Below, one piece after another: positions 1 to 64,000 of a stretch of 64,000 nt of DNA (position 1 is the first letter of the stretch; each line of letters begins with the position of its first letter). Under the pieces are notes generated by a model. It had not been told where the DNA came from. It saw only the letters and a program-made list of their open reading frames with translations, and did no database searches. The position numbers and the translations under genes were made by a program. Source of the stretch: Candidatus Tenebribacter burtonii. Its GTDB lineage: Bacteria; Cloacimonadota; Cloacimonadia; Cloacimonadales; TCS61. Where the stretch lies: NCBI GenBank assembly GCA_030765625.1, contig JAVCCF010000109.1, positions 34,991 through 98,990 of the forward strand, read 5' to 3'.

Positions 1-433
1 TGAGTACATCTGTGCAAGCGGTAAGTGTGTTTACAGTTAGTAAGCCCAAAGAAGGAGGGCAGTCTATAATAATATAATCATAATCATCTTTGACAGGTTC
101 TAAAGCTTCTTTAAGTTTGAATTCACGTGAATATTCTTTCACTAATTCTATTTCTGCACCACTCAGATCTACGTTAGAAGGGACAATATCCAATTTCTCT
201 AATATTGGAGATTTCTTTATAACTTCGCTCAATTTAACTTTGCTTATAAGAGCTTCATAAATATTGGGGCTATTCCCATCTACACCTATTCCGCTGGATG
301 AATTTCCTTGAGGATCAAAATCTATTAAGAGTGTCTTCTTTTCATAAATTGCAAGAGCAGAGGCAATATTAATTGCGGAAGTTGTCTTCCCAACACCACC
401 TTTCTGATTTACAATTGCAATAATTTTTCCCAT
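1..433 (-). CDS. parA: ParA/Soj chromosome-partitioning ATPase (3' end runs off the window)
   Basis: Reverse translation from the ATG at 433 reads MGKIIAIVNQKGGVGKTTSAINIA. KGGVGKTT is the deviant Walker A of ParA/MinD ATPases. The gene lies directly downstream of rsmG, the classic gidB-parA order. Confidence 0.85.
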   Translation of the reverse strand, partial: MGKIIAIVNQKGGVGKTTSAINIASALAIYEKKTLLIDFDPQGNSSSGIGVDGNSPNIYEALISKVKLSEVIKKSPILEKLDIVPSNVDLSGAEIELVKEYSREFKLKEALEPVKDDYDYIIIDCPPSLGLLTVNTLTACTDVL

Positions 434-490
434 GTTTTCTCCAAAATATTCAGCAGGTATCATCATCATTCACTACTAATATATTTATCA

Positions 491-1126
491 CTACTTTTCA
501 ATAATAATTATTTTTCGCTCACCAATTGCAGGATGTGAAACATCGTGTATCCGACGCTTTTTGAATTGCCCTATATCATCAATTAGCTTGCTTTTATACA
601 AAATTATTTTTCCGTTATCTTTTATCAATTTGAATAAAACACTTTTATATTTCGGCAATATTTTCACTGACCTGCACACTATAATATCGAAAGATCCAAA
701 CCAGTTATTCTCTAAATCTTCCAATCGTGAAACAATCGTGAAACACGATGAAAGGTCAAGCATTTTAATAATATTTTTCACAGCATTGATCTTTTTATGC
801 GTAGAATCCAACAGGTATAATTCTGTATCCGGAAAGACAAGATTCAAAGGTATTCCCGGCAATCCGCCGCCAGTTCCGAAATCCAGTATTTTTTTATTGG
901 AAAAATCTAAAATCTCAATTGGGAGCAGAGAATCTAAAAAGTGGCGGATCCAGTATTCTTCTTGCGGTGTTTTCCGCGAAATGAGATTAACTTTGGAATT
1001 TTCTTCCCATAATACTTCAAGTAGACTCTCAAATTTGATCATAAGTTCTTCTGCTTTTTGCGGTAGATGTTTTTCCAAATATTTCTTAAAGATGCCTTTA
1101 TTCATAATATTCCCTTCTTCTATCAT
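491..1126 (-). CDS. rsmG: 16S rRNA (guanine527-N7)-methyltransferase RsmG/GidB
   Basis: 211-aa ORF with the SAM-binding motif LDFGTGGGLPGIPL and an overall RsmG-like layout. An alternative start exists at the second Met (MNKGIF). Confidence 0.85.
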   Translation of the reverse strand: MIEEGNIMNKGIFKKYLEKHLPQKAEELMIKFESLLEVLWEENSKVNLISRKTPQEEYWIRHFLDSLLPIEILDFSNKKILDFGTGGGLPGIPLNLVFPDTELYLLDSTHKKINAVKNIIKMLDLSSCFTIVSRLEDLENNWFGSFDIIVCRSVKILPKYKSVLFKLIKDNGKIILYKSKLIDDIGQFKKRRIHDVSHPAIGERKIIIIEK

Positions 1127-1336
1127 ATTTAATTACGATCGGACATCCTTTTTTGTGTCAAGATATAGATTTGCAATTTAAAATTTATGATTGTTGATTG
1201 AAGATTGAAAATGTTAAATTAATTCTTCATTTCTTACTACTGATTCTCATTTCATATTCTCGATGCGGCGAAACGTAGTAAAGACGGTTCACATTATAAT
1301 TTATAATTTTTTAAGCGACATGCTCGTTATGGGCAA

Positions 1337-2086
1337 TTATTCAATAATTTTTGTATTAACAATTTTATTGTCTTGAATATAAAACCACACATTTTGAATA
1401 ACAACATTACCAAATGAATTAGAACCTTTAAATTTGCAACGTACAATCCAATTTTTACCATAATTAGTTACTTTTGACCATTCAAGAAATTCAATACTTG
1501 TTGCATCTTTTGCATTTAATTTTACATAATTCTTAACAATTAATACTGAACCATCTAATGTATTTTGTTCTGGTTTTTGACCAATTGCACTATGTTTCAT
1601 TTCTCTATTATTGAAATCATAAGTAATATTTTTACAGTAACTCTCTAATTCCCATAAAGACTTGTGACCTTTCTCAAGAAAATCCTTCAAACAATTTTCA
1701 TCAACGTTTTTATAATCCTCAATTACATTGGTTTCCACATATATTTGTTGAAATCTTTTTGTATGTCTATTATAGATTATTTTTGCTGGTGCATAACCAC
1801 TCGATAAGCCAATCCAACCATATGAAATTTCGATAATATCGCATTCATTATTTTTTAATTGCTTTAATAATTCTGTGAGTTCTGTTTCCTTACCAAGAGA
1901 ATATCCGTCTACACCCATTTCAAAGTCACCTAATTGTATACTGCAGGTTTTTAATGGTGGAGTCTCTTCTTTAATCTCAACCACCTTTGTTTTTTCCAAA
2001 TCAGCATTATTTCTCTTTTTCATTGGTTTATCTGAACAACTGATTAATATTAAAGTTATTATAAATATCATCCATTTACTTTTCAT
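1337..2086 (-). CDS. hypothetical lipoprotein
   Basis: N-terminus MKSKWMIFIITLILISCSD has a signal peptide and a lipobox Cys. No recognised catalytic motif. The C-terminal ~50 aa resemble the C-terminus of the neighbouring ORF 2219..2995. Confidence 0.6.
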   Translation of the reverse strand: MKSKWMIFIITLILISCSDKPMKKRNNADLEKTKVVEIKEETPPLKTCSIQLGDFEMGVDGYSLGKETELTELLKQLKNNECDIIEISYGWIGLSSGYAPAKIIYNRHTKRFQQIYVETNVIEDYKNVDENCLKDFLEKGHKSLWELESYCKNITYDFNNREMKHSAIGQKPEQNTLDGSVLIVKNYVKLNAKDATSIEFLEWSKVTNYGKNWIVRCKFKGSNSFGNVVIQNVWFYIQDNKIVNTKIIE

Positions 2087-2218
2087 TTAGCCTCCTAATA
2101 TTTTTGCCCACAATATTTTACGTATGCAGCGGGATCGGAACGATCCAAATTTCTAATTTCACATTTCAAATTTATTATTGAAAGAAAACCGACGACACGA
2201 TTGTTATGTACAGTTTCT

Positions 2219-2995
2219 CTATGGATATTGTGAGAGTACTTCAATTACATTACCATTTAAATCTACCTTTGCTTTTATTGAATTAGTTACAATACCACCA
2301 AAAGCGTTTTTACCACGAAACTTCGTTTCAATTAGTAAATAATCACCATAATCACCATAAAAAGTTTCAACATGTTTATAAGAAGATGGATCATGCATAG
2401 AGTCTTTTATATACTTTGTTAGTCCATTATGTGAGCCATCCCAAGAACTAAAATGTTTCGATATTAGTTTCTTGCGATTTTCTTCTTTTTGCTTCTTTTG
2501 ATTTAAAATATTTAATTGATTTTGATAATAATCTAGTTTCTTTTTAAATTTATTATTCTTGGGTTCTAATAATGCTAGTTCTTTATAAATATTAATGTTG
2601 GCTTGAAAGTTAGAATAAGGTATTTTTGAAACTTTCATCTTCAAAGTTTTTACGTAAAGTTCTCTAATATTTTTATAATCAATCATATTAAAATTTTTGA
2701 ATAATTTAAGCTTTGTTAGAGCATTTTCATAATTTTTGTTTTGCAATGCTGTATTAATATTACTATAATAAATTTCGATATTTTTATCAAATTGATTTCT
2801 ACTTAATTGTGTTTTTGATTTGTTACTTGATTTAGGAAAACTATCTATTACTCCAATTAATAATGATATTGATACAAAAATAATGAATACTATAAGACAA
2901 CCGTTAGTTTTCTTTTTCTTTTTACCGCAATGAGGACAGAAATCAGCTTTTGAACTAATTTTATTTCCACATTCACTACAAATAATTAATGACAT
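2219..2995 (-). CDS. zinc-ribbon / single-pass membrane protein, function unknown
   Basis: N-terminal CxxC-x13-CxxC zinc ribbon (CSECGNKISSKADFCPHCG), followed by a hydrophobic helix (CLIVFIIFVSISLLIGVI) and a Lys/Asn-rich, probably coiled region. Confidence 0.6.
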   Translation of the reverse strand: MSLIICSECGNKISSKADFCPHCGKKKKKTNGCLIVFIIFVSISLLIGVIDSFPKSSNKSKTQLSRNQFDKNIEIYYSNINTALQNKNYENALTKLKLFKNFNMIDYKNIRELYVKTLKMKVSKIPYSNFQANINIYKELALLEPKNNKFKKKLDYYQNQLNILNQKKQKEENRKKLISKHFSSWDGSHNGLTKYIKDSMHDPSSYKHVETFYGDYGDYLLIETKFRGKNAFGGIVTNSIKAKVDLNGNVIEVLSQYP

Positions 2996-3020
2996 AAAAA
3001 ATCTCTAATTCTTATATGTT

Positions 3021-3581
3021 TCAAATTAATGATATTGTATCTTCGATAATAAAATTTAAAAAATTCAAAGCAGAAATTGCATCAGATTTTGTTGCAGTTA
3101 TGTCTCTTATATGCATATATCTATTTCTTAGCTCAACTAATTTTTTATATGGATTTCGTAGATTACCACTGATAAGATTAGATTTTATTAGTATTTCCCT
3201 AATAGTCTCCAAATTTATTTTTTCGAAATACTTAATAGCTTCTTTAGGTATATTTTCAAAATTATCATCTTTTTGTATAAAAAGGTTTTGAATTAATATA
3301 TCTTTTGCAATTTTTTCAGCAGTAACACAACACATTGCTATACATGAATAAAAATAACCTTCGATATAAACTTGTCTTGCTTCTTTCAAAGATTCAGTAT
3401 AAACTCCTATATCAACAACTATTGCTGGTAGATTTTTATACCGATCAATAATTTCAGCAATTTTGCCATTATAGTTAGATAATAATGTTTCTGAGATCTT
3501 TTTTTCATTTATACTGTCTTTTAGAAGATTAGGAATTGTATCTAAATATACTTTTTTTAATTTGTCTTGTTTAATTTTCAA
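3021..3581 (-). CDS. HEPN-like (Rx4H) domain protein, function unknown
   Basis: 186-aa ORF with a TTG start 5 nt after a GGAGGT Shine-Dalgarno. The C-terminal motif LVELRNRYMH fits the HEPN Rx4-6H signature. The upstream helix SLKEARQVYIEGYFYSCIAMCCVTAEKIAKDIL resembles DUF4145/HEPN architecture. Assignment is from motifs only. Confidence 0.5.
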   Translation of the reverse strand: MKIKQDKLKKVYLDTIPNLLKDSINEKKISETLLSNYNGKIAEIIDRYKNLPAIVVDIGVYTESLKEARQVYIEGYFYSCIAMCCVTAEKIAKDILIQNLFIQKDDNFENIPKEAIKYFEKINLETIREILIKSNLISGNLRNPYKKLVELRNRYMHIRDITATKSDAISALNFLNFIIEDTISLI

Positions 3582-3610
3582 ATTACCTCCATTTTAATAA
3601 TGTACATAAT

Positions 3611-3690
3611 GTATGTGTCCCCGAAAAAGTTCGTGGATCCGTCGAAAGCCGGACACAGTACCCCCGATTTGGTAGTGTATACGACCTTTT
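3611..3690. other. GC-rich structured island in an AT-rich spacer (possible small RNA or 5'UTR element, unassigned)
   Basis: Local GC jump. tgtgtcc (about 3615-3621) pairs with ggacaca (about 3652-3658), enclosing two small hairpins (cgaa-aaag-ttcg and ccg-tcgaaagc-cgg). It lies about 35 nt upstream of the HEPN-like ORF on the minus strand. Confidence 0.25.
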
Positions 3691-3975
3691 CCCAACTTTC
3701 ATTTTGCACCTTTATTTATGGATCATTTACTCACTTTAATATTGTAATACTCATTTCCTTATTATGTAAAATCCAATTAATATATTCATTGTATCTCTCA
3801 TGTTTTAACAAGTACATTTTCACAATCAATAAAATTAAATCTTTGTCAAACTTTTTGTTGATTTTCCACTATTTGTACCTGTTATAAATTTCAGGATTCC
3901 CTTCCCTGATTATTAAATTATTTGACACGGTCTCACTCATATTTATAGAATGGTTTTATTATTATTGAGTATAAA

Positions 3976-4248
3976 ATGAAAGAAATTGAAATTATCGTTT
4001 CAGGCAGAGTGCAGGGAGTATGCTATCGAGGCTTTGTTCTACACGGAGCGAATGAGCTTAACATAAAAGGGTATGCCAGGAATATGATTAATGGAGATGT
4101 GAAAATTGTCGCTGTTGGAGAGGAGAGTATTTTAAATTTTTTTATCAATATGCTCAGAGAAGGACCTCCAATGGCAAGAGTTAATGATATACAAACATCA
4201 GAGATAATTATTAGTGAAGAGTTCTCAAGCTTCAGCATTAAATATTAA
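3976..4248 (+). CDS. acyP: acylphosphatase
   Basis: 90-aa ORF with VSGRVQGVCYRGF and GYARNMINGDVKIV, the two acylphosphatase signature motifs. Confidence 0.9.
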   Translation: MKEIEIIVSGRVQGVCYRGFVLHGANELNIKGYARNMINGDVKIVAVGEESILNFFINMLREGPPMARVNDIQTSEIIISEEFSSFSIKY

Positions 4249-4266
4249 TCTGGGAAATTGAATGAA

Positions 4267-5187
4267 ATGAAAATAGGAAAATGGATGTTGCGAATTACAA
4301 TATGCTGTTTGATTATTGCGGTATTTTCTACTTTATTCGCACTGTCCAGCAATCCACTGTATGTTACACCTTCAGGTGACTATCATATTGTTAAAAAAGG
4401 GGAAACACTTCAATCCATCTCTGCACAGTATTCTCTTTCTATTGAGAAGATCAAATTGTTTAATAATATGACTTCAGACCGTGTATTTGTAGGACAGAAA
4501 ATATTTCTTTATCCGCATCCGGTTAAAAATCAGGAATTTGTAACCCAACGTAAGATACCCAAAAAAGGTTATCATCTGGTTAAACCAAAAGAATCAATTC
4601 ACCGTATTGCCAAAATGTACGGACTAAGCGTTTTTGATATCCTTGATTACAATAATTTAAGCACTTATAAACTTGAACCAGGTAGAAAGATCATGTTGAT
4701 TGCAGGAAAAACAAAGCCGGTAGAAGCTTCCAAACCAACAGGAAAACAGGAAAAACCCAAAATCAGAAAAACAGGAAAGACAATTCCAACACATCCTACG
4801 ATAACTAAACCAAAAACCAAATTGGCTTTACCTTTAAATGGAACAATTACATCAGAATTCGGATTGCGTAACGGTAGACCTCATAAGGGAATTGATATCG
4901 CAGCTGATAAAGGCAATTCTATCCATGCAGCTCTTAATGGAAAGGTTGTTTATTCCGGAACTCAACGTGGTTATGGGAATGTGATAATTCTTGAACATGA
5001 TAATTATATAATGACCGTTTATGCACATAATGAAGCGAATTTGGTCAGGTTGGGTGAGACAGTAAGCAAGGGTCAACCAATTGCTACGGTGGGGCAAACA
5101 GGGACGGCGAGTGGTCCACATCTTCATTTTGAATACCGAATAAAAGGGAAAGCAATTAATCCACGTGAAGTACTTCCGGGATTATAG
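4267..5187 (+). CDS. LysM-domain M23 family peptidoglycan endopeptidase
   Basis: Signal/TM segment, then two LysM repeats (YHIVKKGETLQSISAQY; YHLVKPKESIHRIAKMY), a Pro/Lys/Thr linker and an M23 core (HKGIDIAA...GYGNVIILEH...GPHLHFEY). The ORF track starts at a TTG at 4258; the first ATG is at 4267. Confidence 0.9.
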   Translation: MKIGKWMLRITICCLIIAVFSTLFALSSNPLYVTPSGDYHIVKKGETLQSISAQYSLSIEKIKLFNNMTSDRVFVGQKIFLYPHPVKNQEFVTQRKIPKKGYHLVKPKESIHRIAKMYGLSVFDILDYNNLSTYKLEPGRKIMLIAGKTKPVEASKPTGKQEKPKIRKTGKTIPTHPTITKPKTKLALPLNGTITSEFGLRNGRPHKGIDIAADKGNSIHAALNGKVVYSGTQRGYGNVIILEHDNYIMTVYAHNEANLVRLGETVSKGQPIATVGQTGTASGPHLHFEYRIKGKAINPREVLPGL

Positions 5188-5203
5188 TTATTATAGGGAA
5201 ATT

Positions 5204-5506
5204 ATGACAGAAAAAAACAAATTATTGAAGATTGGGGAAGTTGCAAAGCAGCTGGGTGTCCATGATCAAACAATCAGAATGTATGAACGAAAAGGATTAT
5301 TAAAACCAATCAGATCGGAGCATAACACCAGACTTTTTAATAGGAATGATGTTACAAAAATTACCACGATCATTACATTAACACTTGAACTTGGAATGAA
5401 TCTTTCAGGCGTGAAGATAGTTTTTTCTTTAGCAAAAAAGCTAAATATGAACAATGATGAGCTTCTTGATTTTATTTATGATCATATTCGTGAATTTCAT
5501 GTTTGA
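5204..5506 (+). CDS. MerR-family transcriptional regulator (HspR-like)
   Basis: Helix-turn-helix LLKIGEVAKQLGVHDQTIRMYERKGLLKPIRSEHNTRLF is typical of the MerR/HspR N-terminal domain. The ATG at 5204 is preceded by agggaa. Confidence 0.8.
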   Translation: MTEKNKLLKIGEVAKQLGVHDQTIRMYERKGLLKPIRSEHNTRLFNRNDVTKITTIITLTLELGMNLSGVKIVFSLAKKLNMNNDELLDFIYDHIREFHV

Positions 5507-5517
5507 AAAAATTGTAG

Positions 5518-5596
5518 ACAGGATAAACAGGATGGACATGATAATAGGAAAGATAAAGTGGAAGAAGAAGAGACATAATCCTGTTGATCATGTCTG
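5518..5596. repeat. GxxExxY-flanking repeat unit 1 (about 80 nt)
   Basis: Contains aacaggat / gacatgat and their complements atcctgtt / atcatgtc. Shares an identical 28-mer aagaagaagagacataatcctgttgatc (5562-5589) with unit 2 (6055-6082). Confidence 0.8.
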
Positions 5597-5617
5597 TAAA
5601 CAAAAAAGGAAAGTCTT

Positions 5618-5998
5618 ATGAAGGATTTTAAATATGCTGACCTGACAGATAAAATTATTGGTGCATGTTATAAGATTTATAATACATTAGGTAGCGGATT
5701 TCTTGAATCTGTTTATGAAAATTGTTTAATCATCGAACTAAAGAAGTTAGGATTATATGTAGAAAATCAAAAATCCATTCAGGTGTTTTATAATGATCAG
5801 GAAGTTGGATATTTCATCGCAGATATTATTGTTGAAAATAAAATCATCTTAGAACTGAAAGCAATTAAAGAACTTGCAAAAATCCACGAAGTGCAACTTG
5901 TAAACTATCTTACTGCAACTGGTAAAGATGTTGGATTATTAATAAATTTTGGTAGTAAAGAAGTACAAGTAAAAAGAAAAGTAAGAGTTTTAAGCTAA
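5618..5998 (+). CDS. GxxExxY family protein (PD-(D/E)XK nuclease-like fold)
   Basis: 126-aa ORF with the family signature GSGFLESVYENCL (GxxExxY). Downstream motifs IADIIVENKIILELK and HEVQLVNYL are typical of this family. Confidence 0.85.
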   Translation: MKDFKYADLTDKIIGACYKIYNTLGSGFLESVYENCLIIELKKLGLYVENQKSIQVFYNDQEVGYFIADIIVENKIILELKAIKELAKIHEVQLVNYLTATGKDVGLLINFGSKEVQVKRKVRVLS

Positions 5999-6016
5999 GA
6001 TAAAACAAAAGAGTTT

Positions 6017-6196
6017 ACAGGATGAACTGGATAAAAATTGTAAAAAGGAAACAAAAGAAGAAGAGACATAATCCTGTTGATCTCGTTAATCCAGTCTGAA
6101 AATAATTGGACATAATTTACTGGATGAACTGGATAAAAATTGAAGGAATAGAGTGGAAAGAAAAGATATAATTTAATTAATCTTGTTAATCCCGTC
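6017..6196. repeat. GxxExxY-flanking repeat units 2 and 3 (tandem, about 80 nt each)
   Basis: Unit 2 is 6017-6098 and unit 3 is 6119-6196. Both begin ac(a/t)ggatgaactggataaaaattg and end with (a)atcc-type complements. Read in reverse they give the spurious 'FYPVHPVN' ORF 5995..6198. Confidence 0.8.
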
Positions 6197-6216
6197 AAAA
6201 GTAAAAGGAATAATTA

Positions 6217-7074
6217 ATGGCAGAAAATGTATTTAACGACAAAGCTTTGCAGAATTATCTTAATCAGATTGCTGAGATAGAACCTCTAAGCAGAGAAGAA
6301 GAGCATGCTTTGGCTATCAAAGCTCAAAAAGGTGATAAGGCTGCTATCGAAAAACTTGTTACTTCCAACCTTAAATTTGTAGTTAAAATTGCAGCTAAAT
6401 ATCAAAATAGAGGGCTTACCCTTTCAGAACTAATCAGTGAAGGCAATATGGGTTTGATAAAAGCAATTGATAAATTTGATCCTAAGCTGCATAATAAACT
6501 TATTTCTTATTCTGTTTGGTGGATCAGGCAAAAAATACTTTTTGCTCTTGCAGAGAAAACTTCGCTTATCAGGATGCCGCTTGGAAAAGCAACACAGGCA
6601 AATAAGATCAAATATGCCAAAGATAAAGTTTTCAGTGAAACTGGACATAGGGCAACTATTGAAGAAATTTCTAAGATCACAAATCTTGATAAAAACGCAA
6701 TAAAAAAAGTAAGTGGCCAAACAAAGAATACACTTTCTATTGATAATGCTAATTTTTCTAGAAATCATAGCAACATTGCACTTGGTGATTTGTTAACGGA
6801 TAGAAGTCAAATTGACCCCAAAACTTTGTACTATCGCGAAAAAGTAGAAAAGAGTATTGATAAGTCTATAAATGCTCTTGGTTCTCGTGAAGCTTATATT
6901 GTAAAACAGTATTTTGGTTTGGAAGGTGGAAGATCAAAGAACTTTGCACAGATTGGTGAAGAACTCGGTTTATCACGTGAACGTGTAAGACAGATACAGA
7001 AAGCAACACTAAAAAAAATACTGGAAAATTCCTACGATAAAATTGAAAATGACTTTGATAATTTATTGAAATAG
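6217..7074 (+). CDS. rpoD: RNA polymerase sigma-70 family factor, compact RpoD-like (regions 2-4, no region 1.1)
   Basis: Region 2 LVTSNLKFVVKIAAKYQNRGLTLSELISEGNMGLIKAIDKFDP and region 4 HTH FAQIGEELGLSRERVRQIQ. Its 285-aa length is like the short primary sigma factors of FCB-group bacteria. Confidence 0.75.
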   Translation: MAENVFNDKALQNYLNQIAEIEPLSREEEHALAIKAQKGDKAAIEKLVTSNLKFVVKIAAKYQNRGLTLSELISEGNMGLIKAIDKFDPKLHNKLISYSVWWIRQKILFALAEKTSLIRMPLGKATQANKIKYAKDKVFSETGHRATIEEISKITNLDKNAIKKVSGQTKNTLSIDNANFSRNHSNIALGDLLTDRSQIDPKTLYYREKVEKSIDKSINALGSREAYIVKQYFGLEGGRSKNFAQIGEELGLSRERVRQIQKATLKKILENSYDKIENDFDNLLK

Positions 7075-7143
7075 TTAATTAATATCTTGTTCCCAATTCC
7101 CCGGTTATCTCTCGTTTCCAAAGTCTCTTTGGGAATGTAGAAA

Positions 7144-8544
7144 CTATACCTCTTCATTTTCTAAAATTATATTTTCTAAGTGTCTATTTTTAATTATTTT
7201 CACATCACCAATTATTCCAACGTTTCTTCCAAAATAAACATCACCTGTAACTTTTAGCGTCCTGCATTTTTTCAAAGACGGAATTCCATCTGCAAATCTT
7301 TTTTTAAACTCATTTATATCTTTATAGAATACTTCTTTTAATTCAATATGCGGTACTTTATCATACTCATTTACTAACTTCAATTTATAATCAGATGTAA
7401 GTTCATAAGCATCACTTAAAATTGCCAGCATATCATTTGTCGTTTTTACCGGCGCAAATCTATCACGATGGATTATAATTGCTCTGGAATTTTTAAATAC
7501 ACTTATTGCTGCTCCCATTGCGGATTCCACCTGATAAACTTTTTCTCCATCAACTTCTTTTTTATTCAATATCATTGTTAATGGAAGCAAATATCTGGTC
7601 TCATACAAGCGCTGTTTTAATGCTTTTAGATTTATCCAGAGGTTATTAGTATTGAAATAAGAATATCTATTAATATCTTGAAAAAGTTCAATTTCATCAT
7701 CTGGACATTGTGCAGTTTCCCTGAGCATAAGCTGTCCTTTTTTTGTCTGGGCCAGATGTCCGCCTTTCTTATCCATTTCAGTTCGCTTACAAATTTCCAT
7801 CATGAAAAGTAGTTTTTTTTCAGCAAAATGTGTTAGTATTTTTTCATCAATTACAGCACCAAGATTATCGGAATTGGAAATAAATACATACTCAAATCCT
7901 TGTGTTATTAGTTTTTCCAGGACACCAGAAATTGCCAGAGCAGTGTATATTTCACCATGCCCGGGAGGATTCCAATTGAGATCATTGTTTTCATTTCTTA
8001 GCGGAGAAAGATCACTTAATTTGATCTTGGGAAATTTATTTTGCAAAAAATCTAATGGGATATGAGGGAGAGGTAAATTACTATATTTTTCCAAATAGGA
8101 AAGTGAATCTTTCTGAGTATTAAAGCTGTGCATTAATATCAACGGAATATCTTTGCCGGTTTTTTTTCGTAAGTGTAATATTTGCTGAGACATAACATCC
8201 AGAAAATTATTTTCTCCTTTAATTTTAAGAAGGGTTTTTGCTTTCTCCAAATCCATGCTTGTGCCAAGTCCACCATTTAGTTTTATTACAGCAAGTTTTT
8301 CTAATGGAGAAGATATAGCAGATTCCAAGTTATTATAATCAATAAGATTTTCCTTTGCAGGAGGTTCTATCTCTGATTCTGAAAGTGTTCCGGTTGCACC
8401 TTCAAGAATTTTGTAATATGAATTGGAAAATGATTGTATCACCAGATCTTCCAAACCTTCACTTTCCATTATTTGAACAAATTCTGTTAAGTAACTTTTC
8501 ATGTTTTTCTTATAAAATAGGTTATAAGTTAATTTTTTTAGCAA
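7144..8544 (-). CDS. UDPGP-family (eukaryote-type) UTP--glucose-1-phosphate / UDP-sugar pyrophosphorylase
   Basis: 466-aa ORF with VIKLNGGLGTSM and the downstream NPPGHGEIY-type motif of the UDPGP family. This is not the short bacterial GalU type. An alternative start at Met15 (8502) would remove the overlap with the upstream gene. Confidence 0.8.
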   Translation of the reverse strand: MLKKLTYNLFYKKNMKSYLTEFVQIMESEGLEDLVIQSFSNSYYKILEGATGTLSESEIEPPAKENLIDYNNLESAISSPLEKLAVIKLNGGLGTSMDLEKAKTLLKIKGENNFLDVMSQQILHLRKKTGKDIPLILMHSFNTQKDSLSYLEKYSNLPLPHIPLDFLQNKFPKIKLSDLSPLRNENNDLNWNPPGHGEIYTALAISGVLEKLITQGFEYVFISNSDNLGAVIDEKILTHFAEKKLLFMMEICKRTEMDKKGGHLAQTKKGQLMLRETAQCPDDEIELFQDINRYSYFNTNNLWINLKALKQRLYETRYLLPLTMILNKKEVDGEKVYQVESAMGAAISVFKNSRAIIIHRDRFAPVKTTNDMLAILSDAYELTSDYKLKLVNEYDKVPHIELKEVFYKDINEFKKRFADGIPSLKKCRTLKVTGDVYFGRNVGIIGDVKIIKNRHLENIILENEEV

Positions 8545-9454
8545 TTGAGATATTATTCTTCTTATTTACTTCTCTATTGCGGTTGATAATCAATTCCCCC
8601 AGAAGACCAATCGAGAAGAATTGTAATCCAATTATCATTAAAAGAGTTCCCAGATACAGGAGTGGACGATTATATAATGCTATTCCAAATCCCAGCTTCA
8701 TAATCGAGAGATAGACGGCAATAATGAAACCAACAATACCAAATCCAAAACCGATTCTTCCAAATAAATAGAGAGGACTGTGGATATATCCGGTTACAAG
8801 TTTTACGGTGAGTAAATCAAGGAATCCACGTAAATATCGTTCTGAACCGTACTTGGTTTTTCCAAATTCTCTTTTACGGTGATGAATTGGAATCTCAGCA
8901 ATTTTAAATCCTAAAGAATAAGCTAAAGCTGGAATGTAACGATGCATTTCACCATAAATATCAAGTTCTTGTATGACCTCTTTTCGATATGCTTTAAACC
9001 CGCAATTGTAGTCATGCAATTTTAATTTAAATGTACTGGAAGTCACTTTATTATAAAGTTTAGAAGGCCAAGTTTTGGAGATCGGATCGTGGCGTTTTAC
9101 TTTCCAGCCCGTAACCATATCATATCCTTCTTCCAATTTTTTAATAAATTGCGGAATTTCTTTTGGATCATCCTGAAGGTCTGCGTCCATCGTGAAAACA
9201 ATATCTCCTTTTGCAATTTCAAATCCTACATTTAAACCTGCTGATTTACCAAAGTTCTTCCTGAGTTTTATTAGTTTAATATTTTTATCTTCCGCTGCTA
9301 ATATTTGTAAAATTGTATGGCTGTCATCTGTACTACCATCATCAATAAAAATTATTTCATATTTATACTCTTTAATATTTTCTATGATTTCAGAATACAA
9401 TTGTTTTAAACTATCTTGTTCGTTAAAAACAGGTATCACAAATGATAATTTCAT
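8522..9454 (-). CDS. GT2 polyprenyl-phosphate glycosyltransferase (GtrB/ArnC/dolichyl-P-glucose-synthase-like)
   Basis: N-terminal GT-A motifs SFVIPVFNE, FIDDGSTDDS and DADLQD, plus two C-terminal TM helices. This is the architecture of lipid-phosphate sugar transferases. Confidence 0.8.
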   Translation of the reverse strand: MKLSFVIPVFNEQDSLKQLYSEIIENIKEYKYEIIFIDDGSTDDSHTILQILAAEDKNIKLIKLRKNFGKSAGLNVGFEIAKGDIVFTMDADLQDDPKEIPQFIKKLEEGYDMVTGWKVKRHDPISKTWPSKLYNKVTSSTFKLKLHDYNCGFKAYRKEVIQELDIYGEMHRYIPALAYSLGFKIAEIPIHHRKREFGKTKYGSERYLRGFLDLLTVKLVTGYIHSPLYLFGRIGFGFGIVGFIIAVYLSIMKLGFGIALYNRPLLYLGTLLMIIGLQFFSIGLLGELIINRNREVNKKNNISIAKKINL

Positions 9455-9487
9455 TTTTTCATCCTCACATTTTTATCTATTGATTCG

Positions 9488-10075
9488 TTAAAAGAACATA
9501 TTTACAAAACTCATTATTAACCCGGAAGCTATTGGGATTTTTATATTATCATCTAATGGAATTCTGGAAAATTCTGCAACTGTTGCAGTAAAAGCTCCTA
9601 CTAAAGCAACAACTGGATTTAAGAAGAGAAGTCCAAAAACAAAACATCCGGCAAAGCAAGCTAAACTTCCTTCCAAACTTTTATTGGTATTCAGTATTTT
9701 TCTTTTACCAAGCGGGATACCTACAAGTGCAGCCAAAGTATCTCCAATTGCTAAAAAAGCAAGGGATACAACAGCAATTTCCTTTGAAAAAAAGCCAATA
9801 CATAATACTGCTGAAATCATCAAATATGTTGCTCCCGTGAAATTATGGATTTCATGTTTTCGCAGTAAAAGACCAACTAAATTATAAAAGATACGCTTGA
9901 ATGTTTTATGCTCAAGTCTTGCTATATCAATAACCAGCGCAATAACAGTTAGTGGAATAAGGATCAGGAACATCATTTTCCGATTTTGAAAAATGAAGTA
10001 ATAAGAAAGGGGCAGCAATATCGAACTCACGTGAAATATTTTTCGAAATAATTCCTTCTTCTGTTTTTCTGTCAT
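9488..10075 (-). CDS. CTP-dependent polyprenol (dolichol/phytol) kinase-like membrane protein (COG0170 / CDS family)
   Basis: 195-aa polytopic membrane ORF with AIGDTLAALVGIPLGKRK...NKSLEGSLACFAG, which matches the GDxxAxxxG...K(S/T)xEGS motif of the dolichol/phytol kinase branch. Confidence 0.65.
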   Translation of the reverse strand: MTEKQKKELFRKIFHVSSILLPLSYYFIFQNRKMMFLILIPLTVIALVIDIARLEHKTFKRIFYNLVGLLLRKHEIHNFTGATYLMISAVLCIGFFSKEIAVVSLAFLAIGDTLAALVGIPLGKRKILNTNKSLEGSLACFAGCFVFGLLFLNPVVALVGAFTATVAEFSRIPLDDNIKIPIASGLIMSFVNMFF

Positions 10076-11265
10076 TTCAGTTTTATTTTACTCACAACAA
10101 ATGATTTTGCAACATCCAGCATCAATTTAGGATCTCCTTTTACGGCTTCCGTAAATAGAGCTTTTAAGCTGAATTTATCTGAAGGTATTTTTTTACAGAA
10201 ACCTACTAAATTATTAAATCTTTCATCTGTCATAAAGAGGAATTTTTCTTTCATTGAGTGCATAACTTTTTGTGTATTACCCAATATTTTATCCCATTCT
10301 TTGCGATATTTTTTCAAGAATTTTGCATCGAATCGTCCCTTTTTAACTGCTTCTGCAGCTACCTTCCCAGCAATACTTCCAGCTATCATTCCTTGTACAA
10401 TTCCACCACCGGTTATCGGATTTACCTGTCGTGCTGCATCTCCAACTATCATAAAATTATCTTTAACAATTTCTTTTAAAGTAGCTGAAGTTGGAACTCC
10501 ACCATACATGGTATAAGTAATTGTTGCATCGGGAAATTTCTTTGCCACGAACTCATCTAAGTATTCTTTGGGACCTTTTTTATGTGATAGATGCCCGGCA
10601 ATTCCAATTCCGACATTTGCTGTATTATTAGATTTCGGAAAGATCCAGACATATCCACCAGGTGAAACTTCATTTCCAAAATAGAATTCACATGTATCTT
10701 TTTTAATATCAAGGCCAGCAAGTGTATACTGTACACAAGTATCAATATCCCTGAGAGCTACTGTTGTATTTATTCCTGCCCATCTTCCCACACGGGATTC
10801 TGTGCCGTCAGCAGCAATAACTATATCACATTTTACTTCTCGTGTTTTTCCCATATAACGATATTCTACACCTGTAATTTTATTGTTTTCTTTTATTAGA
10901 TCAAGAGCATCTGCTTTTGTAATTAATCGTGCCCCATGTTTGGCAGCAAGCTCGCAAAGTGCAGTATCAAATATTCTTCTTTCCAGAACATAGCCAATTC
11001 CATTATTATGCATGAATGCACTTTCATTATTAGGAGAGGTAAGTTTTGCAATATCTATCTGCGATGCGATCCAGCGTTTATCAATATCAATAAATGGAAC
11101 AATGCCGTTATGGGAAACACCTTCCGCACAGCGTACGGGGATTCCCGGTTCTCTATCGCGTTCCAACATAAGAACAGAAGCACCGTTCTCTGCCGCAAAT
11201 CTGGCTGCAACGCTTCCCGCAGGTCCGGCTCCGATCACGACAATATCGTATCTATCTTTTACCAT
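10072..11265 (-). CDS. geranylgeranyl reductase family flavoprotein (archaeal GGR-like)
   Basis: N-terminal FAD fold YDIVVIGAGPAGSVAARFAAENGASVLMLER, RCAEG motif and GDAA motif (IVGDAARQVNPITGGG). Length 397 aa. A 4-nt overlap with the downstream gene indicates translational coupling. Confidence 0.85.
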   Translation of the reverse strand: MVKDRYDIVVIGAGPAGSVAARFAAENGASVLMLERDREPGIPVRCAEGVSHNGIVPFIDIDKRWIASQIDIAKLTSPNNESAFMHNNGIGYVLERRIFDTALCELAAKHGARLITKADALDLIKENNKITGVEYRYMGKTREVKCDIVIAADGTESRVGRWAGINTTVALRDIDTCVQYTLAGLDIKKDTCEFYFGNEVSPGGYVWIFPKSNNTANVGIGIAGHLSHKKGPKEYLDEFVAKKFPDATITYTMYGGVPTSATLKEIVKDNFMIVGDAARQVNPITGGGIVQGMIAGSIAGKVAAEAVKKGRFDAKFLKKYRKEWDKILGNTQKVMHSMKEKFLFMTDERFNNLVGFCKKIPSDKFSLKALFTEAVKGDPKLMLDVAKSFVVSKIKLK

Positions 11266-11450
11266 TATTCACCTTCCTCAATAGCTTTTGCAGGACACAC
11301 CTTTAAACAATTCATACAATTTGTGCATATATCGTTATCGATCTTAACTTTGAACTCTGTTACGGTAATCGCATCAACGGGGCATACTGCAACACAGGTT
11401 CCGCAAATATCGCATAATTCGGGTATAACTTTCATAAAATATTTCTCCAT
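11265..11450 (-). CDS. 2x[4Fe-4S] ferredoxin
   Basis: 61-aa ORF with two CxxCxxCxxxCP motifs (CDICGTCVAVCP and CTNCMNCLKVCP). Its stop overlaps the GGR start. Confidence 0.85.
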   Translation of the reverse strand: MEKYFMKVIPELCDICGTCVAVCPVDAITVTEFKVKIDNDICTNCMNCLKVCPAKAIEEGE

Positions 11451-13022
11451 TTATAAGATATAATTATTTTCTCGGTAATCAATAAATTTAAAAGATGAAT
11501 CTGTAAAAGTGAAGACGACATTATAGGACACCCCTTGTTTTATCTTATTCTCTAATTTCTTAAATTGTATTCTTTGAATATCTCGCTTAGGAAGGTAATC
11601 TAAAAGAAGAAATTTTGGTTCAGGGTTTCCCTGCCCGAAGGGTTGCAACAGACTATACTCCATTTTTATATATTCATTAAATTTATCCAGTTCTCTACTG
11701 TTGATTACAGCATCAATATCAATTCTTTTGTTATCTTCGATAGCTATTTGATTTTTATCAACATATTCTTCAAATTTTTTAATAAATTTTTCTACTTCAC
11801 TGCTTCTAACTTTAAATCCAGCAGCTTTTGCATGTCCACCATATTGTATAAGATATTCACGGCAATAAGTGAATGCATCAACCAGGTTAAAACCATTGGT
11901 TCCACGTGCTTCTCCAACTGCAATACCGTTTTTATTCTTGATGAAAACTACGGGAATTTTATATTTTTTTGTAATGAAAGAAGCTGAATAACCCAACAGC
12001 TCAAATGGTATTTGTTGATCAATATCTTTAAATATATAATAATTTCCCAGTGTTGGAGAAATTTTTGTTCGAATATAGTGACGAATATCATCGAGTTTAG
12101 CTTCTTGATTCTTTTGCAGGCTTTGCATTTCAGCAATGATAGCATCTTTTTCTTTATTGTGGGTTACTAACAATTTCATGCTTTTATGGTTACCATTTTT
12201 ACCTCTACCGTTAGAGAGTAATTTGATAATGTAATGAATATTATTCATCCTCTGAGAATAGTTGATCCCTGGCTCCAGATAAGGATTTAATTTATAAAGG
12301 GTATTATTATCAAATGTGTTCCAAGTATCCAGTACTTCCTTTACAAATATTCTATTTACATCCAACAATGGAACTTTATCTGAAATAGTGCCAACCGCAA
12401 CCCAAAATAGATAGTTTTTATCATCTGTTATTCCAGTTATTTCAGAAATTCTTTTTATTAGAAAATATACTACTCCAACACCTGCTATCATATCAAATGG
12501 AAATTTGCAATCGTTTTGCTTGGGATTAACAATCGCCATTGCTGGTGGCAAAAGACTCTCCAGAATAATATGATGATCTGTAACGATAACATCGCAACTA
12601 TTTTTCATGATCTTTGTAATTGCTTTATTTTCAGAGACACCACCATCAACCGTAATCACTAAATTGAATTTTTCCTCTTTTACTTTATCAATAAAATTCT
12701 GTTGAATTCCATGATTGTCTATCAATCTATTGGGGATGTAATAAAAATGATTTTGAGAACCTAATTTCTCCAAAAAGTCATATAAGATATATGTAGAGGT
12801 TATACCATCAACATCGTCATGTCCATAAATAATTATTTTCTCTTTATGATGAATTGCTTCAATTATTCTGTCAGCAGCGATATCGATATCTTTGAGCAGG
12901 ATAGGATCCGGCAAATCGGACATTGATGGGTAAATAAAGGAATTACTAATTCCCCTGTTCGCCTTTATCTGATCAAAGATAGAGTCTTTATCAGAATGTT
13001 TAAAACTCCACCTAAAGTTCAT
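11451..13022 (-). CDS. recJ: single-stranded-DNA-specific exonuclease RecJ (DHH/DHHA1)
   Basis: DHH motifs IIYGHDDVDGITS, VITVDGG and VIVTDHH, plus DHHA1 GGHAKAAGF. Confidence 0.8.
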   Translation of the reverse strand: MNFRWSFKHSDKDSIFDQIKANRGISNSFIYPSMSDLPDPILLKDIDIAADRIIEAIHHKEKIIIYGHDDVDGITSTYILYDFLEKLGSQNHFYYIPNRLIDNHGIQQNFIDKVKEEKFNLVITVDGGVSENKAITKIMKNSCDVIVTDHHIILESLLPPAMAIVNPKQNDCKFPFDMIAGVGVVYFLIKRISEITGITDDKNYLFWVAVGTISDKVPLLDVNRIFVKEVLDTWNTFDNNTLYKLNPYLEPGINYSQRMNNIHYIIKLLSNGRGKNGNHKSMKLLVTHNKEKDAIIAEMQSLQKNQEAKLDDIRHYIRTKISPTLGNYYIFKDIDQQIPFELLGYSASFITKKYKIPVVFIKNKNGIAVGEARGTNGFNLVDAFTYCREYLIQYGGHAKAAGFKVRSSEVEKFIKKFEEYVDKNQIAIEDNKRIDIDAVINSRELDKFNEYIKMEYSLLQPFGQGNPEPKFLLLDYLPKRDIQRIQFKKLENKIKQGVSYNVVFTFTDSSFKFIDYRENNYIL

Positions 13023-13029
13023 TTAGTTT

Positions 13030-14250
13030 CTACCTGTCTTTATCAGCTTTAGGAATTTCACGGTGTTCAATTCTTTTGTATCGTTTCTTGAAAATATCAA
13101 AACCGGTAATTCCTAATGAGAACATAACGGATTCGTCACTGAGTCCATGTTTGTCTACATCCCCACGAGTCGTATAATTAACTGCAAATTCAATTTTTTT
13201 ATTGGGAGATTTTAGAGGAATTGAAAAGCCAAAAGTTAGAGCTTTTTCAATTATCTTTTCATTGTTTACATCGAATGGAAGCTCACGATAATATCCACCG
13301 ATCCTTAATGGAATTTTCTCATACCATGAACCATAACCACTTAACGGATCGTATGCAAATCCCAAACCAAGCTTTAATGTATTCTTGTCGTAATTTTCTG
13401 TATCTTGCCATATTTGATAATATCCATCAAAAGAGGCTTTGTATTTTTCTAAAAATTTCCAGGTAATTCCACCTGATATTTGTACTGGAACCTCAAAATG
13501 AAAATCATCACTTAATGTATCAGCGTAGGGTGTATGAGCATATTTATAGGTTTCGCTTCCTTCCAATTTTACATAGGAAGAATAGACAATACCTAGAGAA
13601 ACTTTACTGATCTTTTTAGAAAGTCCAACTGTAAATCCGGGGTTTTTGTAAATTTTCTCAATCTCGTATTTTGCATCTTCGTAATCATCATTTTCAAAAT
13701 CACGATTCCAATACCTGATTCGATGACCAAGATAATAATTCATTGCAACCCCAATGTTTACAATAGAGCTTTTGTATGCATAAACCATATCAGCTTTATA
13801 AAGAGAAGTACTCAATCTGTTGATTTCGGAATATTGCAATGTATCTCCAAAACTTACAAAAGGATCACATTCAATTGTATTCTCAATATTCCCGGATGCA
13901 ATTGAATTAAAGCTAAAGGAAAATCTGTGTTTTTTTATTGGAATAGTCATTGTGAAATACGGCATATAAATGCCATCATCACGAAACTCATTATTATCAG
14001 AATCTTTGTACCACATATACCCAAGTGAAGTTGCAGTTGAAAATAATACATTATTCGTTGTAGTTGCAATTGACGGGTTGTGTAAGTTTGGATTTATACG
14101 GAATATATCTGCAGATCCTGTTTCACCCATACCCAAGCCATAAACATCATTTCCGTAATATTCCAGCGGCATTCCATCAAATGAAAAAATTGAATTACCA
14201 GCTAATAAAGCTGTAGTTAATAAGAATATCATTATTATTTTGTATTTCAT
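13030..14250 (-). CDS. putative outer-membrane beta-barrel protein
   Basis: Signal peptide MKYKIIMIFLLTTALLAG. Alternating aromatic/Gly-rich beta-strand pattern throughout. First gene of the minus-strand operon that runs down to 7144. Confidence 0.5.
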   Translation of the reverse strand: MKYKIIMIFLLTTALLAGNSIFSFDGMPLEYYGNDVYGLGMGETGSADIFRINPNLHNPSIATTTNNVLFSTATSLGYMWYKDSDNNEFRDDGIYMPYFTMTIPIKKHRFSFSFNSIASGNIENTIECDPFVSFGDTLQYSEINRLSTSLYKADMVYAYKSSIVNIGVAMNYYLGHRIRYWNRDFENDDYEDAKYEIEKIYKNPGFTVGLSKKISKVSLGIVYSSYVKLEGSETYKYAHTPYADTLSDDFHFEVPVQISGGITWKFLEKYKASFDGYYQIWQDTENYDKNTLKLGLGFAYDPLSGYGSWYEKIPLRIGGYYRELPFDVNNEKIIEKALTFGFSIPLKSPNKKIEFAVNYTTRGDVDKHGLSDESVMFSLGITGFDIFKKRYKRIEHREIPKADKDR

Positions 14251-14383
14251 TTATAACTCCTGATTTATATACATTATTTAACTATAACAAAAAAATTAAT
14301 ATTCTTTTCTTTGTCAATTTTAAGTTGGAATCTGAAGTATGAATTCGGGTAGATAAACAAAGATTATTTAAAATAAAAAAATG

Positions 14384-14484
14384 TGTCATCCTGAGTGCTG
14401 CGAAGCAGTGTATCGAAGGATGATAAGTAATTATAAAATTTTATAACACTTCGATACGAAACTTCGTTTCTACTCAGTGTGACA
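14384..14484. repeat. palindromic MITE/REP-like element (GTCATYCTGAG family)
   Basis: Nested inverted repeats: tgtcatcctgagt / actcagtgtgaca at the termini and gtatcgaag / cttcgatac inside. There are internal mini-hairpins ctgc-gaa-gcag and gaaac-ttc-gtttc. Confidence 0.8.
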
Positions 14485-14625
14485 ATTATACAATCAGATA
14501 TCGAATAAATCACTCAATTTGGTATGTAGTAGCACAAAATATTTGACAGGAAAATTGATTTTAAGAATTCTTTGGTCAAATTTATAAATGTAATTTTAAT
14601 TATTTATTTAAAATTAGGCGGAATT

Positions 14626-15336
14626 ATGAAATGTAAATACATTATTACTTTTGTTATTATTTCTATAATTTTTATTGGTGTATGTTGCTATGCTTTAAAT
14701 TTAGTACTCAAAACTTCTTTTAGTGATAACTCAAATATTGATAGAGCCATACAGATTGGTGTTATTCTTGCAGCAATTTACGCTTCAATTATTGCTTTAA
14801 TTACTGCAGCATCGGGATTGGACCCTAAACCAAAACAAATTAATAGTATAATCTCTGTTAAAGAAGCAGATGATGAAAAAATATATTACAAAAAAGATAT
14901 GTCAGATGAGGTAAAAAATTATTTTAAAGCCTATCCTGACAAAATATTTTCATATAAATTTCATTTCGTAGTCAAGAATGAATCGGATTTTGACCTAAAA
15001 AAACCTACAATTACAATTAGGATTCCATCTAATAGAAAATGTCCTTATAATAAAAAAAACTCATCCCAGCTTACAGAAAGAGTGATAACTACAAATTTAT
15101 ATGGTTACCCAAAAGACTTAAAAAAGCTGGATAGTGTAGAACATATTATACTATCGAATAATCTTCTACCATTTTTGAATAAAGGTGAACAGATACCTTT
15201 TTGGGTTCGCATGATTATTAATAATCAATTCCCAGAACAGATTAGTGTAAAAGTGTCATTAAATTCAGAAAATGCCGAGGGACTTACAGAAGAAGTAGTA
15301 ATTAATCCTAAAGAATTGATAAGTAACTCTAAATAG
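14626..15336 (+). CDS. hypothetical two-TM membrane protein
   Basis: ATG at 14626 follows aggcgg. Two N-terminal hydrophobic helices are followed by a soluble ~150-aa domain. No recognised motif. Confidence 0.5.
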   Translation: MKCKYIITFVIISIIFIGVCCYALNLVLKTSFSDNSNIDRAIQIGVILAAIYASIIALITAASGLDPKPKQINSIISVKEADDEKIYYKKDMSDEVKNYFKAYPDKIFSYKFHFVVKNESDFDLKKPTITIRIPSNRKCPYNKKNSSQLTERVITTNLYGYPKDLKKLDSVEHIILSNNLLPFLNKGEQIPFWVRMIINNQFPEQISVKVSLNSENAEGLTEEVVINPKELISNSK

Positions 15337-15374
15337 AATGCTTCCTCAGATAACAAGAGTGTTTCTGTTTAAGA

Positions 15375-16043
15375 ATGGAGAAAACTATGAGAAATTTAAT
15401 AGTTATTTTAATTGTATTTAGCTTGGTAATTCAAGTAATTGTAGCAGAGAATCCTGAGAGTAACAATAAAACTCCTGAGGTTGTAACCTATAATTTAATC
15501 AAAGAAAATAAGATTCCAATGATTAAGCGAAGCGTAGATATTAGAATTAACCGTCGTGTTTCAGAAGATGAACTTCGTGAAATCGCACTAATGATTAAAG
15601 CTAAAGATAAATCCCCATATGAGAGAACATTCATTTGCTATTATCTACCTAACTTGATTGTAGACGAAGGAGCTTGGGCAACAACGCATTTCAACCCAGA
15701 ACTTGAGATAAAAATATTAGGTGCAACTGAAAATGAATTAGCAATTTTGGGTGAAGTATCAACATCAGATATTGAGAGAGAAATAATAGGTATATGGTTG
15801 GATGAAAATATTCCAGCAAGGCTCGTTTTATTTAGAAAAAACGGTAAATCATTTATAGAAACGACATACAAAGACAGCAGCGTTGGTACATACGAGATGA
15901 TTGAAAAAAATACAAGTAGAGGACTTAGGTTTGATGATAAGAAAGGCTCTGCTTTCGGAGACCATTACCTTATAAACAAAAACGGAGAATTAGAACTTCG
16001 TGATGATGAAGGTTTAATTTACATAATCAACAAATCAGATTAA
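15375..16043 (+). CDS. hypothetical secreted protein
   Basis: Signal-like N-terminus MRNLIVILIVFSLVIQVIVAEN. No recognised motif. Confidence 0.5.
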   Translation: MEKTMRNLIVILIVFSLVIQVIVAENPESNNKTPEVVTYNLIKENKIPMIKRSVDIRINRRVSEDELREIALMIKAKDKSPYERTFICYYLPNLIVDEGAWATTHFNPELEIKILGATENELAILGEVSTSDIEREIIGIWLDENIPARLVLFRKNGKSFIETTYKDSSVGTYEMIEKNTSRGLRFDDKKGSAFGDHYLINKNGELELRDDEGLIYIINKSD

Positions 16044-16068
16044 ATTATAGATTTATAATGGAGGTGTT

Positions 16069-16446
16069 ATGCGCAAAAAAGATTGCTGGGATAAACTAAA
16101 AATTTTCATTTCCATTATTTCTTCCATTTTAATACCAATTCTTATAGCTGTTTATGGTTCTTCTATTAATGCAACATTACAAAAAAATGAAATTGCCGTA
16201 AGAAATGTTGAAATTAGTGTAAAATATATCGATATAGCAACAGATATTTTAAGTGATAAGCCTACAGAAGATAATATAGTATTAAGATATTGGGCAATTG
16301 AAATACTTAAAGAATATTCTCCAATTGTAATCACTCCTGAAATTGAACAACAAATGAAAGAGAATTCAATTTTTAAGAACTACCTTACAGGGGATGATGA
16401 TAATTTTTTAACAGATGATGCTGGCAATCGTCTTCAAGGAAATTGA
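16069..16446 (+). CDS. hypothetical single-TM protein
   Basis: 125-aa ORF preceded by ggaggt. One N-terminal TM helix (IFISIISSILIPILIAVY). No recognised motif. Confidence 0.45.
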   Translation: MRKKDCWDKLKIFISIISSILIPILIAVYGSSINATLQKNEIAVRNVEISVKYIDIATDILSDKPTEDNIVLRYWAIEILKEYSPIVITPEIEQQMKENSIFKNYLTGDDDNFLTDDAGNRLQGN

Positions 16447-16521
16447 ATGTAAAACTGGATTTTAAACGGAAAAACTTATTATTATTTTTGTTCGTTTTGT
16501 TTGTTTTGTTCGTTGCTAATC

Positions 16522-17301
16522 CTACTCCGCCACTACTATCACACCGGTTCCAATTTTGTTTTTGTTATAATAATCCAATAACATAAAACCAAAGGCAATG
16601 GGGTAAAAGAGAATATAATAAATTGGAAGAAATATCGCTAACATCTTAGATTTTGAGATCAAAGATAGTGGAATCTTTAGTGCCAGTTTCCAATATATTT
16701 GTCCAAATTTTCCATAAGAATATTCAAATGATCTAATTTTAAAACCTGCTCTATCCAACTTGGAACAGATATCTTCTCTGCTGTAACCCGGACGAACATG
16801 TTCCGCTGTAAATTTGGCAGATTCATCTAAATTACTGGGTGATGAAATTATCAGTTTTCCACCTTGTGTTAGCACCTTTCTAAAATTCTGTAGAACTTGC
16901 ACATCATCTTCAATGTGTTCCAGAATGTCGATTGCGATGATCAGATCAAAATTTTCTTTTGGAATGTAATCTACCAAATCTGCCTGTTGAATCGTGAATT
17001 TTTGCCAGCCAACTTTTTGTGCATAATTGGAAAATGAATCCATATAATCTGTCTTAATGTCAACAGCGTGAACTAATGCTTTTTTAAATTTGTTTAGAAT
17101 AAAGTAGGAGTACTGCCCAAATCCGGCACCAGCATCATAAAAGCGCAATGGGTTAATTACCGGAAAATACTTTTTGATCTCTCTTTTTACATACCACTGA
17201 CGCAATAATAACATATCTAAAAGTATATAAAACATCTTTCTGAAAACAGGAAATTTATCTATTGCTACTGCGAATTTATCTTTCACTTTATCATATTGCA
17301 T
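16522..17301 (-). CDS. class I SAM-dependent methyltransferase with C-terminal membrane anchor
   Basis: SAM motif I YDAGAGFGQYS, plus AVDI and the post-I/II motif DLIIAIDILEHIEDD. C-terminal hydrophobic helices. Confidence 0.7.
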   Translation of the reverse strand: MQYDKVKDKFAVAIDKFPVFRKMFYILLDMLLLRQWYVKREIKKYFPVINPLRFYDAGAGFGQYSYFILNKFKKALVHAVDIKTDYMDSFSNYAQKVGWQKFTIQQADLVDYIPKENFDLIIAIDILEHIEDDVQVLQNFRKVLTQGGKLIISSPSNLDESAKFTAEHVRPGYSREDICSKLDRAGFKIRSFEYSYGKFGQIYWKLALKIPLSLISKSKMLAIFLPIYYILFYPIAFGFMLLDYYNKNKIGTGVIVVAE

Positions 17302-18333
17302 TTACATAACACTCCTGCAAGCCCATAATCCACCTGCAATATTTATATCGGGTTTGGTAATTAAATATACCGGAAACTGAACAAGAAGTTGCTGCCGTAT
17401 CAGACAATTATGAAATTCCTTCATTAAATCACTTTGATGAATAAATTTTGCATTACTAATTGTGGATGCTCCGGATAGAAAAATTCCACCGTAAGGTTGT
17501 ATTGTCAATGCCATTACCTGAATAATTATTCCAACACATCTGTAATAAATATTGAGTGCTTCGATAGCATATTTATCACTTCCCTTTACTGCTGCTCTTG
17601 CAATTTCAGAAACATCTTTTTTGCTCCACTCAATCTTTTCTAATTGTAAAATTGCTTTGTAAGTTTTGCATAATCCTTTTCCTGAAACAAAATCTTCAAA
17701 ATTTAAGAAATTTTTTTTAGGTTTTTCAGAAAGAATAATACTAATTATTTCGGAATGCCTTTTATCTAATGGTGGAATCTGAATGTGCTGTATTTCTGAG
17801 GATAACACATCTTTTACTTTTTCGCCGGAATGCGTGGTAAACTCTATAATACTTGCAGTTCCAAATCCTGTTCCAGGTGCGATTACAAGTTTGTTATTTA
17901 TACGATTCTTGGCAGAAAAATCCGGCTTATACAGAATTTCACACTGATTAGATTTAATTTTATCTTTTTCTTCCATATCCAGAATACCATATCCTGCCAA
18001 CTCCATGTCATTAACCATGATCGTCTTTTCTTTTGGGAATCCCCACGCGATCAGATCCTCCAAAATAATTGTCGGCATATTTTTCCAATTTGTGATATTT
18101 ACTTTCCGATGATCTATTACTGCTCCAGCAAATCCAATTACACAACTAGTAGGAAAAATGCCGGAGTTAATATTATTCAATGAAGATTTAATGAAGTTTT
18201 TTAGTTCTTCTTTAGAACTTATTTTCTGCTTATATTCTTGAAAGGTGTAAACAATCTTTCCTTTCTCAATTATTTCTGCACGGAGGCGAGTATATGTTCC
18301 ACCTACATCAACTGCCAAATTAAATTTTTTCAT
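17302..18333 (-). CDS. glk: glucokinase (Glk family)
   Basis: LAVDVGGTYTRL phosphate-1 motif, VIAPGTGFGTA, and GGIFLSGA near the C-terminus. Collinear with E. coli-type Glk. Confidence 0.75.
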   Translation of the reverse strand: MKKFNLAVDVGGTYTRLRAEIIEKGKIVYTFQEYKQKISSKEELKNFIKSSLNNINSGIFPTSCVIGFAGAVIDHRKVNITNWKNMPTIILEDLIAWGFPKEKTIMVNDMELAGYGILDMEEKDKIKSNQCEILYKPDFSAKNRINNKLVIAPGTGFGTASIIEFTTHSGEKVKDVLSSEIQHIQIPPLDKRHSEIISIILSEKPKKNFLNFEDFVSGKGLCKTYKAILQLEKIEWSKKDVSEIARAAVKGSDKYAIEALNIYYRCVGIIIQVMALTIQPYGGIFLSGASTISNAKFIHQSDLMKEFHNCLIRQQLLVQFPVYLITKPDINIAGGLWACRSVM

Positions 18334-18443
18334 AATTTGCTAAATGCAATAATCAATTTTGTGAGTCAATAAAATAAATGATATAAAGAAAAATTGGTAT
18401 GTTTATTTATAATCATAAAATAAATTAAATCAGATAAAATCAT

Positions 18444-19292
18444 TTAATTCAGCTTCTTCCATCTGACACATTTCCCGGCAGGCAAATTGTTACCTGATTC
18501 TGATTTTATTGTGAGGTCAAATGTTTCTATTTTTCCTTTTTTCAAATTATGTAATTTTGTAAGTTCGTTTCGTAATTCAAGATGTCCAAAATTTTTGTCG
18601 TGACACGAAAGGATTATAAATTCTGGATCATTACTTAGAAGTTTATCGACTAATTTCATTAATTTTGGGAGATCTCTACCGATCTTCCACGTAGTTCCTT
18701 TTTTCCCGTGACCAAAAGCAGGTGGATCTAAAATTATACCATCATAAACAGAGCCACGCTTAACTTCACGAGATAGAAAAGAAATTATATCATCGATGAT
18801 CCAGCGAATATTATTATTTTCTAAATTAGATAATCGGCAATTTTGTTTTGCCCAATTAATACTGCTGGAAGAAGCATCGATGTGAGTGAGGGTCGTTCCT
18901 TTTGTAGATGCAAAAAGAGTGGATGCTCCTGTATAGGCAAATCCATTTAAAATATTCAAAGGTCGATATGCTTGAAATATCACATCTCTCAGCCACTGCC
19001 AATTTGTAAATTGTTCAGGGAATATCCCTATTTGTTGATTGGGAGAGATCTTTAATTCAAATGTTAAATTATCGCATTCAAAATATGGTAAATTCTCTAC
19101 TGAGAAAATAATCCATTTATCTTGCAATGGATCAAATTTAGCATGATATTGTTGCCAAATGTCATTTCCTAGTTTTCGTTTCCATGCAGCCTGCAAAGCA
19201 GGTCGGCGAATGATAACTTCTCCAACTTGCTCTAATTTCTCAAAATTCCCACAATCCAATAATGTGTAATTACATTTTACTAAATCTTTCAT
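18444..19292 (-). CDS. SAM-dependent methyltransferase (RlmI/RlmK-like, PF10672-type)
   Basis: LNGFAYTGASTLFA (SAM motif I) and IILDPPAFG (catalytic DPPxF-type motif). Confidence 0.65.
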   Translation of the reverse strand: MKDLVKCNYTLLDCGNFEKLEQVGEVIIRRPALQAAWKRKLGNDIWQQYHAKFDPLQDKWIIFSVENLPYFECDNLTFELKISPNQQIGIFPEQFTNWQWLRDVIFQAYRPLNILNGFAYTGASTLFASTKGTTLTHIDASSSSINWAKQNCRLSNLENNNIRWIIDDIISFLSREVKRGSVYDGIILDPPAFGHGKKGTTWKIGRDLPKLMKLVDKLLSNDPEFIILSCHDKNFGHLELRNELTKLHNLKKGKIETFDLTIKSESGNNLPAGKCVRWKKLN

Positions 19293-19605
19293 AAAATAAT
19301 AATTTGATAATAATGAAAATCTGTAAAGCCAAAACTATTATTGATGTAATACGTGATAGAAAAAGCATTAAGATTAATTTTTTAGAATAATAAACATATA
19401 TTGCGGAACAAATATTGCATTTTAGAGATTGAAGGATTGATTTAAATAAAACTCTTTGCTTTTCTTGACAAATATATTGAGTTTCTATTTTGTCAAACCC
19501 ATGCAAACTGTATGTAATTTCTTTATATGCAGTTTGTTAGAAATATATGCAGTATGAAATTTGCACTTATTTCAAAAAAATAAAAAATTAATTATAGGAG
19601 TAATT

Positions 19606-22600
19606 ATGAAAAAATTATTTTTGTTTATTGTAACTGTGCTGTGTTTTACATCACTTTTTGCAAATGCAGCAATACCATTTAATGAGGAATATTTTCTTCC
19701 CAACAGAATAATTGTGGGATTTAAATGGGATACAATTGGCAACAAAGAATGTATTTTGGATTATGAATTTAGCGATGGTATTATTAAAACAGGAATAACA
19801 AGTTTTGATCAACTGTCTGAACAATTTGAATTTGTAGAATTAGCACAGCGAATAGATTTTGTGAAAGATCTGGATTGGAACGAAGATGGACTCTATCCAA
19901 GATGTATTTACAATATCACTCTGGCAAGTAATGATAAAATCAATGAAGCATTGGAAGCACTTGCAGACGATCCAAATATAATCTATGCTGAATTTGAGCC
20001 TGTTTACAAATTTGAGTATGTTCCAAATGATGCATCTTATGATATGCAATGGTATCATCAGTTTATCCAAAGTGAACCTACATGGGATTATACAACAGGA
20101 AGCGAAGATGTTATTATCGGAATTGTAGACTCTGGAATTAAATGGAACCATTCTGATCTGCAGGATAATATCTGGATCAATGAACCTGAACTTAATTCAA
20201 CGTCAGGCGGGAATGTCATGAACATAAATTGGACTGCTGGTACTGTTTCTGGTGGTAATGGAATAGATGATGATGGAAATGGTAAGATAGACGATTGTAT
20301 TGGCTGGAATTTCTATGGTACCCAAAGTAATCAGTCATATCAAGGTTATGCAGATAATTCTCATGGTACTCATGTTGCAGGATGTGCAGGTGCAGTTGGA
20401 GACAACTATATTGGTGTTACAGGTCCAATGATGAACGTTAAACTGATCTCATCTCGCCACTCACCTAATAATTTTGCAACTAATAGTATTTGGTCTGGTG
20501 ATCTTGGAATTAATTATTGTGCAAATTCAGGCGCAGACATTATTAATTGTAGTTTTGGTGGACCTGGTGGAAGTACAACTTATAATAATGCTATTAATAA
20601 CGCCATGAGTCTTGGAGCTATTGTTGTTTGTGCTGCAGGAAATGATAATGAAGATATTGGCATATATGCTCATTATCCGGGTAATGCTACAAACGCAGTA
20701 TGTGTTGCTGCTACCGGTCCTAACAATGATGTAAGAGCTGATTATTCTAATTATGGAACACCTGTTGATGTTTCTGCACCAGGTTCAGGTATATATTCTA
20801 CGGTAATTGGCGGAAGTGGTTACGAAAATTATGATGGTACTTCTATGGCTTCTCCTGTAGCAGCCGGTGTTGCTGGTCTTATTAAATCTATTCATCCTGA
20901 TTTAACTTCTGAAGAACTTAAAGCTAGATTGGAATTAACTTGTGATAATATTGATGCAGTTAATCCTACTTATATTGGTGATTTAGGAACAGGACGGGTG
21001 AATGCTTTTAAGGGAGCTATGTACGACTTGATTCCCAATATTACAATTTCAGCATTTATAGCTGCTGAACAAACTGGTGATGGTGATGGAGTACCTAATC
21101 CGGGTGAGATAGTAAATTTAATAATTAATCTGGAGAATGATGATTTCTGGCTTGATGCAGAAGATGTTACTGCTACTCTCAGTTGTGAGGTTGCCGAAAT
21201 AACGATACTCAATGATGAATCTTTTTATTCTGATATTTCATCAGGATCTAATGGTTGGAATTCCAGTGATCCTTTTAGCTTTGAAACTCCGCCGGAACTT
21301 TCTAATTTCATAATTCCTTTCACCTTGACCGTTTCTGCTAATCAAAGTGCTGCTTGGCCTTATTTGGTGGAACTTGAGATGGTAGTTGAGTTAACGCTGG
21401 CTCAAGCTGGCTGGCCTCTGGTTCTGGAAAGTGTTTCAACATCAAGTGGTGCGATTGTAGATCTTGAAGATGATGGTTCAAAAGAAATAATATTTGGTGA
21501 TTATATGGGCATGATTCATGTTATGCATGCAGATGGAACTCCCGTTGCTCCATTTCCTATTGATACTGGTGCTACAATTGGAGTCGCTGTTGCTGTTGGT
21601 TTAGTAGATTGTGATGAATATGAAGATATCGTAATTGGTAATGATGCTGGTCATGTAATTGCATATGATCATAACGGAAACATTATTTTTGATTATCTAG
21701 CGGGTGGGATTATAAAAAGTAATCCTATGATTGCCGATGTTGATGGAAATGGTTTAATGGAAGTGATAGTTTGTACGTACCCTATGGGTGCAGTTCATAT
21801 TATTAATTCAGATGGAACTTCTTTCCCAAACTTCCCAGCTTCATTAGATAGTCCGGTACTGTCTTCTGCTGCTATTGGAGATTTGAATGATGATGGAAAT
21901 CTTGAAATTCTGGTCATTACATTAACTGGTTCTTTGAATGCTATTTCTTCCAATACGGGTTCCAATCTTACCGGATGGCCCTACGCTCTGGGTTCAGGTT
22001 CAACTCAAGGACCGACACTATCAAATTTAGATTCCGATGTTTATCCTGAAGTTCTTATCGCTACGGTTTCAACTCCAGGCAATGTTGTTGTTATTGACAA
22101 TGATGGTTCTTTAATGCTGGATATAGCAGTTGGTACTCAAGTTCGTACTGCAATTGTAACTGCAGACTTTAATAATAATGAAAACGCAGACATCTGTTTT
22201 ATCGATTTTGACGGAAATGTGCATATTGTAGATCAAGCTGGAAATGATCTTCCAAACTTTCCTGTTAATATTGGTGAATCAGTTGATTCAACACCCGTTA
22301 TTGTTGATATGGACGCAAATGGAACGCTCGATGTTGTATTTGGAGATAATGCTGGATATTTGCACTCAATAGATATTACTGGTAATGAAACCTATGCATT
22401 CCCAATAAATTTAGGGAGTTCCCTCAAAATAGCTCCTGCCGTAGGATATGCAGATAATGACGGAGATATTGAGATACTTATACCAAATCAAATATCTTAC
22501 TATTTGATAGATTACAAAAATACAAGTGGAAATGTACAATGGGCTAATTTTAAACGTAATCCTCAAAGAACTGGTAATGCTCTTAATCCTACGTCAGGAA

Positions 22601-22902
22601 GCCAGCCAGAAGTTGCTCCTGTATTTACGAATACTCTTGGCCAAAATTATCCTAACCCATTCAACCCTGATACTAATATCAGTTTCAGTATTAAAGAAGA
22701 TAGTTTTGTAAGTTTAAAAGTTTACAATACACGTGGTCAACTTGTCAAAACTCTGATTTCAGAGAATTTGTCTGAAGGTGTTCATTTTAGTTCTTGGAAT
22801 GGAAGAGATAATAGCAATAAATCTGTTTCAAGTGGAATTTATTTCTATAAAATGAATTCAATAGATTATTCATCTGTAAAGAAAATGATTCTTTTAAAAT
22901 AA
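19606..22902 (+). CDS. secreted subtilisin-like S8 serine protease with FG-GAP/VCBS beta-propeller and C-terminal sorting domain
   Basis: ATG at 19606 follows aggag. Signal peptide, then the catalytic triad motifs GIVDSGI (Asp), HGTHVAG (His) and GTSMASP (Ser). About eight D-x-D/N-x-D-G FG-GAP-like repeats. The CTD is NYPNPFNPDTNISF...SGIYFYKM...MILLK. Confidence 0.9.
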   Translation: MKKLFLFIVTVLCFTSLFANAAIPFNEEYFLPNRIIVGFKWDTIGNKECILDYEFSDGIIKTGITSFDQLSEQFEFVELAQRIDFVKDLDWNEDGLYPRCIYNITLASNDKINEALEALADDPNIIYAEFEPVYKFEYVPNDASYDMQWYHQFIQSEPTWDYTTGSEDVIIGIVDSGIKWNHSDLQDNIWINEPELNSTSGGNVMNINWTAGTVSGGNGIDDDGNGKIDDCIGWNFYGTQSNQSYQGYADNSHGTHVAGCAGAVGDNYIGVTGPMMNVKLISSRHSPNNFATNSIWSGDLGINYCANSGADIINCSFGGPGGSTTYNNAINNAMSLGAIVVCAAGNDNEDIGIYAHYPGNATNAVCVAATGPNNDVRADYSNYGTPVDVSAPGSGIYSTVIGGSGYENYDGTSMASPVAAGVAGLIKSIHPDLTSEELKARLELTCDNIDAVNPTYIGDLGTGRVNAFKGAMYDLIPNITISAFIAAEQTGDGDGVPNPGEIVNLIINLENDDFWLDAEDVTATLSCEVAEITILNDESFYSDISSGSNGWNSSDPFSFETPPELSNFIIPFTLTVSANQSAAWPYLVELEMVVELTLAQAGWPLVLESVSTSSGAIVDLEDDGSKEIIFGDYMGMIHVMHADGTPVAPFPIDTGATIGVAVAVGLVDCDEYEDIVIGNDAGHVIAYDHNGNIIFDYLAGGIIKSNPMIADVDGNGLMEVIVCTYPMGAVHIINSDGTSFPNFPASLDSPVLSSAAIGDLNDDGNLEILVITLTGSLNAISSNTGSNLTGWPYALGSGSTQGPTLSNLDSDVYPEVLIATVSTPGNVVVIDNDGSLMLDIAVGTQVRTAIVTADFNNNENADICFIDFDGNVHIVDQAGNDLPNFPVNIGESVDSTPVIVDMDANGTLDVVFGDNAGYLHSIDITGNETYAFPINLGSSLKIAPAVGYADNDGDIEILIPNQISYYLIDYKNTSGNVQWANFKRNPQRTGNALNPTSGSQPEVAPVFTNTLGQNYPNPFNPDTNISFSIKEDSFVSLKVYNTRGQLVKTLISENLSEGVHFSSWNGRDNSNKSVSSGIYFYKMNSIDYSSVKKMILLK

Positions 22903-22953
22903 CGTAAAGCAAATATTAAATGTTGGTTTTGCGGCACGAAACAACATATATGC

Positions 22954-22983
22954 AAAAGGGGAAAGCATTAGCTTTCCCCTTTT
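22954..22983 (+). terminator. Rho-independent terminator
   Basis: Perfect 13-bp stem aaaaggggaaagc / gctttcccctttt with loop atta. It ends in a T-run, 52 nt after the S8 gene stop. Confidence 0.85.
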
Positions 22984-23129
22984 GCTATAAAAAGCAAAAA
23001 AATGATGATAATATAACAAAAAGTATTTCCACTAATTTTAGTGTTCGTATTAAGCACTTAATGATATTTTAAGTAAAAATTATTTGACAGACACTAATAT
23101 AATTACATAGATAAAATTGGAGTAAGTTA

Positions 23130-26100
23130 ATGAGAAGAATCTTTTTTCTGTTTTTATCTTTGCTGACATGGGTCAATGCCGTTTCGTTAATAGTAGAAAC
23201 TGCATCATTCACAGATTTTCTGTATGGTTCTACAGAAGATTGTGAATATGACAACTGGATATCTCATATTGTTGAAGGTATTGCGGAGGAAGGTTATAAT
23301 TTATATTCTCCATGGGAAGTACAATCAGATAGTTTTGGAACTTTTGTACTACCGGATGATTTTATGCTTGCACAATGGCAAAATATAATAGATGCTTTTC
23401 TTTTACAAAATTATCTTGCAGTACAGGGTATGTTGGATAGTTACAATTTTCCATATCATGTTGTTGAATTCAATGACACTGATACAGGGAATACTTATTA
23501 CATGTTGCGTGAAAACTTGAATCCAGGATATTATGACACAAATGGGACACCAGGAACTCATGATGATGAGATTGGTTCTTTTGATTATGGTTGGGGACTT
23601 TTCATTCATAATCCGCAATCAATAAATCCGGCAATTATTACAGTTCCACACCCGAATGATGATTTTATAACTCCGGTAATCGGCTATAAGTGCTTTAAAG
23701 ATTGGAACGCAAAATTCTTGCTTATCTCTGGTGCAGGAAGAGAAGTTTTATGGACGGAACAAGGCAATTATTCCAATTCACGATCTTTATGCGATCCTTC
23801 TAGAAATGAAGATGTAGTTTTTAATATAGCTTATAAGTCATTTTGTGATAACGTAAGAGAAAATTTTAATAGACGAGAATTTTCTGCACAGATCCACAGT
23901 TATGATTGGAACAGGCATGATAATCATCCCGACTGTCAGGTCTCGGCAATGCACAATTGCCCGAATCTTCCCATCAGAGATCTCTCTGATCTGCATCTTG
24001 ATATGATAAATGCATCGGAACACATTATGATTCCACAAAATACTATAGGTTCCAATACAGAGGTTTTGCTAAACGATTATTATTCGGTAAATTATTCTCT
24101 TTATGATTTCCTTTTCTACAACTGGGAAGGTGCCCCGTATCCGGTAAATGATAATGTAGACCTTCCGGGATATGGCGAAAATAAGCAAAGAATGTATACT
24201 TATCAAGATTGGAATGATTATGATATTTTTGATCCTTTCTTCCATATTGAAATGGACGAACTTCCGGGTAGCTATGTAGAATCAGAAGAAAACTATCATT
24301 GGTTTTACGGCTTTGATACAGAAACTAATATGTTCCAAATGGATATGCTATTTGATAAAACACTGTCTTATTATTCATATTGGGTAGATGCAATGACAGA
24401 GATCTTGCCGGAAACTTTAGAACTTGATGACGGACTTATACCAACCACTCCACAAAACTTTATTGCATCAAATGTTGATCATAATTCAATTAATCTTCAG
24501 TGGGAACCAATCTCTTCCTTCGATTTTTATACTTACGAAATTCTATTTGCAGATGAACCGATAACGCAAGTTAATCATGTAATTATTAATAGAGAAAATG
24601 TTAGTTATCTCGCCAGTCCTTTACAAAGTGCATACTCTATATTTTCACTTGATATCAATAATAATTATTATTTCCAGATACGAGCAATTGACAGTAATGG
24701 AAATTCTTCACCTTTCTCAGAAGAACTTGAAGTATTTACAGCACCTGCACAAATTGAGGATCTTACAGCAATTGGACTCGATACAAGAGCAAATATCACT
24801 TGGACAACAGGACAACAAAATGGGAATATGGGATTCAATGTCTATAGAAGGCAACACGGTGAAGAATTTATCCAGATAGATAGTTGGACAAATAATTTTT
24901 TATTATCTGGAACTCAAAACCCTGGAGAAGAATATTCATACTTTGATGAAAATTTAGAAAATGGAATAATTTATACATATCAGATATCATCAGAAAATGA
25001 GAGCGGTAATGTATTTCTGTATAACCAAGTGAAAAGCTGTTCTCCAAGTAAACACTTCAATATTTATGTTTCAAATTCCAATTCAACTATAATAGATTCT
25101 ACAACATTTGCAAAAAACCAGTATGCTCATAACTGGCAAGATACCGGTTATGATATTTTAAAAAATATGGAACTGGCAGATGAATATATTTTCTCTGCTT
25201 TTTACGAACAGTATTGGTCTCCAGGCGGTGTTTACTTTCAACAAGAAATTCATAGTAATTATTCACCCTTGGAAAGCTATAAAATATGGAATCTGAGAGT
25301 AAAAACAAATCAAATTGATGAGCCAGTAGAAATATTTGTCAGCCCTAATTTCTTTGAAAATAATGGAAAACTATATCTGTTAAATATACAAACTGATCAG
25401 ATCACAGATATGCTTAATGAAAATCTGATCTTCTTTGCTGAAGATACAATTTATTATGATTTCAGGTTATATTGGGGTGATCTGCATCCTATTGTTGACA
25501 TTACCAATATGCAAAATCAGCTTCTTCAAGGTAGAGACGAGTTATTGATCGAATGGCAATCGAATGTTTATCAATTAATCGAATACTTTGATATCTCATT
25601 GCAGAATGAAGAAACCACTATTGTAATTGCTGATTCTGTGGGTCAAATGGAAGATCAATTTATTTGGGAAACTCCGGAAGATATTGAGATACACAATGCA
25701 CATATTGTTATTGGTATTCACGCTACAGATGGGATAATTTATGAACATACTTCTACCGCATTTTTTGGAATTGTTCCTCTGATTTATATTATTGAATTCA
25801 CCGAAGGCTGGCAGTTGATAACTAATCCGTGGAACAGTGATAATCCATACTATGTTTCAGACATATTTGGACCAAATTCTGATTTGCTTTTTCCTCTTCC
25901 AGACAATAATTTTGAAATTTCTGATATGTTTAATTTTGGAATTGGATACTGGTTGAATGCAGAAGCAGAAGGTTATTTTACCCACTCTAACGCAATCATA
26001 AAAGATAATTATTCTATTTCCCTGAATTCTGGTTGGAATCTTATACCAAATCCATACCTTTGTTCATATAACCCACGCAATTTTGGAATAACAAATTCTG

Positions 26101-27050
26101 GAAGCACCTTCCCATTTGGATATGCTGTGGAAGAAGAACTTATTGCTAATGTTGCTTATGTTTACAGAGAGGGGATATTTGTAGAAACAGATATTATCAA
26201 TCCATACGAAGCATTTTATTTGTATGTAAATGAGGATGGTTATGATAATATGGAATGTATATTCTATCCCTATTATAGTGGATATTATGCTATCCCTGAA
26301 GTAGACTGGGAAATTGCGATTTCAGCAACTCAAACTGATAGTGATGGGTTTATTTTGGGTTGTAGCGAACATGCAACTGATAGTTTCGATAACGTTTACG
26401 ATTTGCCAGAAGCACCCGTAAAACCTGTGGAAAACGGGATTAAAATGTATCTCCCTAAAAATTCTCATCTCGATTCTCTTTATCTTTATTCAGAATTAGA
26501 TCGCGAGATAAAATCATCTTTGGAGACAGGATTACCTGAAAGTAAATTGTGGAATTTTGTTTTAGAAATTCAAATTTTAGATGCTGTAACATTTGAATTC
26601 GATATGTTAGATCTACCGGAAGGTTATTATGCTGATATACAGATCGATGGTAACAGTTGGAATCAGCTGACAAGCGGAAGCTATATTTATTCTATCATTC
26701 CATCTCAAATAGGAGCAATTTCCGGTTCAGTTCTTGTGAGCAATAATGTAGTCACATCAGATGATATAGTCTCTACCAGATATGATTTTATTAATTATCC
26801 AAATCCCTTTAATCCTTCCACCAATATTCACTTTAATGTTCCTGAAGAAGGTAGAGTAGAACTATCTATTTACAATATTAAAGGACAGAAAGTAAAAACT
26901 GTGTGTAAAGAGATTCTACCTGCTGGAAATCATGAATATATCTGGGAAGGGAAAAACAATTCTGATAATACCGTTGCTTCAGGTATATATTTTATCCGTC
27001 TGAACAACGGAGAAAAAACAAAGATCAGAAAAGTATTATTACTTAAATAG
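23130..27050 (+). CDS. large secreted protein (1306 aa) with fibronectin-III-like modules and C-terminal sorting domain
   Basis: Signal peptide, FN3-like segment (PTTPQNFIASNVDHNSINLQWEP...YYFQIRAIDSNGNSS) and CTD NYPNPFNPSTNIHF...SGIYFIRL...VLLLK. N-terminal motifs VPHPNDD, SRSLCDPSRN, IHSYDW and HIEMDE tentatively resemble the FGase/M14-like hydrolase fold. Confidence 0.75.
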   Translation: MRRIFFLFLSLLTWVNAVSLIVETASFTDFLYGSTEDCEYDNWISHIVEGIAEEGYNLYSPWEVQSDSFGTFVLPDDFMLAQWQNIIDAFLLQNYLAVQGMLDSYNFPYHVVEFNDTDTGNTYYMLRENLNPGYYDTNGTPGTHDDEIGSFDYGWGLFIHNPQSINPAIITVPHPNDDFITPVIGYKCFKDWNAKFLLISGAGREVLWTEQGNYSNSRSLCDPSRNEDVVFNIAYKSFCDNVRENFNRREFSAQIHSYDWNRHDNHPDCQVSAMHNCPNLPIRDLSDLHLDMINASEHIMIPQNTIGSNTEVLLNDYYSVNYSLYDFLFYNWEGAPYPVNDNVDLPGYGENKQRMYTYQDWNDYDIFDPFFHIEMDELPGSYVESEENYHWFYGFDTETNMFQMDMLFDKTLSYYSYWVDAMTEILPETLELDDGLIPTTPQNFIASNVDHNSINLQWEPISSFDFYTYEILFADEPITQVNHVIINRENVSYLASPLQSAYSIFSLDINNNYYFQIRAIDSNGNSSPFSEELEVFTAPAQIEDLTAIGLDTRANITWTTGQQNGNMGFNVYRRQHGEEFIQIDSWTNNFLLSGTQNPGEEYSYFDENLENGIIYTYQISSENESGNVFLYNQVKSCSPSKHFNIYVSNSNSTIIDSTTFAKNQYAHNWQDTGYDILKNMELADEYIFSAFYEQYWSPGGVYFQQEIHSNYSPLESYKIWNLRVKTNQIDEPVEIFVSPNFFENNGKLYLLNIQTDQITDMLNENLIFFAEDTIYYDFRLYWGDLHPIVDITNMQNQLLQGRDELLIEWQSNVYQLIEYFDISLQNEETTIVIADSVGQMEDQFIWETPEDIEIHNAHIVIGIHATDGIIYEHTSTAFFGIVPLIYIIEFTEGWQLITNPWNSDNPYYVSDIFGPNSDLLFPLPDNNFEISDMFNFGIGYWLNAEAEGYFTHSNAIIKDNYSISLNSGWNLIPNPYLCSYNPRNFGITNSGSTFPFGYAVEEELIANVAYVYREGIFVETDIINPYEAFYLYVNEDGYDNMECIFYPYYSGYYAIPEVDWEIAISATQTDSDGFILGCSEHATDSFDNVYDLPEAPVKPVENGIKMYLPKNSHLDSLYLYSELDREIKSSLETGLPESKLWNFVLEIQILDAVTFEFDMLDLPEGYYADIQIDGNSWNQLTSGSYIYSIIPSQIGAISGSVLVSNNVVTSDDIVSTRYDFINYPNPFNPSTNIHFNVPEEGRVELSIYNIKGQKVKTVCKEILPAGNHEYIWEGKNNSDNTVASGIYFIRLNNGEKTKIRKVLLLK

Positions 27051-27079
27051 TATTTATTTTCTTTTTCTTCTTGATTAAA

Positions 27080-28756
27080 CTACTTCAACAAAACCATCCT
27101 TTTAGTTTTCTCATAATTTTCTGTTTTAAGTTTATAGAAGTAAATTCCACTTGCAACTGATTTATTACTTTCATCGGTTCCGTTCCAAACAATAGAATGC
27201 TGACCAGCTGGAAGCTGATCACTGAACAGCTGTTTAACTTTTTGCCCTTTCAGGTTAAATATCTCTAGAGTAACCAGTGACGATGTTTGTGTTATTGAAA
27301 AAGAGATTGTTGTTTCAGGATTGAAAGGATTAGGATAATTTCCAATTAGCATATTGGTAGATAAAATTAAATCATCTTCCGTATTTGTATAATCCAATGT
27401 CATTGTTATTGGAATTATCAATTCATCTTGTGATGGATCGTTATGATAAATTACGATTTCAGCAGTATATTGTCCTACCTCAAATCCATCAGGATCAAAA
27501 GAAATGAATATATCTTCATAATCATTTGGCTGAATGATACAGGAATCTAGACTTATTTCCAGCCAACCTGCAAATTGAGATGAATCCATGATTGCCAGTT
27601 CACAGTTCAGATCGGATTCACCGATATTTGAAAGTATCATTATTCCTTCATGGATATGGTTAGAAGTGATGGTGATATCTATGGAAAATGGATTGCAATG
27701 AATTGCTGGAGGTAAAATACATTCCGTAGACAAAGGGATAAGTAACTCAGGTGTATCAGGGTCATTACTGAAAATTGTCAATTCACCAAAATACTGTCCA
27801 AGCTCATCAATTTCAAATTCAATTTCCAGAACTTGTTGTTCTGAATTAGCTAACTCGAATTCTGTAGAACCAAGATAATTAAATCCTTCACCTGCGATAT
27901 TAATATCAGTTATCCAAAGTGTATCCAATCCTGAATTTGAGATTACTAATTGATGTGTATATGTATAATCTGGATAAGTAATCCCAAAATCTAGTTCAAA
28001 TTCTGAAGCAATAATATTTGGTAATGTACTATCAATTAGAAAGTTGAGATATTGTCCCATTACGTATGCTTTAGTATTACCAATAGAGCCATCTGCCATC
28101 GCACCAAAAAAAGAGGAAGATGCTATTGTTCTATAAAGTCTGGGATTATAATAGATACCCCGTACAGCATCATCCTGTGATTGAGCAAAAGCAGTACCAG
28201 AATCAGCTTCAAGTTCATCAAGACCGAAATCAGCATTTGAACCGTAAAGATAATTTAATGAATAACCAGGGAAAATTTCTGTACTATCAGCAATAATTGT
28301 TTGAATTTCAGAATATAAAGGAGATGGAATAGAATTTTCACCCAATCCAAAATAAGGACGCAACAAAGCATGATCACCTGTGCCCAAAATAGCACTTTCA
28401 AGGTAAACTGCTTTACCAGCTTCTAAAAAATCTATAATTTTTTGTATGTCTTCAGGTCCGACCGGATCTGGAGGAGTCCATCCTCAACCAGCGCACCAAA
28501 TGCCGGCAGTAGCAAATATAATATCATATCCAGAAAGGTCATCTGCCAGTAAAGTATCAACCTCTGAAGTAAAGCCATTTGCAGATAATGCAGTTTGTAT
28601 TCCTGCCTCTAAACCTACATATATCCATGGGTCCTCGGGATTGGCTATCTCTGATCCACCATCCCTATCCCAAATAAGTATATTCTGAGCAGGAAGTGCA
28701 ATTATGTATAAAACAAATATCAGAAAAAATATTTTTATTCTCATTTCCAACCTCAT
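27080..28756 (-). CDS. predicted selenocysteine-containing secreted protein (CxxU motif) with C-terminal sorting domain; in-frame TGA at 28484-28486
   Basis: Track ORFs 28484..28756 (signal peptide) and 27080..28387 (CTD NYPNPFNPETTISF...SGIYFYKL...MVLLK) are in the same frame. They are separated only by one TGA: ...YDIIFATAGIWCAG-TGA-GWTPPDPVGPEDIQKIIDFLEAGKAVYLESAILGTGDH. A SECIS-like hairpin follows. Confidence 0.7.
28450..28473 (-). promoter_or_regulatory. candidate bacterial SECIS hairpin
   Basis: Minus-strand RNA CUCCAGAUCC-GGUC-GGACCUGAAG forms a 10-position stem (8 Watson-Crick pairs, 2 mismatches) with a GGUC tetraloop. The stem starts 10 nt after the UGA and the loop occupies nt 21-24 after it. 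Confidence 0.6.
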
Positions 28757-28869
28757 AAACCAATTTATTTTTTATTATGCAATAAATATACCAAAAACCG
28801 TCTGTAATTGACGAATGATTAACAAGAAAATTAGTTCTTTTTTAATAAAAATAACTTAATAAGTTTTCC

Positions 28870-31800
28870 TTACTTCATTAAAATCATTTTTCTTGAAGCA
28901 GTATAATTTGCAGTTTTCATTTTATAGAAATAAATCCCGGATGAAACTGACTTACCTCTATCATCTTTCCCATTCCAAACGATCTGATGATTTTTTGCAG
29001 GTAATAGGCCATTGATAAGCGTTTTCACTTTTTGACCTCTTAAATTAAATATCTCAATTTTCACATTGCCTGCTTCTTTAAGGGAAAAAGAAATAGTAGT
29101 TGTTGGGTTAAATGGATTTGGAAAATTAGAATTAAGTTTGTTCATGATCGGAATTATTGTATTATCGTTGCTATCAGTTGTATTTGAATAATGAATATCA
29201 TCAATGTACCAGCCTTCACCAGTGATAAGATTTGCACTACCGAACACAAATCTGATCTTTGCAGTTCCGGAATAATCAGATAGATCTAATATAACTTGTT
29301 CCCAGTCAAATTCACCTGCAAATACTTCAGTGCCTTCTTCGAAAGGGGATGCGGGATTATTCATTGTCACGCTGGGATAACCACCTAAAGGTTCTATCTG
29401 CTCCCATTCTCCACCATTTACAGAGATTTCGATAAGTCCACCATCCCAGGTAATTGGGCCATTTGAACCAACATCCATCCAATGATAAAAAGTAACTTGT
29501 GCTCCGGGGAAAACATCAATCTCCGGCATAACCAGGGCAGCGTAAATTAGATTGGAATAATATATTGTACCGGTTCCACCACATTTCATTGAATAATTTC
29601 CATCTATGGTATTATTGCGGAAATCATCCAAATGCCATTCATCAATAAAACCATTTGAAAGTACCATGTGTTCCCAGCCTGTTGCTCCATTTTCAAAATC
29701 GAAGGCATAAAATCCAATTGGCAACCGTAAAATGGATTGAAATGTAAACTCACTACTATCAATTACATATACATCTATGTCTGCAAAATATTCTACAGGA
29801 CTGTTTTCATCAACATCAATGATGAATGGTACTGTTGTAGTCTCTATAGAATCAGGAGCAATTGAAGCTATTAGATCAAATCCGCTAACAGACACATAAG
29901 GGTCTGATGTATATATTAAATTTTGGGTATCATAAGCAAAACCATTTCCAATATTATGAAAACTTAAAAAAATCTCACCATGCTCTCCAGGATCGAGTAT
30001 TTGATCGCTTCCATCTAATACATTAAGATTATAATCCCAGTATTCTATAACTGGAGCATTACAGTTAAGTTCAAATCCACTTATCCAGCTTACACCATTC
30101 GAAGTGACTTCAATCTCAAATTCAATTGTACTATTATCTTCTATTAAAGAAAGTAATTCGATTGTGAACGCATCAGTGTAAGTTATATTTGATGAAGCCG
30201 GAATTTGTGGTCCATTCATAGTATCATTAATTATTATAATTTTATCTGAATCTGTTGTAAGAATTGCTGTAACGGTATTTCCTGTTGGCTGCATTCCAAT
30301 ATTCTGTAAAGTAAGATCTATCTGAAGAGTATCAAGAGACTGATATGAATCTTCTGCATGAACTCCAAGCTCAACATAATCTACATCATAACAGATAACA
30401 TACATATCCGGAGAAATTATCGCTACTTCCGCAGAATAACGATAATGATTTTGTTTTGTAACTGTAACCTTCATTATATTATTTGGAATCTGCTGTGGTA
30501 TATCAATTTCTAATGGTGCCCCAGTTCCCAATACAGATGCTATTACTTCTCCATTCACAGTAAGACCTATCAATGCCCCTTCATCAGCAGCAACGGTAAA
30601 TGATTCCAAGCCTGCCATTAATTCATCAGCATGACTTACAGTAAGTTGTTGCGGCATTTCCGAATGAACAGTAGAAAATGCACATCCATGATGGTGAAAA
30701 AGATTATAAGTAACTTCTTTATTATTAGAGTTATATGGCCATGAGGATTGTTGTAGGAAATATTTGCCGGCTGCATTTGCAAATGCAGGTCTTATCCAAT
30801 CTGATTCCGAAGGAGCACTACCAAATTGAGGGAGAAAATTTTTCCACATGTTATCGTACATTCCCCACACAAATGTATCATTTACGAAAGAATAGGAAAC
30901 TTCTGAAGCTGCAATAAGCCCAAGAGCACCTTGTTCATGTCTGTGAAAAAGTTCTGCAAAAGAGTTTTGTGGAGCATTGTATTTTCCAGTTAGGCAGTTA
31001 ATAGAAAACACAAAAACCAGATCATCATTATTTAAACCACTTAAATTTCCAGTATCATAATCTGGTTCACCCCAACCTGTAACGCCACCATGGTCTCTAT
31101 GTTGAAGCATGAATGCACCACTATTGATCGCATTATTTATATCAATGGCATTTCCACCTGACCAACCACCCAATTCGGAAGGTAAAGCTGGAATGTAGTT
31201 TAGTCCATTTGGACCAAAAACATTTAATACAGTATATGTATTTGTAGCTGTTGACCATGGATCAACGTCAGGATTCCCAGCATATATAGCATTTATCCGA
31301 ACTTGATCTTTTCCCAATTCATTATGCCAGAATCCACCAACGGTTTCCGAACATATTTGGAACCAGCGTTCTGTTTGCCAGCCAAGTGCTGTAACAGGAT
31401 GATCATAAAAATTCTGATTTATGGATGGATTCCTTTCATAATCGAGAACTTTACCTATCATAGTAGAAAGTTGATCTTCGTCCTGTACAGTCATTCTTGC
31501 CAGTACAACATCCGGCATATCATTATTATTTACATCTGCATAAATATTATCAGAGACACAGTAATTATTCCAAATAGGTGAAACGATAGAGCTCCCGGTT
31601 GTTCCATAATCACCTAAAAGCAAAACAGCTGAAGGAGGGACATCCCAATTATTATAGGCATCATTTATGTAACCTTCTATTGCGGTTACGGTATTGCCTC
31701 CAATTTCAGTTGTTGTAACAACACCTGTTCGAATACCTTGTTCATTTCTGAAAATGCTTAGAGAGTCTGCCCATTGTGTAAAAATTGGATCATCAGGGGA

Positions 31801-32529
31801 GATGATAATGTAGTCATAATCTTCTGTTCTGTTATTGGAAATTGTTTGCTGAGAAGCTGGTAAAGAACCATAATTCAGGAACACATCACTTAATATACTG
31901 TCCCACCAAATGTTTCGTAATCTATCTTCACCAAATTTTTCTGAACCACCCTTAAAGCTAATTCTAATTCTGATATCTTTATAAATTACAAGTTCTTTTG
32001 TAACAGGGTTATATTGGAATGGAGTTATGCCAAGGATGGCTGCATCTACTCCACGAATTTTTGTAATTTCAGATAATTGAATGGGGGTTTCCGGATAAAA
32101 AGAATCAATTGCATAAACTTCTTTATTTTTGGAATATTCTAAAGATCCGGTCTCTGTATCAAGTGGAATTCTAAATGCCGGTGCAATATTAATATCTTTG
32201 ATAATTTCTTTCCTTGAAGAAAGAATTTCCAATTCAACCCCAGCACCCATTGGTATAGCAAAGTATCTTCCAAAACCAGGAAGATCAGGCATGCCTTCAT
32301 CGTTAGGTAAAAAGCTTCCTGCAAGAATCGGTTTGATCATCTTATTGCCATTAACTTCAATTTCTTCTAAACCAATTTCATGTACTGAGTATTCAATAAT
32401 TAACTCTGTTTTAGAAGCATTGATCAGATTCAATCCTTCCTTGTTCCAGTTATCTGTGAAATTTATAACAGTGGAATTCAGAAAGCTAAAAATACTAATG
32501 ACTGTAAAAAAACTAATTATTTTTTTCAT
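28870..32529 (-). CDS. secreted C25 (gingipain-like) cysteine peptidase with C-terminal sorting domain
   Basis: Signal peptide. Catalytic His region MLQHRDHGGVTGWGEPDY and Cys region LVFVFSINCLTGKYNAPQNSFAELF align with the gingipain segments GHGSETAWG and FIFDVACVNGDF...FAEAL. CTD NFPNPFNPTTTISF...SGIYFYKM...MILMK. Confidence 0.85.
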   Translation of the reverse strand: MKKIISFFTVISIFSFLNSTVINFTDNWNKEGLNLINASKTELIIEYSVHEIGLEEIEVNGNKMIKPILAGSFLPNDEGMPDLPGFGRYFAIPMGAGVELEILSSRKEIIKDINIAPAFRIPLDTETGSLEYSKNKEVYAIDSFYPETPIQLSEITKIRGVDAAILGITPFQYNPVTKELVIYKDIRIRISFKGGSEKFGEDRLRNIWWDSILSDVFLNYGSLPASQQTISNNRTEDYDYIIISPDDPIFTQWADSLSIFRNEQGIRTGVVTTTEIGGNTVTAIEGYINDAYNNWDVPPSAVLLLGDYGTTGSSIVSPIWNNYCVSDNIYADVNNNDMPDVVLARMTVQDEDQLSTMIGKVLDYERNPSINQNFYDHPVTALGWQTERWFQICSETVGGFWHNELGKDQVRINAIYAGNPDVDPWSTATNTYTVLNVFGPNGLNYIPALPSELGGWSGGNAIDINNAINSGAFMLQHRDHGGVTGWGEPDYDTGNLSGLNNDDLVFVFSINCLTGKYNAPQNSFAELFHRHEQGALGLIAASEVSYSFVNDTFVWGMYDNMWKNFLPQFGSAPSESDWIRPAFANAAGKYFLQQSSWPYNSNNKEVTYNLFHHHGCAFSTVHSEMPQQLTVSHADELMAGLESFTVAADEGALIGLTVNGEVIASVLGTGAPLEIDIPQQIPNNIMKVTVTKQNHYRYSAEVAIISPDMYVICYDVDYVELGVHAEDSYQSLDTLQIDLTLQNIGMQPTGNTVTAILTTDSDKIIIINDTMNGPQIPASSNITYTDAFTIELLSLIEDNSTIEFEIEVTSNGVSWISGFELNCNAPVIEYWDYNLNVLDGSDQILDPGEHGEIFLSFHNIGNGFAYDTQNLIYTSDPYVSVSGFDLIASIAPDSIETTTVPFIIDVDENSPVEYFADIDVYVIDSSEFTFQSILRLPIGFYAFDFENGATGWEHMVLSNGFIDEWHLDDFRNNTIDGNYSMKCGGTGTIYYSNLIYAALVMPEIDVFPGAQVTFYHWMDVGSNGPITWDGGLIEISVNGGEWEQIEPLGGYPSVTMNNPASPFEEGTEVFAGEFDWEQVILDLSDYSGTAKIRFVFGSANLITGEGWYIDDIHYSNTTDSNDNTIIPIMNKLNSNFPNPFNPTTTISFSLKEAGNVKIEIFNLRGQKVKTLINGLLPAKNHQIVWNGKDDRGKSVSSGIYFYKMKTANYTASRKMILMK

Positions 32530-32644
32530 ATTTACCTCAATTTAATTAAATAAGTACTTGATTATTTTTAGGAAAAGAGCGTCAATAAATTTTGATATCA
32601 AATATAACAACAAGATTTATAGTCTGGTTATTTATATCTTTGGT

Positions 32645-34363
32645 TTAATGTCTTCTCTTTTTGTGTGATTTATCACTTCCGGATTTTTTATCATAATTCT
32701 TGTGGGGAGTTCCGGAACGGAAGTTCCTCTTTGGGCTGGATTTCTCTTTCCCTTTTGCTTCTACAATTAATGGTTTTTTATTTCTGCCTTTTCCACGGAA
32801 TACTTCGATGATATGTTCTGCTTCTTCAAAAGGAACATTAGCAAAAGAGAAATTATCATAAATTTCGACATTGCGAATAAGGTGAGAATCAACCATTGCT
32901 TCTTCCTGAATTAACTTAACCAGTTTAGGCGGGTCTATTTTGTCTTTACGTCCCAAGGCTATGAACAAACGTGTAATTCCTTCTTGATCAGGAGAATTAT
33001 CAGGATGTCTCCTGGAAGTAGTTTTATGTTTTTTGCCAGGTTCGTGGATCTCAGTGTATTTTTCAGGTGAGAATTCATCTTTATAGGCATGAGTTAAAAG
33101 TGCAGCTATTACCTGATCTGCCGGATATTGTGCCAAAAGTTCATTTGACACATGCATATTTTCATCAAATTTACCTGCAACAATTATTTCATTGATCTTT
33201 TCAACTATTCTTTTACGCTTAAGTTTGATAAGCTGCTTAACTTTTGGAAGTGATTCTTTACGAATTTCAGATTTGGAAATCCGCTGGATATTCATTAATT
33301 TACGGTATTCAGATGGTGTGATAAAAGTAATTGCTGTTCCCTGTTTTCCAGCTCTTCCAGTTCTTCCAATACGGTGTATATAACTTTCTGGATCTTGCGG
33401 AAGTGAATAGTTTAAAACGTGTGTTAGATTATTAATGTCAATTCCTCTGGCGGCAACATCGGTAGCTACCAGAATAGTTACACGTTTCTTCTTAAATTGG
33501 CTTAAGATGCGTTCCCGCTGAGCCTGAGAGATATCACCATGTAACGATGCTACATCATAACCACGATCAATTAAAGCATTAGCCAAATGATCTGTTTTAA
33601 GTTTTGTACGGCAAAAAACCAGAGCATAAAATTCTTTTTCCACATCGATAATTCGGCAGAGTGCTTCAAACTTATCAGAAGTTCGTACTTCAAAGTAGAT
33701 CTGATCGGTTAAATTTACTGTTAGTTGCTCCGATTGAACTTTTATTAATTCGTATTCACCCATAAATTTCTCTGCCAACTGCACGATTCTTTGAGGCATT
33801 GTAGCGGAAAACAATAAAACTCTTTTTTCTTCCGGTGTTTTAGAAAGAATAAGTTCAATGTCTTCTATAAATCCCATATTCAGCATTTCATCTGCTTCAT
33901 CTAAAACCATAAATTGAAGGTCATCAAGTTTTAATGTTCCACGGTTCAAATGATCTATCAGCCGACCTGGGGTTCCTACTACAATTTCTACACCTTTTTT
34001 AAGTCTGCGGAATTGCTGATCGTAAGATTGTCCTCCGTAAACAGGCAGAATCCCAATACTTCTACCTCCGCGGTAAGAATTCATTTCCTCGGCAACCTGT
34101 ACTGCAAGTTCGCGAGTGGGAGCTAAAACTAATGCCTGCACTTTTCCTGTGTTTTCTGTTATGTTATCCATTATCGGCAGACCAAAAGCAGCAGTTTTTC
34201 CAGTTCCGGTTTGTGCTTGTCCTACAATATCTTTCTCGTTTTTCAGTAGTAACGGTATCGTTAATTTCTGAATGGGGGAAGGTTCTTCAAATCCTTTTTT
34301 ACTGATTGCCAACAGCGACTTTTCCGATAATCCCAAATTTTCGAATTTTTCTAAATTACTCAT
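32645..34363 (-). CDS. deaD: DEAD-box ATP-dependent RNA helicase (DeaD/CsdA-like)
   Basis: Q-motif region FEEPSPIQ, Walker A AQTGTGKT, DEAD (VLDEADEM), SAT and HRIGRTGRAG motifs, with a basic C-terminal tail. The start is placed at Met12 (34363, MSNLEKFENLG). Confidence 0.9.
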   Translation of the reverse strand: MSNLEKFENLGLSEKSLLAISKKGFEEPSPIQKLTIPLLLKNEKDIVGQAQTGTGKTAAFGLPIMDNITENTGKVQALVLAPTRELAVQVAEEMNSYRGGRSIGILPVYGGQSYDQQFRRLKKGVEIVVGTPGRLIDHLNRGTLKLDDLQFMVLDEADEMLNMGFIEDIELILSKTPEEKRVLLFSATMPQRIVQLAEKFMGEYELIKVQSEQLTVNLTDQIYFEVRTSDKFEALCRIIDVEKEFYALVFCRTKLKTDHLANALIDRGYDVASLHGDISQAQRERILSQFKKKRVTILVATDVAARGIDINNLTHVLNYSLPQDPESYIHRIGRTGRAGKQGTAITFITPSEYRKLMNIQRISKSEIRKESLPKVKQLIKLKRKRIVEKINEIIVAGKFDENMHVSNELLAQYPADQVIAALLTHAYKDEFSPEKYTEIHEPGKKHKTTSRRHPDNSPDQEGITRLFIALGRKDKIDPPKLVKLIQEEAMVDSHLIRNVEIYDNFSFANVPFEEAEHIIEVFRGKGRNKKPLIVEAKGKEKSSPKRNFRSGTPHKNYDKKSGSDKSHKKRRH

Positions 34364-34740
34364 ATATTTCCTTATACTTTTTAATATTCGCAACAATCAG
34401 AAAAATAAGAAATGTTTCTGAAAATTACGTAAACCAAGAATTATGAGTGGGTTATATTAGCAAGGTTTTTGTTTTTTAGTCACGAATGAACATAGATAAA
34501 AATTGATAAAGTATCAAAACAATTATCTTCTTGTTCGTTTTTCTTAATACGATAATCAGTATAAAGTACAGAAGTGTTGGATATAAAAAACAATAGCTAT
34601 AAACCAATCGAATTTATACTCAACTTTTGTATTTTCAGGATTGATAAGCAATGTAACAGTTATGAGTTTTTAAATATTAAATACTCCTTGCTTAAATTCA
34701 AAAGGATGATAAAAATGTGTATTATAAATCAGGAGGCGAA

Positions 34741-36657
34741 ATGAAAAAATTGTTTTTACTTTCATTATTGGTGTTACATATGTTATGTTTAGGTCAGAAT
34801 TGGAGCTGGAATGTAGGCAATGGAGGTAATCCTTCCAGGAATTGTCAGGCCGAAAATGTTTTGTCTCCTCTCACCGAAAACGATGTGTTATGGGAAGGTA
34901 GCGCGGTTTTCTCTTACTGGCCCCATCAACCCTTTACAGAAGAGAATATAGTTGTTACCGACCGTACATTCAATATGAGTAATACACTGCACGGTACATG
35001 GATAGTGGCTTATGATATTTTGACCGGTGACACATTGTGGATTGTTGATCTACCTGTGGATTTTCCAAGCTCAGACTGGAGGAATCGTGTTTGCGGAACA
35101 AATGATGGTGTGATTTATGCAACTAGATCTGGGAATACGAATGCCTCATATTTGCATGCTCTGGATATAAGTGATGGTTCAATAATCTGGACTTCTACAA
35201 CTTTGGTTGATATGTCATCCACTGAATGTGTTAATTTTGCGGAAAATGGTGATCTTATCGTAGGAAATTTTTATAATATTTGCCGGATAAATGCTCAGGA
35301 TGGCTCGTTGATCTGGGAAGAAACTCGCAACAGTCCCACTTCTGGTGGTAGTGAAGTTGCAGTGTTTGGTAATAATGTTTATAGCTGGGCAGCTGGTGGA
35401 CCTAGAATTGTAGTTCACGATATTGATACAGGAGCTTTTCTATATGAAAGTGAAGGAATAGGTGGTGGATTTGTTCAGCAATTGGGTTGTCTGGTTGGAC
35501 CAGATGGAATAGTATATGCACCGAGAACCCAAAATAATGCAATCTCAGATTCACTGGTTGCATTTACCGATACTGGCAGCTCATTAGAACGAATGTGGCA
35601 AATAAGTTTAGGATATGTTCCTTTTGCTACTTTTGGAGTGGATCTGGAGGGAAATATTTATTCCTACACACCGGATTACAGAATTATTCACATCGATTCT
35701 CATAGTGGAGAAACATTGTCTCAAACTAGTAGTATAGCTCAAGAAATTCCAGTTACTAGATCTTATTTTATGGGCGGGACTCTATCTATTCCGCGCGGAG
35801 AAAATACTGTTAGGATTTCTTATGTTGATCAAAATAGCAGAGAACTAACTATTTTGGATACATCTATTGTGATAGGGAATTCTGCGAATGGCACTGTGTC
35901 ACCTCAAGCAGCAGTTGATGCTGAAGGATATTTATATGTTTCCAATTATCAGAATACAGTTTACTGTTTTGAAAGTAATCTGGATATTATCTGGCAGGAC
36001 ACTTTTGACCGCCCGGATGGACCAGCAATTTCTATGGATGGGCATTTGATAATATGTGCTGACAATTATGAAATGAAAGTTTATGAAGGACGTGGAAATG
36101 CAGTTGTTAATGGTTCAATTTTTGGGAATGTGACCCTGACAGGAGGAACAGGTAATGTTGAAGAAGTACAAGTAATTGCAGGTATTTACTTTACAAATCC
36201 TTCTTCTTCTGGTTTCTACACAATTGAGCTTCCCCCAGGTATTTATGATATAACAGCAGACTTAGAAGGTTATCAGTCACAAACAGTCGAGAATGTTACT
36301 ATATATAGCGGTCAAGCGACCGGTGAGATTAATTTTGATCTGGATCTACTTTCGGGAAATGACCAAAATCTAGAATTGATAGATATTCCATTATCTAATT
36401 ATCCTAATCCTTTTAATCCTATCACAACAATAAATTTTTCCATCTCGGAAAGATTAGAGAACATTGAGTTAACTGTTTATAATTTGAAAGGACAGAAAGT
36501 AAAACAACTTATAAATGACCAGCTTCCAGTTGGACAGCATTCTGTTATTTGGAATGGAACGGATGAAAATGAAAAGCAAATTAGCTCAGGAATATATTTT
36601 TACAGGCTTAAAACAAATTATGGGAATATTCAAAAAAGAATGTTGCTAATAAAGTAA
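34741..36657 (+). CDS. secreted PQQ-like beta-propeller protein with carboxypeptidase-regulatory-like domain and C-terminal sorting domain
   Basis: ATG at 34741 follows aggagg. Signal peptide, repeated G-x-hhW / DG-x-hY propeller blades, a GFYTIELPPGIYDITADLEGYQ segment (CarboxypepD_reg-like) and CTD NYPNPFNPITTINF...SGIYFYRL...MLLIK. Confidence 0.75.
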   Translation: MKKLFLLSLLVLHMLCLGQNWSWNVGNGGNPSRNCQAENVLSPLTENDVLWEGSAVFSYWPHQPFTEENIVVTDRTFNMSNTLHGTWIVAYDILTGDTLWIVDLPVDFPSSDWRNRVCGTNDGVIYATRSGNTNASYLHALDISDGSIIWTSTTLVDMSSTECVNFAENGDLIVGNFYNICRINAQDGSLIWEETRNSPTSGGSEVAVFGNNVYSWAAGGPRIVVHDIDTGAFLYESEGIGGGFVQQLGCLVGPDGIVYAPRTQNNAISDSLVAFTDTGSSLERMWQISLGYVPFATFGVDLEGNIYSYTPDYRIIHIDSHSGETLSQTSSIAQEIPVTRSYFMGGTLSIPRGENTVRISYVDQNSRELTILDTSIVIGNSANGTVSPQAAVDAEGYLYVSNYQNTVYCFESNLDIIWQDTFDRPDGPAISMDGHLIICADNYEMKVYEGRGNAVVNGSIFGNVTLTGGTGNVEEVQVIAGIYFTNPSSSGFYTIELPPGIYDITADLEGYQSQTVENVTIYSGQATGEINFDLDLLSGNDQNLELIDIPLSNYPNPFNPITTINFSISERLENIELTVYNLKGQKVKQLINDQLPVGQHSVIWNGTDENEKQISSGIYFYRLKTNYGNIQKRMLLIK

Positions 36658-36691
36658 TTGATTAAAAAAATATTATACAAACAAGTATATT

Positions 36692-36725
36692 CGTCACATA
36701 GCTTCTACTGTGTGACGTTTTTTTT
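36692..36725 (+). terminator. Rho-independent terminator
   Basis: Stem cgtcaca / tgtgacg (7 bp) with a 12-nt loop, followed by tttttttt. It lies 35 nt after the stop at 36657. Confidence 0.7.
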
Positions 36726-36814
36726 ATAATGGTAAACTCAAACTACAAAGAAAAAATTGGGAATATTAATAGAAAAAGTTATAATATTATGATTAAGAAA
36801 AATTTGGGGTAAAA

Positions 36815-37822
36815 ATGAAATTCACATTAATAATAATGTTAATGATACTTAGCCTAAGCCTATTTGCTAGTCAGAGATATGTTGTGGGTGAAGTATTTAC
36901 TATAGATTACGGATGTTGAGGAACAGACAACTTTGCACGGAGTGCATTGAATATGTTAAATGAATCAGCAGAATATCTAATACCCTTGAGCTGGAGTATG
37001 TATCTTCACGAGATGTCTCCGGGTGTTCAAGAGAGATACGATTTCTATCAAGCTTCAATATATCCAACAGTTCATTTTGGTGGAACAAATATATTCGAAG
37101 GTTGGGATTGTAATATAGCAAATCTACAAGAAGCTTATGACGGCATAGTAACATTGGAAAGTCCCTTCACTATTAATCTTGAGTTTAACCGAATTAGAAA
37201 TGAACACTTTGAAATAACAGCAAAAATAACGTTAACAGAGAATATCATAAACAACAATAACAAAGTTTTTTTTGTGATTACTAACTGGGTAGATTTCAGC
37301 GAAGAAAACCCCTGGTATTTTCTTGTTGTAGCCAAATCGGAGGAAGAGGATGTTACAATTATTAATTTGGAAGAAACTGCCATTTATACCTCTGAATTAA
37401 ATGTAGAAATGCAACCTGATTGGAATTTGAACGATCTCTATGCTATTGCAATTATCCAAAGTTGGGATAATTATGAAATATTACAGTCTGCGCAAGTAAG
37501 ATTATTCCCAGCAAATGTTAATAATCCTACTGTTCCTGCAGAAATTTCATTACATCAAAATTATCCAAATCCGTTTAATCCAAGTACAAATATTTCGTTT
37601 GAATTAAATACCAGAAGTTCTAAAGATATTGAATTGTTAATTTATAATACGAAAGGTCAGAAAGTTAAGCAGTTTATCAGGAATCAGTTATCAACTGGTC
37701 AGCATTCAATTATTTGGGATGGAAATGATGAAAATGAAAAACAGGTAGCATCCGGCATTTATTTATATGTATTGAAATCAGGTACTCACACTTTTTCAAA
37801 GAAGATGATATTTTTAAAATAA
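36815..37822 (+). CDS. predicted selenocysteine-containing thioredoxin-like/Omp28-related secreted protein (GCUG motif) with C-terminal sorting domain; in-frame TGA at 36917-36919
   Basis: The ATG at 36815 (after tggggt) opens a signal peptide, MKFTLIIMLMILSLSLFA-SQRYVVGEVFTIDYGC-TGA-GTDNFARSALNMLNESAEYLIPLSW. This is in frame with track ORF 36947..37822 (132 nt apart). The TGA falls where related proteins carry the ExFT...C..C redox motif. The CTD is NYPNPFNPSTNISF...SGIYLYVL...MIFLK. Confidence 0.65.
36934..36946 (+). promoter_or_regulatory. candidate SECIS-like hairpin (short)
   Basis: RNA UGCAC-GGA-GUGCA forms a 5-bp stem. The G-rich apical loop occupies nt 20-22 after the UGA. It is weaker than the 28450-28473 hairpin. 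Confidence 0.4.
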
Positions 37823-37948
37823 TTTAATCCTTATTAGTTTGGATTGGGTTAATAAAAGTCAATTTAATTGAGTTATGGAGATATTCAAACTGTTTTTAAT
37901 TTTATAAATTATTTACAACAGAATATAATTTATCCTGTCTTATTTTTT

Positions 37949-40900
37949 CTATTTTCTTAAAGATTTTCTTAAATTGATCAAGAAAACTGCACCATTTGGT
38001 TTATTATCTTCAATGAAAATTGATCCACTCAAACGTTCGATTGTTTTTCTTACAATGTATAATCCCATTCCTGTGTTACCAGATTTACCATAAAAGAATC
38101 CTTTATCAAATATTCTATTTTTGTATTTATCTGGAATACCCACGCCATTATCTGCAAATCTTATTTCACACATCTTATCATTAGAAGATATTATTATGTC
38201 AATTTGTGTAGAATTACCATGTTTTATAGAGTTAGTTATCAAATTCATGAATACGGAATTCAATGCATCATCAGCAAAAACTTTGCATTTACCCTCAATA
38301 TTGAATTTGATATTTGGAAACTCAACAATTAGTTCATCGATTAATTTAGTTATTCCTACTTCTTTCAAGGCTGCATTTGAAGCTATAAACTCTTCATATT
38401 TTTTATAATTCTCGATGTTTCTTATACTCTTCATCACTCTTTTTTCTATTTCATCGAGTATTGTTACATCTGATGACCTTCTGAAAATATTTACTGCACT
38501 TTTAATCACAATGAAATCATTAGCTATATCATGTCGGATAACTTGATTTAATAATTTTAACCGTTCACGACCGATTCTCAGTTCTTCTTGTGCTTTCTTT
38601 TGTCCGGTAATGTCCATAAGAGAGACCAATACTTTAGAATATTTTTTTTCATATCCAGGGACTACATTCCATTTAATAGCTATATTGATTAGTCTTCCAT
38701 TTAATGTTTTATTAATACACTCACCAGTGTAACGAGTTTTATTTTGAGCAATTATACATAATTGTTCTATAAATGCAGGTAGAGAATCTTCTATGAAAAT
38801 TGAACTTAAATTCGATATCAATTCCTTTTTGTCATTAGCATTAAAGAGTGCGATTGTCCTTTCATTTACATCTAAAATTTGAACCATCTGTGAACATTTT
38901 CTAGTTTCATTAAGATTATTTTCAAAATATTCTTTAATGTTCTTGATTCCCCTTTGCTTGAGAGAGGTCAGATATTTATATACTTCTGAAAAATCTTCTT
39001 CCCATATAGATGTTGGAGATTGGTTAAAAAGATATTTATATCTTTCTTCACTTTCCTGGATTTCCAACTCGGCTTTTTTGCGCTCAATTGAGATACTAAT
39101 CTGGCTAGAAATAAATTCTAACATTTTAAGATCCGATTTATCAAATGCAAATTCATCAGTATAGCTCTGAACAGCCAGTACGCCAGTAATTTTTCTCTCT
39201 ACTTTAAGAGGTACTCCCAGCCAAACTTCCGCATCAACTCCTATCCTCTCAATTTTACTCGATTTCATTAATCTATTTTTTAATTTTTTATTAGCTAACA
39301 ATGGTTTTTTAGTTATTCTTACATAGTTGGTTAATGTTTTCTCTGCCGGGAAAGTAATCGTCTTATCTTTGGTATCAGTAAGAAAAGGCAAAGAAAAAGT
39401 GTTTGTCTCTTTATCATAAAAAGCAATAAAGAAATTAGTTGTGTCAATAATTTTTCCAAGTTCTTTATGTATTAGTTCAATCAGTTTTTCAAGACTATCT
39501 GCTGCAGGAATCGCAGTTGAAATATTAAAAATTATTTCTTGAATTTTTTCATTATGTTTTCGTTCGGTAATATCAGTAATTAAACCTTCCAAATGGATCA
39601 ATTTGCCATTCTCATTATAGATACCGCGACCTCTTTCCCAAACCCACTTAATTTCTCCCGATGCAGTTTTAATCTCGTACTCGGTTTCCACAAGATCATG
39701 ATTTTTTAAATTTTTCTGCCATAACTCCCATATACCGTCTTGGTATTTAGGCAGGATCAAATCATTAAACGATAGTTTGCTATTCTCTATTAATTCCTCA
39801 GGTTTATATCCTGTAAGTTTTAAACAACCTGCACTAACAAAGTTCATTGTCCAGTTCTTATCATTTTCACAATTATAAACCATTCCCTCTAAATTCAGAA
39901 GTAGTGTGTAATACTTTAAGTTTTGCATTGATAGAGCTTCTTCTGCTCGCTTACGTTCAGTAATATCATGGGCAATCAAAAGAATACTATTCTTGGTTTT
40001 TGGAGTAATTCTGCCTTCAAACCAAATTGTTTTTTTATTTATGATCAGAGGATATTCTATTGTAATATTTTTATTTTCTTTCAAACACTTACGAAAAGAC
40101 TTAAGGAACATGTCAGCTTTCTTTTTCGGAAATATTTCATGAAGTTTTTTCCCTATAATGTCAGCATAGGGTTTATATAAAAGTTCCGGTGAAGTTGGAG
40201 CAATATCAATATATCTGCCATCAAAATCAATTTCCATTACGATATCGGTCATAGCGTTAAAAATTGTTCGCAAATTATTTTCACTTTTCCGCAATGCCGT
40301 TGTTGCATGCTTACGCTCGGTCATATCATGGGCAATCAAAAGAATACTATTCTTGGTTTTTGGAGTAATTCTGCCTTCAAACCATATTGTTTTTTTATTT
40401 ATGATCAGAGGATATTCTATTATTATGGTTTTATTTTCGCTCAAGCATTTATGAAAAGACTTAAGGAACATGTCCGCTGTCGGTTTTGGAAACACGTCAT
40501 GAAGTTTTTTCCCTATAAGCTCAACTGATGATTTATATAAAAGTTCCGGTGAAGTTGGAGCAATATTAATATATCTGCCATCATAATCAATTTCTATTAC
40601 AAGATTAGTCATAGCATGAAAAATCGTTCGCAAATTATTTTCACTTTCCAATAATGCTATATCTGCTTTTTTACGCTTAGTAATATCTTCTATAATTCCA
40701 TCATAAAATTGGACGTAACCATCTTTGTCTTTAATAGTTACTGCCGATATAGAACCATAAAAAGCGGTTCCATCTTTTCTCTTTAATTGTAATTCTTCGT
40801 CTTTAACGAATCCCTTTTGAAGCATTTCATTATTGAATTTATTTCTTTCTTCCGGATGAAGATATAGTTCAGAAACATTATGTTCTAAGAATTCGCTTCT

Positions 40901-41383
40901 ATTTCTAAATCCAAACATTTTTACTATAGCTGGGTTAGCTTCAATAAATTTTCCTTTTTTGCCAACAGTATTTCGATAGATACCTACATTTATGTTCTCA
41001 GCCAGTATTCTATATTTTTCTTCACTTTCCTGAAATTCTTTGTGTTCAGTGATATCTGACATGAATTGCACGAATCCTGATATTTCATTGTTTTCATCTA
41101 ATATTGGATCGACAGATACTTTATATAACCTATCTTTTATTAATATATTTAATGATTCTTTTTTCTTTGATTTCTTTGATTTGAGAAATAGACAATTTTC
41201 TTTTCTGGTAGTTTTTCCATAGATAATTTTAGAACAATCGTAACCGAATACTTGAGTTTCAGATTTATCAACCAATTTTAGAAATGCAGTATTACATTCT
41301 TTTATAATACCATTTACATCTAATAAGATAATTGAATCCTTAATAGAATTAAATATATGATCCCACTTAAAATTACTATTCAT
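37949..41383 (-). CDS. multi-PAS/GAF sensor histidine kinase (cytoplasmic, orphan)
   Basis: 1144 aa. Several PAS units end in ITERK/MTERK, followed by a GAF-like segment, an H-box LLNQVIRHDIANDF and an HATPase_c region (NLITNSIKHG...DNGVGIP...GMGLYIV). Confidence 0.85.
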   Translation of the reverse strand: MNSNFKWDHIFNSIKDSIILLDVNGIIKECNTAFLKLVDKSETQVFGYDCSKIIYGKTTRKENCLFLKSKKSKKKESLNILIKDRLYKVSVDPILDENNEISGFVQFMSDITEHKEFQESEEKYRILAENINVGIYRNTVGKKGKFIEANPAIVKMFGFRNRSEFLEHNVSELYLHPEERNKFNNEMLQKGFVKDEELQLKRKDGTAFYGSISAVTIKDKDGYVQFYDGIIEDITKRKKADIALLESENNLRTIFHAMTNLVIEIDYDGRYINIAPTSPELLYKSSVELIGKKLHDVFPKPTADMFLKSFHKCLSENKTIIIEYPLIINKKTIWFEGRITPKTKNSILLIAHDMTERKHATTALRKSENNLRTIFNAMTDIVMEIDFDGRYIDIAPTSPELLYKPYADIIGKKLHEIFPKKKADMFLKSFRKCLKENKNITIEYPLIINKKTIWFEGRITPKTKNSILLIAHDITERKRAEEALSMQNLKYYTLLLNLEGMVYNCENDKNWTMNFVSAGCLKLTGYKPEELIENSKLSFNDLILPKYQDGIWELWQKNLKNHDLVETEYEIKTASGEIKWVWERGRGIYNENGKLIHLEGLITDITERKHNEKIQEIIFNISTAIPAADSLEKLIELIHKELGKIIDTTNFFIAFYDKETNTFSLPFLTDTKDKTITFPAEKTLTNYVRITKKPLLANKKLKNRLMKSSKIERIGVDAEVWLGVPLKVERKITGVLAVQSYTDEFAFDKSDLKMLEFISSQISISIERKKAELEIQESEERYKYLFNQSPTSIWEEDFSEVYKYLTSLKQRGIKNIKEYFENNLNETRKCSQMVQILDVNERTIALFNANDKKELISNLSSIFIEDSLPAFIEQLCIIAQNKTRYTGECINKTLNGRLINIAIKWNVVPGYEKKYSKVLVSLMDITGQKKAQEELRIGRERLKLLNQVIRHDIANDFIVIKSAVNIFRRSSDVTILDEIEKRVMKSIRNIENYKKYEEFIASNAALKEVGITKLIDELIVEFPNIKFNIEGKCKVFADDALNSVFMNLITNSIKHGNSTQIDIIISSNDKMCEIRFADNGVGIPDKYKNRIFDKGFFYGKSGNTGMGLYIVRKTIERLSGSIFIEDNKPNGAVFLINLRKSLRK
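39961..40680 (-). repeat. exact 360-bp-period tandem duplication inside the kinase gene (one PAS unit x2)
   Basis: 39961-40320 aligns base-for-base in register with 40321-40680. The first ~100 nt are nearly identical (catatcatgggcaatcaaaagaatactattcttggtttttggagtaattctgccttcaaacca...). The remainder is about 80 percent identical. Confidence 0.9.
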
Positions 41384-41615
41384 TATAACATAACCTCTAA
41401 ATTAGAATACGTTTCATATTATAGTCAAATTCGAAAGTAAAATTTTATATGTCAAAGCATTAATATTTTTTTGTGGTTTATAAAAATAGAAACTACAGAA
41501 CAACTCATAAGTAGTAAACATAATTAACTTATTGAAGATACACTTGAAACATCTGAGTTTCATAAGTTTGTAAATATCATAACAGAATATTGTAACTAAA
41601 ATCCAAAATGTTAAG

Positions 41616-43964
41616 TTATTCACTATTGTGAAGCCTGTAAGCTTTTCTTAAACAAATTATAAAAGTTGCTCCACTTGTTTCATTATCTGCAAGTGAAATA
41701 ACACCATCATAATTCTCAATTGTTTTTCTTATAATATGTAAGCCAATTCCGGTATGACTAGATTTACCATAGGGAAAACCTTCATCAAATATTTTCCCTT
41801 TGATTTTATCTGGAATTCCAGAGCCATTATCCATAAATTTTATTTTGCAAATATCATTTTCTGAGGTAATAATAATATCAATTTTAGTTGAATCACCATG
41901 TTTTATAGAATTAGAGATAAGGTTTTCGAAAACGGAATGTAATGCATCATCGGCAAATATGTTACATTTCCCATCAATATTAAATGTAATCTTAGGGAAG
42001 TTAACTATCAGTTCACTGATCAATTGATTAACTTCTATCTCTTCCAAACCCTGATTTGAATCTATAAAGGATTCATATTTTCTATAATTTGCTATCGTTT
42101 TTAAACTCTTGTTGGTTCTATTGGCAATTTCATCAATCATTGTTGCATCAGTTGTTCTTTTAAAAATATTAATTGCACTTTTAATGACGAGAAAATCATT
42201 AGAAAGATCATGCCGGATGATTTTATTCAGCATTTTCAATCGATCACGGTTGATTTGCAATTCTTCTTCCACCACTATTCTTTTAGCTATATCTTCCTTT
42301 AACTCCCTGGTTTTTAGCTGCACCTGTTTTTTTAAGGATGTATTCCAAATAATTATTACCATAAATATTAATACAGCCAGCAATAATCCGGATAAAGTAA
42401 TAATCCAAAATGTTCTATTAGAAAAAATCGACATTGGTTTCAGGTATATCCAATTATTGATGATCTCTTTCTTTTTTTTCGGAGGAATTGCTTTCAAAGT
42501 TTTTGTAATGATCGAATTCAAAACTGGCCAATCTTTACGAGTTTGAATGGACAGTTTTGTTTTGTATTCTGTTTCACCAGCCACTATCAGATTGGAAATT
42601 CCTTCCTGTTCTATATAGTAAAGTGCAATTGGTAGAGTGGCAATGAAAGCATCAATTTCATTTGTGGATACTTTGCGTAATCCTTCTGTGACATTTTCTA
42701 CTCCTACAATTTCGATGTCAGGATGATCCTTGTTGAAAAATTCGTACCACACATAACCTGAGACAATGCCCACTTTTTTATTATAAAGTTTTTCAGTGCT
42801 GGTCAAGTCTTCGTTACTTTTAGTTGTAATAATAACTCCGGGAAAGATCAGATATGGATCAGAAAAAAGCATATACTTTTCCCGGTTGGAAGTTTGTGCG
42901 GCTGCTGGCAGCATATCAATTTCTCGGGATTTAGCTTTTTTCAGAATTTCATCCCAGTTCTGGCAGTGAATAACTTCGAATTCGATATCCAATGCATCTG
43001 AGATCATTTTCATAAAATCAGCTGATATACCTTCATAATTATTATTCTCATCAAACCATTCTATGGGAGGAAATTCCGGATCAGGAGCTATGCGGATAAC
43101 AGAATGTCCTTTCAGCCAGGCAGATTCTTCATCAGTTAACTGAGTCCAGATCCATGATGCAAAATCATCCGTGGAAAAACCAAACCATTTCTTATAAAGG
43201 ACAGTTTTTTCATCTTCGCTGATTGCATCTAAAGCCTTATTTAAGATTGCAACTAATTCCGGCCAGTCATTACGAATGGAATAAAGGAGATCAAGTTTTT
43301 GTTCATTTTCATTGAATATGTGAGCGATCGCAATATTATCAAAGTATAATTTACGATATTCAGGAAACATCCCAAGCGTAAGAAAAGACGCATCTGCCTT
43401 GCCTTCCAAAACAAGTTTGAAAGCATTAATCTCAGTATCGGTTTGTACATGCTTCATTTCTCCAAGAGAAGTTACAAAAATATCCAGCCATTTATTACCC
43501 TTAACGCGAGCCAATGTTTTTCCCTTCAGATCGGCTTCAGATCGAATCGTGTTAAGCTTGTCTGGAGTCGTGGCCAAAGCATAATACTGAGTAAGGTAGG
43601 AGTGGGTAAAACTGAAGAATTCACTTCTGGCTTTACTTGCTGTAGACTCAGCCAGCCCATCGATCTCTCTACTTTTTGCCTGTTGGACCATTTCTTGCCA
43701 CTTTCCCGGTACAATTTCAATATTGGCTCCGGTCATTTCATTGATCTTATTGATCAGATCAACATCGTAACCTTTATATTCTCCATTCTCTCTTGGAAAA
43801 ATGAAAGGAACCCATGATTCACCAATTCCCAGCCGGATAACAGGATGTTCTTCTATCCAGTTTATTTCTTTCTGGGTAAGATCCAAAGCATTCAGGCTAA
43901 AACAGAACAAGCTGATTGTGCTTATAATAAATATTATTTTAATTAATTTTTTGTTTTTTATCAT
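41616..43964 (-). CDS. sensor histidine kinase with two periplasmic family-3 solute-binding domains (orphan)
   Basis: Signal/TM segment, two SBP_bac_3-like domains (each with a SREIDGLA / SREIDMLP-type motif), a TM helix, H-box MLNKIIRHDLSNDF and HATPase_c (NLISNSIKHG...DNGSGIP...GIGLHII). The kinase core is paralogous to that of 37949..41383. Confidence 0.85.
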   Translation of the reverse strand: MIKNKKLIKIIFIISTISLFCFSLNALDLTQKEINWIEEHPVIRLGIGESWVPFIFPRENGEYKGYDVDLINKINEMTGANIEIVPGKWQEMVQQAKSREIDGLAESTASKARSEFFSFTHSYLTQYYALATTPDKLNTIRSEADLKGKTLARVKGNKWLDIFVTSLGEMKHVQTDTEINAFKLVLEGKADASFLTLGMFPEYRKLYFDNIAIAHIFNENEQKLDLLYSIRNDWPELVAILNKALDAISEDEKTVLYKKWFGFSTDDFASWIWTQLTDEESAWLKGHSVIRIAPDPEFPPIEWFDENNNYEGISADFMKMISDALDIEFEVIHCQNWDEILKKAKSREIDMLPAAAQTSNREKYMLFSDPYLIFPGVIITTKSNEDLTSTEKLYNKKVGIVSGYVWYEFFNKDHPDIEIVGVENVTEGLRKVSTNEIDAFIATLPIALYYIEQEGISNLIVAGETEYKTKLSIQTRKDWPVLNSIITKTLKAIPPKKKKEIINNWIYLKPMSIFSNRTFWIITLSGLLLAVLIFMVIIIWNTSLKKQVQLKTRELKEDIAKRIVVEEELQINRDRLKMLNKIIRHDLSNDFLVIKSAINIFKRTTDATMIDEIANRTNKSLKTIANYRKYESFIDSNQGLEEIEVNQLISELIVNFPKITFNIDGKCNIFADDALHSVFENLISNSIKHGDSTKIDIIITSENDICKIKFMDNGSGIPDKIKGKIFDEGFPYGKSSHTGIGLHIIRKTIENYDGVISLADNETSGATFIICLRKAYRLHNSE

Positions 43965-44054
43965 GATCTTTCCTTAACAGATTGGAGTTCATATTCTAAA
44001 ACAACCATCTGGTCTTCCCTTTTTTTGATAATTCCAAGTCTATAATTCACTTTT

Positions 44055-46004
44055 TCATTTTCCGAAAAACTTTGGTAACCAACACTGAAAATCAGATTCG
44101 TAGCCCATAGCACTTATACCCTTTTTTTTCTGCGGGTTATCTTTAAATTTGACATGCCATTTTAAACCCCTATCTGCATCATATCTATAATAACCATTTA
44201 ATTGATATTTGATAAGACTGATCATAGACTGAATTCCCATCGATTCTATTTTTTTTAAGTCCTGATCAGCAGGTACTCCAATTCCATTATCGGATAGTTG
44301 AATATTTATATAGTTATTCTTATCTTTAAATAATTTGATGAAAATTTTACCTTTTTCATTATTTGGAAAGGCATGTTTAAACACATTAGAGACCATTTCA
44401 TTCAGTACTAATCCCAAAGGTACAGCCGAATCAATCAGTACAAATATTTTATCATCCATTTCAAATTTCAGAGAAACATTTGCAGACAATTGTGAATAGC
44501 TTTGTTTTATTTGAAGAACAAGATCTTGGATATAATCATTCAAGTTGATAGAGGAAAGATCATTTGCCTGATACAATTTTTCATGAACCAGAGACATAGC
44601 TTTTATCTTATTGTTTACTTCCATGAAAGTTGTATGAACAAATTCATCATTCGAATTGGTTGCTTGTATCTTAAGCATCGAAGAAATAACAGCCATATTA
44701 TTTTTGGTGCGGTGATACAATTCTTGCAGAAGTGCAGTTTTTATTTTCAGATCTTTCTTGATCTGTTCTTCCGCTTGCTTACGCTTGGTGATGTCTCTTC
44801 CCACTCCGATAATAGAAATCACATTCCCACCGTCGTCAAAAACTGCTGTATGTACCCAGTATAGCCAGCGCCAGCCGTCTTTAGTTTTTGCTCTTTGCTC
44901 AATGTGACATATGTGTGGTGGTGCATAAAGATTCTGCATAGCTTTTCTAGTAGCCTTTATATCGTCAGGATGAACAACCGGCGTGAATTTAACACCGAGG
45001 AGCTCTTTTTCTTTTTTTGCAAAAGTTTTACAGTAGGAAGAGCTCACAAACAAGAAGCGTTCTTCCAAGTCTATTTTCACCAGCATATCCACCTGGTTTT
45101 CGATTAGCATTTTATATTTTTCTTCACTTACCTTTAAGGCTTCTTCCGATTTTTCCCGCCGTTCCATCATGAAATTAGTAGCATGAGCTAAGACTACAAA
45201 TTCTGGAAAATCAGGTTTGGTTTCATCAATTCGAGCAGTCGGGTTCTCCATATTGCGGAAAAAATTAAAGAAAAGATCAAAATCATTCTTAATTTTCTTA
45301 GAAATAACTTTGGCTATTATATAAAATGCAATGAGAAAAAAAATACCAAAAATTACCAGTGCCAGAATCTGTCTTTTCACTTTTTGATGCAATTCAAATT
45401 CTTCTGCTGCTACAAGTTCATCAATATCATCAATATATATACCAGCTCCAATAATCCATTGCAATTTGTTTATTCCTGTCACATAGGATATCTTGGGCGT
45501 AAGTTTAGTTTCACCTAATTTATTCCAAGAATATCGAACAAAGCCGCCTTCTGATTCTGTTACTTTTTGGATTTGCTCCTGAATGATCTTCACACCATTA
45601 GGGTCGGTTAGATCCCAAACACTACCTGTTCCAATTGTGATGATTCCATTTGAAAATAGAGGATCGCCCTGATAAGTACTCCCGAAAAAGTAACCTTCTT
45701 TACCGAAATGTTGCTTTACCAGATTAGTCAGGATTTCTTCTTTTGCTGCCTTGATATCATGTGTTGATTTTCGACTTACGTAATGTTGAATTAAATTCTT
45801 GATGTAATAAGTCATTTTCTGTACTTCATTTCTTATCATTATTTTTTGTTCATTCTCATATTCTTGCTTCAAAATATCCGTATTGTGTTTGAAATCTTTA
45901 TTTAAATTATGGATTTCCCAATAGCCAAAAATAACGATTGTAATCAGTGCAAAGACAATTATTACAAAAAAGAACATCCTGTGAATACTAAATTCATACT
46001 TCAT
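44055..46004 (-). CDS. Cache-PAS sensor histidine kinase, HisKA_2 type (orphan)
   Basis: N-terminal TM, extracytoplasmic Cache-like domain, second TM, PAS domain, then H-box [20 protein letters not shown] (HisKA_2/HWE-type) and HATPase ([12 protein letters not shown]...DNGIGVP). Confidence 0.8.
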
Positions 46005-46365
46005 TAATCACTCCCAATTGTTGTTTTTATCATTATTGTTCTCTTTCTGTCATTGAAATCCCTTATAAGTTGTGTAATATGATTAACTGGTATATAAAAG
46101 ATTTTTTGCAATAATTGTGAACTTTAGCATAGTTAACTTTTCTACCATGTTTAAACTTAGTGATATAAAAATAACTTTGTATTAAATTGATTTTTCGTTT
46201 CACTTTTCATACTCCGAATAAACAATTAAGTCAATTCTGCTACTTTGAACTTCCAACTAAAAAAATAATTAAAATATTGTAAAGTTATAAATTAAAAGTA
46301 CTTTAAGAGATGTCATGGCAAAAAGTATATCCCGTATATTTTTATGTTGTGCAAGGAAAATAGAC

Positions 46366-46844
46366 TTACAAATTTTGGAGTACTTTCATCACAGGATAAA
46401 TCAAACCGGCAATCAGTAACAGGGTGATAAAAGGGCGATTAATGTTTTGCCATTTATAGTTCTTTCTCTTGAAAGCATCCAGGCCGTGATTGATACCGGA
46501 GAAGGAAAAGAAGAAAATGAATGTGAAAAGAATGGTCAATTCTGCCTTGATTCCCCAATTGGCGAAATATACAACTAAAGAAACTACAGCATAAGATAAC
46601 AAAGCAATTGCCGATTGCTTCTGATAGTTGCTGCCGGTTTCAAAGCCTTTTAATTCAGCAGATTTACTGCCGAAAAATATACCCTCAAATCCAGAGATTC
46701 CTGCAATTGCAACAATGATTATGGGATCATGAAATGCAATTGTGCAACAGGATCATAGCCATCTGCAAAGCCAATTTGATAACCAAAAAAGAATGCTATA
46801 GAAACACTTAGAATCCTGATAATATCCAATACTTTTAGAAACAA
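46366..46844 (-). pseudogene. disrupted small polytopic membrane-protein gene (frameshift, or in-frame TGA at 46753-46755)
   Basis: A GGAGAG-caaa-TTG start at 46844 opens MFLKVLDIIRILSVSIAFFFGYQIGFADGYDPVAQLHFMIP*. The remaining coding signal (HDPIIIVAIAGISGFEGIFFGS... to 46366, 3-4 TM helices) lies in the -1 frame. That second frame itself runs upstream through a single TGA. Confidence 0.4.
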
Positions 46845-46954
46845 TTTGCTCTCCTTCCTTAACTTTCATTTTTATGAATTCAACTTTTTGATAGTAAGAA
46901 TTACTAAGCAAGTAAAATCCAATAAAAAGTAAAAATGGAAATATTCTACTTGAC

Positions 46955-46980
46955 CCTATTTGGCGATTTGACCAAATAGG
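46955..46980. promoter_or_regulatory. candidate ArsR-family operator (perfect 9-8-9 inverted repeat)
   Basis: CCTATTTGG-cgatttga-CCAAATAGG lies 50 nt upstream of the ArsR start, in the divergent promoter region. Confidence 0.55.
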
Positions 46981-47029
46981 CAATGAGTTGTGCGAAAATT
47001 AGTGTTTCTTACAAAATTGGAGGTTTTTA

Positions 47030-47343
47030 TGGATAGTCTTGAAAAGAGAAAATATGAAGAATTGGCTCGCATCAGCAAAGCCATGGCTCATGCTACCCGG
47101 TTGTATATTATACACAAATTGGATGAACAGGAATATTGCGTAAAAGAACTAACTGAACTTATCGGAGTTGATATTTCCACTATTTCAAAGCATTTATCTA
47201 TTCTCAAAAATGCCGGCATAATAATAGATGAAAAACGAGGGAATTGTGTCTATTATAAGTTGCAATGCCGTTGTGTCCTCTCGATGTTCAGTTGTCTTAT
47301 AAATGTGATCGATAGCAATAAAGATAAAATGAATGTGTTATGA
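47030..47343 (+). CDS. ArsR/SmtB-family metalloregulator
   Basis: ATG at 47030 follows ggaggt. Winged HTH LARISKAMAHATRLYIIHKLDEQEYCVKELTELIGVDISTISKHLSILKNAGII. Cys-rich C-terminus (QCRCVLSMFSC). Confidence 0.85.
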
Positions 47344-47368
47344 AAAATCTGTACAAAAGGTTAGCCTG

Positions 47369-47488
47369 TCATTCTGACGTGTTTTGCACGTTGTTCTCAG
47401 AAAGAATCTTAGGAATGATTAGATGCAAAGCTGAAAGAAAATTCAATAGATTCTTCGAGTGTAAAGCTAAAAGAATCCTCAGAAAGAC
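47369..47488. repeat. palindromic MITE/REP-like element (GTCATYCTGAG family), degenerate copy
   Basis: Terminus gtcattctgac (47369) faces ctcagaaagac (47478-47488). Internal gaaagaatc / gattcttc inverted pair and a cgtg-ttttg-cacg mini-hairpin. It occupies the ArsR-permease spacer and accounts for the spurious ORF 47340..47534. Confidence 0.65.
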
Positions 47489-47547
47489 AATTATTTTGTG
47501 TTCTTTGTGCCTTAGTGTTTTTGTGGCAAAATAAAAAGGGATTAATA

Positions 47548-48846
47548 ATGTCTTGGAAAAATGAATGGAAAATACTACTGTTGATTATAATGATCTTTTT
47601 GGCAGCATATTATTTGCCGGTGAATTCAACGCGTTTTCAAAATGCAGTGATGGAATCATTTCACCTGTTAAAAGAATATGCCCGTTTACATGTTCTCTTG
47701 TGTTTAATTCCGGCTTTGTTTATAGCTGGAGCAATTGGAGTGTTCATCTCCAAGAATGCTGTTATGAAATATCTGGGAGTAAAAGCTAAGCGGATTGTAG
47801 CTTATTCAGTGGCTTCTGTTTCTGGTGCAATTCTGGCAGTTTGTTCCTGCACGATATTGCCTCTTTTCAGTGGAATTTATAAACGAGGAGCTGGTATTGG
47901 TCCTGCTACCGCTTTTTTATATTCTGGTCCGGCGATCAACATTTTAGCAATTATCCTCACAGCACGTATTCTGGGAATGGAAATGGGAATTGCCAGAGCT
48001 GTGGGAGCTATCGTTTTCAGTATTGTCATCGGGCTTATTATGGGTTTTGTTTTCCGCAAAGAGGAGCAAGCCAAAGTTCAACAGCAGATGCTAATGCCGG
48101 AAGTTGATGAAGATCGCCCTTTTTGGCACAATCTAATCTTTTTTGCTTCGATGATCTTTATTTTAATTTTTGCCAACTGGGCAAAACCGGCTACAGAATC
48201 TGGGATTTGGAATACTGTTTATAGCGCAAAATGGATTATCACTTCCATTTTTGCTGTTACACTGGGAATAATACTGATAACTATATTCAAAATGAAATTC
48301 TGGAAGATTGCAATTACAACTATCGCAGTTATTATCTCCGGATTTGCTTCGGGTTGGAATCCAATGATACCTTTTGTAGTTGGTGTAATCGGACTTTCAT
48401 ATTTCACTAGTAAAGATGGGGGAGAAGTAGGGGAATGGTTTTCTTCTACTTGGGAATTTGCCAAACAGATATTACCACTTTTGTTTTTTGGAGTTCTTAT
48501 AGCAGGTTTGCTGTTAGCACGACCAGGCAATGAAGGCTTGATCCCGTCAGAATGGATTTCTAAACTGGTTGGAGGAAACTCGATCTGGGCAAATTTCTTC
48601 GCCTCCATTGTGGGAGCATTCATGTATTTTGCAACGCTCACAGAAGTTCCAATTCTACAGGGATTAATGGGAAACGGTATGGGAAAAGGTCCGGCACTGG
48701 CTTTACTTTTAGCTGGCCCTGCATTATCACTTCCAAATATGCTTGTAATTCGTAGTGTGATGGGAATTAAGAAAACTGTCGTTTTTGTTTCGCTAGTTGT
48801 AATTATGGCAACTTTTACAGGTGTAATATTTGGTGCGATCGTATGA
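47548..48846 (+). CDS. DUF318/ArsP-like permease
   Basis: Polytopic membrane protein with the family motif AVCSCTILPLFSGIYKRGAGIGPATAFLYSGPAINILAI. Confidence 0.75.
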   Translation: MSWKNEWKILLLIIMIFLAAYYLPVNSTRFQNAVMESFHLLKEYARLHVLLCLIPALFIAGAIGVFISKNAVMKYLGVKAKRIVAYSVASVSGAILAVCSCTILPLFSGIYKRGAGIGPATAFLYSGPAINILAIILTARILGMEMGIARAVGAIVFSIVIGLIMGFVFRKEEQAKVQQQMLMPEVDEDRPFWHNLIFFASMIFILIFANWAKPATESGIWNTVYSAKWIITSIFAVTLGIILITIFKMKFWKIAITTIAVIISGFASGWNPMIPFVVGVIGLSYFTSKDGGEVGEWFSSTWEFAKQILPLLFFGVLIAGLLLARPGNEGLIPSEWISKLVGGNSIWANFFASIVGAFMYFATLTEVPILQGLMGNGMGKGPALALLLAGPALSLPNMLVIRSVMGIKKTVVFVSLVVIMATFTGVIFGAIV

Positions 48847-48859
48847 TGGAAATTTACCA

Positions 48860-49561
48860 ATGCTAGAATTATTTGAAAAATTAACTATGACACTTTACGG
48901 TAACCCGGGTATTGCGATTGGAGCCAGTTTTTTGTGGGGAATACTGAGCATTCTTATCAGTCCCTGCCATCTGGCAAGTATACCAATTGTAATTGCCTTT
49001 ATTAACGAACAAAAGGGTATTTCCACAAAAAAAGCATTTTTAATTTCACTTAATTTCTCTTTGGGGATTCTGATAACACTTCTCATGGCAGGGGTCATTG
49101 CCTCTTTTGCAGGTTTATTACTGGGCAGCTTTGACACGGTTTTACGCATAATCGTAAGCATTTTATTTTTGCTGGTTGGTTTATATTTTTTAGGTATCGT
49201 CCCTATGCCAAACCTTGCCTCAGGTAAAGATTACAGAGTAAAAAATCGTCTTTACTTGAGCGGATTAATACTCGGTTTAGTTTTTGGTCTGGCATTGGGA
49301 CCTTGTGCTCTGGCTTTCATGGCACCGATCCTGGGAATTGCTATGTCATCAATTTCCACACAATTATTGTATAGCGTAGGATTAATCTTGGCATTTATTC
49401 TCGGACATTGCGGCTTTCTGGTTTTAGCAGGAACTTTTACAGAAATTGTGAAAAAATATTTGTCATGGAACGTAGCATCAAGGGGTACACAGATGCTGAG
49501 AAAAATTTGTGGAGTGCTTATAACTTTAGGTGCGATTATTACATTTATAAAAGTTATATAG
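48860..49561 (+). CDS. ccdA: CcdA/DsbD-family transmembrane thiol-disulfide electron transporter
   Basis: Six-TM protein with the two conserved Cys-Pro contexts LISPCHLASIP and ALGPCALAFMAP. Confidence 0.8.
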   Translation: MLELFEKLTMTLYGNPGIAIGASFLWGILSILISPCHLASIPIVIAFINEQKGISTKKAFLISLNFSLGILITLLMAGVIASFAGLLLGSFDTVLRIIVSILFLLVGLYFLGIVPMPNLASGKDYRVKNRLYLSGLILGLVFGLALGPCALAFMAPILGIAMSSISTQLLYSVGLILAFILGHCGFLVLAGTFTEIVKKYLSWNVASRGTQMLRKICGVLITLGAIITFIKVI

Positions 49562-49575
49562 AAATGGAGATAAAA

Positions 49576-49806
49576 ATGAATATTAAAATTTTGGGAAGCG
49601 GCTGTGTAAAATGTAAAAAATTATATGCAAACGTTAAGGTAGCGTTAAAAGAATCAAAGATCAAGGCTACACTGGAGAAGGTGGAAGACATTAACCAGAT
49701 AATCGATTATGGGGTGATGATGACACCGGGACTGGTTATTAATGAAATAGTTGTGTCAGTGGGGAAAGTGATAAACCCAAAGGACATTATTAAATTGATC
49801 TCGTGA
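49576..49806 (+). CDS. small thioredoxin-fold protein (redox-active disulfide protein 2 type)
   Basis: MNIKILGSGCVKCKKLY carries the GxGCxxC motif typical of this ~76-aa family. ggag lies 6 nt upstream of the ATG. Confidence 0.8.
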   Translation: MNIKILGSGCVKCKKLYANVKVALKESKIKATLEKVEDINQIIDYGVMMTPGLVINEIVVSVGKVINPKDIIKLIS

Positions 49807-49817
49807 GAAGGATAACT

Positions 49818-50207
49818 ATGAAAGACATAATAGCTATAACAATACTTCTTTTACTTGTTTCTTTCTGCTCTGCGGAGGAAACAGCACAGGATTCAACAAC
49901 GATCTTACCTAAGATCACGTTTTTGGAGATGGGTTCCCTTATCTGTATTCCCTGCAAAATGATGGAAGAAGTTCTGGTATCTATCGAAGAAAAATATGGC
50001 GATCAGATTGAAGTTAATTTTCATGATGTGAAAAAAGATAATGCAATTGCAGTAAAATATAAAGTGAAAATGATTCCCACTCAAGTATTTCTGGATGAAA
50101 ATGGAGTGGAGATTCATCGGCATGTTGGGTTTTATCCTGAAGAAAAGATTGATGAATTTCTGCAGGAACAGGGATTGAAAATAATTCGTAGTTCCAAGGA
50201 TGAATGA
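49818..50207 (+). CDS. exported thioredoxin-family protein
   Basis: Signal/lipoprotein-like N-terminus (ITILLLLVSFCSA) and a thioredoxin fold with the redox motif LICIPCKMM and PTQVF. Confidence 0.8.
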   Translation: MKDIIAITILLLLVSFCSAEETAQDSTTILPKITFLEMGSLICIPCKMMEEVLVSIEEKYGDQIEVNFHDVKKDNAIAVKYKVKMIPTQVFLDENGVEIHRHVGFYPEEKIDEFLQEQGLKIIRSSKDE

Positions 50208-50228
50208 TGGAACTATTTACATTATTTT

Positions 50229-51944
50229 CTAAAGAAATATATTCATTATTCCACCAACAAGCAATGTTGCAAAAACCATTATTGCCGACGATTTGAGCAT
50301 GTCTTTTATGCCAAGTTCTTTTAGTAAAACTGTAAATGTAGCGATGCAGGGAAAATACATAGTTAACACAACCGAAGCAATAACTAGTTGTCCCATATTC
50401 ATATTGAGTGGGCTCAACATTCCAATAGCAACATCTTTACGCAGGAAACCAACAATGAGAGCACCGACAGCTTCTTTTGGTAATCCCAGAATTCCAGTGA
50501 TGATCGGTTCAGTGAGTTTTCCAATAAAATCTATAATATGAAGAGCATAAAGCAAATTCATGAAAAGTACACCTAACAGCATAAAAGGAATAGCTTCTTT
50601 AATGAATGCCCAGACCCTCATCCAGAGTTTTTTCATTAATACTCTGAAACTGGGAAGTCGATAAGGCGGAATCTCAATAAAAATTTCAGGACTTTCTCCT
50701 TTCATGATCTTATTTAGAAAGAATCCTAATAAAACCCAGACCAAGAAGAGAGTTCCAAAAACTAACGATAAAGCAAATGCTCCGTGTTTTCCGACCAGTC
50801 CAACTACCATTGCCAATTGTGCAAAACAGGGAACAGCAATAGCCATCATTGTGGAAGCAATAAATCTTTCACGTTTGGTTTCCAATATTCTTGCGGCCAT
50901 TGCTCCCGGAACATTACAACCAAGCCCCAACAGCATTGGAACAATTGCCAATCCGTGAATTCCCAACTTATGCATAAAATTATCTACAAGTATACCTAAA
51001 CGGGGAAGATACCCTGAATCTTCTAAAAAACTTAAGATCAAATAAAAACCAATAATGTACGGCAATACCATGGCAATAGGTACGAAAAGTCCTGTAGTAA
51101 GCAAGCCTAGTGATTCCACGAAGTCTATTTGTCCATCTACTAAATTACCAATAACTACATGATGAATAACTCCCTTACCTCCAAGAATAGTTGAAAGTTT
51201 CATCATTATAGGAGCCCAGATATTATTGAATAAAGGTTCAAACACATAGGAAATAAGTGATTCACCAATAAACCGTATAATCGAAAAAGCAGCCAATAAA
51301 ATTATCAATGAGATTGGAATTCCCCAAAAACGGTGAATAGATGCATCACCCAGTCTTTCTCCAAAGGTATGATGACGGTGCTTTAATTCCTGTACTACCT
51401 CAATAATTTTACCTATTGCATGCCATTTATCTTTAAAAGTAAATTTGCTGAGTTTTGCTTTATTAAAGCAGGAAACAAGATGTTTTATCCCTTCGCCAGT
51501 AATACCTGTGGTTGGAACAACAGGGACACCCAGTATTTGTTCTAATTTTTCTACATCGATCTCAACACCGGTATGTTTAGCCTCATCCCACATATTTAAG
51601 CAGACTACAAGTGGGATTTTTTTCTTGATAAGTTCCAAAGTGAGTGCAAGATTTCTCTCCAAATTTGTTGAGTCGATCACATTTACAAAAATATTTCCAT
51701 CTTCTTCTTTAAAATTGTTGATCATCTCAGCTGCTACTTGTTCTGCTTTGGAATCTGGTGATAACGAATAAGTGCCGGGAATATCCAAGATTTCTGCTTT
51801 CTCAGAGCCAATTCGCATAGTTCCTTTTGTATATTCTACTGTAGTTCCAGAATAATTGGAGGCAACTACATGCACACCGGTAAGTCTAGAGAAAACGACA
51901 CTTTTTCCCACATTTGGATTGCCGACAAGTAAGACTTTTTTCAT
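50229..51944 (-). CDS. feoB: ferrous iron transporter FeoB
   Basis: N-terminal G-domain VLLVGNPNVGKSVVFSRLTG, DIPGTYSL and a polytopic gate region. Confidence 0.9.
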   Translation of the reverse strand: MKKVLLVGNPNVGKSVVFSRLTGVHVVASNYSGTTVEYTKGTMRIGSEKAEILDIPGTYSLSPDSKAEQVAAEMINNFKEEDGNIFVNVIDSTNLERNLALTLELIKKKIPLVVCLNMWDEAKHTGVEIDVEKLEQILGVPVVPTTGITGEGIKHLVSCFNKAKLSKFTFKDKWHAIGKIIEVVQELKHRHHTFGERLGDASIHRFWGIPISLIILLAAFSIIRFIGESLISYVFEPLFNNIWAPIMMKLSTILGGKGVIHHVVIGNLVDGQIDFVESLGLLTTGLFVPIAMVLPYIIGFYLILSFLEDSGYLPRLGILVDNFMHKLGIHGLAIVPMLLGLGCNVPGAMAARILETKRERFIASTMMAIAVPCFAQLAMVVGLVGKHGAFALSLVFGTLFLVWVLLGFFLNKIMKGESPEIFIEIPPYRLPSFRVLMKKLWMRVWAFIKEAIPFMLLGVLFMNLLYALHIIDFIGKLTEPIITGILGLPKEAVGALIVGFLRKDVAIGMLSPLNMNMGQLVIASVVLTMYFPCIATFTVLLKELGIKDMLKSSAIMVFATLLVGGIMNIFL

Positions 51945-51948
51945 GCTG

Positions 51949-52230
51949 CTATTCTAAAATTATACGCATAGCCATTCTATGCCCAATGGCTATTTGAGTT
52001 TGACCAACTTTCACAGTTATCGGTCCACTCATCATTTGAGATGATATTTTTGTGATCTGTACACCTTCTCGGATACCAAGAGATTCAGCCCTATTAATGA
52101 AATTCCTTCCACCCAAAATATCTTTTATCTTTGCTACTTCTCCGTTTTTTAAAGCATGAATTGTTTTTAAATCATTACAATCATGATGGTGACCGTGGTG
52201 TCGATGCGCCTTATCAAATAGTTTATTCAT
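51949..52230 (-). CDS. feoA: FeoA with His-rich N-terminal extension
   Basis: FeoA SH3-like core LKNGEVAKIKDILGG...LGIREGVQITK, preceded by AHRHHGHHHDCND. Confidence 0.85.
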   Translation of the reverse strand: MNKLFDKAHRHHGHHHDCNDLKTIHALKNGEVAKIKDILGGRNFINRAESLGIREGVQITKISSQMMSGPITVKVGQTQIAIGHRMAMRIILE

Positions 52231-52673
52231 TATGATTGTTCCTTATTTTTTTGACAGTTTTCACAAAGACCTCGTGCACCAAGATTATATTCGGAGATCT
52301 TGAATTTTTTTTTCTCGGCTAATTGATTGATAAGCTCTGCTACATCATTAAATCCTGATTCAATAATTTTACCACAATTTACACAGATAAAATGCAGGTG
52401 ATTTTCATGACCATATGTATGTTCATAAATATCTTTTGATTCACAGCGGAGAGATTGTTTTATCAAGCCTGATTCAACTAAAAGAGGAACTGTTCTATAT
52501 ATTGTGGCACGCGAAACATTTTTGTGTTTTTTTCTGATCTGTTCATAAAGGTCATCAACATTGAAATGTTCATGGTTTTCAAATACAGCTTCCATAATAA
52601 TAAGACGTGGCTTTGTAAATTTAAGATCCTTAGATTTCAAAAATTCCCGATAAAGCTCTCTCTCTTTTTTCAT
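52230..52673 (-). CDS. fur: Fur-family metal-dependent repressor
   Basis: FTKPRLIIMEAVF...SRATIYRTVPLLVESGLI winged helix, the HxH metal site (HTYGHENHLH) and CxxC pairs (CVNCG, CENCQ). The start is placed at Met18 (52673). Confidence 0.85.
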   Translation of the reverse strand: MKKERELYREFLKSKDLKFTKPRLIIMEAVFENHEHFNVDDLYEQIRKKHKNVSRATIYRTVPLLVESGLIKQSLRCESKDIYEHTYGHENHLHFICVNCGKIIESGFNDVAELINQLAEKKKFKISEYNLGARGLCENCQKNKEQS

Positions 52674-52741
52674 ATTCTTTTCCCTCCTGCAAATCAGGAA
52701 AACATACAAAATAAGAGAGGTCAATTAGTCAAGCACTTTAA

Positions 52742-52756
52742 TGAGAATGAATCTCA
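52742..52756 (-). promoter_or_regulatory. candidate Fur box (7-1-7)
   Basis: TGAGAAT-g-AATCTCA is a near-palindrome resembling TGATAAT-n-ATTATCA. It lies about 70 nt upstream of the fur-feoA-feoB operon start. Confidence 0.45.
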
Positions 52757-52792
52757 ACTGCACAGATTAGTGTTATCAGCTTAAGATTTTAT

Positions 52793-53872
52793 TTATAAAT
52801 GATATAAATATTTATTATTCAAAGTTCTATATTTTCTTAGTAAATTTGCTGTCATGCAAGAATGAACAGGAATGATTCCAACTAAATCGCCAATGGAAAT
52901 CTCAGTTATTAATTCATCACTTGCTTGTATTATTCCATGTTCTTGCGAAAGAAAAATTAACTTAGATATTTTTGCAGGTTTCTGCCAGCCTGTTTTATTT
53001 AACATAACAACCTGCCCGAAATTCTTCTTTCCTTTCTGCATTATAAATTCTTTAGAAAGATGGATTCCACCACCATAGATGACGATCTCATTTCTTTCTA
53101 CGTTAATATCCACTACTGGGCAAGCTACACAAACAGCAATATCGGTTAGATCGCAAACTCCCAAATTGTATTGCATAAAATCAAAAAAGACAAAATTACC
53201 TGGGCGGATCTCGTCAATATCTCCAAAATTTTCAGCCAGATTGCAGGAAGGAGTATCTCCGATGGATGTTATAAGTCCGGGAAATTCTGAATTGAATTTA
53301 TTTTTAAGTGCACTCATTTTATTGATAGTATCCTGATGAATATTGAGGATTTCCTCTGAGGAATGCGCTTGATATGTATGACCGGCATGTGTGAGAAATC
53401 CTTTAAAATTGTGTTGTTCTTTTAGAATTGTAATCACCTCATTCATTTGCAAAATATCTTCAACCTGAATTCCTGAACGGTGATATCCAGTATCTATCTC
53501 GATGAAATAATTCAATTGTTTGTTTGTTATTTCAATTAATTTTTCAGCACTTTCTTTTGATGAAATAAGAATATTAAGTTTTATTTTTTTTGCCAGATTC
53601 TCAATTTTGACTATCTCTAATGGATTAAATGGAAATGCAATTGTGATATTTTTCCAGTTTGCACTGGCAAAATACATTGCCATCTCAACAGAAGAGACTG
53701 TGATCTTATCAACTCCGAATTCTTTAAATATCTCTCCGATTTCAATTGATTGATGTGTTTTAAAATGAGGTCGAAAAATTAGATCATTCTCTTTAGCTTT
53801 ATCAGCCATTCTCTTAATATTATTTTTACATTTTTGCAGATCTAACAGCAAAGTTGGTTTAGAGATTTTCAT
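52793..53872 (-). CDS. PLP-dependent D-threonine aldolase / D-serine dehydratase-like enzyme (alanine racemase N-terminal fold)
   Basis: PTLLLDLQKCKNNIKRMA...LIFRPHFKTHQS carries the RPHxKTH lysine motif of the DSD1/D-TA family. The start is placed at Met23 to avoid overlapping deoB. Confidence 0.7.
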   Translation of the reverse strand: MKISKPTLLLDLQKCKNNIKRMADKAKENDLIFRPHFKTHQSIEIGEIFKEFGVDKITVSSVEMAMYFASANWKNITIAFPFNPLEIVKIENLAKKIKLNILISSKESAEKLIEITNKQLNYFIEIDTGYHRSGIQVEDILQMNEVITILKEQHNFKGFLTHAGHTYQAHSSEEILNIHQDTINKMSALKNKFNSEFPGLITSIGDTPSCNLAENFGDIDEIRPGNFVFFDFMQYNLGVCDLTDIAVCVACPVVDINVERNEIVIYGGGIHLSKEFIMQKGKKNFGQVVMLNKTGWQKPAKISKLIFLSQEHGIIQASDELITEISIGDLVGIIPVHSCMTANLLRKYRTLNNKYLYHL

Positions 53873-53885
53873 TGATTTAATAGTA

Positions 53886-55061
53886 TTATAAAAAAGAGAT
53901 CCCACGAGGATATCCGAATATTCCAAAGAAATCTGCAACTGAAGCAGCTACATCAGAGAACTGATCTCGGATTCCCAAATTTACAACTTCGGATTTTTTT
54001 TGGTAACAGAGAAGCGGTACGTATTCTCTTGTATGATCAGTTCCTTCAAAGGTTGGATCGCAACCATGATCTGCTGTAATTATAAGGAGTTCATCCTCTC
54101 TCAAGATATCCAGAAGTTTACCTAAATGTCTATCGATCTTTTCAACTTCATCGTAGTAACCTTGAGGATTTCTCCGGTGACCGTAGAGCATATCAGTATC
54201 AACATAATTTACGAATATGAATTCATCACCTTCTGCAGGTTTACTTAAAAGTTCTTCAGTTCTTTTGATGCATGCATCATTACCTTTATCATGATATGAT
54301 TCAGTAATACTTTTTTCCAGAAAAATATCTCCGATCTTTCCAATCCCCACAGTATTTATGCTTTCTTTGTGTAAGAAATCAAAGATGGTTTCACCTTTAT
54401 AATTTATGGTATAATCTTTTCTGTTCTTTGTTCGTGTAAAATTACCAGGCTTTCCAACGAAAGGTCTGGCGATAACCCGTCCAATATTATATTGATCACA
54501 AAGTTTTCTTGCTTTTGTACAAATATTATAAAGTTCTTCCAATGGAACAATATCCTCATGTGCTGCAACCTGAAAAACTGAATCACCGGAAGTATAAACA
54601 ATCAATTTTCCAGTTTTGATATGCTGTCTTCCAAGCTCTTCTATTATAGCAGTTCCTGAAGCGGCTTTATTCCCAATAATTTCTTTATATGTTATACGTG
54701 TAAATTCTTCTATTAATTTATCAGGGAAAGATGGAAATTCAGGGGGAAAAGTTGTGAAGGCGGAATTAAGTTCAAGTCCCGCAAGTTCCCAGTGCCCGGT
54801 TATTGTATCTTTCCCTGGAGATTTCTCATTCATTACACCGAAACTTGCGGTAGGGCTTTTTATTGCTTTGCAGCCAGGTAGTTCATTCCCAAGGATCAAA
54901 GATGCGTTGCCTAACCCCATCTTTTTCAGAACAGTCCATTTGTCACCTTTCACCGTTTCGCAAATATGCAGAGCTGTATTTGAATTAGAATCTCCATAAT
55001 TTTCAGCATCGGGCAAAGCACCAATTCCGAAACTATCAATTATAATTATTACTGCTCTCAT
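53886..55061 (-). CDS. deoB: phosphopentomutase
   Basis: MRAVIIIIDSFGIGALPDA..., TADHGCDP and GHRRNP motifs. 391 aa. Confidence 0.9.
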   Translation of the reverse strand: MRAVIIIIDSFGIGALPDAENYGDSNSNTALHICETVKGDKWTVLKKMGLGNASLILGNELPGCKAIKSPTASFGVMNEKSPGKDTITGHWELAGLELNSAFTTFPPEFPSFPDKLIEEFTRITYKEIIGNKAASGTAIIEELGRQHIKTGKLIVYTSGDSVFQVAAHEDIVPLEELYNICTKARKLCDQYNIGRVIARPFVGKPGNFTRTKNRKDYTINYKGETIFDFLHKESINTVGIGKIGDIFLEKSITESYHDKGNDACIKRTEELLSKPAEGDEFIFVNYVDTDMLYGHRRNPQGYYDEVEKIDRHLGKLLDILREDELLIITADHGCDPTFEGTDHTREYVPLLCYQKKSEVVNLGIRDQFSDVAASVADFFGIFGYPRGISFL

Positions 55062-55365
55062 CTTTTCTCCTGTTTATTTAGATGTTTTTTAGATTATTTA
55101 AAATAATAGTGAATACTTGTTTGCGGAACATACCGATTTTTCTCCTTTATGTAAAACCCTTTGCAAAAACTTGTAATAAGAAGCTTACAAATTTGTATGA
55201 TTGAATATCCATTCATCTTCTATAATGTGAGCATTATAAGTATTTGACCGCTAATAGCTACCGTAATTTTCATCAAAAGATATATCAATATTAAGCTTAA
55301 GTATTTTCTTAGAAAGTTTTATATCTACCATTTATTCCTCTATGCTAAACAAGTTTAACAATTAC

Positions 55366-55399
55366 GCAAAAAATAGGATGAGAAAAGTTCCCATCCTAT
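55366..55399 (-). terminator. Rho-independent terminator
   Basis: Minus-strand stem ataggatg / catcctat (8 bp) with an 11-nt loop, followed by a U-run. It lies 30 nt after the stop at 55429. Confidence 0.7.
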
Positions 55400-55428
55400 T
55401 ATAATAAAACCATTAACATCCCAATAAG

Positions 55429-55824
55429 CTATTCTTCTTTTTTAGAATCTTCTTCCTGTTTATTAGTGTCTTTTTTATGTTCATTGATTACTTCTTTAGT
55501 GCCATCAACGATTCCGGAGAAAATTTCTTTAACAAAACTAGCAACTTTAGGTGCATGTTCTTTGAATGTGTCATTGATAGTAATGGCTGCTTTTTTTACA
55601 AATTCTTCTGTTGGCGGTTTCGCTTTTTCAAAACCTTCTTTAGCACCTTCCAGAGCTTCTTTTGCCAGTTTCTGAGCTTTTTCTTTATTGTTCAAATCCT
55701 CAGTTTTGATAGTCGAAATTATTTCCTTAGTTACATTTCCAACGGTCGTTACAACATCTTCCCCAGCGTGAACAGCTTTTATGACTGCATCTCGAACGAT
55801 TTTACTCACTTTTTTTTCTTCCAT
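55429..55824 (-). CDS. hypothetical Lys/Glu-rich helical protein
   Basis: 131-aa ORF, highly charged and with amphipathic-helix character. It overlaps the end of cca by 19 nt. Confidence 0.5.
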   Translation of the reverse strand: MEEKKVSKIVRDAVIKAVHAGEDVVTTVGNVTKEIISTIKTEDLNNKEKAQKLAKEALEGAKEGFEKAKPPTEEFVKKAAITINDTFKEHAPKVASFVKEIFSGIVDGTKEVINEHKKDTNKQEEDSKKEE

Positions 55825-57170
55825 AATTCCTCCCCAAGTCTTATTTCTTTTAATATTTCAGTTTTATTCCAAAGTGGATGCATTAACCAAATTTCATAAG
55901 CTTTATCTAAAATTCTTCCAATATTTTGTCCTTCACTCATTTCAAAATGTAACATAATATCTCTTCCTGTTACTGGCAACTTTTTTCCATTTATTTTTTT
56001 CAAGTTGGAAGTTATTCGCAATTTCAGGTTAGGTATCTGGTTTGGAAGATTGTAGTCTTTTGCATGAGAAATATTATCGGCATGAATAAGCGATAGTAAT
56101 GGTTCCAGCTCGGAATCCATTTGGAAGATCAAACGACGTACTGCTACATCAGAGAAATTTTTAAGTGTATCACCAAATGCTTTTAGACGCATATGATTTT
56201 TTATAAGTTTGCAAACTTTTGTAATTGTTTCCTTTGGAAATTTAAGATGGTTTAGTATCTTTTGGGCTCGCTTTGCACTAGCAATTTCATGCCGGTAGAA
56301 ATGTACACCTTTTTTGTCTTCTGTTCTAGTCTGCGGTTTAGCAATATCATGTAAAAGGGCAGAAAGTCGTAACACAATATCTTCGGGAGTATTTTGTAGA
56401 ACCTGAAGTGAATGTTCAAGCATATCTTTGTCATGATATTTGTTTTGCTGTGCACCATTAAGTAAAACAATTTCCGGAATTATATATTGCATAATTCCAG
56501 TTTGCACCAGTATTCTAATTCCACCAGCAGGAGCAGGAGAAAGAAGAATTTTAATTAGTTCATCCCTGATCCTTTCACGGGAAATATTTTCTATCATTTT
56601 AGCATTCCGAATTATTCCGTTCATTGTACTTTCTTCAATAATAAAATCTAATTGCACAGCAAAACGGACAGCACGTAACATTCTAAGCGGGTCTTCTTCA
56701 AAGATGATATTTGGTTGTGATGTTGCGCGAATTATCTTAGCTTTGATATCATCAATACCTTTATTTGTAATATCTTGTATTTTATTATCCATCACATTCA
56801 TGATAAGTGAATTCATTGTGAAATCACGACGGTAAATATCTTCAGTAATAGTACCTTGAATAACATCCGGTTTGCGACTTTTATCGCGATATGATTCTTT
56901 CCGCGTCATCACAAACTCGATTTTATGCCCAGAAATAACTAGCTGTGCTGTGCCAAATCGATAAAATATTACCGGTCGTGAAGAGATTCCTTTTTTAAAT
57001 AAAAATTGAGCTAAATTGATTCCACCATTTGGGAGTGAAACAACAATATCAAGATCATTACTCTTTTTTTTCATGATTTTATCACGTACAAATCCACCTG
57101 CAATGAATGTATTATTCTCAAATTCTGTTTGGCGAATTGCATTCGCTATAATTACAATTACTTTATTCAT
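55806..57170 (-). CDS. cca: CCA-adding tRNA nucleotidyltransferase (PolyA_pol head + HD domain)
   Basis: GGFVRDKIMKKKSNDLDIVV nucleotidyltransferase motif, RRDFTMNS, and an HD region (LLHDIAKP). Confidence 0.8.
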   Translation of the reverse strand: MNKVIVIIANAIRQTEFENNTFIAGGFVRDKIMKKKSNDLDIVVSLPNGGINLAQFLFKKGISSRPVIFYRFGTAQLVISGHKIEFVMTRKESYRDKSRKPDVIQGTITEDIYRRDFTMNSLIMNVMDNKIQDITNKGIDDIKAKIIRATSQPNIIFEEDPLRMLRAVRFAVQLDFIIEESTMNGIIRNAKMIENISRERIRDELIKILLSPAPAGGIRILVQTGIMQYIIPEIVLLNGAQQNKYHDKDMLEHSLQVLQNTPEDIVLRLSALLHDIAKPQTRTEDKKGVHFYRHEIASAKRAQKILNHLKFPKETITKVCKLIKNHMRLKAFGDTLKNFSDVAVRRLIFQMDSELEPLLSLIHADNISHAKDYNLPNQIPNLKLRITSNLKKINGKKLPVTGRDIMLHFEMSEGQNIGRILDKAYEIWLMHPLWNKTEILKEIRLGEELWKKKK

Positions 57171-57176
57171 TATTCT

Positions 57177-57908
57177 TTAATAGTACTCAGGATCATTTTG
57201 TAAATATGTTCCTACTAATTGCGAGACACTTGTAATTGCAGCGGTTTCTGCCCGCAGAATGTGATTTCCTAAAGTAAAAGTTGCAACATTCTTTTTTTGT
57301 AAATATTCAATTTCCTTTTTATCAAATCCACCCTCAGGTCCAATAATGATGCAGATGGATTTGCTTTCTGAATTTGCCATGAATTCGTTTAGAGTTTTAT
57401 GCTTTCCAATTTCCAATGCTGCAACAGGGATATAATCTTTCATCTCTTCAATCAATTCTGTTAATGATTGCACTTTATGGATTACTGGTAAAAATGCATT
57501 ATCACACTGTTTCATGGCAGCAATTGCTACATTATTGAACTTTTCTTCAGTATTTGTAGAAGATTTCCGTACAGTTCTTACGGTTAAAATTGGGTAAAAA
57601 TCTTTTACACCCAGTTCCGTTAATTTTTCTACGATCATACTGTCATGTTTATTCTTTAAGAGAGGAAAAGCTACAGCAATTTGCGGTTGAGATTTCTGCA
57701 TTGTAGTCATTTTGTTTATAGTTACGGATAATTGCATTTTATCGACACTTTTTATTGTACATTCTGCCAGCAATCCTTTACCGTTGGACAGGATGATCTT
57801 ATCTCCTTCTTTTCTGCGGAAGACATGGCAAATATGATGATACTCTGTTCCTGAGATCATTACAAAATCTTCACTTTTCCTCATCTCCGGTGCATAAAAA
57901 CAGGGCAT
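57177..57908 (-). CDS. rsmE: 16S rRNA (uracil1498-N3)-methyltransferase RsmE
   Basis: PUA-like N-terminus (HHICHVFRRKEGD) and the SPOUT C-terminus IIIGPEGGFDKKEI. Confidence 0.85.
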   Translation of the reverse strand: MPCFYAPEMRKSEDFVMISGTEYHHICHVFRRKEGDKIILSNGKGLLAECTIKSVDKMQLSVTINKMTTMQKSQPQIAVAFPLLKNKHDSMIVEKLTELGVKDFYPILTVRTVRKSSTNTEEKFNNVAIAAMKQCDNAFLPVIHKVQSLTELIEEMKDYIPVAALEIGKHKTLNEFMANSESKSICIIIGPEGGFDKKEIEYLQKKNVATFTLGNHILRAETAAITSVSQLVGTYLQNDPEYY

Positions 57909-58165
57909 AATCTCTCCTACTTAAATAATTTAATTTTCTATTATAGAAAACGGAATAGTATATTTTATGTCAAATAAAGTCTTAACTGTAATAATAAATA
58001 AATGAATTATTATTATGTTTTTAAATTATAATTTTTTTTTGTTGCCAAAAAAAATGATTTTTTTCTATATATAAAAAGCTATCAATAAGATAGAATAAAA
58101 AATATAATTAGTTAAAGTTCAATAAATTTTTGAGTTTTCAAGTTAAAAAAAAAGAGGACTGAGAT

Positions 58166-59311
58166 ATGAAAAATGCACTATCATTTATTGTAATAATAAT
58201 TGCTGTAGTAGTTCTAATTATTGTAGTCGGGTTCATAATAGGAACAATTGTCCATAATATGAAGATCAATTCAGACTATCAGATTACACAACAACCTGTT
58301 ATTGAAGAAGAATCCATAGATGGTGAACTTAAAGGTGATAATTCAATAAATCTAACTGAAGTTTCCGGAACAGAATTGCTAAAACAAGAATATCAGAAGG
58401 AAATAGAGAAAGAAAAAAATAAAATAAAATTAAATCGAAAGTATGAAGTACAATTATTTTTAGGTAAAGACTATACTAAAGTTGAAAAAATTAAAACTGA
58501 ACTTAAACTTGAAGGTTATGAATGCGATATCCATACTCTTTCCACAAGTAAAAGTACTTTTTATCGTCTGCGGTTGAGTGGATTATACAATAAACCAGAA
58601 GGAAACAGACTGGGAAATGAAATTGTGACAAGTTCTTCAAACATTTCTTCTTTCTGGTTGGATGAGATCAAAGATGGAAAAAGTGTAGATCAGATCGGAG
58701 CAACAGTAACTCAAACTCCTAAAACAACAAAGACTATTTCTCCTTCTTCAAGTGGTGGTTTTGAGATCCAAATACTTGCAAATACAAAAAGAAATTTAGT
58801 TGAAGAAAAAAAGGATATATTAGAAAAAGCAGGTTACAGAGCCAAGATAGTAACTACTACTAAAAATGGAAAAACTTATTACAGGTTGAGATTGGCAGAT
58901 TCTTATTCAAGACCAGATGCCATAAAAATTGGAGATAAACTGGAAAAAGATTTTCCTTTCATTTCAGATTACTGGGTTGCACCAAAATCTGGTATAAATG
59001 CTCCTGTATCTCAAATAACAAAAAAAGAATTAGCTGTGAAAGATGAATCACTCACTGAACCAATCCAATATTCTATTAATCCAAAAGATGAATCTAAGGG
59101 TACAAAAGAACAAATAACTATGATCTGTAATACTAATGATATTAGTATTCATATCGGCCCGGGAACATACTATGCTGTTGATCCAATCGGGAAATTAATG
59201 AAAGGTGTTACTGTTTTTATGGTTGATGAAAAGAGTAATTGGATAAAATTTACGATTACTCCCAATGATGAATCATGGTCAGGTTGGGTGAATAAAAAGT
59301 ACTTAAAATAA
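58166..59311 (+). CDS. membrane-anchored protein with two SPOR domains and a C-terminal SH3b domain
   Basis: N-terminal TM helix. SPOR repeats YEVQLFLGKDY...FYRLRLSGLY and FEIQILANTK...YYRLRLADSY. SH3_3-like tail (GTYYAVDPIGKLMKGVTVFMVDEKSNWIKF). Confidence 0.75.
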   Translation: MKNALSFIVIIIAVVVLIIVVGFIIGTIVHNMKINSDYQITQQPVIEEESIDGELKGDNSINLTEVSGTELLKQEYQKEIEKEKNKIKLNRKYEVQLFLGKDYTKVEKIKTELKLEGYECDIHTLSTSKSTFYRLRLSGLYNKPEGNRLGNEIVTSSSNISSFWLDEIKDGKSVDQIGATVTQTPKTTKTISPSSSGGFEIQILANTKRNLVEEKKDILEKAGYRAKIVTTTKNGKTYYRLRLADSYSRPDAIKIGDKLEKDFPFISDYWVAPKSGINAPVSQITKKELAVKDESLTEPIQYSINPKDESKGTKEQITMICNTNDISIHIGPGTYYAVDPIGKLMKGVTVFMVDEKSNWIKFTITPNDESWSGWVNKKYLK

Positions 59312-59342
59312 TTTTTTTAATCTACAAATTAAATGCTAAATA

Positions 59343-59368
59343 AAAAGCCCTGCTTTAGCAGGGCTTTT
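59343..59368. terminator. bidirectional Rho-independent terminator between convergent genes
   Basis: Perfect stem aaaagccctgc / gcagggctttt with loop ttta. It is flanked by an A-run on one side and a T-run on the other. Confidence 0.85.
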
Positions 59369-59393
59369 GCTTATTAGTGATAGATAAATACTT

Positions 59394-61295
59394 TCATTTT
59401 TTTGATTTAATATAGCAAAGAATAGAACCTTTAGAAACAGAGTCACCTGCTTTATGATTAATATTTGTAATAACTCCATCACATGAAGCATCCAGATTAT
59501 TGAACATTTTCATAGCTTCTAATACAACGACAGTATCTCCGGCTTTAACTTCATCACCGACATTTTTCTTATATTCGATGATCATGCCAGGAATTGGAGC
59601 GAGTAAATTTCCAGTATCATTTCCCGTAGTAATTTCTTCTTTCTTCTTAATAACTATTTCCCTTTGTTTTGCATTTGGATCTGCAACTTCCACATTGAAA
59701 TACTCACCATCCACATAAACGTCAAATGCTCTTGTATTAGCCGGTTTCACTTTTTTAGTCGTCAACCCACCGGAAAGTGCTTTTTTAATAAGTTCCTGCT
59801 CTTTCTGCACATCTTCTAATGTTATTGCTTTAACATCATTGGGAACTTTTTCGAGTCCATATTTCCAATTTAGAAATCTCTTTCCTGTTACCGGATAAAG
59901 TGCACAGAGAATCTCATCATCAATATTTTTTGCCAGACCTTTAACTTCTTTTTTTATTTTTGGAAGTTCCGGTTTGAGTATATCTCCCGGTCTGGTCGTG
60001 ATTGGAGTTTGTCCTCTCGGGTAATTCTTCAAAGCTTTCTTTCTTACCTTTTCATCAATTGGCAGAGTTGTTTTTCCATATAGTCCAAAGCAAAGATCTT
60101 TTACCTGCTCGGTTATGTTGGAATATGTTTCATCTTTATCGAATAGAACATTATTCACAGTTTGTATACCGACAATTTGACTTGTTGGAGTAACCAGCGG
60201 AACCTGACCGAGCTGCTTCCGTACCTTCGGAAGTTCCTCGAATACTTCATCGAGCTTATCAAGTGCATCCATCTGACGGAGTTGATTTACCAAGTTGGAG
60301 AGCATCCCGCCCGGAGTTTGATGCAGGATCACATTTGTATCGATAATTGCATTTTTTGTATTATCAAGAAATTGCTTATATTTTGGAATTACCTTTTCCA
60401 TTTCCTTATCGATCTCAGCTAACTTTTTTACATTCAGTCCGCTGTCGCGGTTTGTTCCCAATAATGAAATCACAAGCGGTTCCACAGCAGGATGAGAAGT
60501 TCTATAGGCATAAGGCGCCATACATGTATCGATAATATCCACACCAGCTTCGATAGCTTTGAAAAGTGTTAGATCACCCATACCCGATGTGAAGTGAGTA
60601 TGAAGATGGATAGGAATATCTGTCTGCTCTTTGAGTGCTTTTACCAGATTGTAGGCATCATAAGGAGCGATAAGTCCTGCCATGTCTTTAATACATATCG
60701 TGTCTGCTCCGAGATCTTCTAACTGTTTAGCTTTCTCTAAATAATAATTTAGATTGTAGGTTTTACCGCCCATTCTTGGTTCGGTAAGAGAATAGCAGAT
60801 CGTTCCTTGAAAATGCTTATTATTCTTCTTGATCACCTTTACAACAGTTTGAAAATTACGGAAATCATTAAGAGCATCAAATACACGGAAAATATCAATT
60901 CCGTTATCACAGGCACGTTGAACAAAAGCCTCTACAACGTCGTCAGCATAATTTCTATAACCTACAACATTTTGTCCACGAAGCAGCATAGAGAAGGGAG
61001 TTTTTGTCATATATTTTTTTAGAGTTTTAATTCTTTCCCATGGATCTTCATTCAGAAAACGGTGCATTACATCAAAAGTAGCTCCACCCCACATTTCTAC
61101 AGAATAGAATCCAATATCATCCATCATTTTAGCGACCGGTATCATATCTTCGGTTCTACCGCGGGTAGCAAAGAGACTTTGATGTCCATCTCTAAGACTT
61201 ACATCCTGAATCTTAATTGGATTTTTTGCCTTCGGACGCGCAGAATCGTAATTCATTTTAGTTATTTCCAAAACACCGTGTTTATCGAATTTCAT
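59394..61295 (-). CDS. biotin-dependent carboxyltransferase 5S subunit fused to a biotinyl carrier domain (oxaloacetate decarboxylase alpha / transcarboxylase 5S-like)
   Basis: HMGL-like TIM-barrel N-terminus (IQDVSLRDGHQS...HLHTHFTSG) and a C-terminal biotinylation motif VLEAMKM. Confidence 0.85.
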   Translation of the reverse strand: MKFDKHGVLEITKMNYDSARPKAKNPIKIQDVSLRDGHQSLFATRGRTEDMIPVAKMMDDIGFYSVEMWGGATFDVMHRFLNEDPWERIKTLKKYMTKTPFSMLLRGQNVVGYRNYADDVVEAFVQRACDNGIDIFRVFDALNDFRNFQTVVKVIKKNNKHFQGTICYSLTEPRMGGKTYNLNYYLEKAKQLEDLGADTICIKDMAGLIAPYDAYNLVKALKEQTDIPIHLHTHFTSGMGDLTLFKAIEAGVDIIDTCMAPYAYRTSHPAVEPLVISLLGTNRDSGLNVKKLAEIDKEMEKVIPKYKQFLDNTKNAIIDTNVILHQTPGGMLSNLVNQLRQMDALDKLDEVFEELPKVRKQLGQVPLVTPTSQIVGIQTVNNVLFDKDETYSNITEQVKDLCFGLYGKTTLPIDEKVRKKALKNYPRGQTPITTRPGDILKPELPKIKKEVKGLAKNIDDEILCALYPVTGKRFLNWKYGLEKVPNDVKAITLEDVQKEQELIKKALSGGLTTKKVKPANTRAFDVYVDGEYFNVEVADPNAKQREIVIKKKEEITTGNDTGNLLAPIPGMIIEYKKNVGDEVKAGDTVVVLEAMKMFNNLDASCDGVITNINHKAGDSVSKGSILCYIKSKK

Positions 61296-61311
61296 TTATT
61301 TCCTCCGTGTT

Positions 61312-61482
61312 TTATCTTGTAAGTCCCCGTCGCTGGACCATCATTCTATTTTTCATGATGATCTCACGTCCGGATCTTACCCAATTATTTTTTGGTTTGG
61401 AATTATTCTCTTCTTTCTGTTCTTGCAGATAATAAAGAATTCCCATTATCGCGGCTTTTAGTTTTTTACTTTTATTTTTCAA
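61312..61482 (-). CDS. small ORF (56 aa) between the two carboxyltransferase genes; candidate accessory subunit
   Basis: Not in the ORF track (under 60 aa). AGGAGAG-tttt-TTG start at 61482. Product: MKNKSKKLKAAIMGILYYLQEQKEENNSKPKNNWVRSGREIIMKNRMMVQRRGLTR. It fills most of the otherwise empty 257-nt gap in the operon. Confidence 0.4.
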   Translation of the reverse strand: MKNKSKKLKAAIMGILYYLQEQKEENNSKPKNNWVRSGREIIMKNRMMVQRRGLTR

Positions 61483-61552
61483 AAAACTCTCCTGATCGAG
61501 GACAAGGTTAAGATTGAAATTAAGTCAGCATTTTTGTTATTTTTCATTTTCT

Positions 61553-63121
61553 TTAAACAGGAATATTGCCATGTTTTTTAGGTGGGAGTGCTTCTTTTTT
61601 TGTAACCATAGTTTCCAGTGCATCGATCAGACGGATCCTGGTTTCTCTCGGCAAAATTATAGCATCCAAATATCCACGTTCTGCAGCGATATAAGGAGTG
61701 TTGAAAGCTGTTTCATATTCACCGATAAGCTCTTGTCTTTTTACTTCAGGATCTTTTGCCTCTTTCATTTGTGTACGATAAGAACTGACAATGTTTACAG
61801 CACCCTGAGCACCCATGACTGCAATTTCGGCTGTTGGCCAGGCAAACAGCATATCGGCTCCGAGATGCTGGGAACTCATTGCAATATAAGCTCCACCATA
61901 ACTTTTCCTGGTTGTAACAGTAAGTTTTGGAACGGTTGCTTCCGAATAACTCCACAAAAGTTTAGCTCCATGACGGATCACACCACCCCATTCCTGGTCA
62001 GTTCCAGGTAAATATCCCGGAACATCTACAAAAGTAATTAACGGAAAATTGAAGGCATCACAGAATCTTATGAAACGCGAGATCTTATCTGATACATTAA
62101 TATCCAGACATCCTGCGAGGAACATTGGTTGATTAGCAATAATTCCCACTGGTCTGCCATTCATTCTGGCAAAACAGATAACAGCATTCTGTGCATAATA
62201 TTTGTGTGGTTCAAAAAACTCACCATTATCTACAACAGATTGAATTACATCTTTCATATCATAACCGGTTTTTGGATCATCCGGAATTATTGTATCAAGT
62301 TCAGGGCATAACCTTGTTGGATCATCGCCATTATTGTATTTTGGCGGGTCTTCCATATTATTGTCGGGAAGGTAACTCAGAAGCACTTTAACCTGGTAAA
62401 TTGCATCTTCATCATCGTTACAGGCAAAATGAGCAACACCACTTTTTGTGTTGTGGGTCATCGCTCCACCCAGATTTTCAAAAGTTGTCTTTTCACCCGT
62501 AACCGTTTCTATCACACTTGGCCCGGTTATGAACATATAACTTTTTTTATCGACCATGAAAATGAAATCTGTCATAGCGGGTGAATAAACCGCTCCCCCT
62601 GCACAAGGTCCCATAATTATAGATATTTGAGGAATAACACCGGAAGCCCTGGAATTGCGGAAGAAAATATCACCATAACCTTTTAGAGAGTCAATTCCTT
62701 CTTCAACTCGTGCTCCACCCGAATCATTAATTCCCACGATCGGAACACCTGCTTTCATAGCCAGATCCATAATTTTTGTTATCTTGCCTGCATGTTTTTC
62801 TCCAAGTGAGCCACCGCGTGATGTGAAATCCTGTGAATAAGCAAAAACAGGTCTACCATTCACTTTTCCATGACCAGTGATCACACCATCAGATGGGATC
62901 TCAACTTTTTCCATTCCAAAGTTGGTAGATCTGTGTTTAACGAGCATATCAATCTCGCGAAATGTTCCTTCATCAAAAAGATGATCGAGCCTTTCACGAG
63001 CAGTTAATTTACCTTTTTCATGCTGTTTTTCGATGCGAGCTTTTCCACCCATCTCTTTTATCTTTGCTTCTCTTTTCTTTAAATCTTCTAATTTTTCGGA
63101 AACTTTCATATCATCTCCCAA
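61553..63121 (-). CDS. methylmalonyl-CoA/propionyl-CoA carboxyltransferase 12S (beta) subunit
   Basis: Two crotonase-like carboxyltransferase halves with motifs GGARVEEG, GPCAGGAVYSP and ANQPMFLAGCLD. 522 aa. Confidence 0.9.
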   Translation of the reverse strand: MGDDMKVSEKLEDLKKREAKIKEMGGKARIEKQHEKGKLTARERLDHLFDEGTFREIDMLVKHRSTNFGMEKVEIPSDGVITGHGKVNGRPVFAYSQDFTSRGGSLGEKHAGKITKIMDLAMKAGVPIVGINDSGGARVEEGIDSLKGYGDIFFRNSRASGVIPQISIIMGPCAGGAVYSPAMTDFIFMVDKKSYMFITGPSVIETVTGEKTTFENLGGAMTHNTKSGVAHFACNDDEDAIYQVKVLLSYLPDNNMEDPPKYNNGDDPTRLCPELDTIIPDDPKTGYDMKDVIQSVVDNGEFFEPHKYYAQNAVICFARMNGRPVGIIANQPMFLAGCLDINVSDKISRFIRFCDAFNFPLITFVDVPGYLPGTDQEWGGVIRHGAKLLWSYSEATVPKLTVTTRKSYGGAYIAMSSQHLGADMLFAWPTAEIAVMGAQGAVNIVSSYRTQMKEAKDPEVKRQELIGEYETAFNTPYIAAERGYLDAIILPRETRIRLIDALETMVTKKEALPPKKHGNIPV

Positions 63122-63203
63122 ACTATGTTTTCTAAATTTATTAATCTATCTTAGAACTCTGGGGAAAAAATTAATTATAACGTTGAGTGTAAAGATAAAT
63201 TTA

Positions 63204-64000
63204 TTAGTTATTTGTAATTTGCTGAATGGTAATTCCTGCATTAATAATCAACTTTACTTTTGCATCTTTGCCTTTTAGTAGTATAGCATTATTCACAGCT
63301 TTTTGAAGTGAAGAAAAATTCTTGATGAATATCTTTTCCAGTATATCATCCTCGATTTCACTTACCATCCATAACTTATTTTTTTGCATGAAAGAGACAA
63401 ATTTTGCTGCTTTATGATATCCCAATTTGTAGTTCTTCTCTACTTTTTGGAAGACTTCGTCAGGTGATTTGCAAGATGCCATTAGTTTATAAAAAGCGTT
63501 GTTTCCAATTCCTTCATTACAATTGGATACCAGAATAAATATTCCGTTTTCTTCTAAGATAGATTTGCAGTTTTCAAGTCCCTTCTGTGATTGATACAGG
63601 TCCATGTTCAAAGGGGGCTGATTAATGGCAATAACAATATCTGCTTTCTCTTTTACTTCTGGTACGAAAACTTCGACAACTTTTACTGAAGCATTTTTAA
63701 GGGTAGAATGAATATTACCGCTGGTAGAATAAAATACTTTATAGTTTGTATCCAGAACTGTGAGAATGCAGAATGTTTCGGTGGTAATCATCTTGGCAGC
63801 TTCTTTCATATCTTCGTGAACGGGATTACCTTCCAACTGCAATATTTTAGCTTCATTTCTCAAGGCGAAAGAATGATTTTTTTCTACCGATTCATAAGCA
63901 GCTACACCAGGCAGGAAACTCTTTCTACCACCTGTAAAGCCTGCAAAATAATGAGGTTCAACTGAACTAATTACAATTACTCCATCAGCTTTTATAACTT
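63204..64000 (-). CDS. LarA-like (nickel-pincer lactate racemase family) protein, 5' end off the window
   Basis: The reading frame continues upstream of the track's TTG to the window edge: ...VEPHYFAGFTGGRKSFLPGVAAYESVEKNHSFALRNEAKILQLEGNPVHEDM. PHyfaGfsGG.K and NH are LarA-family motifs. Confidence 0.7.
   Translation of the reverse strand, partial: VIKADGVIVISSVEPHYFAGFTGGRKSFLPGVAAYESVEKNHSFALRNEAKILQLEGNPVHEDMKEAAKMITTETFCILTVLDTNYKVFYSTSGNIHSTLKNASVKVVEVFVPEVKEKADIVIAINQPPLNMDLYQSQKGLENCKSILEENGIFILVSNCNEGIGNNAFYKLMASCKSPDEVFQKVEKNYKLGYHKAAKFVSFMQKNKLWMVSEIEDDILEKIFIKNFSSLQKAVNNAILLKGKDAKVKLIINAGITIQQITNN

Follow-up and report, generated by a model that had tools for sequence, protein, structure and literature searches.

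A packed block of seven genes

The window analysed here, a stretch of 64,000 nt from Ca. Tenebribacter burtonii (Cloacimonadota), contains a packed, co-directional block of seven minus-strand genes (7144-14250) in the order OMP-recJ-fdx-ggr-kinase-GT2-UDPGP, with strand switches flanking it on both sides. The first gene (13030..14250, -) encodes a BamG-like outer-membrane beta-barrel protein (OMP), which scores 109.9 bits with the NCBIfam BamG model NF053685, below its cutoff of 250, and has no match in a Pfam scan. It lies 7 nt upstream of the gene for a RecJ-family DHH/DHHA1 single-strand exonuclease (11451..13022, -; TIGR00644 recJ, 328.8 bits; Pfam DHH and DHHA1 matches), whose TAA stop (11453-11451) runs straight into ATG 11450 of a gene for a 61-aa 2x[4Fe-4S] ferredoxin (11265..11450, -). 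Translation of the ferredoxin may instead begin at its second ATG (11435; 56 aa), preceded by a GGAG at a distance of 8-11 nt; the RecJ-ferredoxin distance is 0-15 nt depending on the start. The ferredoxin stop shares one base with the start of a geranylgeranyl reductase gene (GGR; 10072..11265, -) in a TAATG at 11265, and the GGR stop overlaps the start of a gene for a kinase-type membrane protein (9488..10075, -) by 4 nt (ATGA, 10072-10075). A 33-nt spacer containing a GAGGA Shine-Dalgarno separates the kinase from a GT2 polyprenyl-phosphate glycosyltransferase (8522..9454, -), and the block ends with a eukaryote-type UDP-glucose pyrophosphorylase (UDPGP; 7144..8502, -). The longest UDPGP ORF (7144-8544, 466 aa) opens on TTG, but homologues have 451-452 aa and align from ATG 8502; this ATG is therefore the likely start, giving 452 aa and a 19-nt spacer after GT2.

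A sequence-only reading of this DNA had proposed a five-gene, tightly packed operon running from the ferredoxin to UDPGP. All five minus-strand ORFs are present where it placed them, every gene identification holds, and its junctions at 11265 and 10072-10075 can be read directly, but the third overlap (8522-8544) is an artefact of a mechanically chosen longest ORF with TTG. Those five genes are indeed packed, but RecJ and OMP are equally tight, making the block one of seven. The block genes are presumably co-transcribed. Promoter and terminator scans said nothing on this either way, with 38 promoter-like sites counted against 39 expected. By function, RecJ is unrelated to the rest of the block, and OMP probably stands outside its lipid chemistry. 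RecJ synteny with the block is conserved in related loci, most of which also keep OMP upstream of RecJ. Because these two genes are packed just as tightly as the others, abutting boundaries alone are no proof of a common pathway.

An archaeal-type reductase and its ferredoxin

The ferredoxin (Pfam Fer4, 8.6e-15) carries two CxxCxxCxxxCP motifs and probably serves the GGR as its dedicated electron donor. This pairing, proposed earlier, gains support from natural fusions of Fer4 to GGR (P0240 and L053). The GGR of M. acetivorans requires a ferredoxin from its own locus (PMC10821996), and the window likewise has a small 2x[4Fe-4S] ferredoxin directly upstream, although its host is a bacterium.

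The GGR (397 aa) belongs to the archaeal type of FAD-dependent prenyl reductases, as the sequence-only reading had it. It scores 235.8 bits with TIGR02032, above the cutoff of 158.8, matches GGR_cat (PF22578), and scores higher with the Thermoplasmatales DGGGPL reductases of NCBIfam (269.6 bits) than with BchP/ChlP (154.6) or MenJ (71.5), but it falls far below the equivalog cutoffs of all three archaeal DGGGPL-reductase models (score/cutoff 269.6/780, 190.1/580 and 118.6/700). The best solved relative is the DGGGPL reductase of Thermoplasma acidophilum (PDB 3OZ2; 2.2e-72, 37% identity over 382 aa, nearly full length), and in common with the archaeal GGRs it has GxGxxG, the catalytic Cys of RCxEG, PxxYxWxFP, xGDAA and RxFD. 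The motifs of the window protein are complete (GAGPAG, RCAEG, PGGYVWIFP, IVGDAA, RIFD, TGGG), and the catalytic ones are retained even in copies of 38-50% identity. The enzyme is predicted to saturate prenyl chains of geranylgeranyl type or longer by hydrogenating their C=C bonds. Since GGRs are promiscuous, its target may be the ether lipids made by GGGPS and DGGGPS, the alcohol of the kinase, or both.

The GGR of Cloacimonetes has been grouped with Euryarchaeota and assigned by Villanueva 2020 to saturating GGGPS/DGGGPS-made ether lipids (PMC7852524). The Cloacimonetes GGGPS and DGGGPS are active, are encoded elsewhere in the genome, where their genes co-localise with a polyprenyl-synthase gene and apart from GGR, and have a TACK-like affinity, unlike the Euryarchaeota-related GGR; CarS is absent (PMC7852524). 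The window GGR is the same orthologue in the same phylum, and MAG NIOZ-UU2 from that study (L022) carries RecJ-Fdx-GGR-kinase-GT2-UDPGP, but the study does not describe the ferredoxin, kinase, GT2 and UDPGP context (PMC7852524). Unlike archaeal GGR genes, the window ggr is translationally coupled to a prenol-kinase-like gene and does not lie among ether-lipid genes.

A probable prenol kinase

The 195-aa polytopic protein encoded after GGR has a CTP-transferase fold (AF2 model, pLDDT 89.5) and is a probable CTP-dependent prenol or polyprenol kinase of the SEC59/DGK1/VTE5 (COG0170) type. Because it falls below every Pfam and NCBIfam threshold for the kinase family, its membership is based on relatives, motifs and fold. 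Source databases name it 'SEC59/DGK1/VTE5 family' or 'dolichol kinase', PF01148 matches 14 of 24 family members, and the kinase motif DxxAxxxGxxxG-x8-K[ST]xEG[ST] is present. TmCdsA is the only PDB relative, but the CdsA signature was not found in the sequence and there was no CarS match, which agrees with the earlier view of a kinase-like protein distinct from CdsA. The SEC59/VTE5/FolK/PolK/DGK1 kinases are likewise polytopic, with a CdsA-like fold that lacks the CdsA C-terminal signature, and Pfam places them with CdsA in the CTP_transf_1 clan. The window protein shares K[ST]xEG[ST] and RKxxH with these kinases, and its invariant Asp of DxxAxxxG is equivalent to Asp177, which is essential in DGK1 (PMC2459266). 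Among the family members are enzymes proven to phosphorylate dolichol, phytol, farnesol/geranylgeraniol or DAG with CTP (PMC2459266, PMC10849223), and the window protein would likewise use CTP. Eukaryotic dolichol kinases are much longer; the window protein falls in a prokaryotic subfamily of ~190-200 aa, whose thousands of members (7394 cluster representatives) are uncharacterised. Relatives with a fused GT2 or GT21 domain exist, which independently ties this kinase type to lipid glycosyltransferases.

The glycosyltransferase and the UDP-glucose pyrophosphorylase

The 310-aa GT2 (Pfam Glycos_transf_2, 8.8e-38) has a DAD motif at residue 90 and hydrophobic segments at ~227-261 and 264-291, and so resembles ArnC, GtrB, DPMS and Alg5 in having a GT-A domain with DxD and two C-terminal TM helices. 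It aligns over its full length to ArnC (186 bits) and GtrB sll0501 (112 bits) and scores 78 bits with P. furiosus DPMS, all PDB entries. The earlier description as GtrB/dolichyl-P-glucose-synthase-like is right as to a polyprenyl-phosphate GT2 with two C-terminal TM helices, but the protein stands nearer to ArnC than to either GtrB or DPMS, while falling below the equivalog cutoffs of both ArnC and PgfS. Its surroundings differ from arn and gtr systems, which lack a CTP-type kinase; the locus has no UDP-Ara4FN genes, unlike the arn operon, and no nearby flippase (GtrA, ArnE/F) or GT-C transferase (GtrC, ArnT). Neither a GtrA/ArnEF-like flippase nor a GT-C transferase was found in the block or in a scan that covered 48 of the 53 window ORFs, which counts against the kinase-GT2 reading given below, since a prenyl-phosphate-sugar system would be expected to have them.

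UDPGP (PF01704, 449 bits) has the LNGGLGTSM loop. Its best PDB matches are the Leishmania and T. brucei UGPs (~1e-101), followed by those of plants, human and yeast, which bears out the proposed eukaryotic type; an NCBIfam scan matched no prokaryotic family.

Conservation across Cloacimonadota

Among 80 Cloacimonadota GTDB species representatives, kinase and GT2 are adjacent in 78, so the link between them is very strong. Fdx-GGR precedes the kinase in 62 of 79 loci; the absences fall mainly in one clade, and the GGR-kinase gap is <=0 nt in 24 of 61 loci. UDPGP follows GT2 in 36 of 67 genomes, essentially one clade, and is confined to GGR-positive loci (35 vs 0, with L026 corrected). The arrangement is far beyond chance: 80 species-level genomes show the same order, over kinase identities as low as 48%. 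These counts are phylogenetically non-independent and reflect few underlying events: on the kinase+GT2 tree, ~3 changes explain GGR and ~2 explain UDPGP. The conserved core is kinase+GT2, to which Fdx-GGR and UDPGP are optional add-ons.

Discussion

We favour, at about even chances, an account in which the block holds two lipid modules differing in age and conservation, kinase-GT2(-UDPGP) and Fdx-GGR. The first would be a phylum-wide core of kinase and GT2, joined by UDPGP in the T. burtonii clade. A CTP-dependent SEC59/VTE5/DGK1-type kinase would turn a free isoprenoid alcohol into its monophosphate, and the ArnC/GtrB-type GT2 would transfer a sugar from a UDP-sugar to this prenyl phosphate at the cytoplasmic face. 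The adjacent UGPase would supply UDP-glucose, and it is on the strength of this one neighbour that the sugar is probably glucose. In the second module, the small 2x[4Fe-4S] ferredoxin would reduce the FAD of GGR, and the reduced enzyme would hydrogenate C=C bonds in prenyl chains of the geranylgeranyl type or longer. Fdx-GGR acts like an archaeal-type cassette that can be separated from the core, a module of its own. We infer the substrates of all the block enzymes.

The sequence-only reading had instead joined the genes in a single linear pathway, in which the ferredoxin-driven GGR saturates a polyprenol, the kinase phosphorylates it and GT2 glucosylates it with UDP-glucose made in situ. In the form weighed here, it would act on a free polyprenol and yield a partly saturated ('archaeal-dolichol-like') polyprenyl-phosphate-glucose carrier in a bacterium. 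Its genes and its kinase-GT2 link stand, but Fdx-GGR and UDPGP are optional, and we hold the whole only as a tentative alternative. Several features favour it: GGR and kinase overlap as ATGA, such gaps recur, GGR stands directly upstream in 61-62 of 79 species, UDPGP is confined to GGR-positive loci, and GGR lies apart from the GGGPS/DGGGPS/polyprenyl-synthase cluster (PMC7852524). The ATGA overlap and the distance from that cluster also imply a closer GGR-kinase tie than 'two modules' suggests. Archaea offer a precedent, since in H. volcanii it is GGR that saturates the omega isoprene of Dol-P (PMC10821996, PMC5088576). However, a whole clade keeps kinase-GT2 without Fdx-GGR (17 of 79 loci), so the pair can do without saturation; RecJ and OMP are as tight and as conserved; DGGGP is the substrate of the nearest GGRs that have been characterised; and the next-nearest kinase subfamily (Ca. 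Eisenbacteria) has its kinase gene flanked by those for a lytic transglycosylase and SecA, with neither GGR nor GT2.

The eukaryotic dolichol-phosphate-glucose route consists of polyprenol reduction, dolichol kinase and Alg5, and its reduction on the free alcohol makes a prenol kinase necessary, which speaks for the single pathway. The same step order is possible in the window (reduction, CTP-dependent phosphorylation, glucosylation from UDP-glucose), and the kinase superfamily, GT2 type and UDPGP family are shared. The window reductase is nevertheless a GGR flavoenzyme unrelated to the SRD5A3 type, and the carrier lipid of the window is a hypothetical one. To our knowledge, GGRs do not form the alpha-saturated unit that defines dolichol. 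The route has been reviewed (PMC13586052, PMC5088576). In archaea, the Dol-P units that GGR saturates are the omega and internal ones, with alpha-saturation being GGR-independent (PMC10821996, PMC5088576), and in prenyl (di)phosphates and alcohols GGRs as a rule do not reduce the allylic unit (PMC10821996). As nothing at the locus indicates alpha-unit saturation, the 'dolichol-like' product proposed earlier is not supported.

Prenol salvage is improbable. A C15-C20 kinase, resembling VTE5 or FolK of plants and cyanobacteria or PolK of Plasmodium, would recycle geranylgeraniol or environmental phytol, GGR would turn geranylgeranyl and phytyl chains into one another, and the product would go to isoprenoid lipids. 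Such GGR and VTE5 logic is familiar from phototrophs, and the kinase is short, as in prokaryotic members. The family has proven kinases of phytol, farnesol and geranylgeraniol, Synechocystis slr1652 among them (PMC10849223), and the habitat is anoxic water beneath phototrophs (PMC8542988, PMC7852524). However, the near-invariant partner (78 of 80) is a prenyl-monophosphate glycosyltransferase, not a VTE6-type kinase making the diphosphate, and no such second kinase was found among the window ORFs scanned.

A DGK1-like CTP-dependent glycerolipid kinase, regenerating phosphatidate or archaetidate from DAG or digeranylgeranylglycerol/archaeol, with GGR on the same ether lipid and GT2 unrelated or serving another lipid, is very unlikely. 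Yeast DGK1 of the same family phosphorylates DAG with CTP (PMC2459266), one homologue bears the NCBI name 'diacylglycerol/polyprenol kinase family protein', the fused GT21-type domains belong to the family of ceramide glucosyltransferases, enzymes that glycosylate lipid hydroxyls, and Cloacimonetes lack CarS (PMC7852524), but GT2 aligns full length with ArnC and GtrB and not with DAG glycosyltransferases, and direct support for a glycerolipid substrate is lacking. We equally discount a meaningless adjacency, neighbours frozen by phylum-wide synteny and expressed or used independently, which would suit RecJ and OMP in the same conserved packing but not the conserved start/stop overlaps, the Fdx-GGR and kinase-GT fusions, or the biochemically consecutive roles of kinase, GT2 and UDPGP (prenyl-phosphate acceptor, transferase, UDP-sugar donor).

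On the two-module account, the kinase+GT2 core of Cloacimonadota probably makes a prenyl-phosphate-hexose, which would serve as a donor for envelope glycosylation. The block thus provides a new conserved gene context for enzyme families that are already known.

Results

All five minus-strand reading frames that the sequence-only reading had placed in the block are present in the sequence at the positions claimed, and their borders are close-set. The stop codon of the ferredoxin gene (Fdx) and the start codon of the geranylgeranyl reductase gene (GGR, 10072-11265) share one base (TAATG at 11265), and the GGR stop overlaps the start of the gene for a 195-aa kinase-type protein (9488-10075) as ATGA at 10072-10075, both junctions being read from the sequence. 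A 33-nt spacer containing a GAGGA ribosome-binding site leads from the kinase gene to that of a GT2 glycosyltransferase (8522-9454). The abutting or overlapping boundaries claimed for the block thus stand at 11265 and 10072-10075, but the one at 8522-8544 needs a mechanical TTG start of the UDPGP-family gene; because UDPGP homologues have 451-452 aa and their alignments begin at ATG 8502, a 19-nt GT2-UDPGP spacer is more likely. The stop of RecJ (11451-13022, minus strand) directly precedes the Fdx ATG and a gene for a BamG-like outer-membrane protein (OMP; 13030-14250, minus strand) lies 7 nt upstream of RecJ, so the packed, co-directional block comprises seven genes, with strand switches on its flanks at about 7100 and about 14400. 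Close-set gene borders are not peculiar to its “lipid” genes. A terminator scan of the minus strand from Fdx to UDPGP found none inside the block, and a promoter scan of the block, with models that leave out FCB-type promoters, gave nothing above shuffles; both scans were simple and are uninformative on transcription. The block is flanked by a PD-(D/E)XK (PDDEXK_3) protein (5618-5998, plus strand), a MerR regulator and an RpoS/RpoD-like sigma factor, and because in a distant relative (L002, 15859-16251) these neighbours again lie downstream of the cluster, synteny around the block is also conserved. A protein of identical sequence in the public collection assigns the window to Candidatus Tenebribacter burtonii, of the Cloacimonadota.

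The family identifications made earlier for the ferredoxin, GGR and UDPGP hold by domain matches and motifs. We took a 2x[4Fe-4S] ferredoxin to be a protein of about 55-60 aa with two CxxCxxCxxxCP motifs, and Fdx is such a protein, with CDICGTCVAVCP at 13 and CTNCMNCLKVCP at 42, a strong match to Pfam Fer4 and a further one to Fer4_10. GGR scores above the cutoffs of TIGR02032 GG-red-SF (235.8 bits against 158.8) and PF22578 GGR_cat (100.5 bits against 27). The motif set listed for archaeal GGRs (GxGxxG, catalytic Cys47, PxxYxWxFP, LxGD and RxFD; PMC10821996) is complete, catalytic cysteine and PxxYxWxFP included, as GAGPAG(12), RCAEG(45), RIFD(97), PGGYVWIFP(202) and IVGDAA(273). GGR falls far below the equivalog cutoffs of the DGGGPL reductases (NF041160, 269.6 vs 780; NF041080, 190.1 vs 580; NF041385, 118.6 vs 700) and below the family cutoffs of the side-chain reductases (BchP-ChlP, 154.6 vs 343.3; ChlP, 96.4 vs 505.3; MenJ, 71.5 vs 700). 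It scores highest with models of archaeal DGGGPL reductases (269.6 and 190.1 bits) and lower with BchP/ChlP (154.6) and MenJ (71.5), so that by model scores it does not group with BchP or MenJ, in agreement with the archaeal type first ascribed to it. The closest solved relative is that of Thermoplasma acidophilum (3OZ2; 2.2e-72, 37% identity, nearly full length), followed by the Sulfolobus GGR structure at about 1e-25.

In a GGR homologue search, the best 120 matches listed are all from Cloacimonadota. The catalytic motifs are kept even in orthologues with just 38-50% identity, which argues that GGR has been under selection throughout. Two of these copies are unusually divergent: Fdx-GGR of locus L051 has 38% identity to that of the window, with a kinase at about 54%, and Fdx-GGR of locus L053 has 41%, with a kinase at about 53%. 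L051 groups with a GGR-negative clade in the tree described below and L053 branches separately, as sister to the whole GGR-negative group including L051; catalytic motifs are intact in both. In L053 (400-1833, 478 aa) and in the relative protein P0240 (468 aa; Fer4 at residues 1-59, GGR from about 78), Fdx and GGR form a single reading frame, and these natural fusions support a redox partnership between the two. The GGR of M. acetivorans requires a ferredoxin from its own locus, and archaeal GGRs are promiscuous (PMC10821996, PMC5088576).

The window copy of the 195-aa protein has no Pfam or NCBIfam match of its own (none to PF01148 at E<=1), and NCBIfam gave nothing relevant for its family even at E<=1; 14 of 24 orthologues match PF01148 CTP_transf_1, weakly (best 5e-7). 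The CdsA structure of Thermotoga (TmCdsA) is the sole PDB match of the family profile (E=0.015) and the only structural match of the AF2 model (pLDDT 89.5; prob 1.0, TM 0.41). Kinase-type members of the superfamily are marked by the motif DxxAxxxGxxxG-x8-K[ST]xEG[ST]. The window protein has it, in the form DxxAxxxGxxxG-x8-KSxEGS, at residues 112-137 (DTLAALVGIPLGKRKILNTNKSLEGS), where D112, A115, G119, G123, K132, E135 and G136 are invariant among the 24 orthologues; an RKxxH motif is also present. CdsA enzymes carry the C-terminal PROSITE pattern S-x-[LIVMF]-K-R-x4-K-D-...-H-G-G-x-x-D-R-x-D. This signature is absent from the 195-aa protein, which has no HGG anywhere, and we rejected a CdsA identity on that ground; by this signature, the grouping with CdsA that had been named as a refuting outcome is not borne out. 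The aspartate of the kinase-type motif corresponds to D177, without which yeast DGK1 is inactive (PMC2459266). In Cloacimonetes MAGs, a bona fide CdsA is encoded by a gene of its own (PMC7852524). Nor is the protein a candidate for the “missing” Cloacimonetes CarS, since it has the kinase-type motif and no CarS signal: 24 family members gave no Pfam match to CarS at E<=1, and no CarS chain appeared in the PDB profile search at E<=10 or among the top 50 Foldseek hits. Because of the invariant motif, the DGK1-like aspartate, the absence of the CdsA signature and the names given by source databases (“SEC59/DGK1/VTE5 family” or “dolichol kinase”), we assign the 195-aa protein as a predicted kinase-type member of the CTP-transferase superfamily, neither CdsA nor CarS.

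GT2 matches PF00535 (130 bits) and aligns at full length with solved ArnC (186 bits, residues 2-291) and GtrB (112 bits, residues 2-296), and through its N-terminal domain with an archaeal DPM synthase (78 bits). A DAD motif at residue 90 agrees with the DxD criterion, and two hydrophobic segments within 227-291, together with the full-length alignments, bear out the C-terminal pair of transmembrane helices that had been described. These features point to a prenyl-monophosphate glycosyltransferase. A match to the ArnC or PgfS equivalog would fix its sugar specificity, and GT2 is below both cutoffs (200.5 vs 529 and 155.7 vs 500). The UDPGP protein matches PF01704 at 449 bits (cutoff 22) and has the nucleotide-binding loop LNGGLGTSM; all 16 of its PDB matches at E<=1e-5 are UDP-glucose pyrophosphorylases, with Leishmania and Trypanosoma UGP at the top (about 1e-101), and curated prokaryotic families gave no match. 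By these matches it is clearly a UDP-glucose pyrophosphorylase (UGPase) of the eukaryote-like family. A glucokinase (PF02685, 1.2e-41) is encoded at 17302-18333 on the minus strand, which is also that of the block, some 3 kb upstream of it, and could be a source of glucose phosphate for the UGPase. On either side of the glucokinase gene is one for a SAM-dependent methyltransferase, at 16522-17301 (product with a hydrophobic C-terminus) and at 18444-19292.

Scanning a single genome for each prokaryotic species turned up 439 kinase relatives, of which the best 80 are all from Cloacimonadota, counting two records labelled Armatimonadota that may be mislabelled bins. We mapped the seven window proteins onto these 80 loci. 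GT2 lies immediately downstream of the kinase in 78 of the 80, and Fdx-GGR immediately upstream of it in 61 of 79, with GGR and the kinase overlapping or abutting in 24 of those 61; in one further locus (L026) Fdx-GGR is also present, about 640 nt upstream. RecJ is directly followed by the kinase, with Fdx-GGR absent, in 17 loci. UDPGP follows GT2 in 36 of 67 loci, all of them GGR-positive. In a neighbour-joining tree built from kinase plus GT2, the absence of GGR takes about three changes, the GGR-negative loci (L057-L082 type) amounting in essence to a single clade of 16 with UBA-series MAGs among its records; Ca. Cloacimonas acidaminovorans is a GGR-negative organism. The presence of UDPGP takes about two, with the window in the main clade; since so few evolutionary events underlie the counts, the co-occurrence statistics are not to be over-read.

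In UDPGP-negative lineages, the genes that come after GT2 are of mixed kinds (M3 peptidase, LolE/LolD-like, MOP-flippase-like membrane protein, Era, acetyltransferase), and no consistent extra partner was found there. In two of these loci (L046, 8638-10110; L072, 4412-5908), a multi-transmembrane protein of about 490 aa follows GT2 and resembles, by eye, a MOP/Wzx-type polysaccharide flippase. Distribution outside the phylum was judged solely through the next-nearest kinase subfamily, from Ca. Eisenbacteria (L084-L086, kinase at 7001-7579), where the kinase sits between a lytic transglycosylase (SLT), with an ATGA-type overlap in L086, and SecA, a housekeeping envelope context. Because these loci have neither GGR nor GT2, the linkage of both to the kinase is a Cloacimonadota feature. 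A cluster-representative search gave 7394 relatives of the kinase. Four more distant ones are fused to other domains (P0345, P0359, P0394 and P0303), three to a C-terminal Glyco_transf_21/GT2 domain (590-644 aa) and one to an N-terminal dephospho-CoA kinase (402 aa); the former support the pairing of kinase and glycosyltransferase.

The window was searched for further partners with Pfam over 48 of its 53 reading frames. Neither the block nor these 48 frames hold a flippase (GtrA, ArnE/F) or a GT-C transferase (GtrC, ArnT), the partners expected to use a prenyl-phosphate-sugar, and the 48 frames hold no GGGPS, UbiA/DGGGPS, CarS, G1PDH, cis-prenyltransferase or PAP2. One weak match to the GGGPS model, within RecJ (16.9 bits, E=0.0025), was taken as chance. 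Elsewhere in the window, 19561-37822 encodes six secreted proteins with type IX secretion C-terminal sorting domains (Por_Secre_tail/CHU_C): an S8 subtilase (19561-22902, plus strand), an fn3 protein (23130-27050, plus), an Ig-like protein (27080-28387, minus), a C25 gingipain-like peptidase with propeptide (28870-32529, minus), a PQQ/BamB-like propeller (34717-36657, plus) and a small protein (36947-37822, plus). In Bacteroidota, type IX cargo of this kind is anchored to modified LPS; a link between such cargo and a prenyl-phosphate-sugar donor is pure speculation. Two small clusters lie within 46990-52724, ArsR with an ArsP-type permease, DsbD_TM and thioredoxin (46990-50207, plus) and Fur with FeoA and FeoB (50229-52724, minus).

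Discussion

We propose that the block may combine two lipid modules, a kinase-GT2 core and a separable Fdx-GGR unit. In the core, the CTP-type kinase would convert a free isoprenoid alcohol into its monophosphate, which the ArnC/GtrB-type GT2 would glycosylate from a UDP-sugar; glucose is the sugar suggested by the neighbouring UGPase in the Tenebribacter clade. Fdx-GGR would be an archaeal-type saturase with its own reductant, acting on the carrier lipid, on ether lipids or on both. To this two-module arrangement, as judged from the genes and their neighbourhoods, we give about even weight.

The sequence-only reading had joined all five proteins into a single linear pathway in which GGR acts on the carrier lipid, and we consider this rather unlikely as a whole. 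Its parts list and its kinase-GT2-UDPGP logic are sound; the role given to GGR and the “dolichol” label are unproven. The ATGA coupling of GGR to the kinase, their adjacency throughout the phylum and the separation of GGR from the GGGPS/DGGGPS cluster all argue for the carrier as target, but a whole clade has kinase-GT2 without GGR, RecJ and the outer-membrane protein are equally tightly packed and conserved, and the closest characterised enzymes reduce DGGGP. A “dolichol-like” product in the strict, alpha-saturated sense finds no support: in Haloferax, both archaeol chains and the omega isoprene of dolichol phosphate are saturated by GGR, and alpha-saturation does not depend on it (PMC10821996, PMC5088576). 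A tentative proposal, and to us a doubtful one, is that Cloacimonadota produce a polyprenyl-phosphate-glucose carrier with partial saturation by means of an archaeal-type, ferredoxin-driven GGR, a polyprenol kinase that uses CTP and a prenyl-phosphate glucosyltransferase. The kinase family has members proven to phosphorylate dolichol, phytol, farnesol/geranylgeraniol or diacylglycerol (PMC2459266, PMC10849223), and we give smaller weight to salvage of C20 prenols and to a DGK1-like glycerolipid kinase. Smaller weight likewise goes to the notion that the gene adjacency is meaningless.

All of the protein families are already known, as is the Cloacimonadota GGR itself. Villanueva et al. reported Euryarchaeota-related GGRs in Cloacimonetes MAGs and assigned them to the saturation of GGGPS/DGGGPS ether lipids; GGGPS and DGGGPS proved active by experiment and are encoded together at another place in the genome, neither CarS nor G1PDH was found, and the gene neighbourhood of the GGR is not described (PMC7852524). 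One MAG from that study, NIOZ-UU2, is among our loci (L022) and carries RecJ-Fdx-GGR-kinase-GT2-UDPGP. Full-text literature searches found no paper in which the GGR of Cloacimonadota is linked with a cluster of kinase, GT2 or UDPGP genes, and the Tenebribacter paper does not discuss the genes of the block. The new element is the setting of GGR, conserved and translationally coupled, which yields a testable alternative for its function and a hypothesis for a large kinase family.

Cloacimonadota are flagship bacterial candidates for “mixed” archaeal/bacterial membranes, and the sole saturase assigned to that pathway is the GGR of this block, whose block-mates across the phylum are a ferredoxin, a dolichol/phytol-kinase-type enzyme and a prenyl-phosphate sugar transferase; it does not lie among ether-lipid genes. 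If it serves glycan-carrier chemistry instead of, or besides, archaeol saturation, the partly saturated carrier would be to bacteria what dolichol-phosphate sugars are to archaea. Were the carrier its target, saturation might be lacking from the ether lipids predicted for Cloacimonadota, and a saturated glycosyl carrier in the archaeal style would exist in bacteria; were it to serve both, this would be a further case of GGR promiscuity, like that in Haloferax. In either case, a cassette of four or five genes is compact enough for a direct test in E. coli engineered for archaeal lipids; on the carrier reading it would also be a testable model for the archaeal Dol-P kinase and saturation steps. 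The kinase is one of thousands of prokaryotic COG0170 proteins, and its near-obligate pairing with GT2 gives that family a concrete functional hypothesis.

Follow-up and report, generated by a model that had tools for sequence, protein, structure and literature searches.

When a run of codons is interrupted by a single TGA, the question arises whether it represents two neighbouring genes, a decaying gene, or one gene in which UGA carries a meaning other than stop. This question is posed by a pair of open reading frames (ORFs) on the minus strand of a 64,000-nucleotide stretch of DNA from Candidatus Tenebribacter burtonii, here called the window. A first-pass annotation had joined the two ORFs into one secreted protein containing selenocysteine (Sec). 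Translated from 28756 to 27080, the minus strand gives 559 codons with a single internal stop, the TGA of codon 91 at 28486..28484, in the context YDIIFATAGIWCAG-*-GWTPPDPVGPEDIQK (GIWCAG-TGA-GWTPP at the triplet itself). The position of the TGA, the shared frame and the Cys three residues upstream of it (C-A-G-U) are as that annotation described them, and bar the TGA the gene has no further stops or frameshifts. The start codon is ambiguous, being either at 28756 (MRLEM...) or at an ATG at 28744 (MRIKI...), the second of which is used by most orthologues. Orthologues in L001-L024 have an architecture identical to that of the window gene. Here, we argue that the two pieces are very likely one gene in which the UGA of codon 91 encodes Sec, and consider what such a protein might do. 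The features of the locus are collected in Table 1.

Table 1. Features of the candidate selenoprotein locus and of two further genes in the window.
Feature	Position	Strand	Basis or remarks
Predicted selenoprotein gene, complete	27080..28756	-	558 codons and stop TAG 27082..27080; one internal Sec-UGA
Signal peptide, residues 1-23, MRLEMRIKIFFLIFVLYIIALPA / QN	28688..28756	-	Sequence inspection
N-terminal alpha/beta domain, residues 24-245, spans the TGA	28022..28687	-	AlphaFold of P0016, Foldseek
Cys88 codon TGC, Cys of the CxxU pair	28493..28495	-	C88-A-G-U91
Predicted selenocysteine codon, in-frame TGA, codon 91	28484..28486	-	Same column in orthologues
bSECIS-like hairpin CAGAUCC-GGUC-GGACCUG	28453..28470	-	+14..+31 after UGA; loop 28463..28460; RNAalifold consensus structure
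First Ig-like domain (DUF1573 / choice-of-anchor D type), residues ~246-340	27737..28021	-	PF07610
Second Ig-like domain (HYDIN/VesB/CFA65-like), residues ~352-450	27407..27703	-	PF22544, E 6e-14
T9SS type A C-terminal sorting domain (FlgD_ig / Por_Secre_tail), residues 474-558	27083..27337	-	PF18962, PF13860, TIGR04183
Gingipain-family peptidase gene (Propeptide_C25, Peptidase_C25, T9SS tail)	28870..32529	-	Pfam; same-strand upstream neighbour
Second candidate secreted selenoprotein	36815..37822	+	Signal peptide, in-frame TGA 36917..36919, hairpin, T9SS tail

The TGA column among relatives

Each of the 16 Cloacimonadota species-representative genomes with the upstream DNA (GTDB species loci) has the TGA at this very column, in orthologues whose protein identity across the domain is 54-93%. 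Its flanks are kept as (G/P)(I/L/P)WC-x-x before and G(W/A)(T/I)PP after the triplet. The genome scan was built on an alignment of 7 sequences, one of 31 being too diverse, and it sampled the close clade only. A TGA is likewise present in six more metagenome loci (L006-L008, L027, L029 and L030), three of which represent distant subfamilies at ~32-34% identity.

Public protein sequences mirror this arrangement on both sides of the column. N-terminal stubs, ORFs of 71-107 aa, make up 97 protein clusters (90% identity), about 90 of which terminate in [W/Y]C-x-x directly before the stop. A Cys is located at most three residues before the stop in 96 of the 97, mostly at a distance of 1-2 residues in those that do not end in [W/Y]C-x-x. 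On the downstream side, a homologue search with the post-Sec part of the protein alone as query found that 93 of 101 family representatives (50% identity) start just downstream of the column. Four homologues (P0013, P0016, P0023 and P0083) have Cys at the column itself, in the CxxC motifs CLSC, CTGC, CIGC and CFSC; TGC encodes it in the three for which DNA was read (L026, L032 and L033). Sec forms would accordingly outnumber Cys forms by >20:1 among the representatives, counting the 93 that start after the column against the 4 with Cys. Motif-bearing homologues have only TGA or Cys at the column and never a non-Cys sense residue. The Trp displayed there by P0030 and P0206 was considered as evidence against Sec and dismissed, since the DNA reads TGA and the Trp is a mistranslation under code 4. 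A close relative, P0178 (93% identity), has Tyr in place of the Cys of CxxU, which counts against the Sec reading.

The first-pass annotation had proposed site-specific recoding of UGA to Sec, and a column occupied by TGA or Cys only, with TGA in 16/16 genomes, is what the relatives display. The 16 independent species genomes show that the TGA is no read error, and the two halves are never separate genes in relatives, merely mis-called fragments.

The hairpin and the decoding of UGA

Downstream of the TGA, a hairpin had been described with a stem of ten positions and a GGUC loop. Its sequence, CUCCAGAUCC GGUC GGACCUGAAG at 28473..28450 with the loop at +21..+24 after the TGA, is as given then, and it covaries in relatives. 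However, it is only the upper seven positions (28470..28453) that are conserved and covarying, whereas the lower three are unsupported, pair 18-39 being unpaired in 6 of the 7 sequences of alignment A1. In alignment A4, 95.7% of the hairpin cells are paired and three of the seven pairs show double (compensatory) changes, some of them at synonymous third positions (CCA/UCU, CCU/UCA, CCC/UCG). The covariation score on A4, 0.268, was reached by 0 of 500 shuffles, and controls slid along the same alignment were 11-47% paired with scores of <=0.047. Four subfamilies have unrelated stem sequences, yet a loop GU at +22/+23 is present in each; the loop is RGUY in the 7-bp hairpin, and relatives have the loops AGUU, AGUC, CGUGA or GUU. 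Once relatives are compared, the feature is, as judged from the alignments, far beyond chance.

The bSECIS consensus comprises a loop of 3-9 nt, an upper stem of 4-16 bp, a UGA-to-loop distance of 16-37 nt, a G within the first two nucleotides of the loop and a minimum free energy (MFE) of -7.5 kcal/mol or lower (PMC13188914). The window hairpin agrees with these rules in loop (GGUC), stem (7 positions), G position and spacing (20 nt from UGA to loop). According to where its boundaries are set, its MFE lies between -4.6 and -7.0 kcal/mol, just short of the criterion of -7.5, the energy parameters used being different from those of bSECISearch. The small magnitude is explained by one A.C mismatch within the seven stem positions of the window copy. 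Among relatives, the MFE is -9.3 to -11.7 kcal/mol in L009, L017, L019 and L021, -6.9 in L030 and -2.1 in L016.

Several results count against the Sec reading. A 66-nt single-sequence fold of the window sequence is no better than shuffles (z = 0.11), so that the structural argument rests on the comparison with relatives. Rfam at gathering thresholds gave zero matches across the whole window, and suppressed synonymous change around the hairpin was looked for and not found. Cys forms retain hairpin-like sequence in place, with a perfect 6-bp stem in L032 and a weaker one in L033. The pairing could therefore in part arise as a side effect of the PPG-x-VG peptide motif, or the hairpins of the Cys forms could be fossil SECIS elements. 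Finally, neither selA, selB nor selD was found among suitably sized ORFs of the 64-kb window, nor was a tRNA-Sec, ARAGORN reporting no tRNA in the window. The published Tenebribacter paper makes no mention of selenium. For the phylum, a Cloacimonetes-type tRNA-Sec with an unusual 7+5 acceptor/T stem has been described (PMC5330540).

The in-frame stop itself is all that would suggest a pseudogene or an error of sequencing or assembly. The probability of this is next to nil: the same TGA occurs in >20 independent assemblies, which come from different studies, as well as in the 97 protein clusters, and other stops or frameshifts are absent. The two sides of the TGA are comparable in protein identity and have a synonymous codon identity of ~0.55 each, indicating that synonymous sites change freely and the protein is conserved. 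On these comparative data, a pseudogene or error is already refuted. Translation might instead end at the TGA, leaving a secreted peptide of ~67 residues and a downstream ORF that is either a separate gene or untranslated. Every public annotation has two ORFs or the downstream ORF alone, in keeping with a real stop, and the window hairpin is weak by itself. Even so, we find termination at this codon highly improbable. The downstream part is without a signal peptide of its own, yet it ends in a T9SS sorting tail, which requires export of the protein. The stretch from the TGA to the first ATG is conserved as protein (GWTPPDPVG.ED.Q..I.FL), and the called downstream starts vary between genomes. 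Moreover, the Cys homologues run continuously through the column and the model of one of them is a single compact domain across it, which together with the common frame bears out the joining of the two ORF pieces into a single gene.

A further possibility is read-through of the UGA with Trp, Cys or Gly as the inserted residue, by means of a suppressor or near-cognate tRNA, a Cys-inserting variant of the Sec machinery or a partly reassigned code. DNA cannot reveal the identity of the inserted residue, and the failure to find the Sec machinery in the 64-kb window fits such read-through, as does the rendering of P0030 and P0206 as Trp by public gene callers. We nevertheless consider it very unlikely. 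As the first-pass annotation had maintained, TGA is a genuine stop elsewhere in the window: 5 of the 36 long ORFs terminate with it, from which it follows that the genetic code is standard. It is also the terminator of the orthologue L022, where L023 and L024 have TAG. The supposed Trp forms have TGA in their DNA, and Cys is the sole sense residue at the column in motif-bearing homologues. The Cys 1-3 residues upstream completes a classic Sec/Cys signature, the covarying hairpin with a G in its loop is situated at the distance that the bSECIS model requires, and the phylum has a tRNA-Sec type of its own (PMC5330540). We infer with considerable confidence that the inserted residue is Sec. The UGA of codon 91 would then be decoded by the standard bacterial SelB/tRNA-Sec route, the putative signal being the short hairpin 14-31 nt downstream with its 7-bp stem and RGUY loop.

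A second gene of the window (36815..37822) has an in-frame TGA in the context VVGEVFTIDYGC-U-GTDNF and the hairpin UGCAC-GGA-GUGCA. Of its homologues, 38/39 begin just past the column, and the sole spanning homologue, in L031, reads TGA there. It has a weak match to NF045500, the Omp28-related selenoprotein, and a tblastn search of the relatives' loci with it gave zero matches. The organism probably decodes UGA at this gene as well, which adds to the case for Sec at codon 91.

Fold, export and possible function

The pre-protein of 558 residues would consist of a signal peptide, a GATase1-like domain of ~220 residues, two Ig-like domains and a type A T9SS sorting domain. By inspection, the predicted Sec-type signal peptide of the window protein ends in ALPA, before QN, and a hydrophobic core with A-Q-(N/S/Q) after it is kept in 16/16 orthologues read as well as in the sampled N-terminal fragments. 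The first Ig-like domain scores 26.2 bits with PF07610 (cut-off 26.1) and has a weak match to NF012200. The sorting domain scores 33.7 bits with PF18962 (cut-off 27), 44 with PF13860 and 44 with TIGR04183 (cut-off 23). The combination of export signal and T9SS tail noted in the first-pass annotation thus holds. Several neighbouring genes bear the same sorting tail, which implies a working T9SS. We envisage export by the Sec translocon and then by the T9SS, with anchoring on the cell surface as the probable outcome.

The active centre had been called thioredoxin-like, a term that fits the CxxU motif (in ~90 of the 97 clusters) but not the fold. The AlphaFold model of the Cys homologue P0016 (pLDDT 92.6, pTM 0.88) is a single domain across the column. 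With this model of P0016, not of the window protein, as query, Foldseek matched class I glutamine-amidotransferase-like domains in the PDB with a probability of 1.00 and E-values of 7e-8 to 1e-5. According to the model, the N-terminal domain is of the class I glutamine-amidotransferase-like (flavodoxin-like alpha/beta) fold and not a thioredoxin. No Pfam or NCBIfam match to the N-terminal domain was obtained with the joined protein, with P0016 or with any of the 108 alignment members. Trx-family Pfam matches were likewise lacking, and a profile search of PDB sequences with this domain returned chance matches only. In the model, the CxxU motif is placed in a 17-residue loop after strand 3. Enzymes with a GATase1-like fold have their active sites at the C-terminal edge of the sheet, and the C-x-x-U pair, in the loop after the third beta-strand, would be found at this edge.

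The gingipain-family C25 peptidase gene is located directly upstream in most main-clade loci that have upstream DNA (L001-L003, L007, L009-L012, L014-L016, L018, L021 and L022), while C-terminal remnants only are present in L004/L013, L008 and L023. The distant paralogue L029 also adjoins a C25 gene. Identification of the upstream neighbour as the PorU sortase was rejected, since the match reaches 83 bits where the cut-off is 420 and is confined to the sorting tail.

Pairs of the CxxC and CxxU types are typical of dithiol or selenylsulfide redox centres. The C/U pair may accordingly form a selenylsulfide centre and make the protein a surface thiol/disulfide oxidoreductase, which might cooperate with the co-encoded gingipain-like cysteine peptidase. 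Its task could be to keep the catalytic Cys of the C25 peptidase reduced or, alternatively, to reduce disulfides of protein substrates for amino-acid-fermenting bacteria. We put forward this specific redox function with a C25 partner as tentative. We know of no electron donor for a cell-surface redox protein, which counts against it.

The Sec might instead serve as the nucleophile of a GATase1-type hydrolase or peptidase (C26, C56 or S51 families) or as a metal or metalloid ligand, in which case the protein would still be a selenoprotein and differ in function only. This is suggested by the class I glutamine-amidotransferase-like fold, by the conserved acidic residues found together with the motif (WDxD, an invariant Asp and the Glu of Y-I-E-G) and by the one relative without the Cys (P0178). 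A catalogued GATase-type selenoprotein, moreover, has Sec at the nucleophile position (GxUxG, NF004836; PMC13188914). We regard a non-redox role as unlikely, given the Cys at most three residues upstream in 96/97 clusters and the CxxC of the Cys forms. Judging from the order of secondary-structure elements in the model, the C/U loop follows strand 3 and would not be the strand-helix nucleophile elbow. The elbow, after strand 4, appears to read Y-I/L-E-G/S with an almost invariant Glu. The family alignment has no invariant His for a catalytic triad and no Pfam GATase match, and an NCBIfam search at E <=1 gave no match to NF004836.

A family of predicted secreted selenoproteins and known systems

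On the sequence comparisons presented here, the gene founds a large, hitherto unannotated family of predicted secreted selenoproteins in Cloacimonadota. In about 100 public clusters, the annotation at present either splits the protein into two unrelated fragments, called 'hypothetical' or 'T9SS sorting domain', or mistranslates the TGA as Trp; recognition of the Sec codon restores the full-length protein family. The selenoproteome would gain a member with almost obligatory Sec, built on a fold that had so far not been associated with CxxU centres. A selenol would also be located extracellularly, at the surface of strict anaerobes, which raises questions of selenium chemistry and of the source of reducing power. 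The conserved pairing with a gingipain-like peptidase suggests a role in extracellular protein degradation. Cloacimonadota abound in anoxic lakes and anaerobic digesters, and such a role would matter there; an extracellular disulfide reductase would help anaerobes to dismantle proteins outside the cell. Together with the second candidate, the gene could make T9SS-sorted selenoproteins a lineage-wide trait and no one-off. In addition, the bSECIS elements of the family form a small and clean collection, from a phylum with an atypical tRNA-Sec, useful for the training of SECIS predictors. It is possible, though we would not presume it, that the full picture is one of T9SS-exported selenoproteins in Cloacimonadota that include the first cell-surface selenoenzyme on a GATase-like scaffold, a Sec-dependent extracellular disulfide reductase or activator paired with C25 proteases.

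As in E. coli fdhF, the in-frame UGA is followed by a small hairpin inside the coding region, and the apical loop is GGUC in both. This loop of fdhF, cited in the first-pass annotation, was confirmed by folding, which puts it at +19..+22, compared with +21..+24 here; the 46-nt fdhF sequence is a 100% match to annotated fdhF in 5,419 of 5,426 E. coli genomes. With 7 bp and one A.C in the window copy, the stem is weaker and shorter here than the long bulged fdhF helix of -14.2 kcal/mol, and the bulged U is absent. We know of no study of the Cloacimonadota SelB and its RNA requirements.

The best structural matches of the N-terminal domain are STM3548 (2gk3), a ThuA-like protein (4e5v), the GIFT domain of IFT52 (5fms) and accessory domains of GH42/GH164, with TM ~0.5-0.58. 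Like these non-catalytic GATase1-like domains, the family has no recognisable Cys-His-Glu triad, but at 10-15% identity a relation to them is undetectable at the sequence level. To our knowledge, none of them carries a CxxC or CxxU loop. The CTP synthase C-terminal-related selenoproteins (NF004836), a cytoplasmic family, resemble the present one in having Sec in a class I glutamine-amidotransferase-type domain. They differ in that the family described here is predicted to be secreted and has CxxU in the preceding loop, in the motif C-x-x-U-G-W, with an elbow residue that is apparently Glu according to the strand order of the model. In NF004836, the elbow has Sec in place of its nucleophile Cys (GxUxG; PMC13188914).

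The 2026 catalogue of 119 prokaryotic selenoprotein families contains no obvious match by domain or motif (PMC13188914). Like its predicted CxxU redox members (SelW-like, AhpD-like, GrdA, DUF1858 and Trx7/PDZ), the family alternates CxxU with CxxC, has Sec in a loop of the probable active site and was discovered by the same in-silico logic. Unlike them, it has a GATase1-like and not a thioredoxin-like or AhpD-like fold, T9SS export is predicted, and Sec forms exceed Cys forms by >20:1. A location outside the cytoplasm, which they show to be open to bacterial selenoproteins, would be shared with the predicted exported or outer-membrane selenoproteins NF049945 (TonB-dependent receptor FCYxU), NF041027 (MtrB/PioB barrel) and NF045500 (Omp28-related / GOS_C), none of which is described as T9SS cargo in the review text (PMC13188914). 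The second candidate of the window is a distant relative of NF045500. These three belong to unrelated families and folds, whereas the family described here combines a type A sorting domain with Ig-like spacers; with the FCYxU receptor it has the CxxU motif in common.

A conserved in-frame TGA

Read through its single internal stop, the 559-codon minus-strand frame, which the ORF listing cuts into pieces of 90 and 435 aa, is very probably one gene with selenocysteine (Sec, U) predicted at codon 91. The stop, a TGA, is flanked by YDIIFATAGIWCAG-*-GWTPPDPVGPEDIQK. An initial protein search returned just seven relatives, all Candidatus Cloacimonadota and all with starts called at internal Met codons 3' of the TGA; each of their contigs carries an ORF of 85–89 aa followed in-frame by a longer one, and translation through the stop gives one TGA at an identical alignment position (the column), within GIWC(SG/GA/GD)-TGA-GWTPP. 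When GTDB was scanned, one genome per species, with the post-TGA part only, 17 loci were found; the titles of 15 name Candidatus Cloacimonadota or Tenebribacter, and the other two read 'uncultured bacterium'. All 16 having upstream DNA (54–93% identity to the window) show TGA at the column, with a signal peptide and 65 conserved residues ahead of it. Profile searching with the pre-TGA segment collected 97 clusters (90% identity), each an ORF of 71–107 aa; about 90 have [W/Y]C-x-[G/S/A/D] directly before the stop and 96 a Cys at most three residues from it. In an exhaustive HMMER search with the post-TGA segment, 101 of 1.84 billion representatives matched, and 93 of these start 3' of the column (74 within 30 residues). 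Three more distant subfamilies likewise have TGA there, namely the loci L027 (LGLYCVG-TGA-GMTPPG, with a 340-aa N-terminal extension), L029 (GIYCVG-TGA-GTTPPG) and L030 (GIFCSG-TGA-GLTPPG). Judged from these sequences, the TGA is conserved and not an accident.

A reassigned code had been discounted in the first-pass annotation, and TGA indeed serves as a stop for other genes: it ends 5 of the 36 long ORFs in the window, including an oxaloacetate-decarboxylase-like gene whose Pfam match extends to the final residues. It also ends the orthologue of the selenoprotein gene at L022 (L023 and L024 terminate in TAG). Recoding at codon 91 would therefore be site-specific. Eight protein representatives span the column, and the expectation that homologues place Cys or TGA there was borne out by four CxxC forms (P0013 CLSC, P0016 CTGC, P0023 CIGC, P0083 CFSC; codon TGC in all three whose DNA was read) and by TGA elsewhere, the entire motif being lost in three spanning members. 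Trp appears in the public protein P0030 (L030:251-1285) and likewise in P0206 (L031:117-1148), the sole 'full-length' homologue of the second candidate treated below; in both cases the DNA reads TGA, and the Trp is an annotation artefact: the contigs are short and AT-rich, and the gene caller evidently translated them under genetic code 4. 'Trp homologues' of this kind, present for both selenoprotein families, can mislead Sec/Cys column checks.

Some N-terminal fragments depart from the common motif. P0178, 93% identical to window residues 5–90, ends ...GIWYAG-stop, with Tyr (presumably TAC) replacing the CxxU Cys, either through a sequencing error or as a natural variant without the resolving Cys. 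P0188, P0196, P0204 and similar fragments end ...LGWC-stop, ...GWFC-stop or ...MDCG-stop, which would give CU or CxU rather than CxxU and suggests plasticity of Cys-Sec spacing inside one family.

A candidate Sec-insertion hairpin

The hairpin proposed after the TGA, CUCCAGAUCC-GGUC-GGACCUGAAG, is present. Alone it is unimpressive (66-nt fold z = 0.11 vs shuffles; -4.6 to -7.0 kcal/mol), and Rfam gave no match in the window. RNAalifold applied to a 21-sequence close-clade alignment yields a stem of 7 bp capped by an RGUY loop of 4 nt; in the 10-position stem first described, the three lowest positions are not conserved. In this alignment 95.7% of cells are paired, three of the seven pairs have changed on both sides, and the covariation score of 0.268 was reached by 0 of 500 shuffles; with partners slid by 1–3 columns as a control, the score was at most 0.047 and pairing 11–47%. 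Several of the switches (CCA/UCU, CCG/UCU, CCU/UCA, CCC/UCG) change a Pro and a Ser codon only at the synonymous third base, which protein constraints cannot explain. Extra synonymous conservation near the hairpin was looked for and none was found. The stems of L027 (CGGGUU/AACCCG), L029 (GGUGUC/GGCACC) and L030 (GGAGU/ACUCC) are unrelated in sequence, yet place loop GU at +22/+23 after UGA, like the main clade.

The consensus model of the bacterial element (bSECIS) in a 2026 review (PMC13188914) has rules on loop, stem, G position, 16–37-nt spacing and a stability of -7.5 kcal/mol or lower. The window element agrees with the first four; computed with energy parameters that differ from those of bSECISearch, most relatives reach the stability threshold and the window copy falls narrowly short, owing to its Pro98 codon (CCU), which is Ser (UCU, UCA or UCG) in every relative except Tenebribacter davisii (Ala). 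This Ser-to-Pro change produces the only A.C mismatch at its stem pair among 20 distinct sequences. The GGUC apical loop ascribed to E. coli fdhF was recovered on folding that element (sequence verified vs 5,419 genomes), at +19..+22. Among Cys forms, L032 (P0023, GCA_021108395.1) has a perfect 6-bp CGGUGC-GGUCG-GCACCG within the 48 nt that follow the TGC of WCIGC, possibly a fossil SECIS following a recent Sec-to-Cys switch, and L033 a weaker hairpin-like sequence at the same place. Hairpins in Cys forms could be such fossils or could arise in part from selection on the PPG-x-VG peptide motif.

Genomic setting and a second candidate

Features of the selenoprotein gene and its surroundings (window positions)
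Feature	Position	Strand	Remark
Predicted selenoprotein gene	28756..27080	-	559 codons
ORF piece before TGA	28484..28756	-	90 aa
ORF piece after TGA	27080..28387	-	435 aa
In-frame TGA	28486..28484	-	codon 91
Hairpin	28473..28450	-	GGUC loop
Consensus stem-loop	28470..28453	-	RNAalifold
Pro98 codon	28456..28458	-	CCU
Two Ig-like domains	within C-terminal 310 residues		Pfam PF07610, PF22544
T9SS type A sorting domain	within C-terminal 310 residues		PF18962 33.7 vs cut-off 27 bits; TIGR04183 44 vs 23 bits
S8 subtilase with FG-GAP/beta-propeller	19561..22902		T9SS cargo cluster
fn3 giant protein	23130..27050		T9SS cargo cluster
C25 peptidase	28870..32529	-	T9SS cargo cluster
DEAD-box helicase gene	32645..34396		interrupts T9SS cargo cluster
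PQQ-like beta-propeller	34717..36657		T9SS cargo cluster
Second candidate secreted selenoprotein	36815..37822	+	signal peptide MKFTLIIMLMILSLSLFASQ, in-frame TGA, hairpin, T9SS tail
Second candidate TGA	36917..36919	+	VVGEVFTIDYGC-U-GTDNFARSAL

The product is most likely a secreted selenoprotein, probably surface-anchored. The proposed export with a type IX secretion (T9SS) tail is supported, the sorting domain exceeding curated cut-offs and a signal peptide preceding the TGA in relatives; residues 1–245 of the joined protein match no Pfam or NCBIfam model. Upstream, 113 nt away, lies a 1219-aa gingipain-family peptidase (Propeptide_C25, Peptidase_C25, T9SS tail), and the gene is convergent with that of the 1306-aa fn3/T9SS protein. 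Most main-clade loci have C25 upstream, and about half have the fn3 protein downstream. L029, a distant paralogue (YCVG-U type), stands directly downstream of its own, different Peptidase_C25 gene and comes from the same metagenome assembly (ERZ25073602) as the divergent L024 (WCEG-U type), so a single genome can carry two paralogous pairs; upstream of L024 itself no C25 match turned up. The C25/selenoprotein pair resembles a two-gene module that was duplicated. The C25 neighbour was considered as a PorU sortase and rejected. One terminator-like and one promoter-like site fall between this neighbour and the selenoprotein gene; matches of this kind arise at chance frequency. Genes for T9SS type A cargo are densely clustered over 19561..37822. 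Gingipain-like C25 peptidases are among the extracellular degradative enzymes listed in a study of Antarctic Cloacimonadota, which leaves selenium unmentioned (PMC8542988).

The second candidate has a hairpin, UGCAC-GGA-GUGCA, about 15 nt 3' of its TGA. Of its homologues 38/39 begin just past the column; the lone spanning one (L031, 70% identity) has TGA and the same hairpin, and no Cys form was found among them. This gene supports the view that UGA is read as Sec in this organism and that the resulting proteins are exported. Neither Sec machinery nor, by ARAGORN, any tRNA lies within the window; a Cloacimonetes-type tRNA-Sec has been described (PMC5330540).

Fold, possible function and known selenoproteins

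An AlphaFold2 model of residues 1–255 of the Cys homologue P0016, not the window protein itself (108-row alignment; mean pLDDT 92.6, pTM 0.88), forms one alpha/beta domain across the column; its CxxC lies on a loop of 17 residues (pLDDT about 80) that joins strand 78–82 to helix 100–111. Foldseek vs PDB matched it to class I glutamine-amidotransferase (GATase1)-like domains at 10–15% sequence identity: STM3548 (E 7e-8), GATase subunits, ThuA-like proteins, the IFT52 GIFT domain (TM 0.58) and glycosidase accessory domains. 'Thioredoxin-like' thus describes the CxxU motif and not the fold. By secondary-structure order, the C/U loop would be the counterpart of the loop after strand 3, the amidotransferase oxyanion loop, and the nearly invariant Glu of Y-I-E-G would sit at the nucleophile-elbow position; WDxD after strand 1 and one invariant Asp are also conserved. 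The C88-x-x-U91 pair may form a selenylsulfide redox centre on this scaffold, and we tentatively propose a thiol/disulfide oxidoreductase partnering the co-encoded cysteine peptidase, which would either maintain the C25 catalytic Cys reduced or open substrate disulfides. Alternatively, Sec could be the nucleophile of a hydrolase or part of a metal-binding site.

Compared by domain or motif, the 119 prokaryotic selenoprotein families listed with model accessions in May 2026 (PMC13188914) include no obvious counterpart, and NCBIfam release 20 has no model matching the N-terminal domain. Full-text literature searching found no paper meaningfully tying selenoproteins to type IX secretion and, on Cloacimonadota selenoproteins, nothing except the tRNA-Sec study. 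The second candidate shows weak similarity to the model for GOS_C, an Omp28-related selenoprotein (NF045500; 34 bits vs cut-off 200), but has a CU motif instead of UxxC. Exported selenoproteins have been predicted already, namely a TonB-dependent receptor (FCYxU type), an MtrB/PioB-family barrel and GOS_C, and a GATase-type selenoprotein with GxUxG is catalogued (PMC13188914); the kind is therefore known and the gene represents a new family within it, unusual in its T9SS routing, fold and near-exclusive Sec use.
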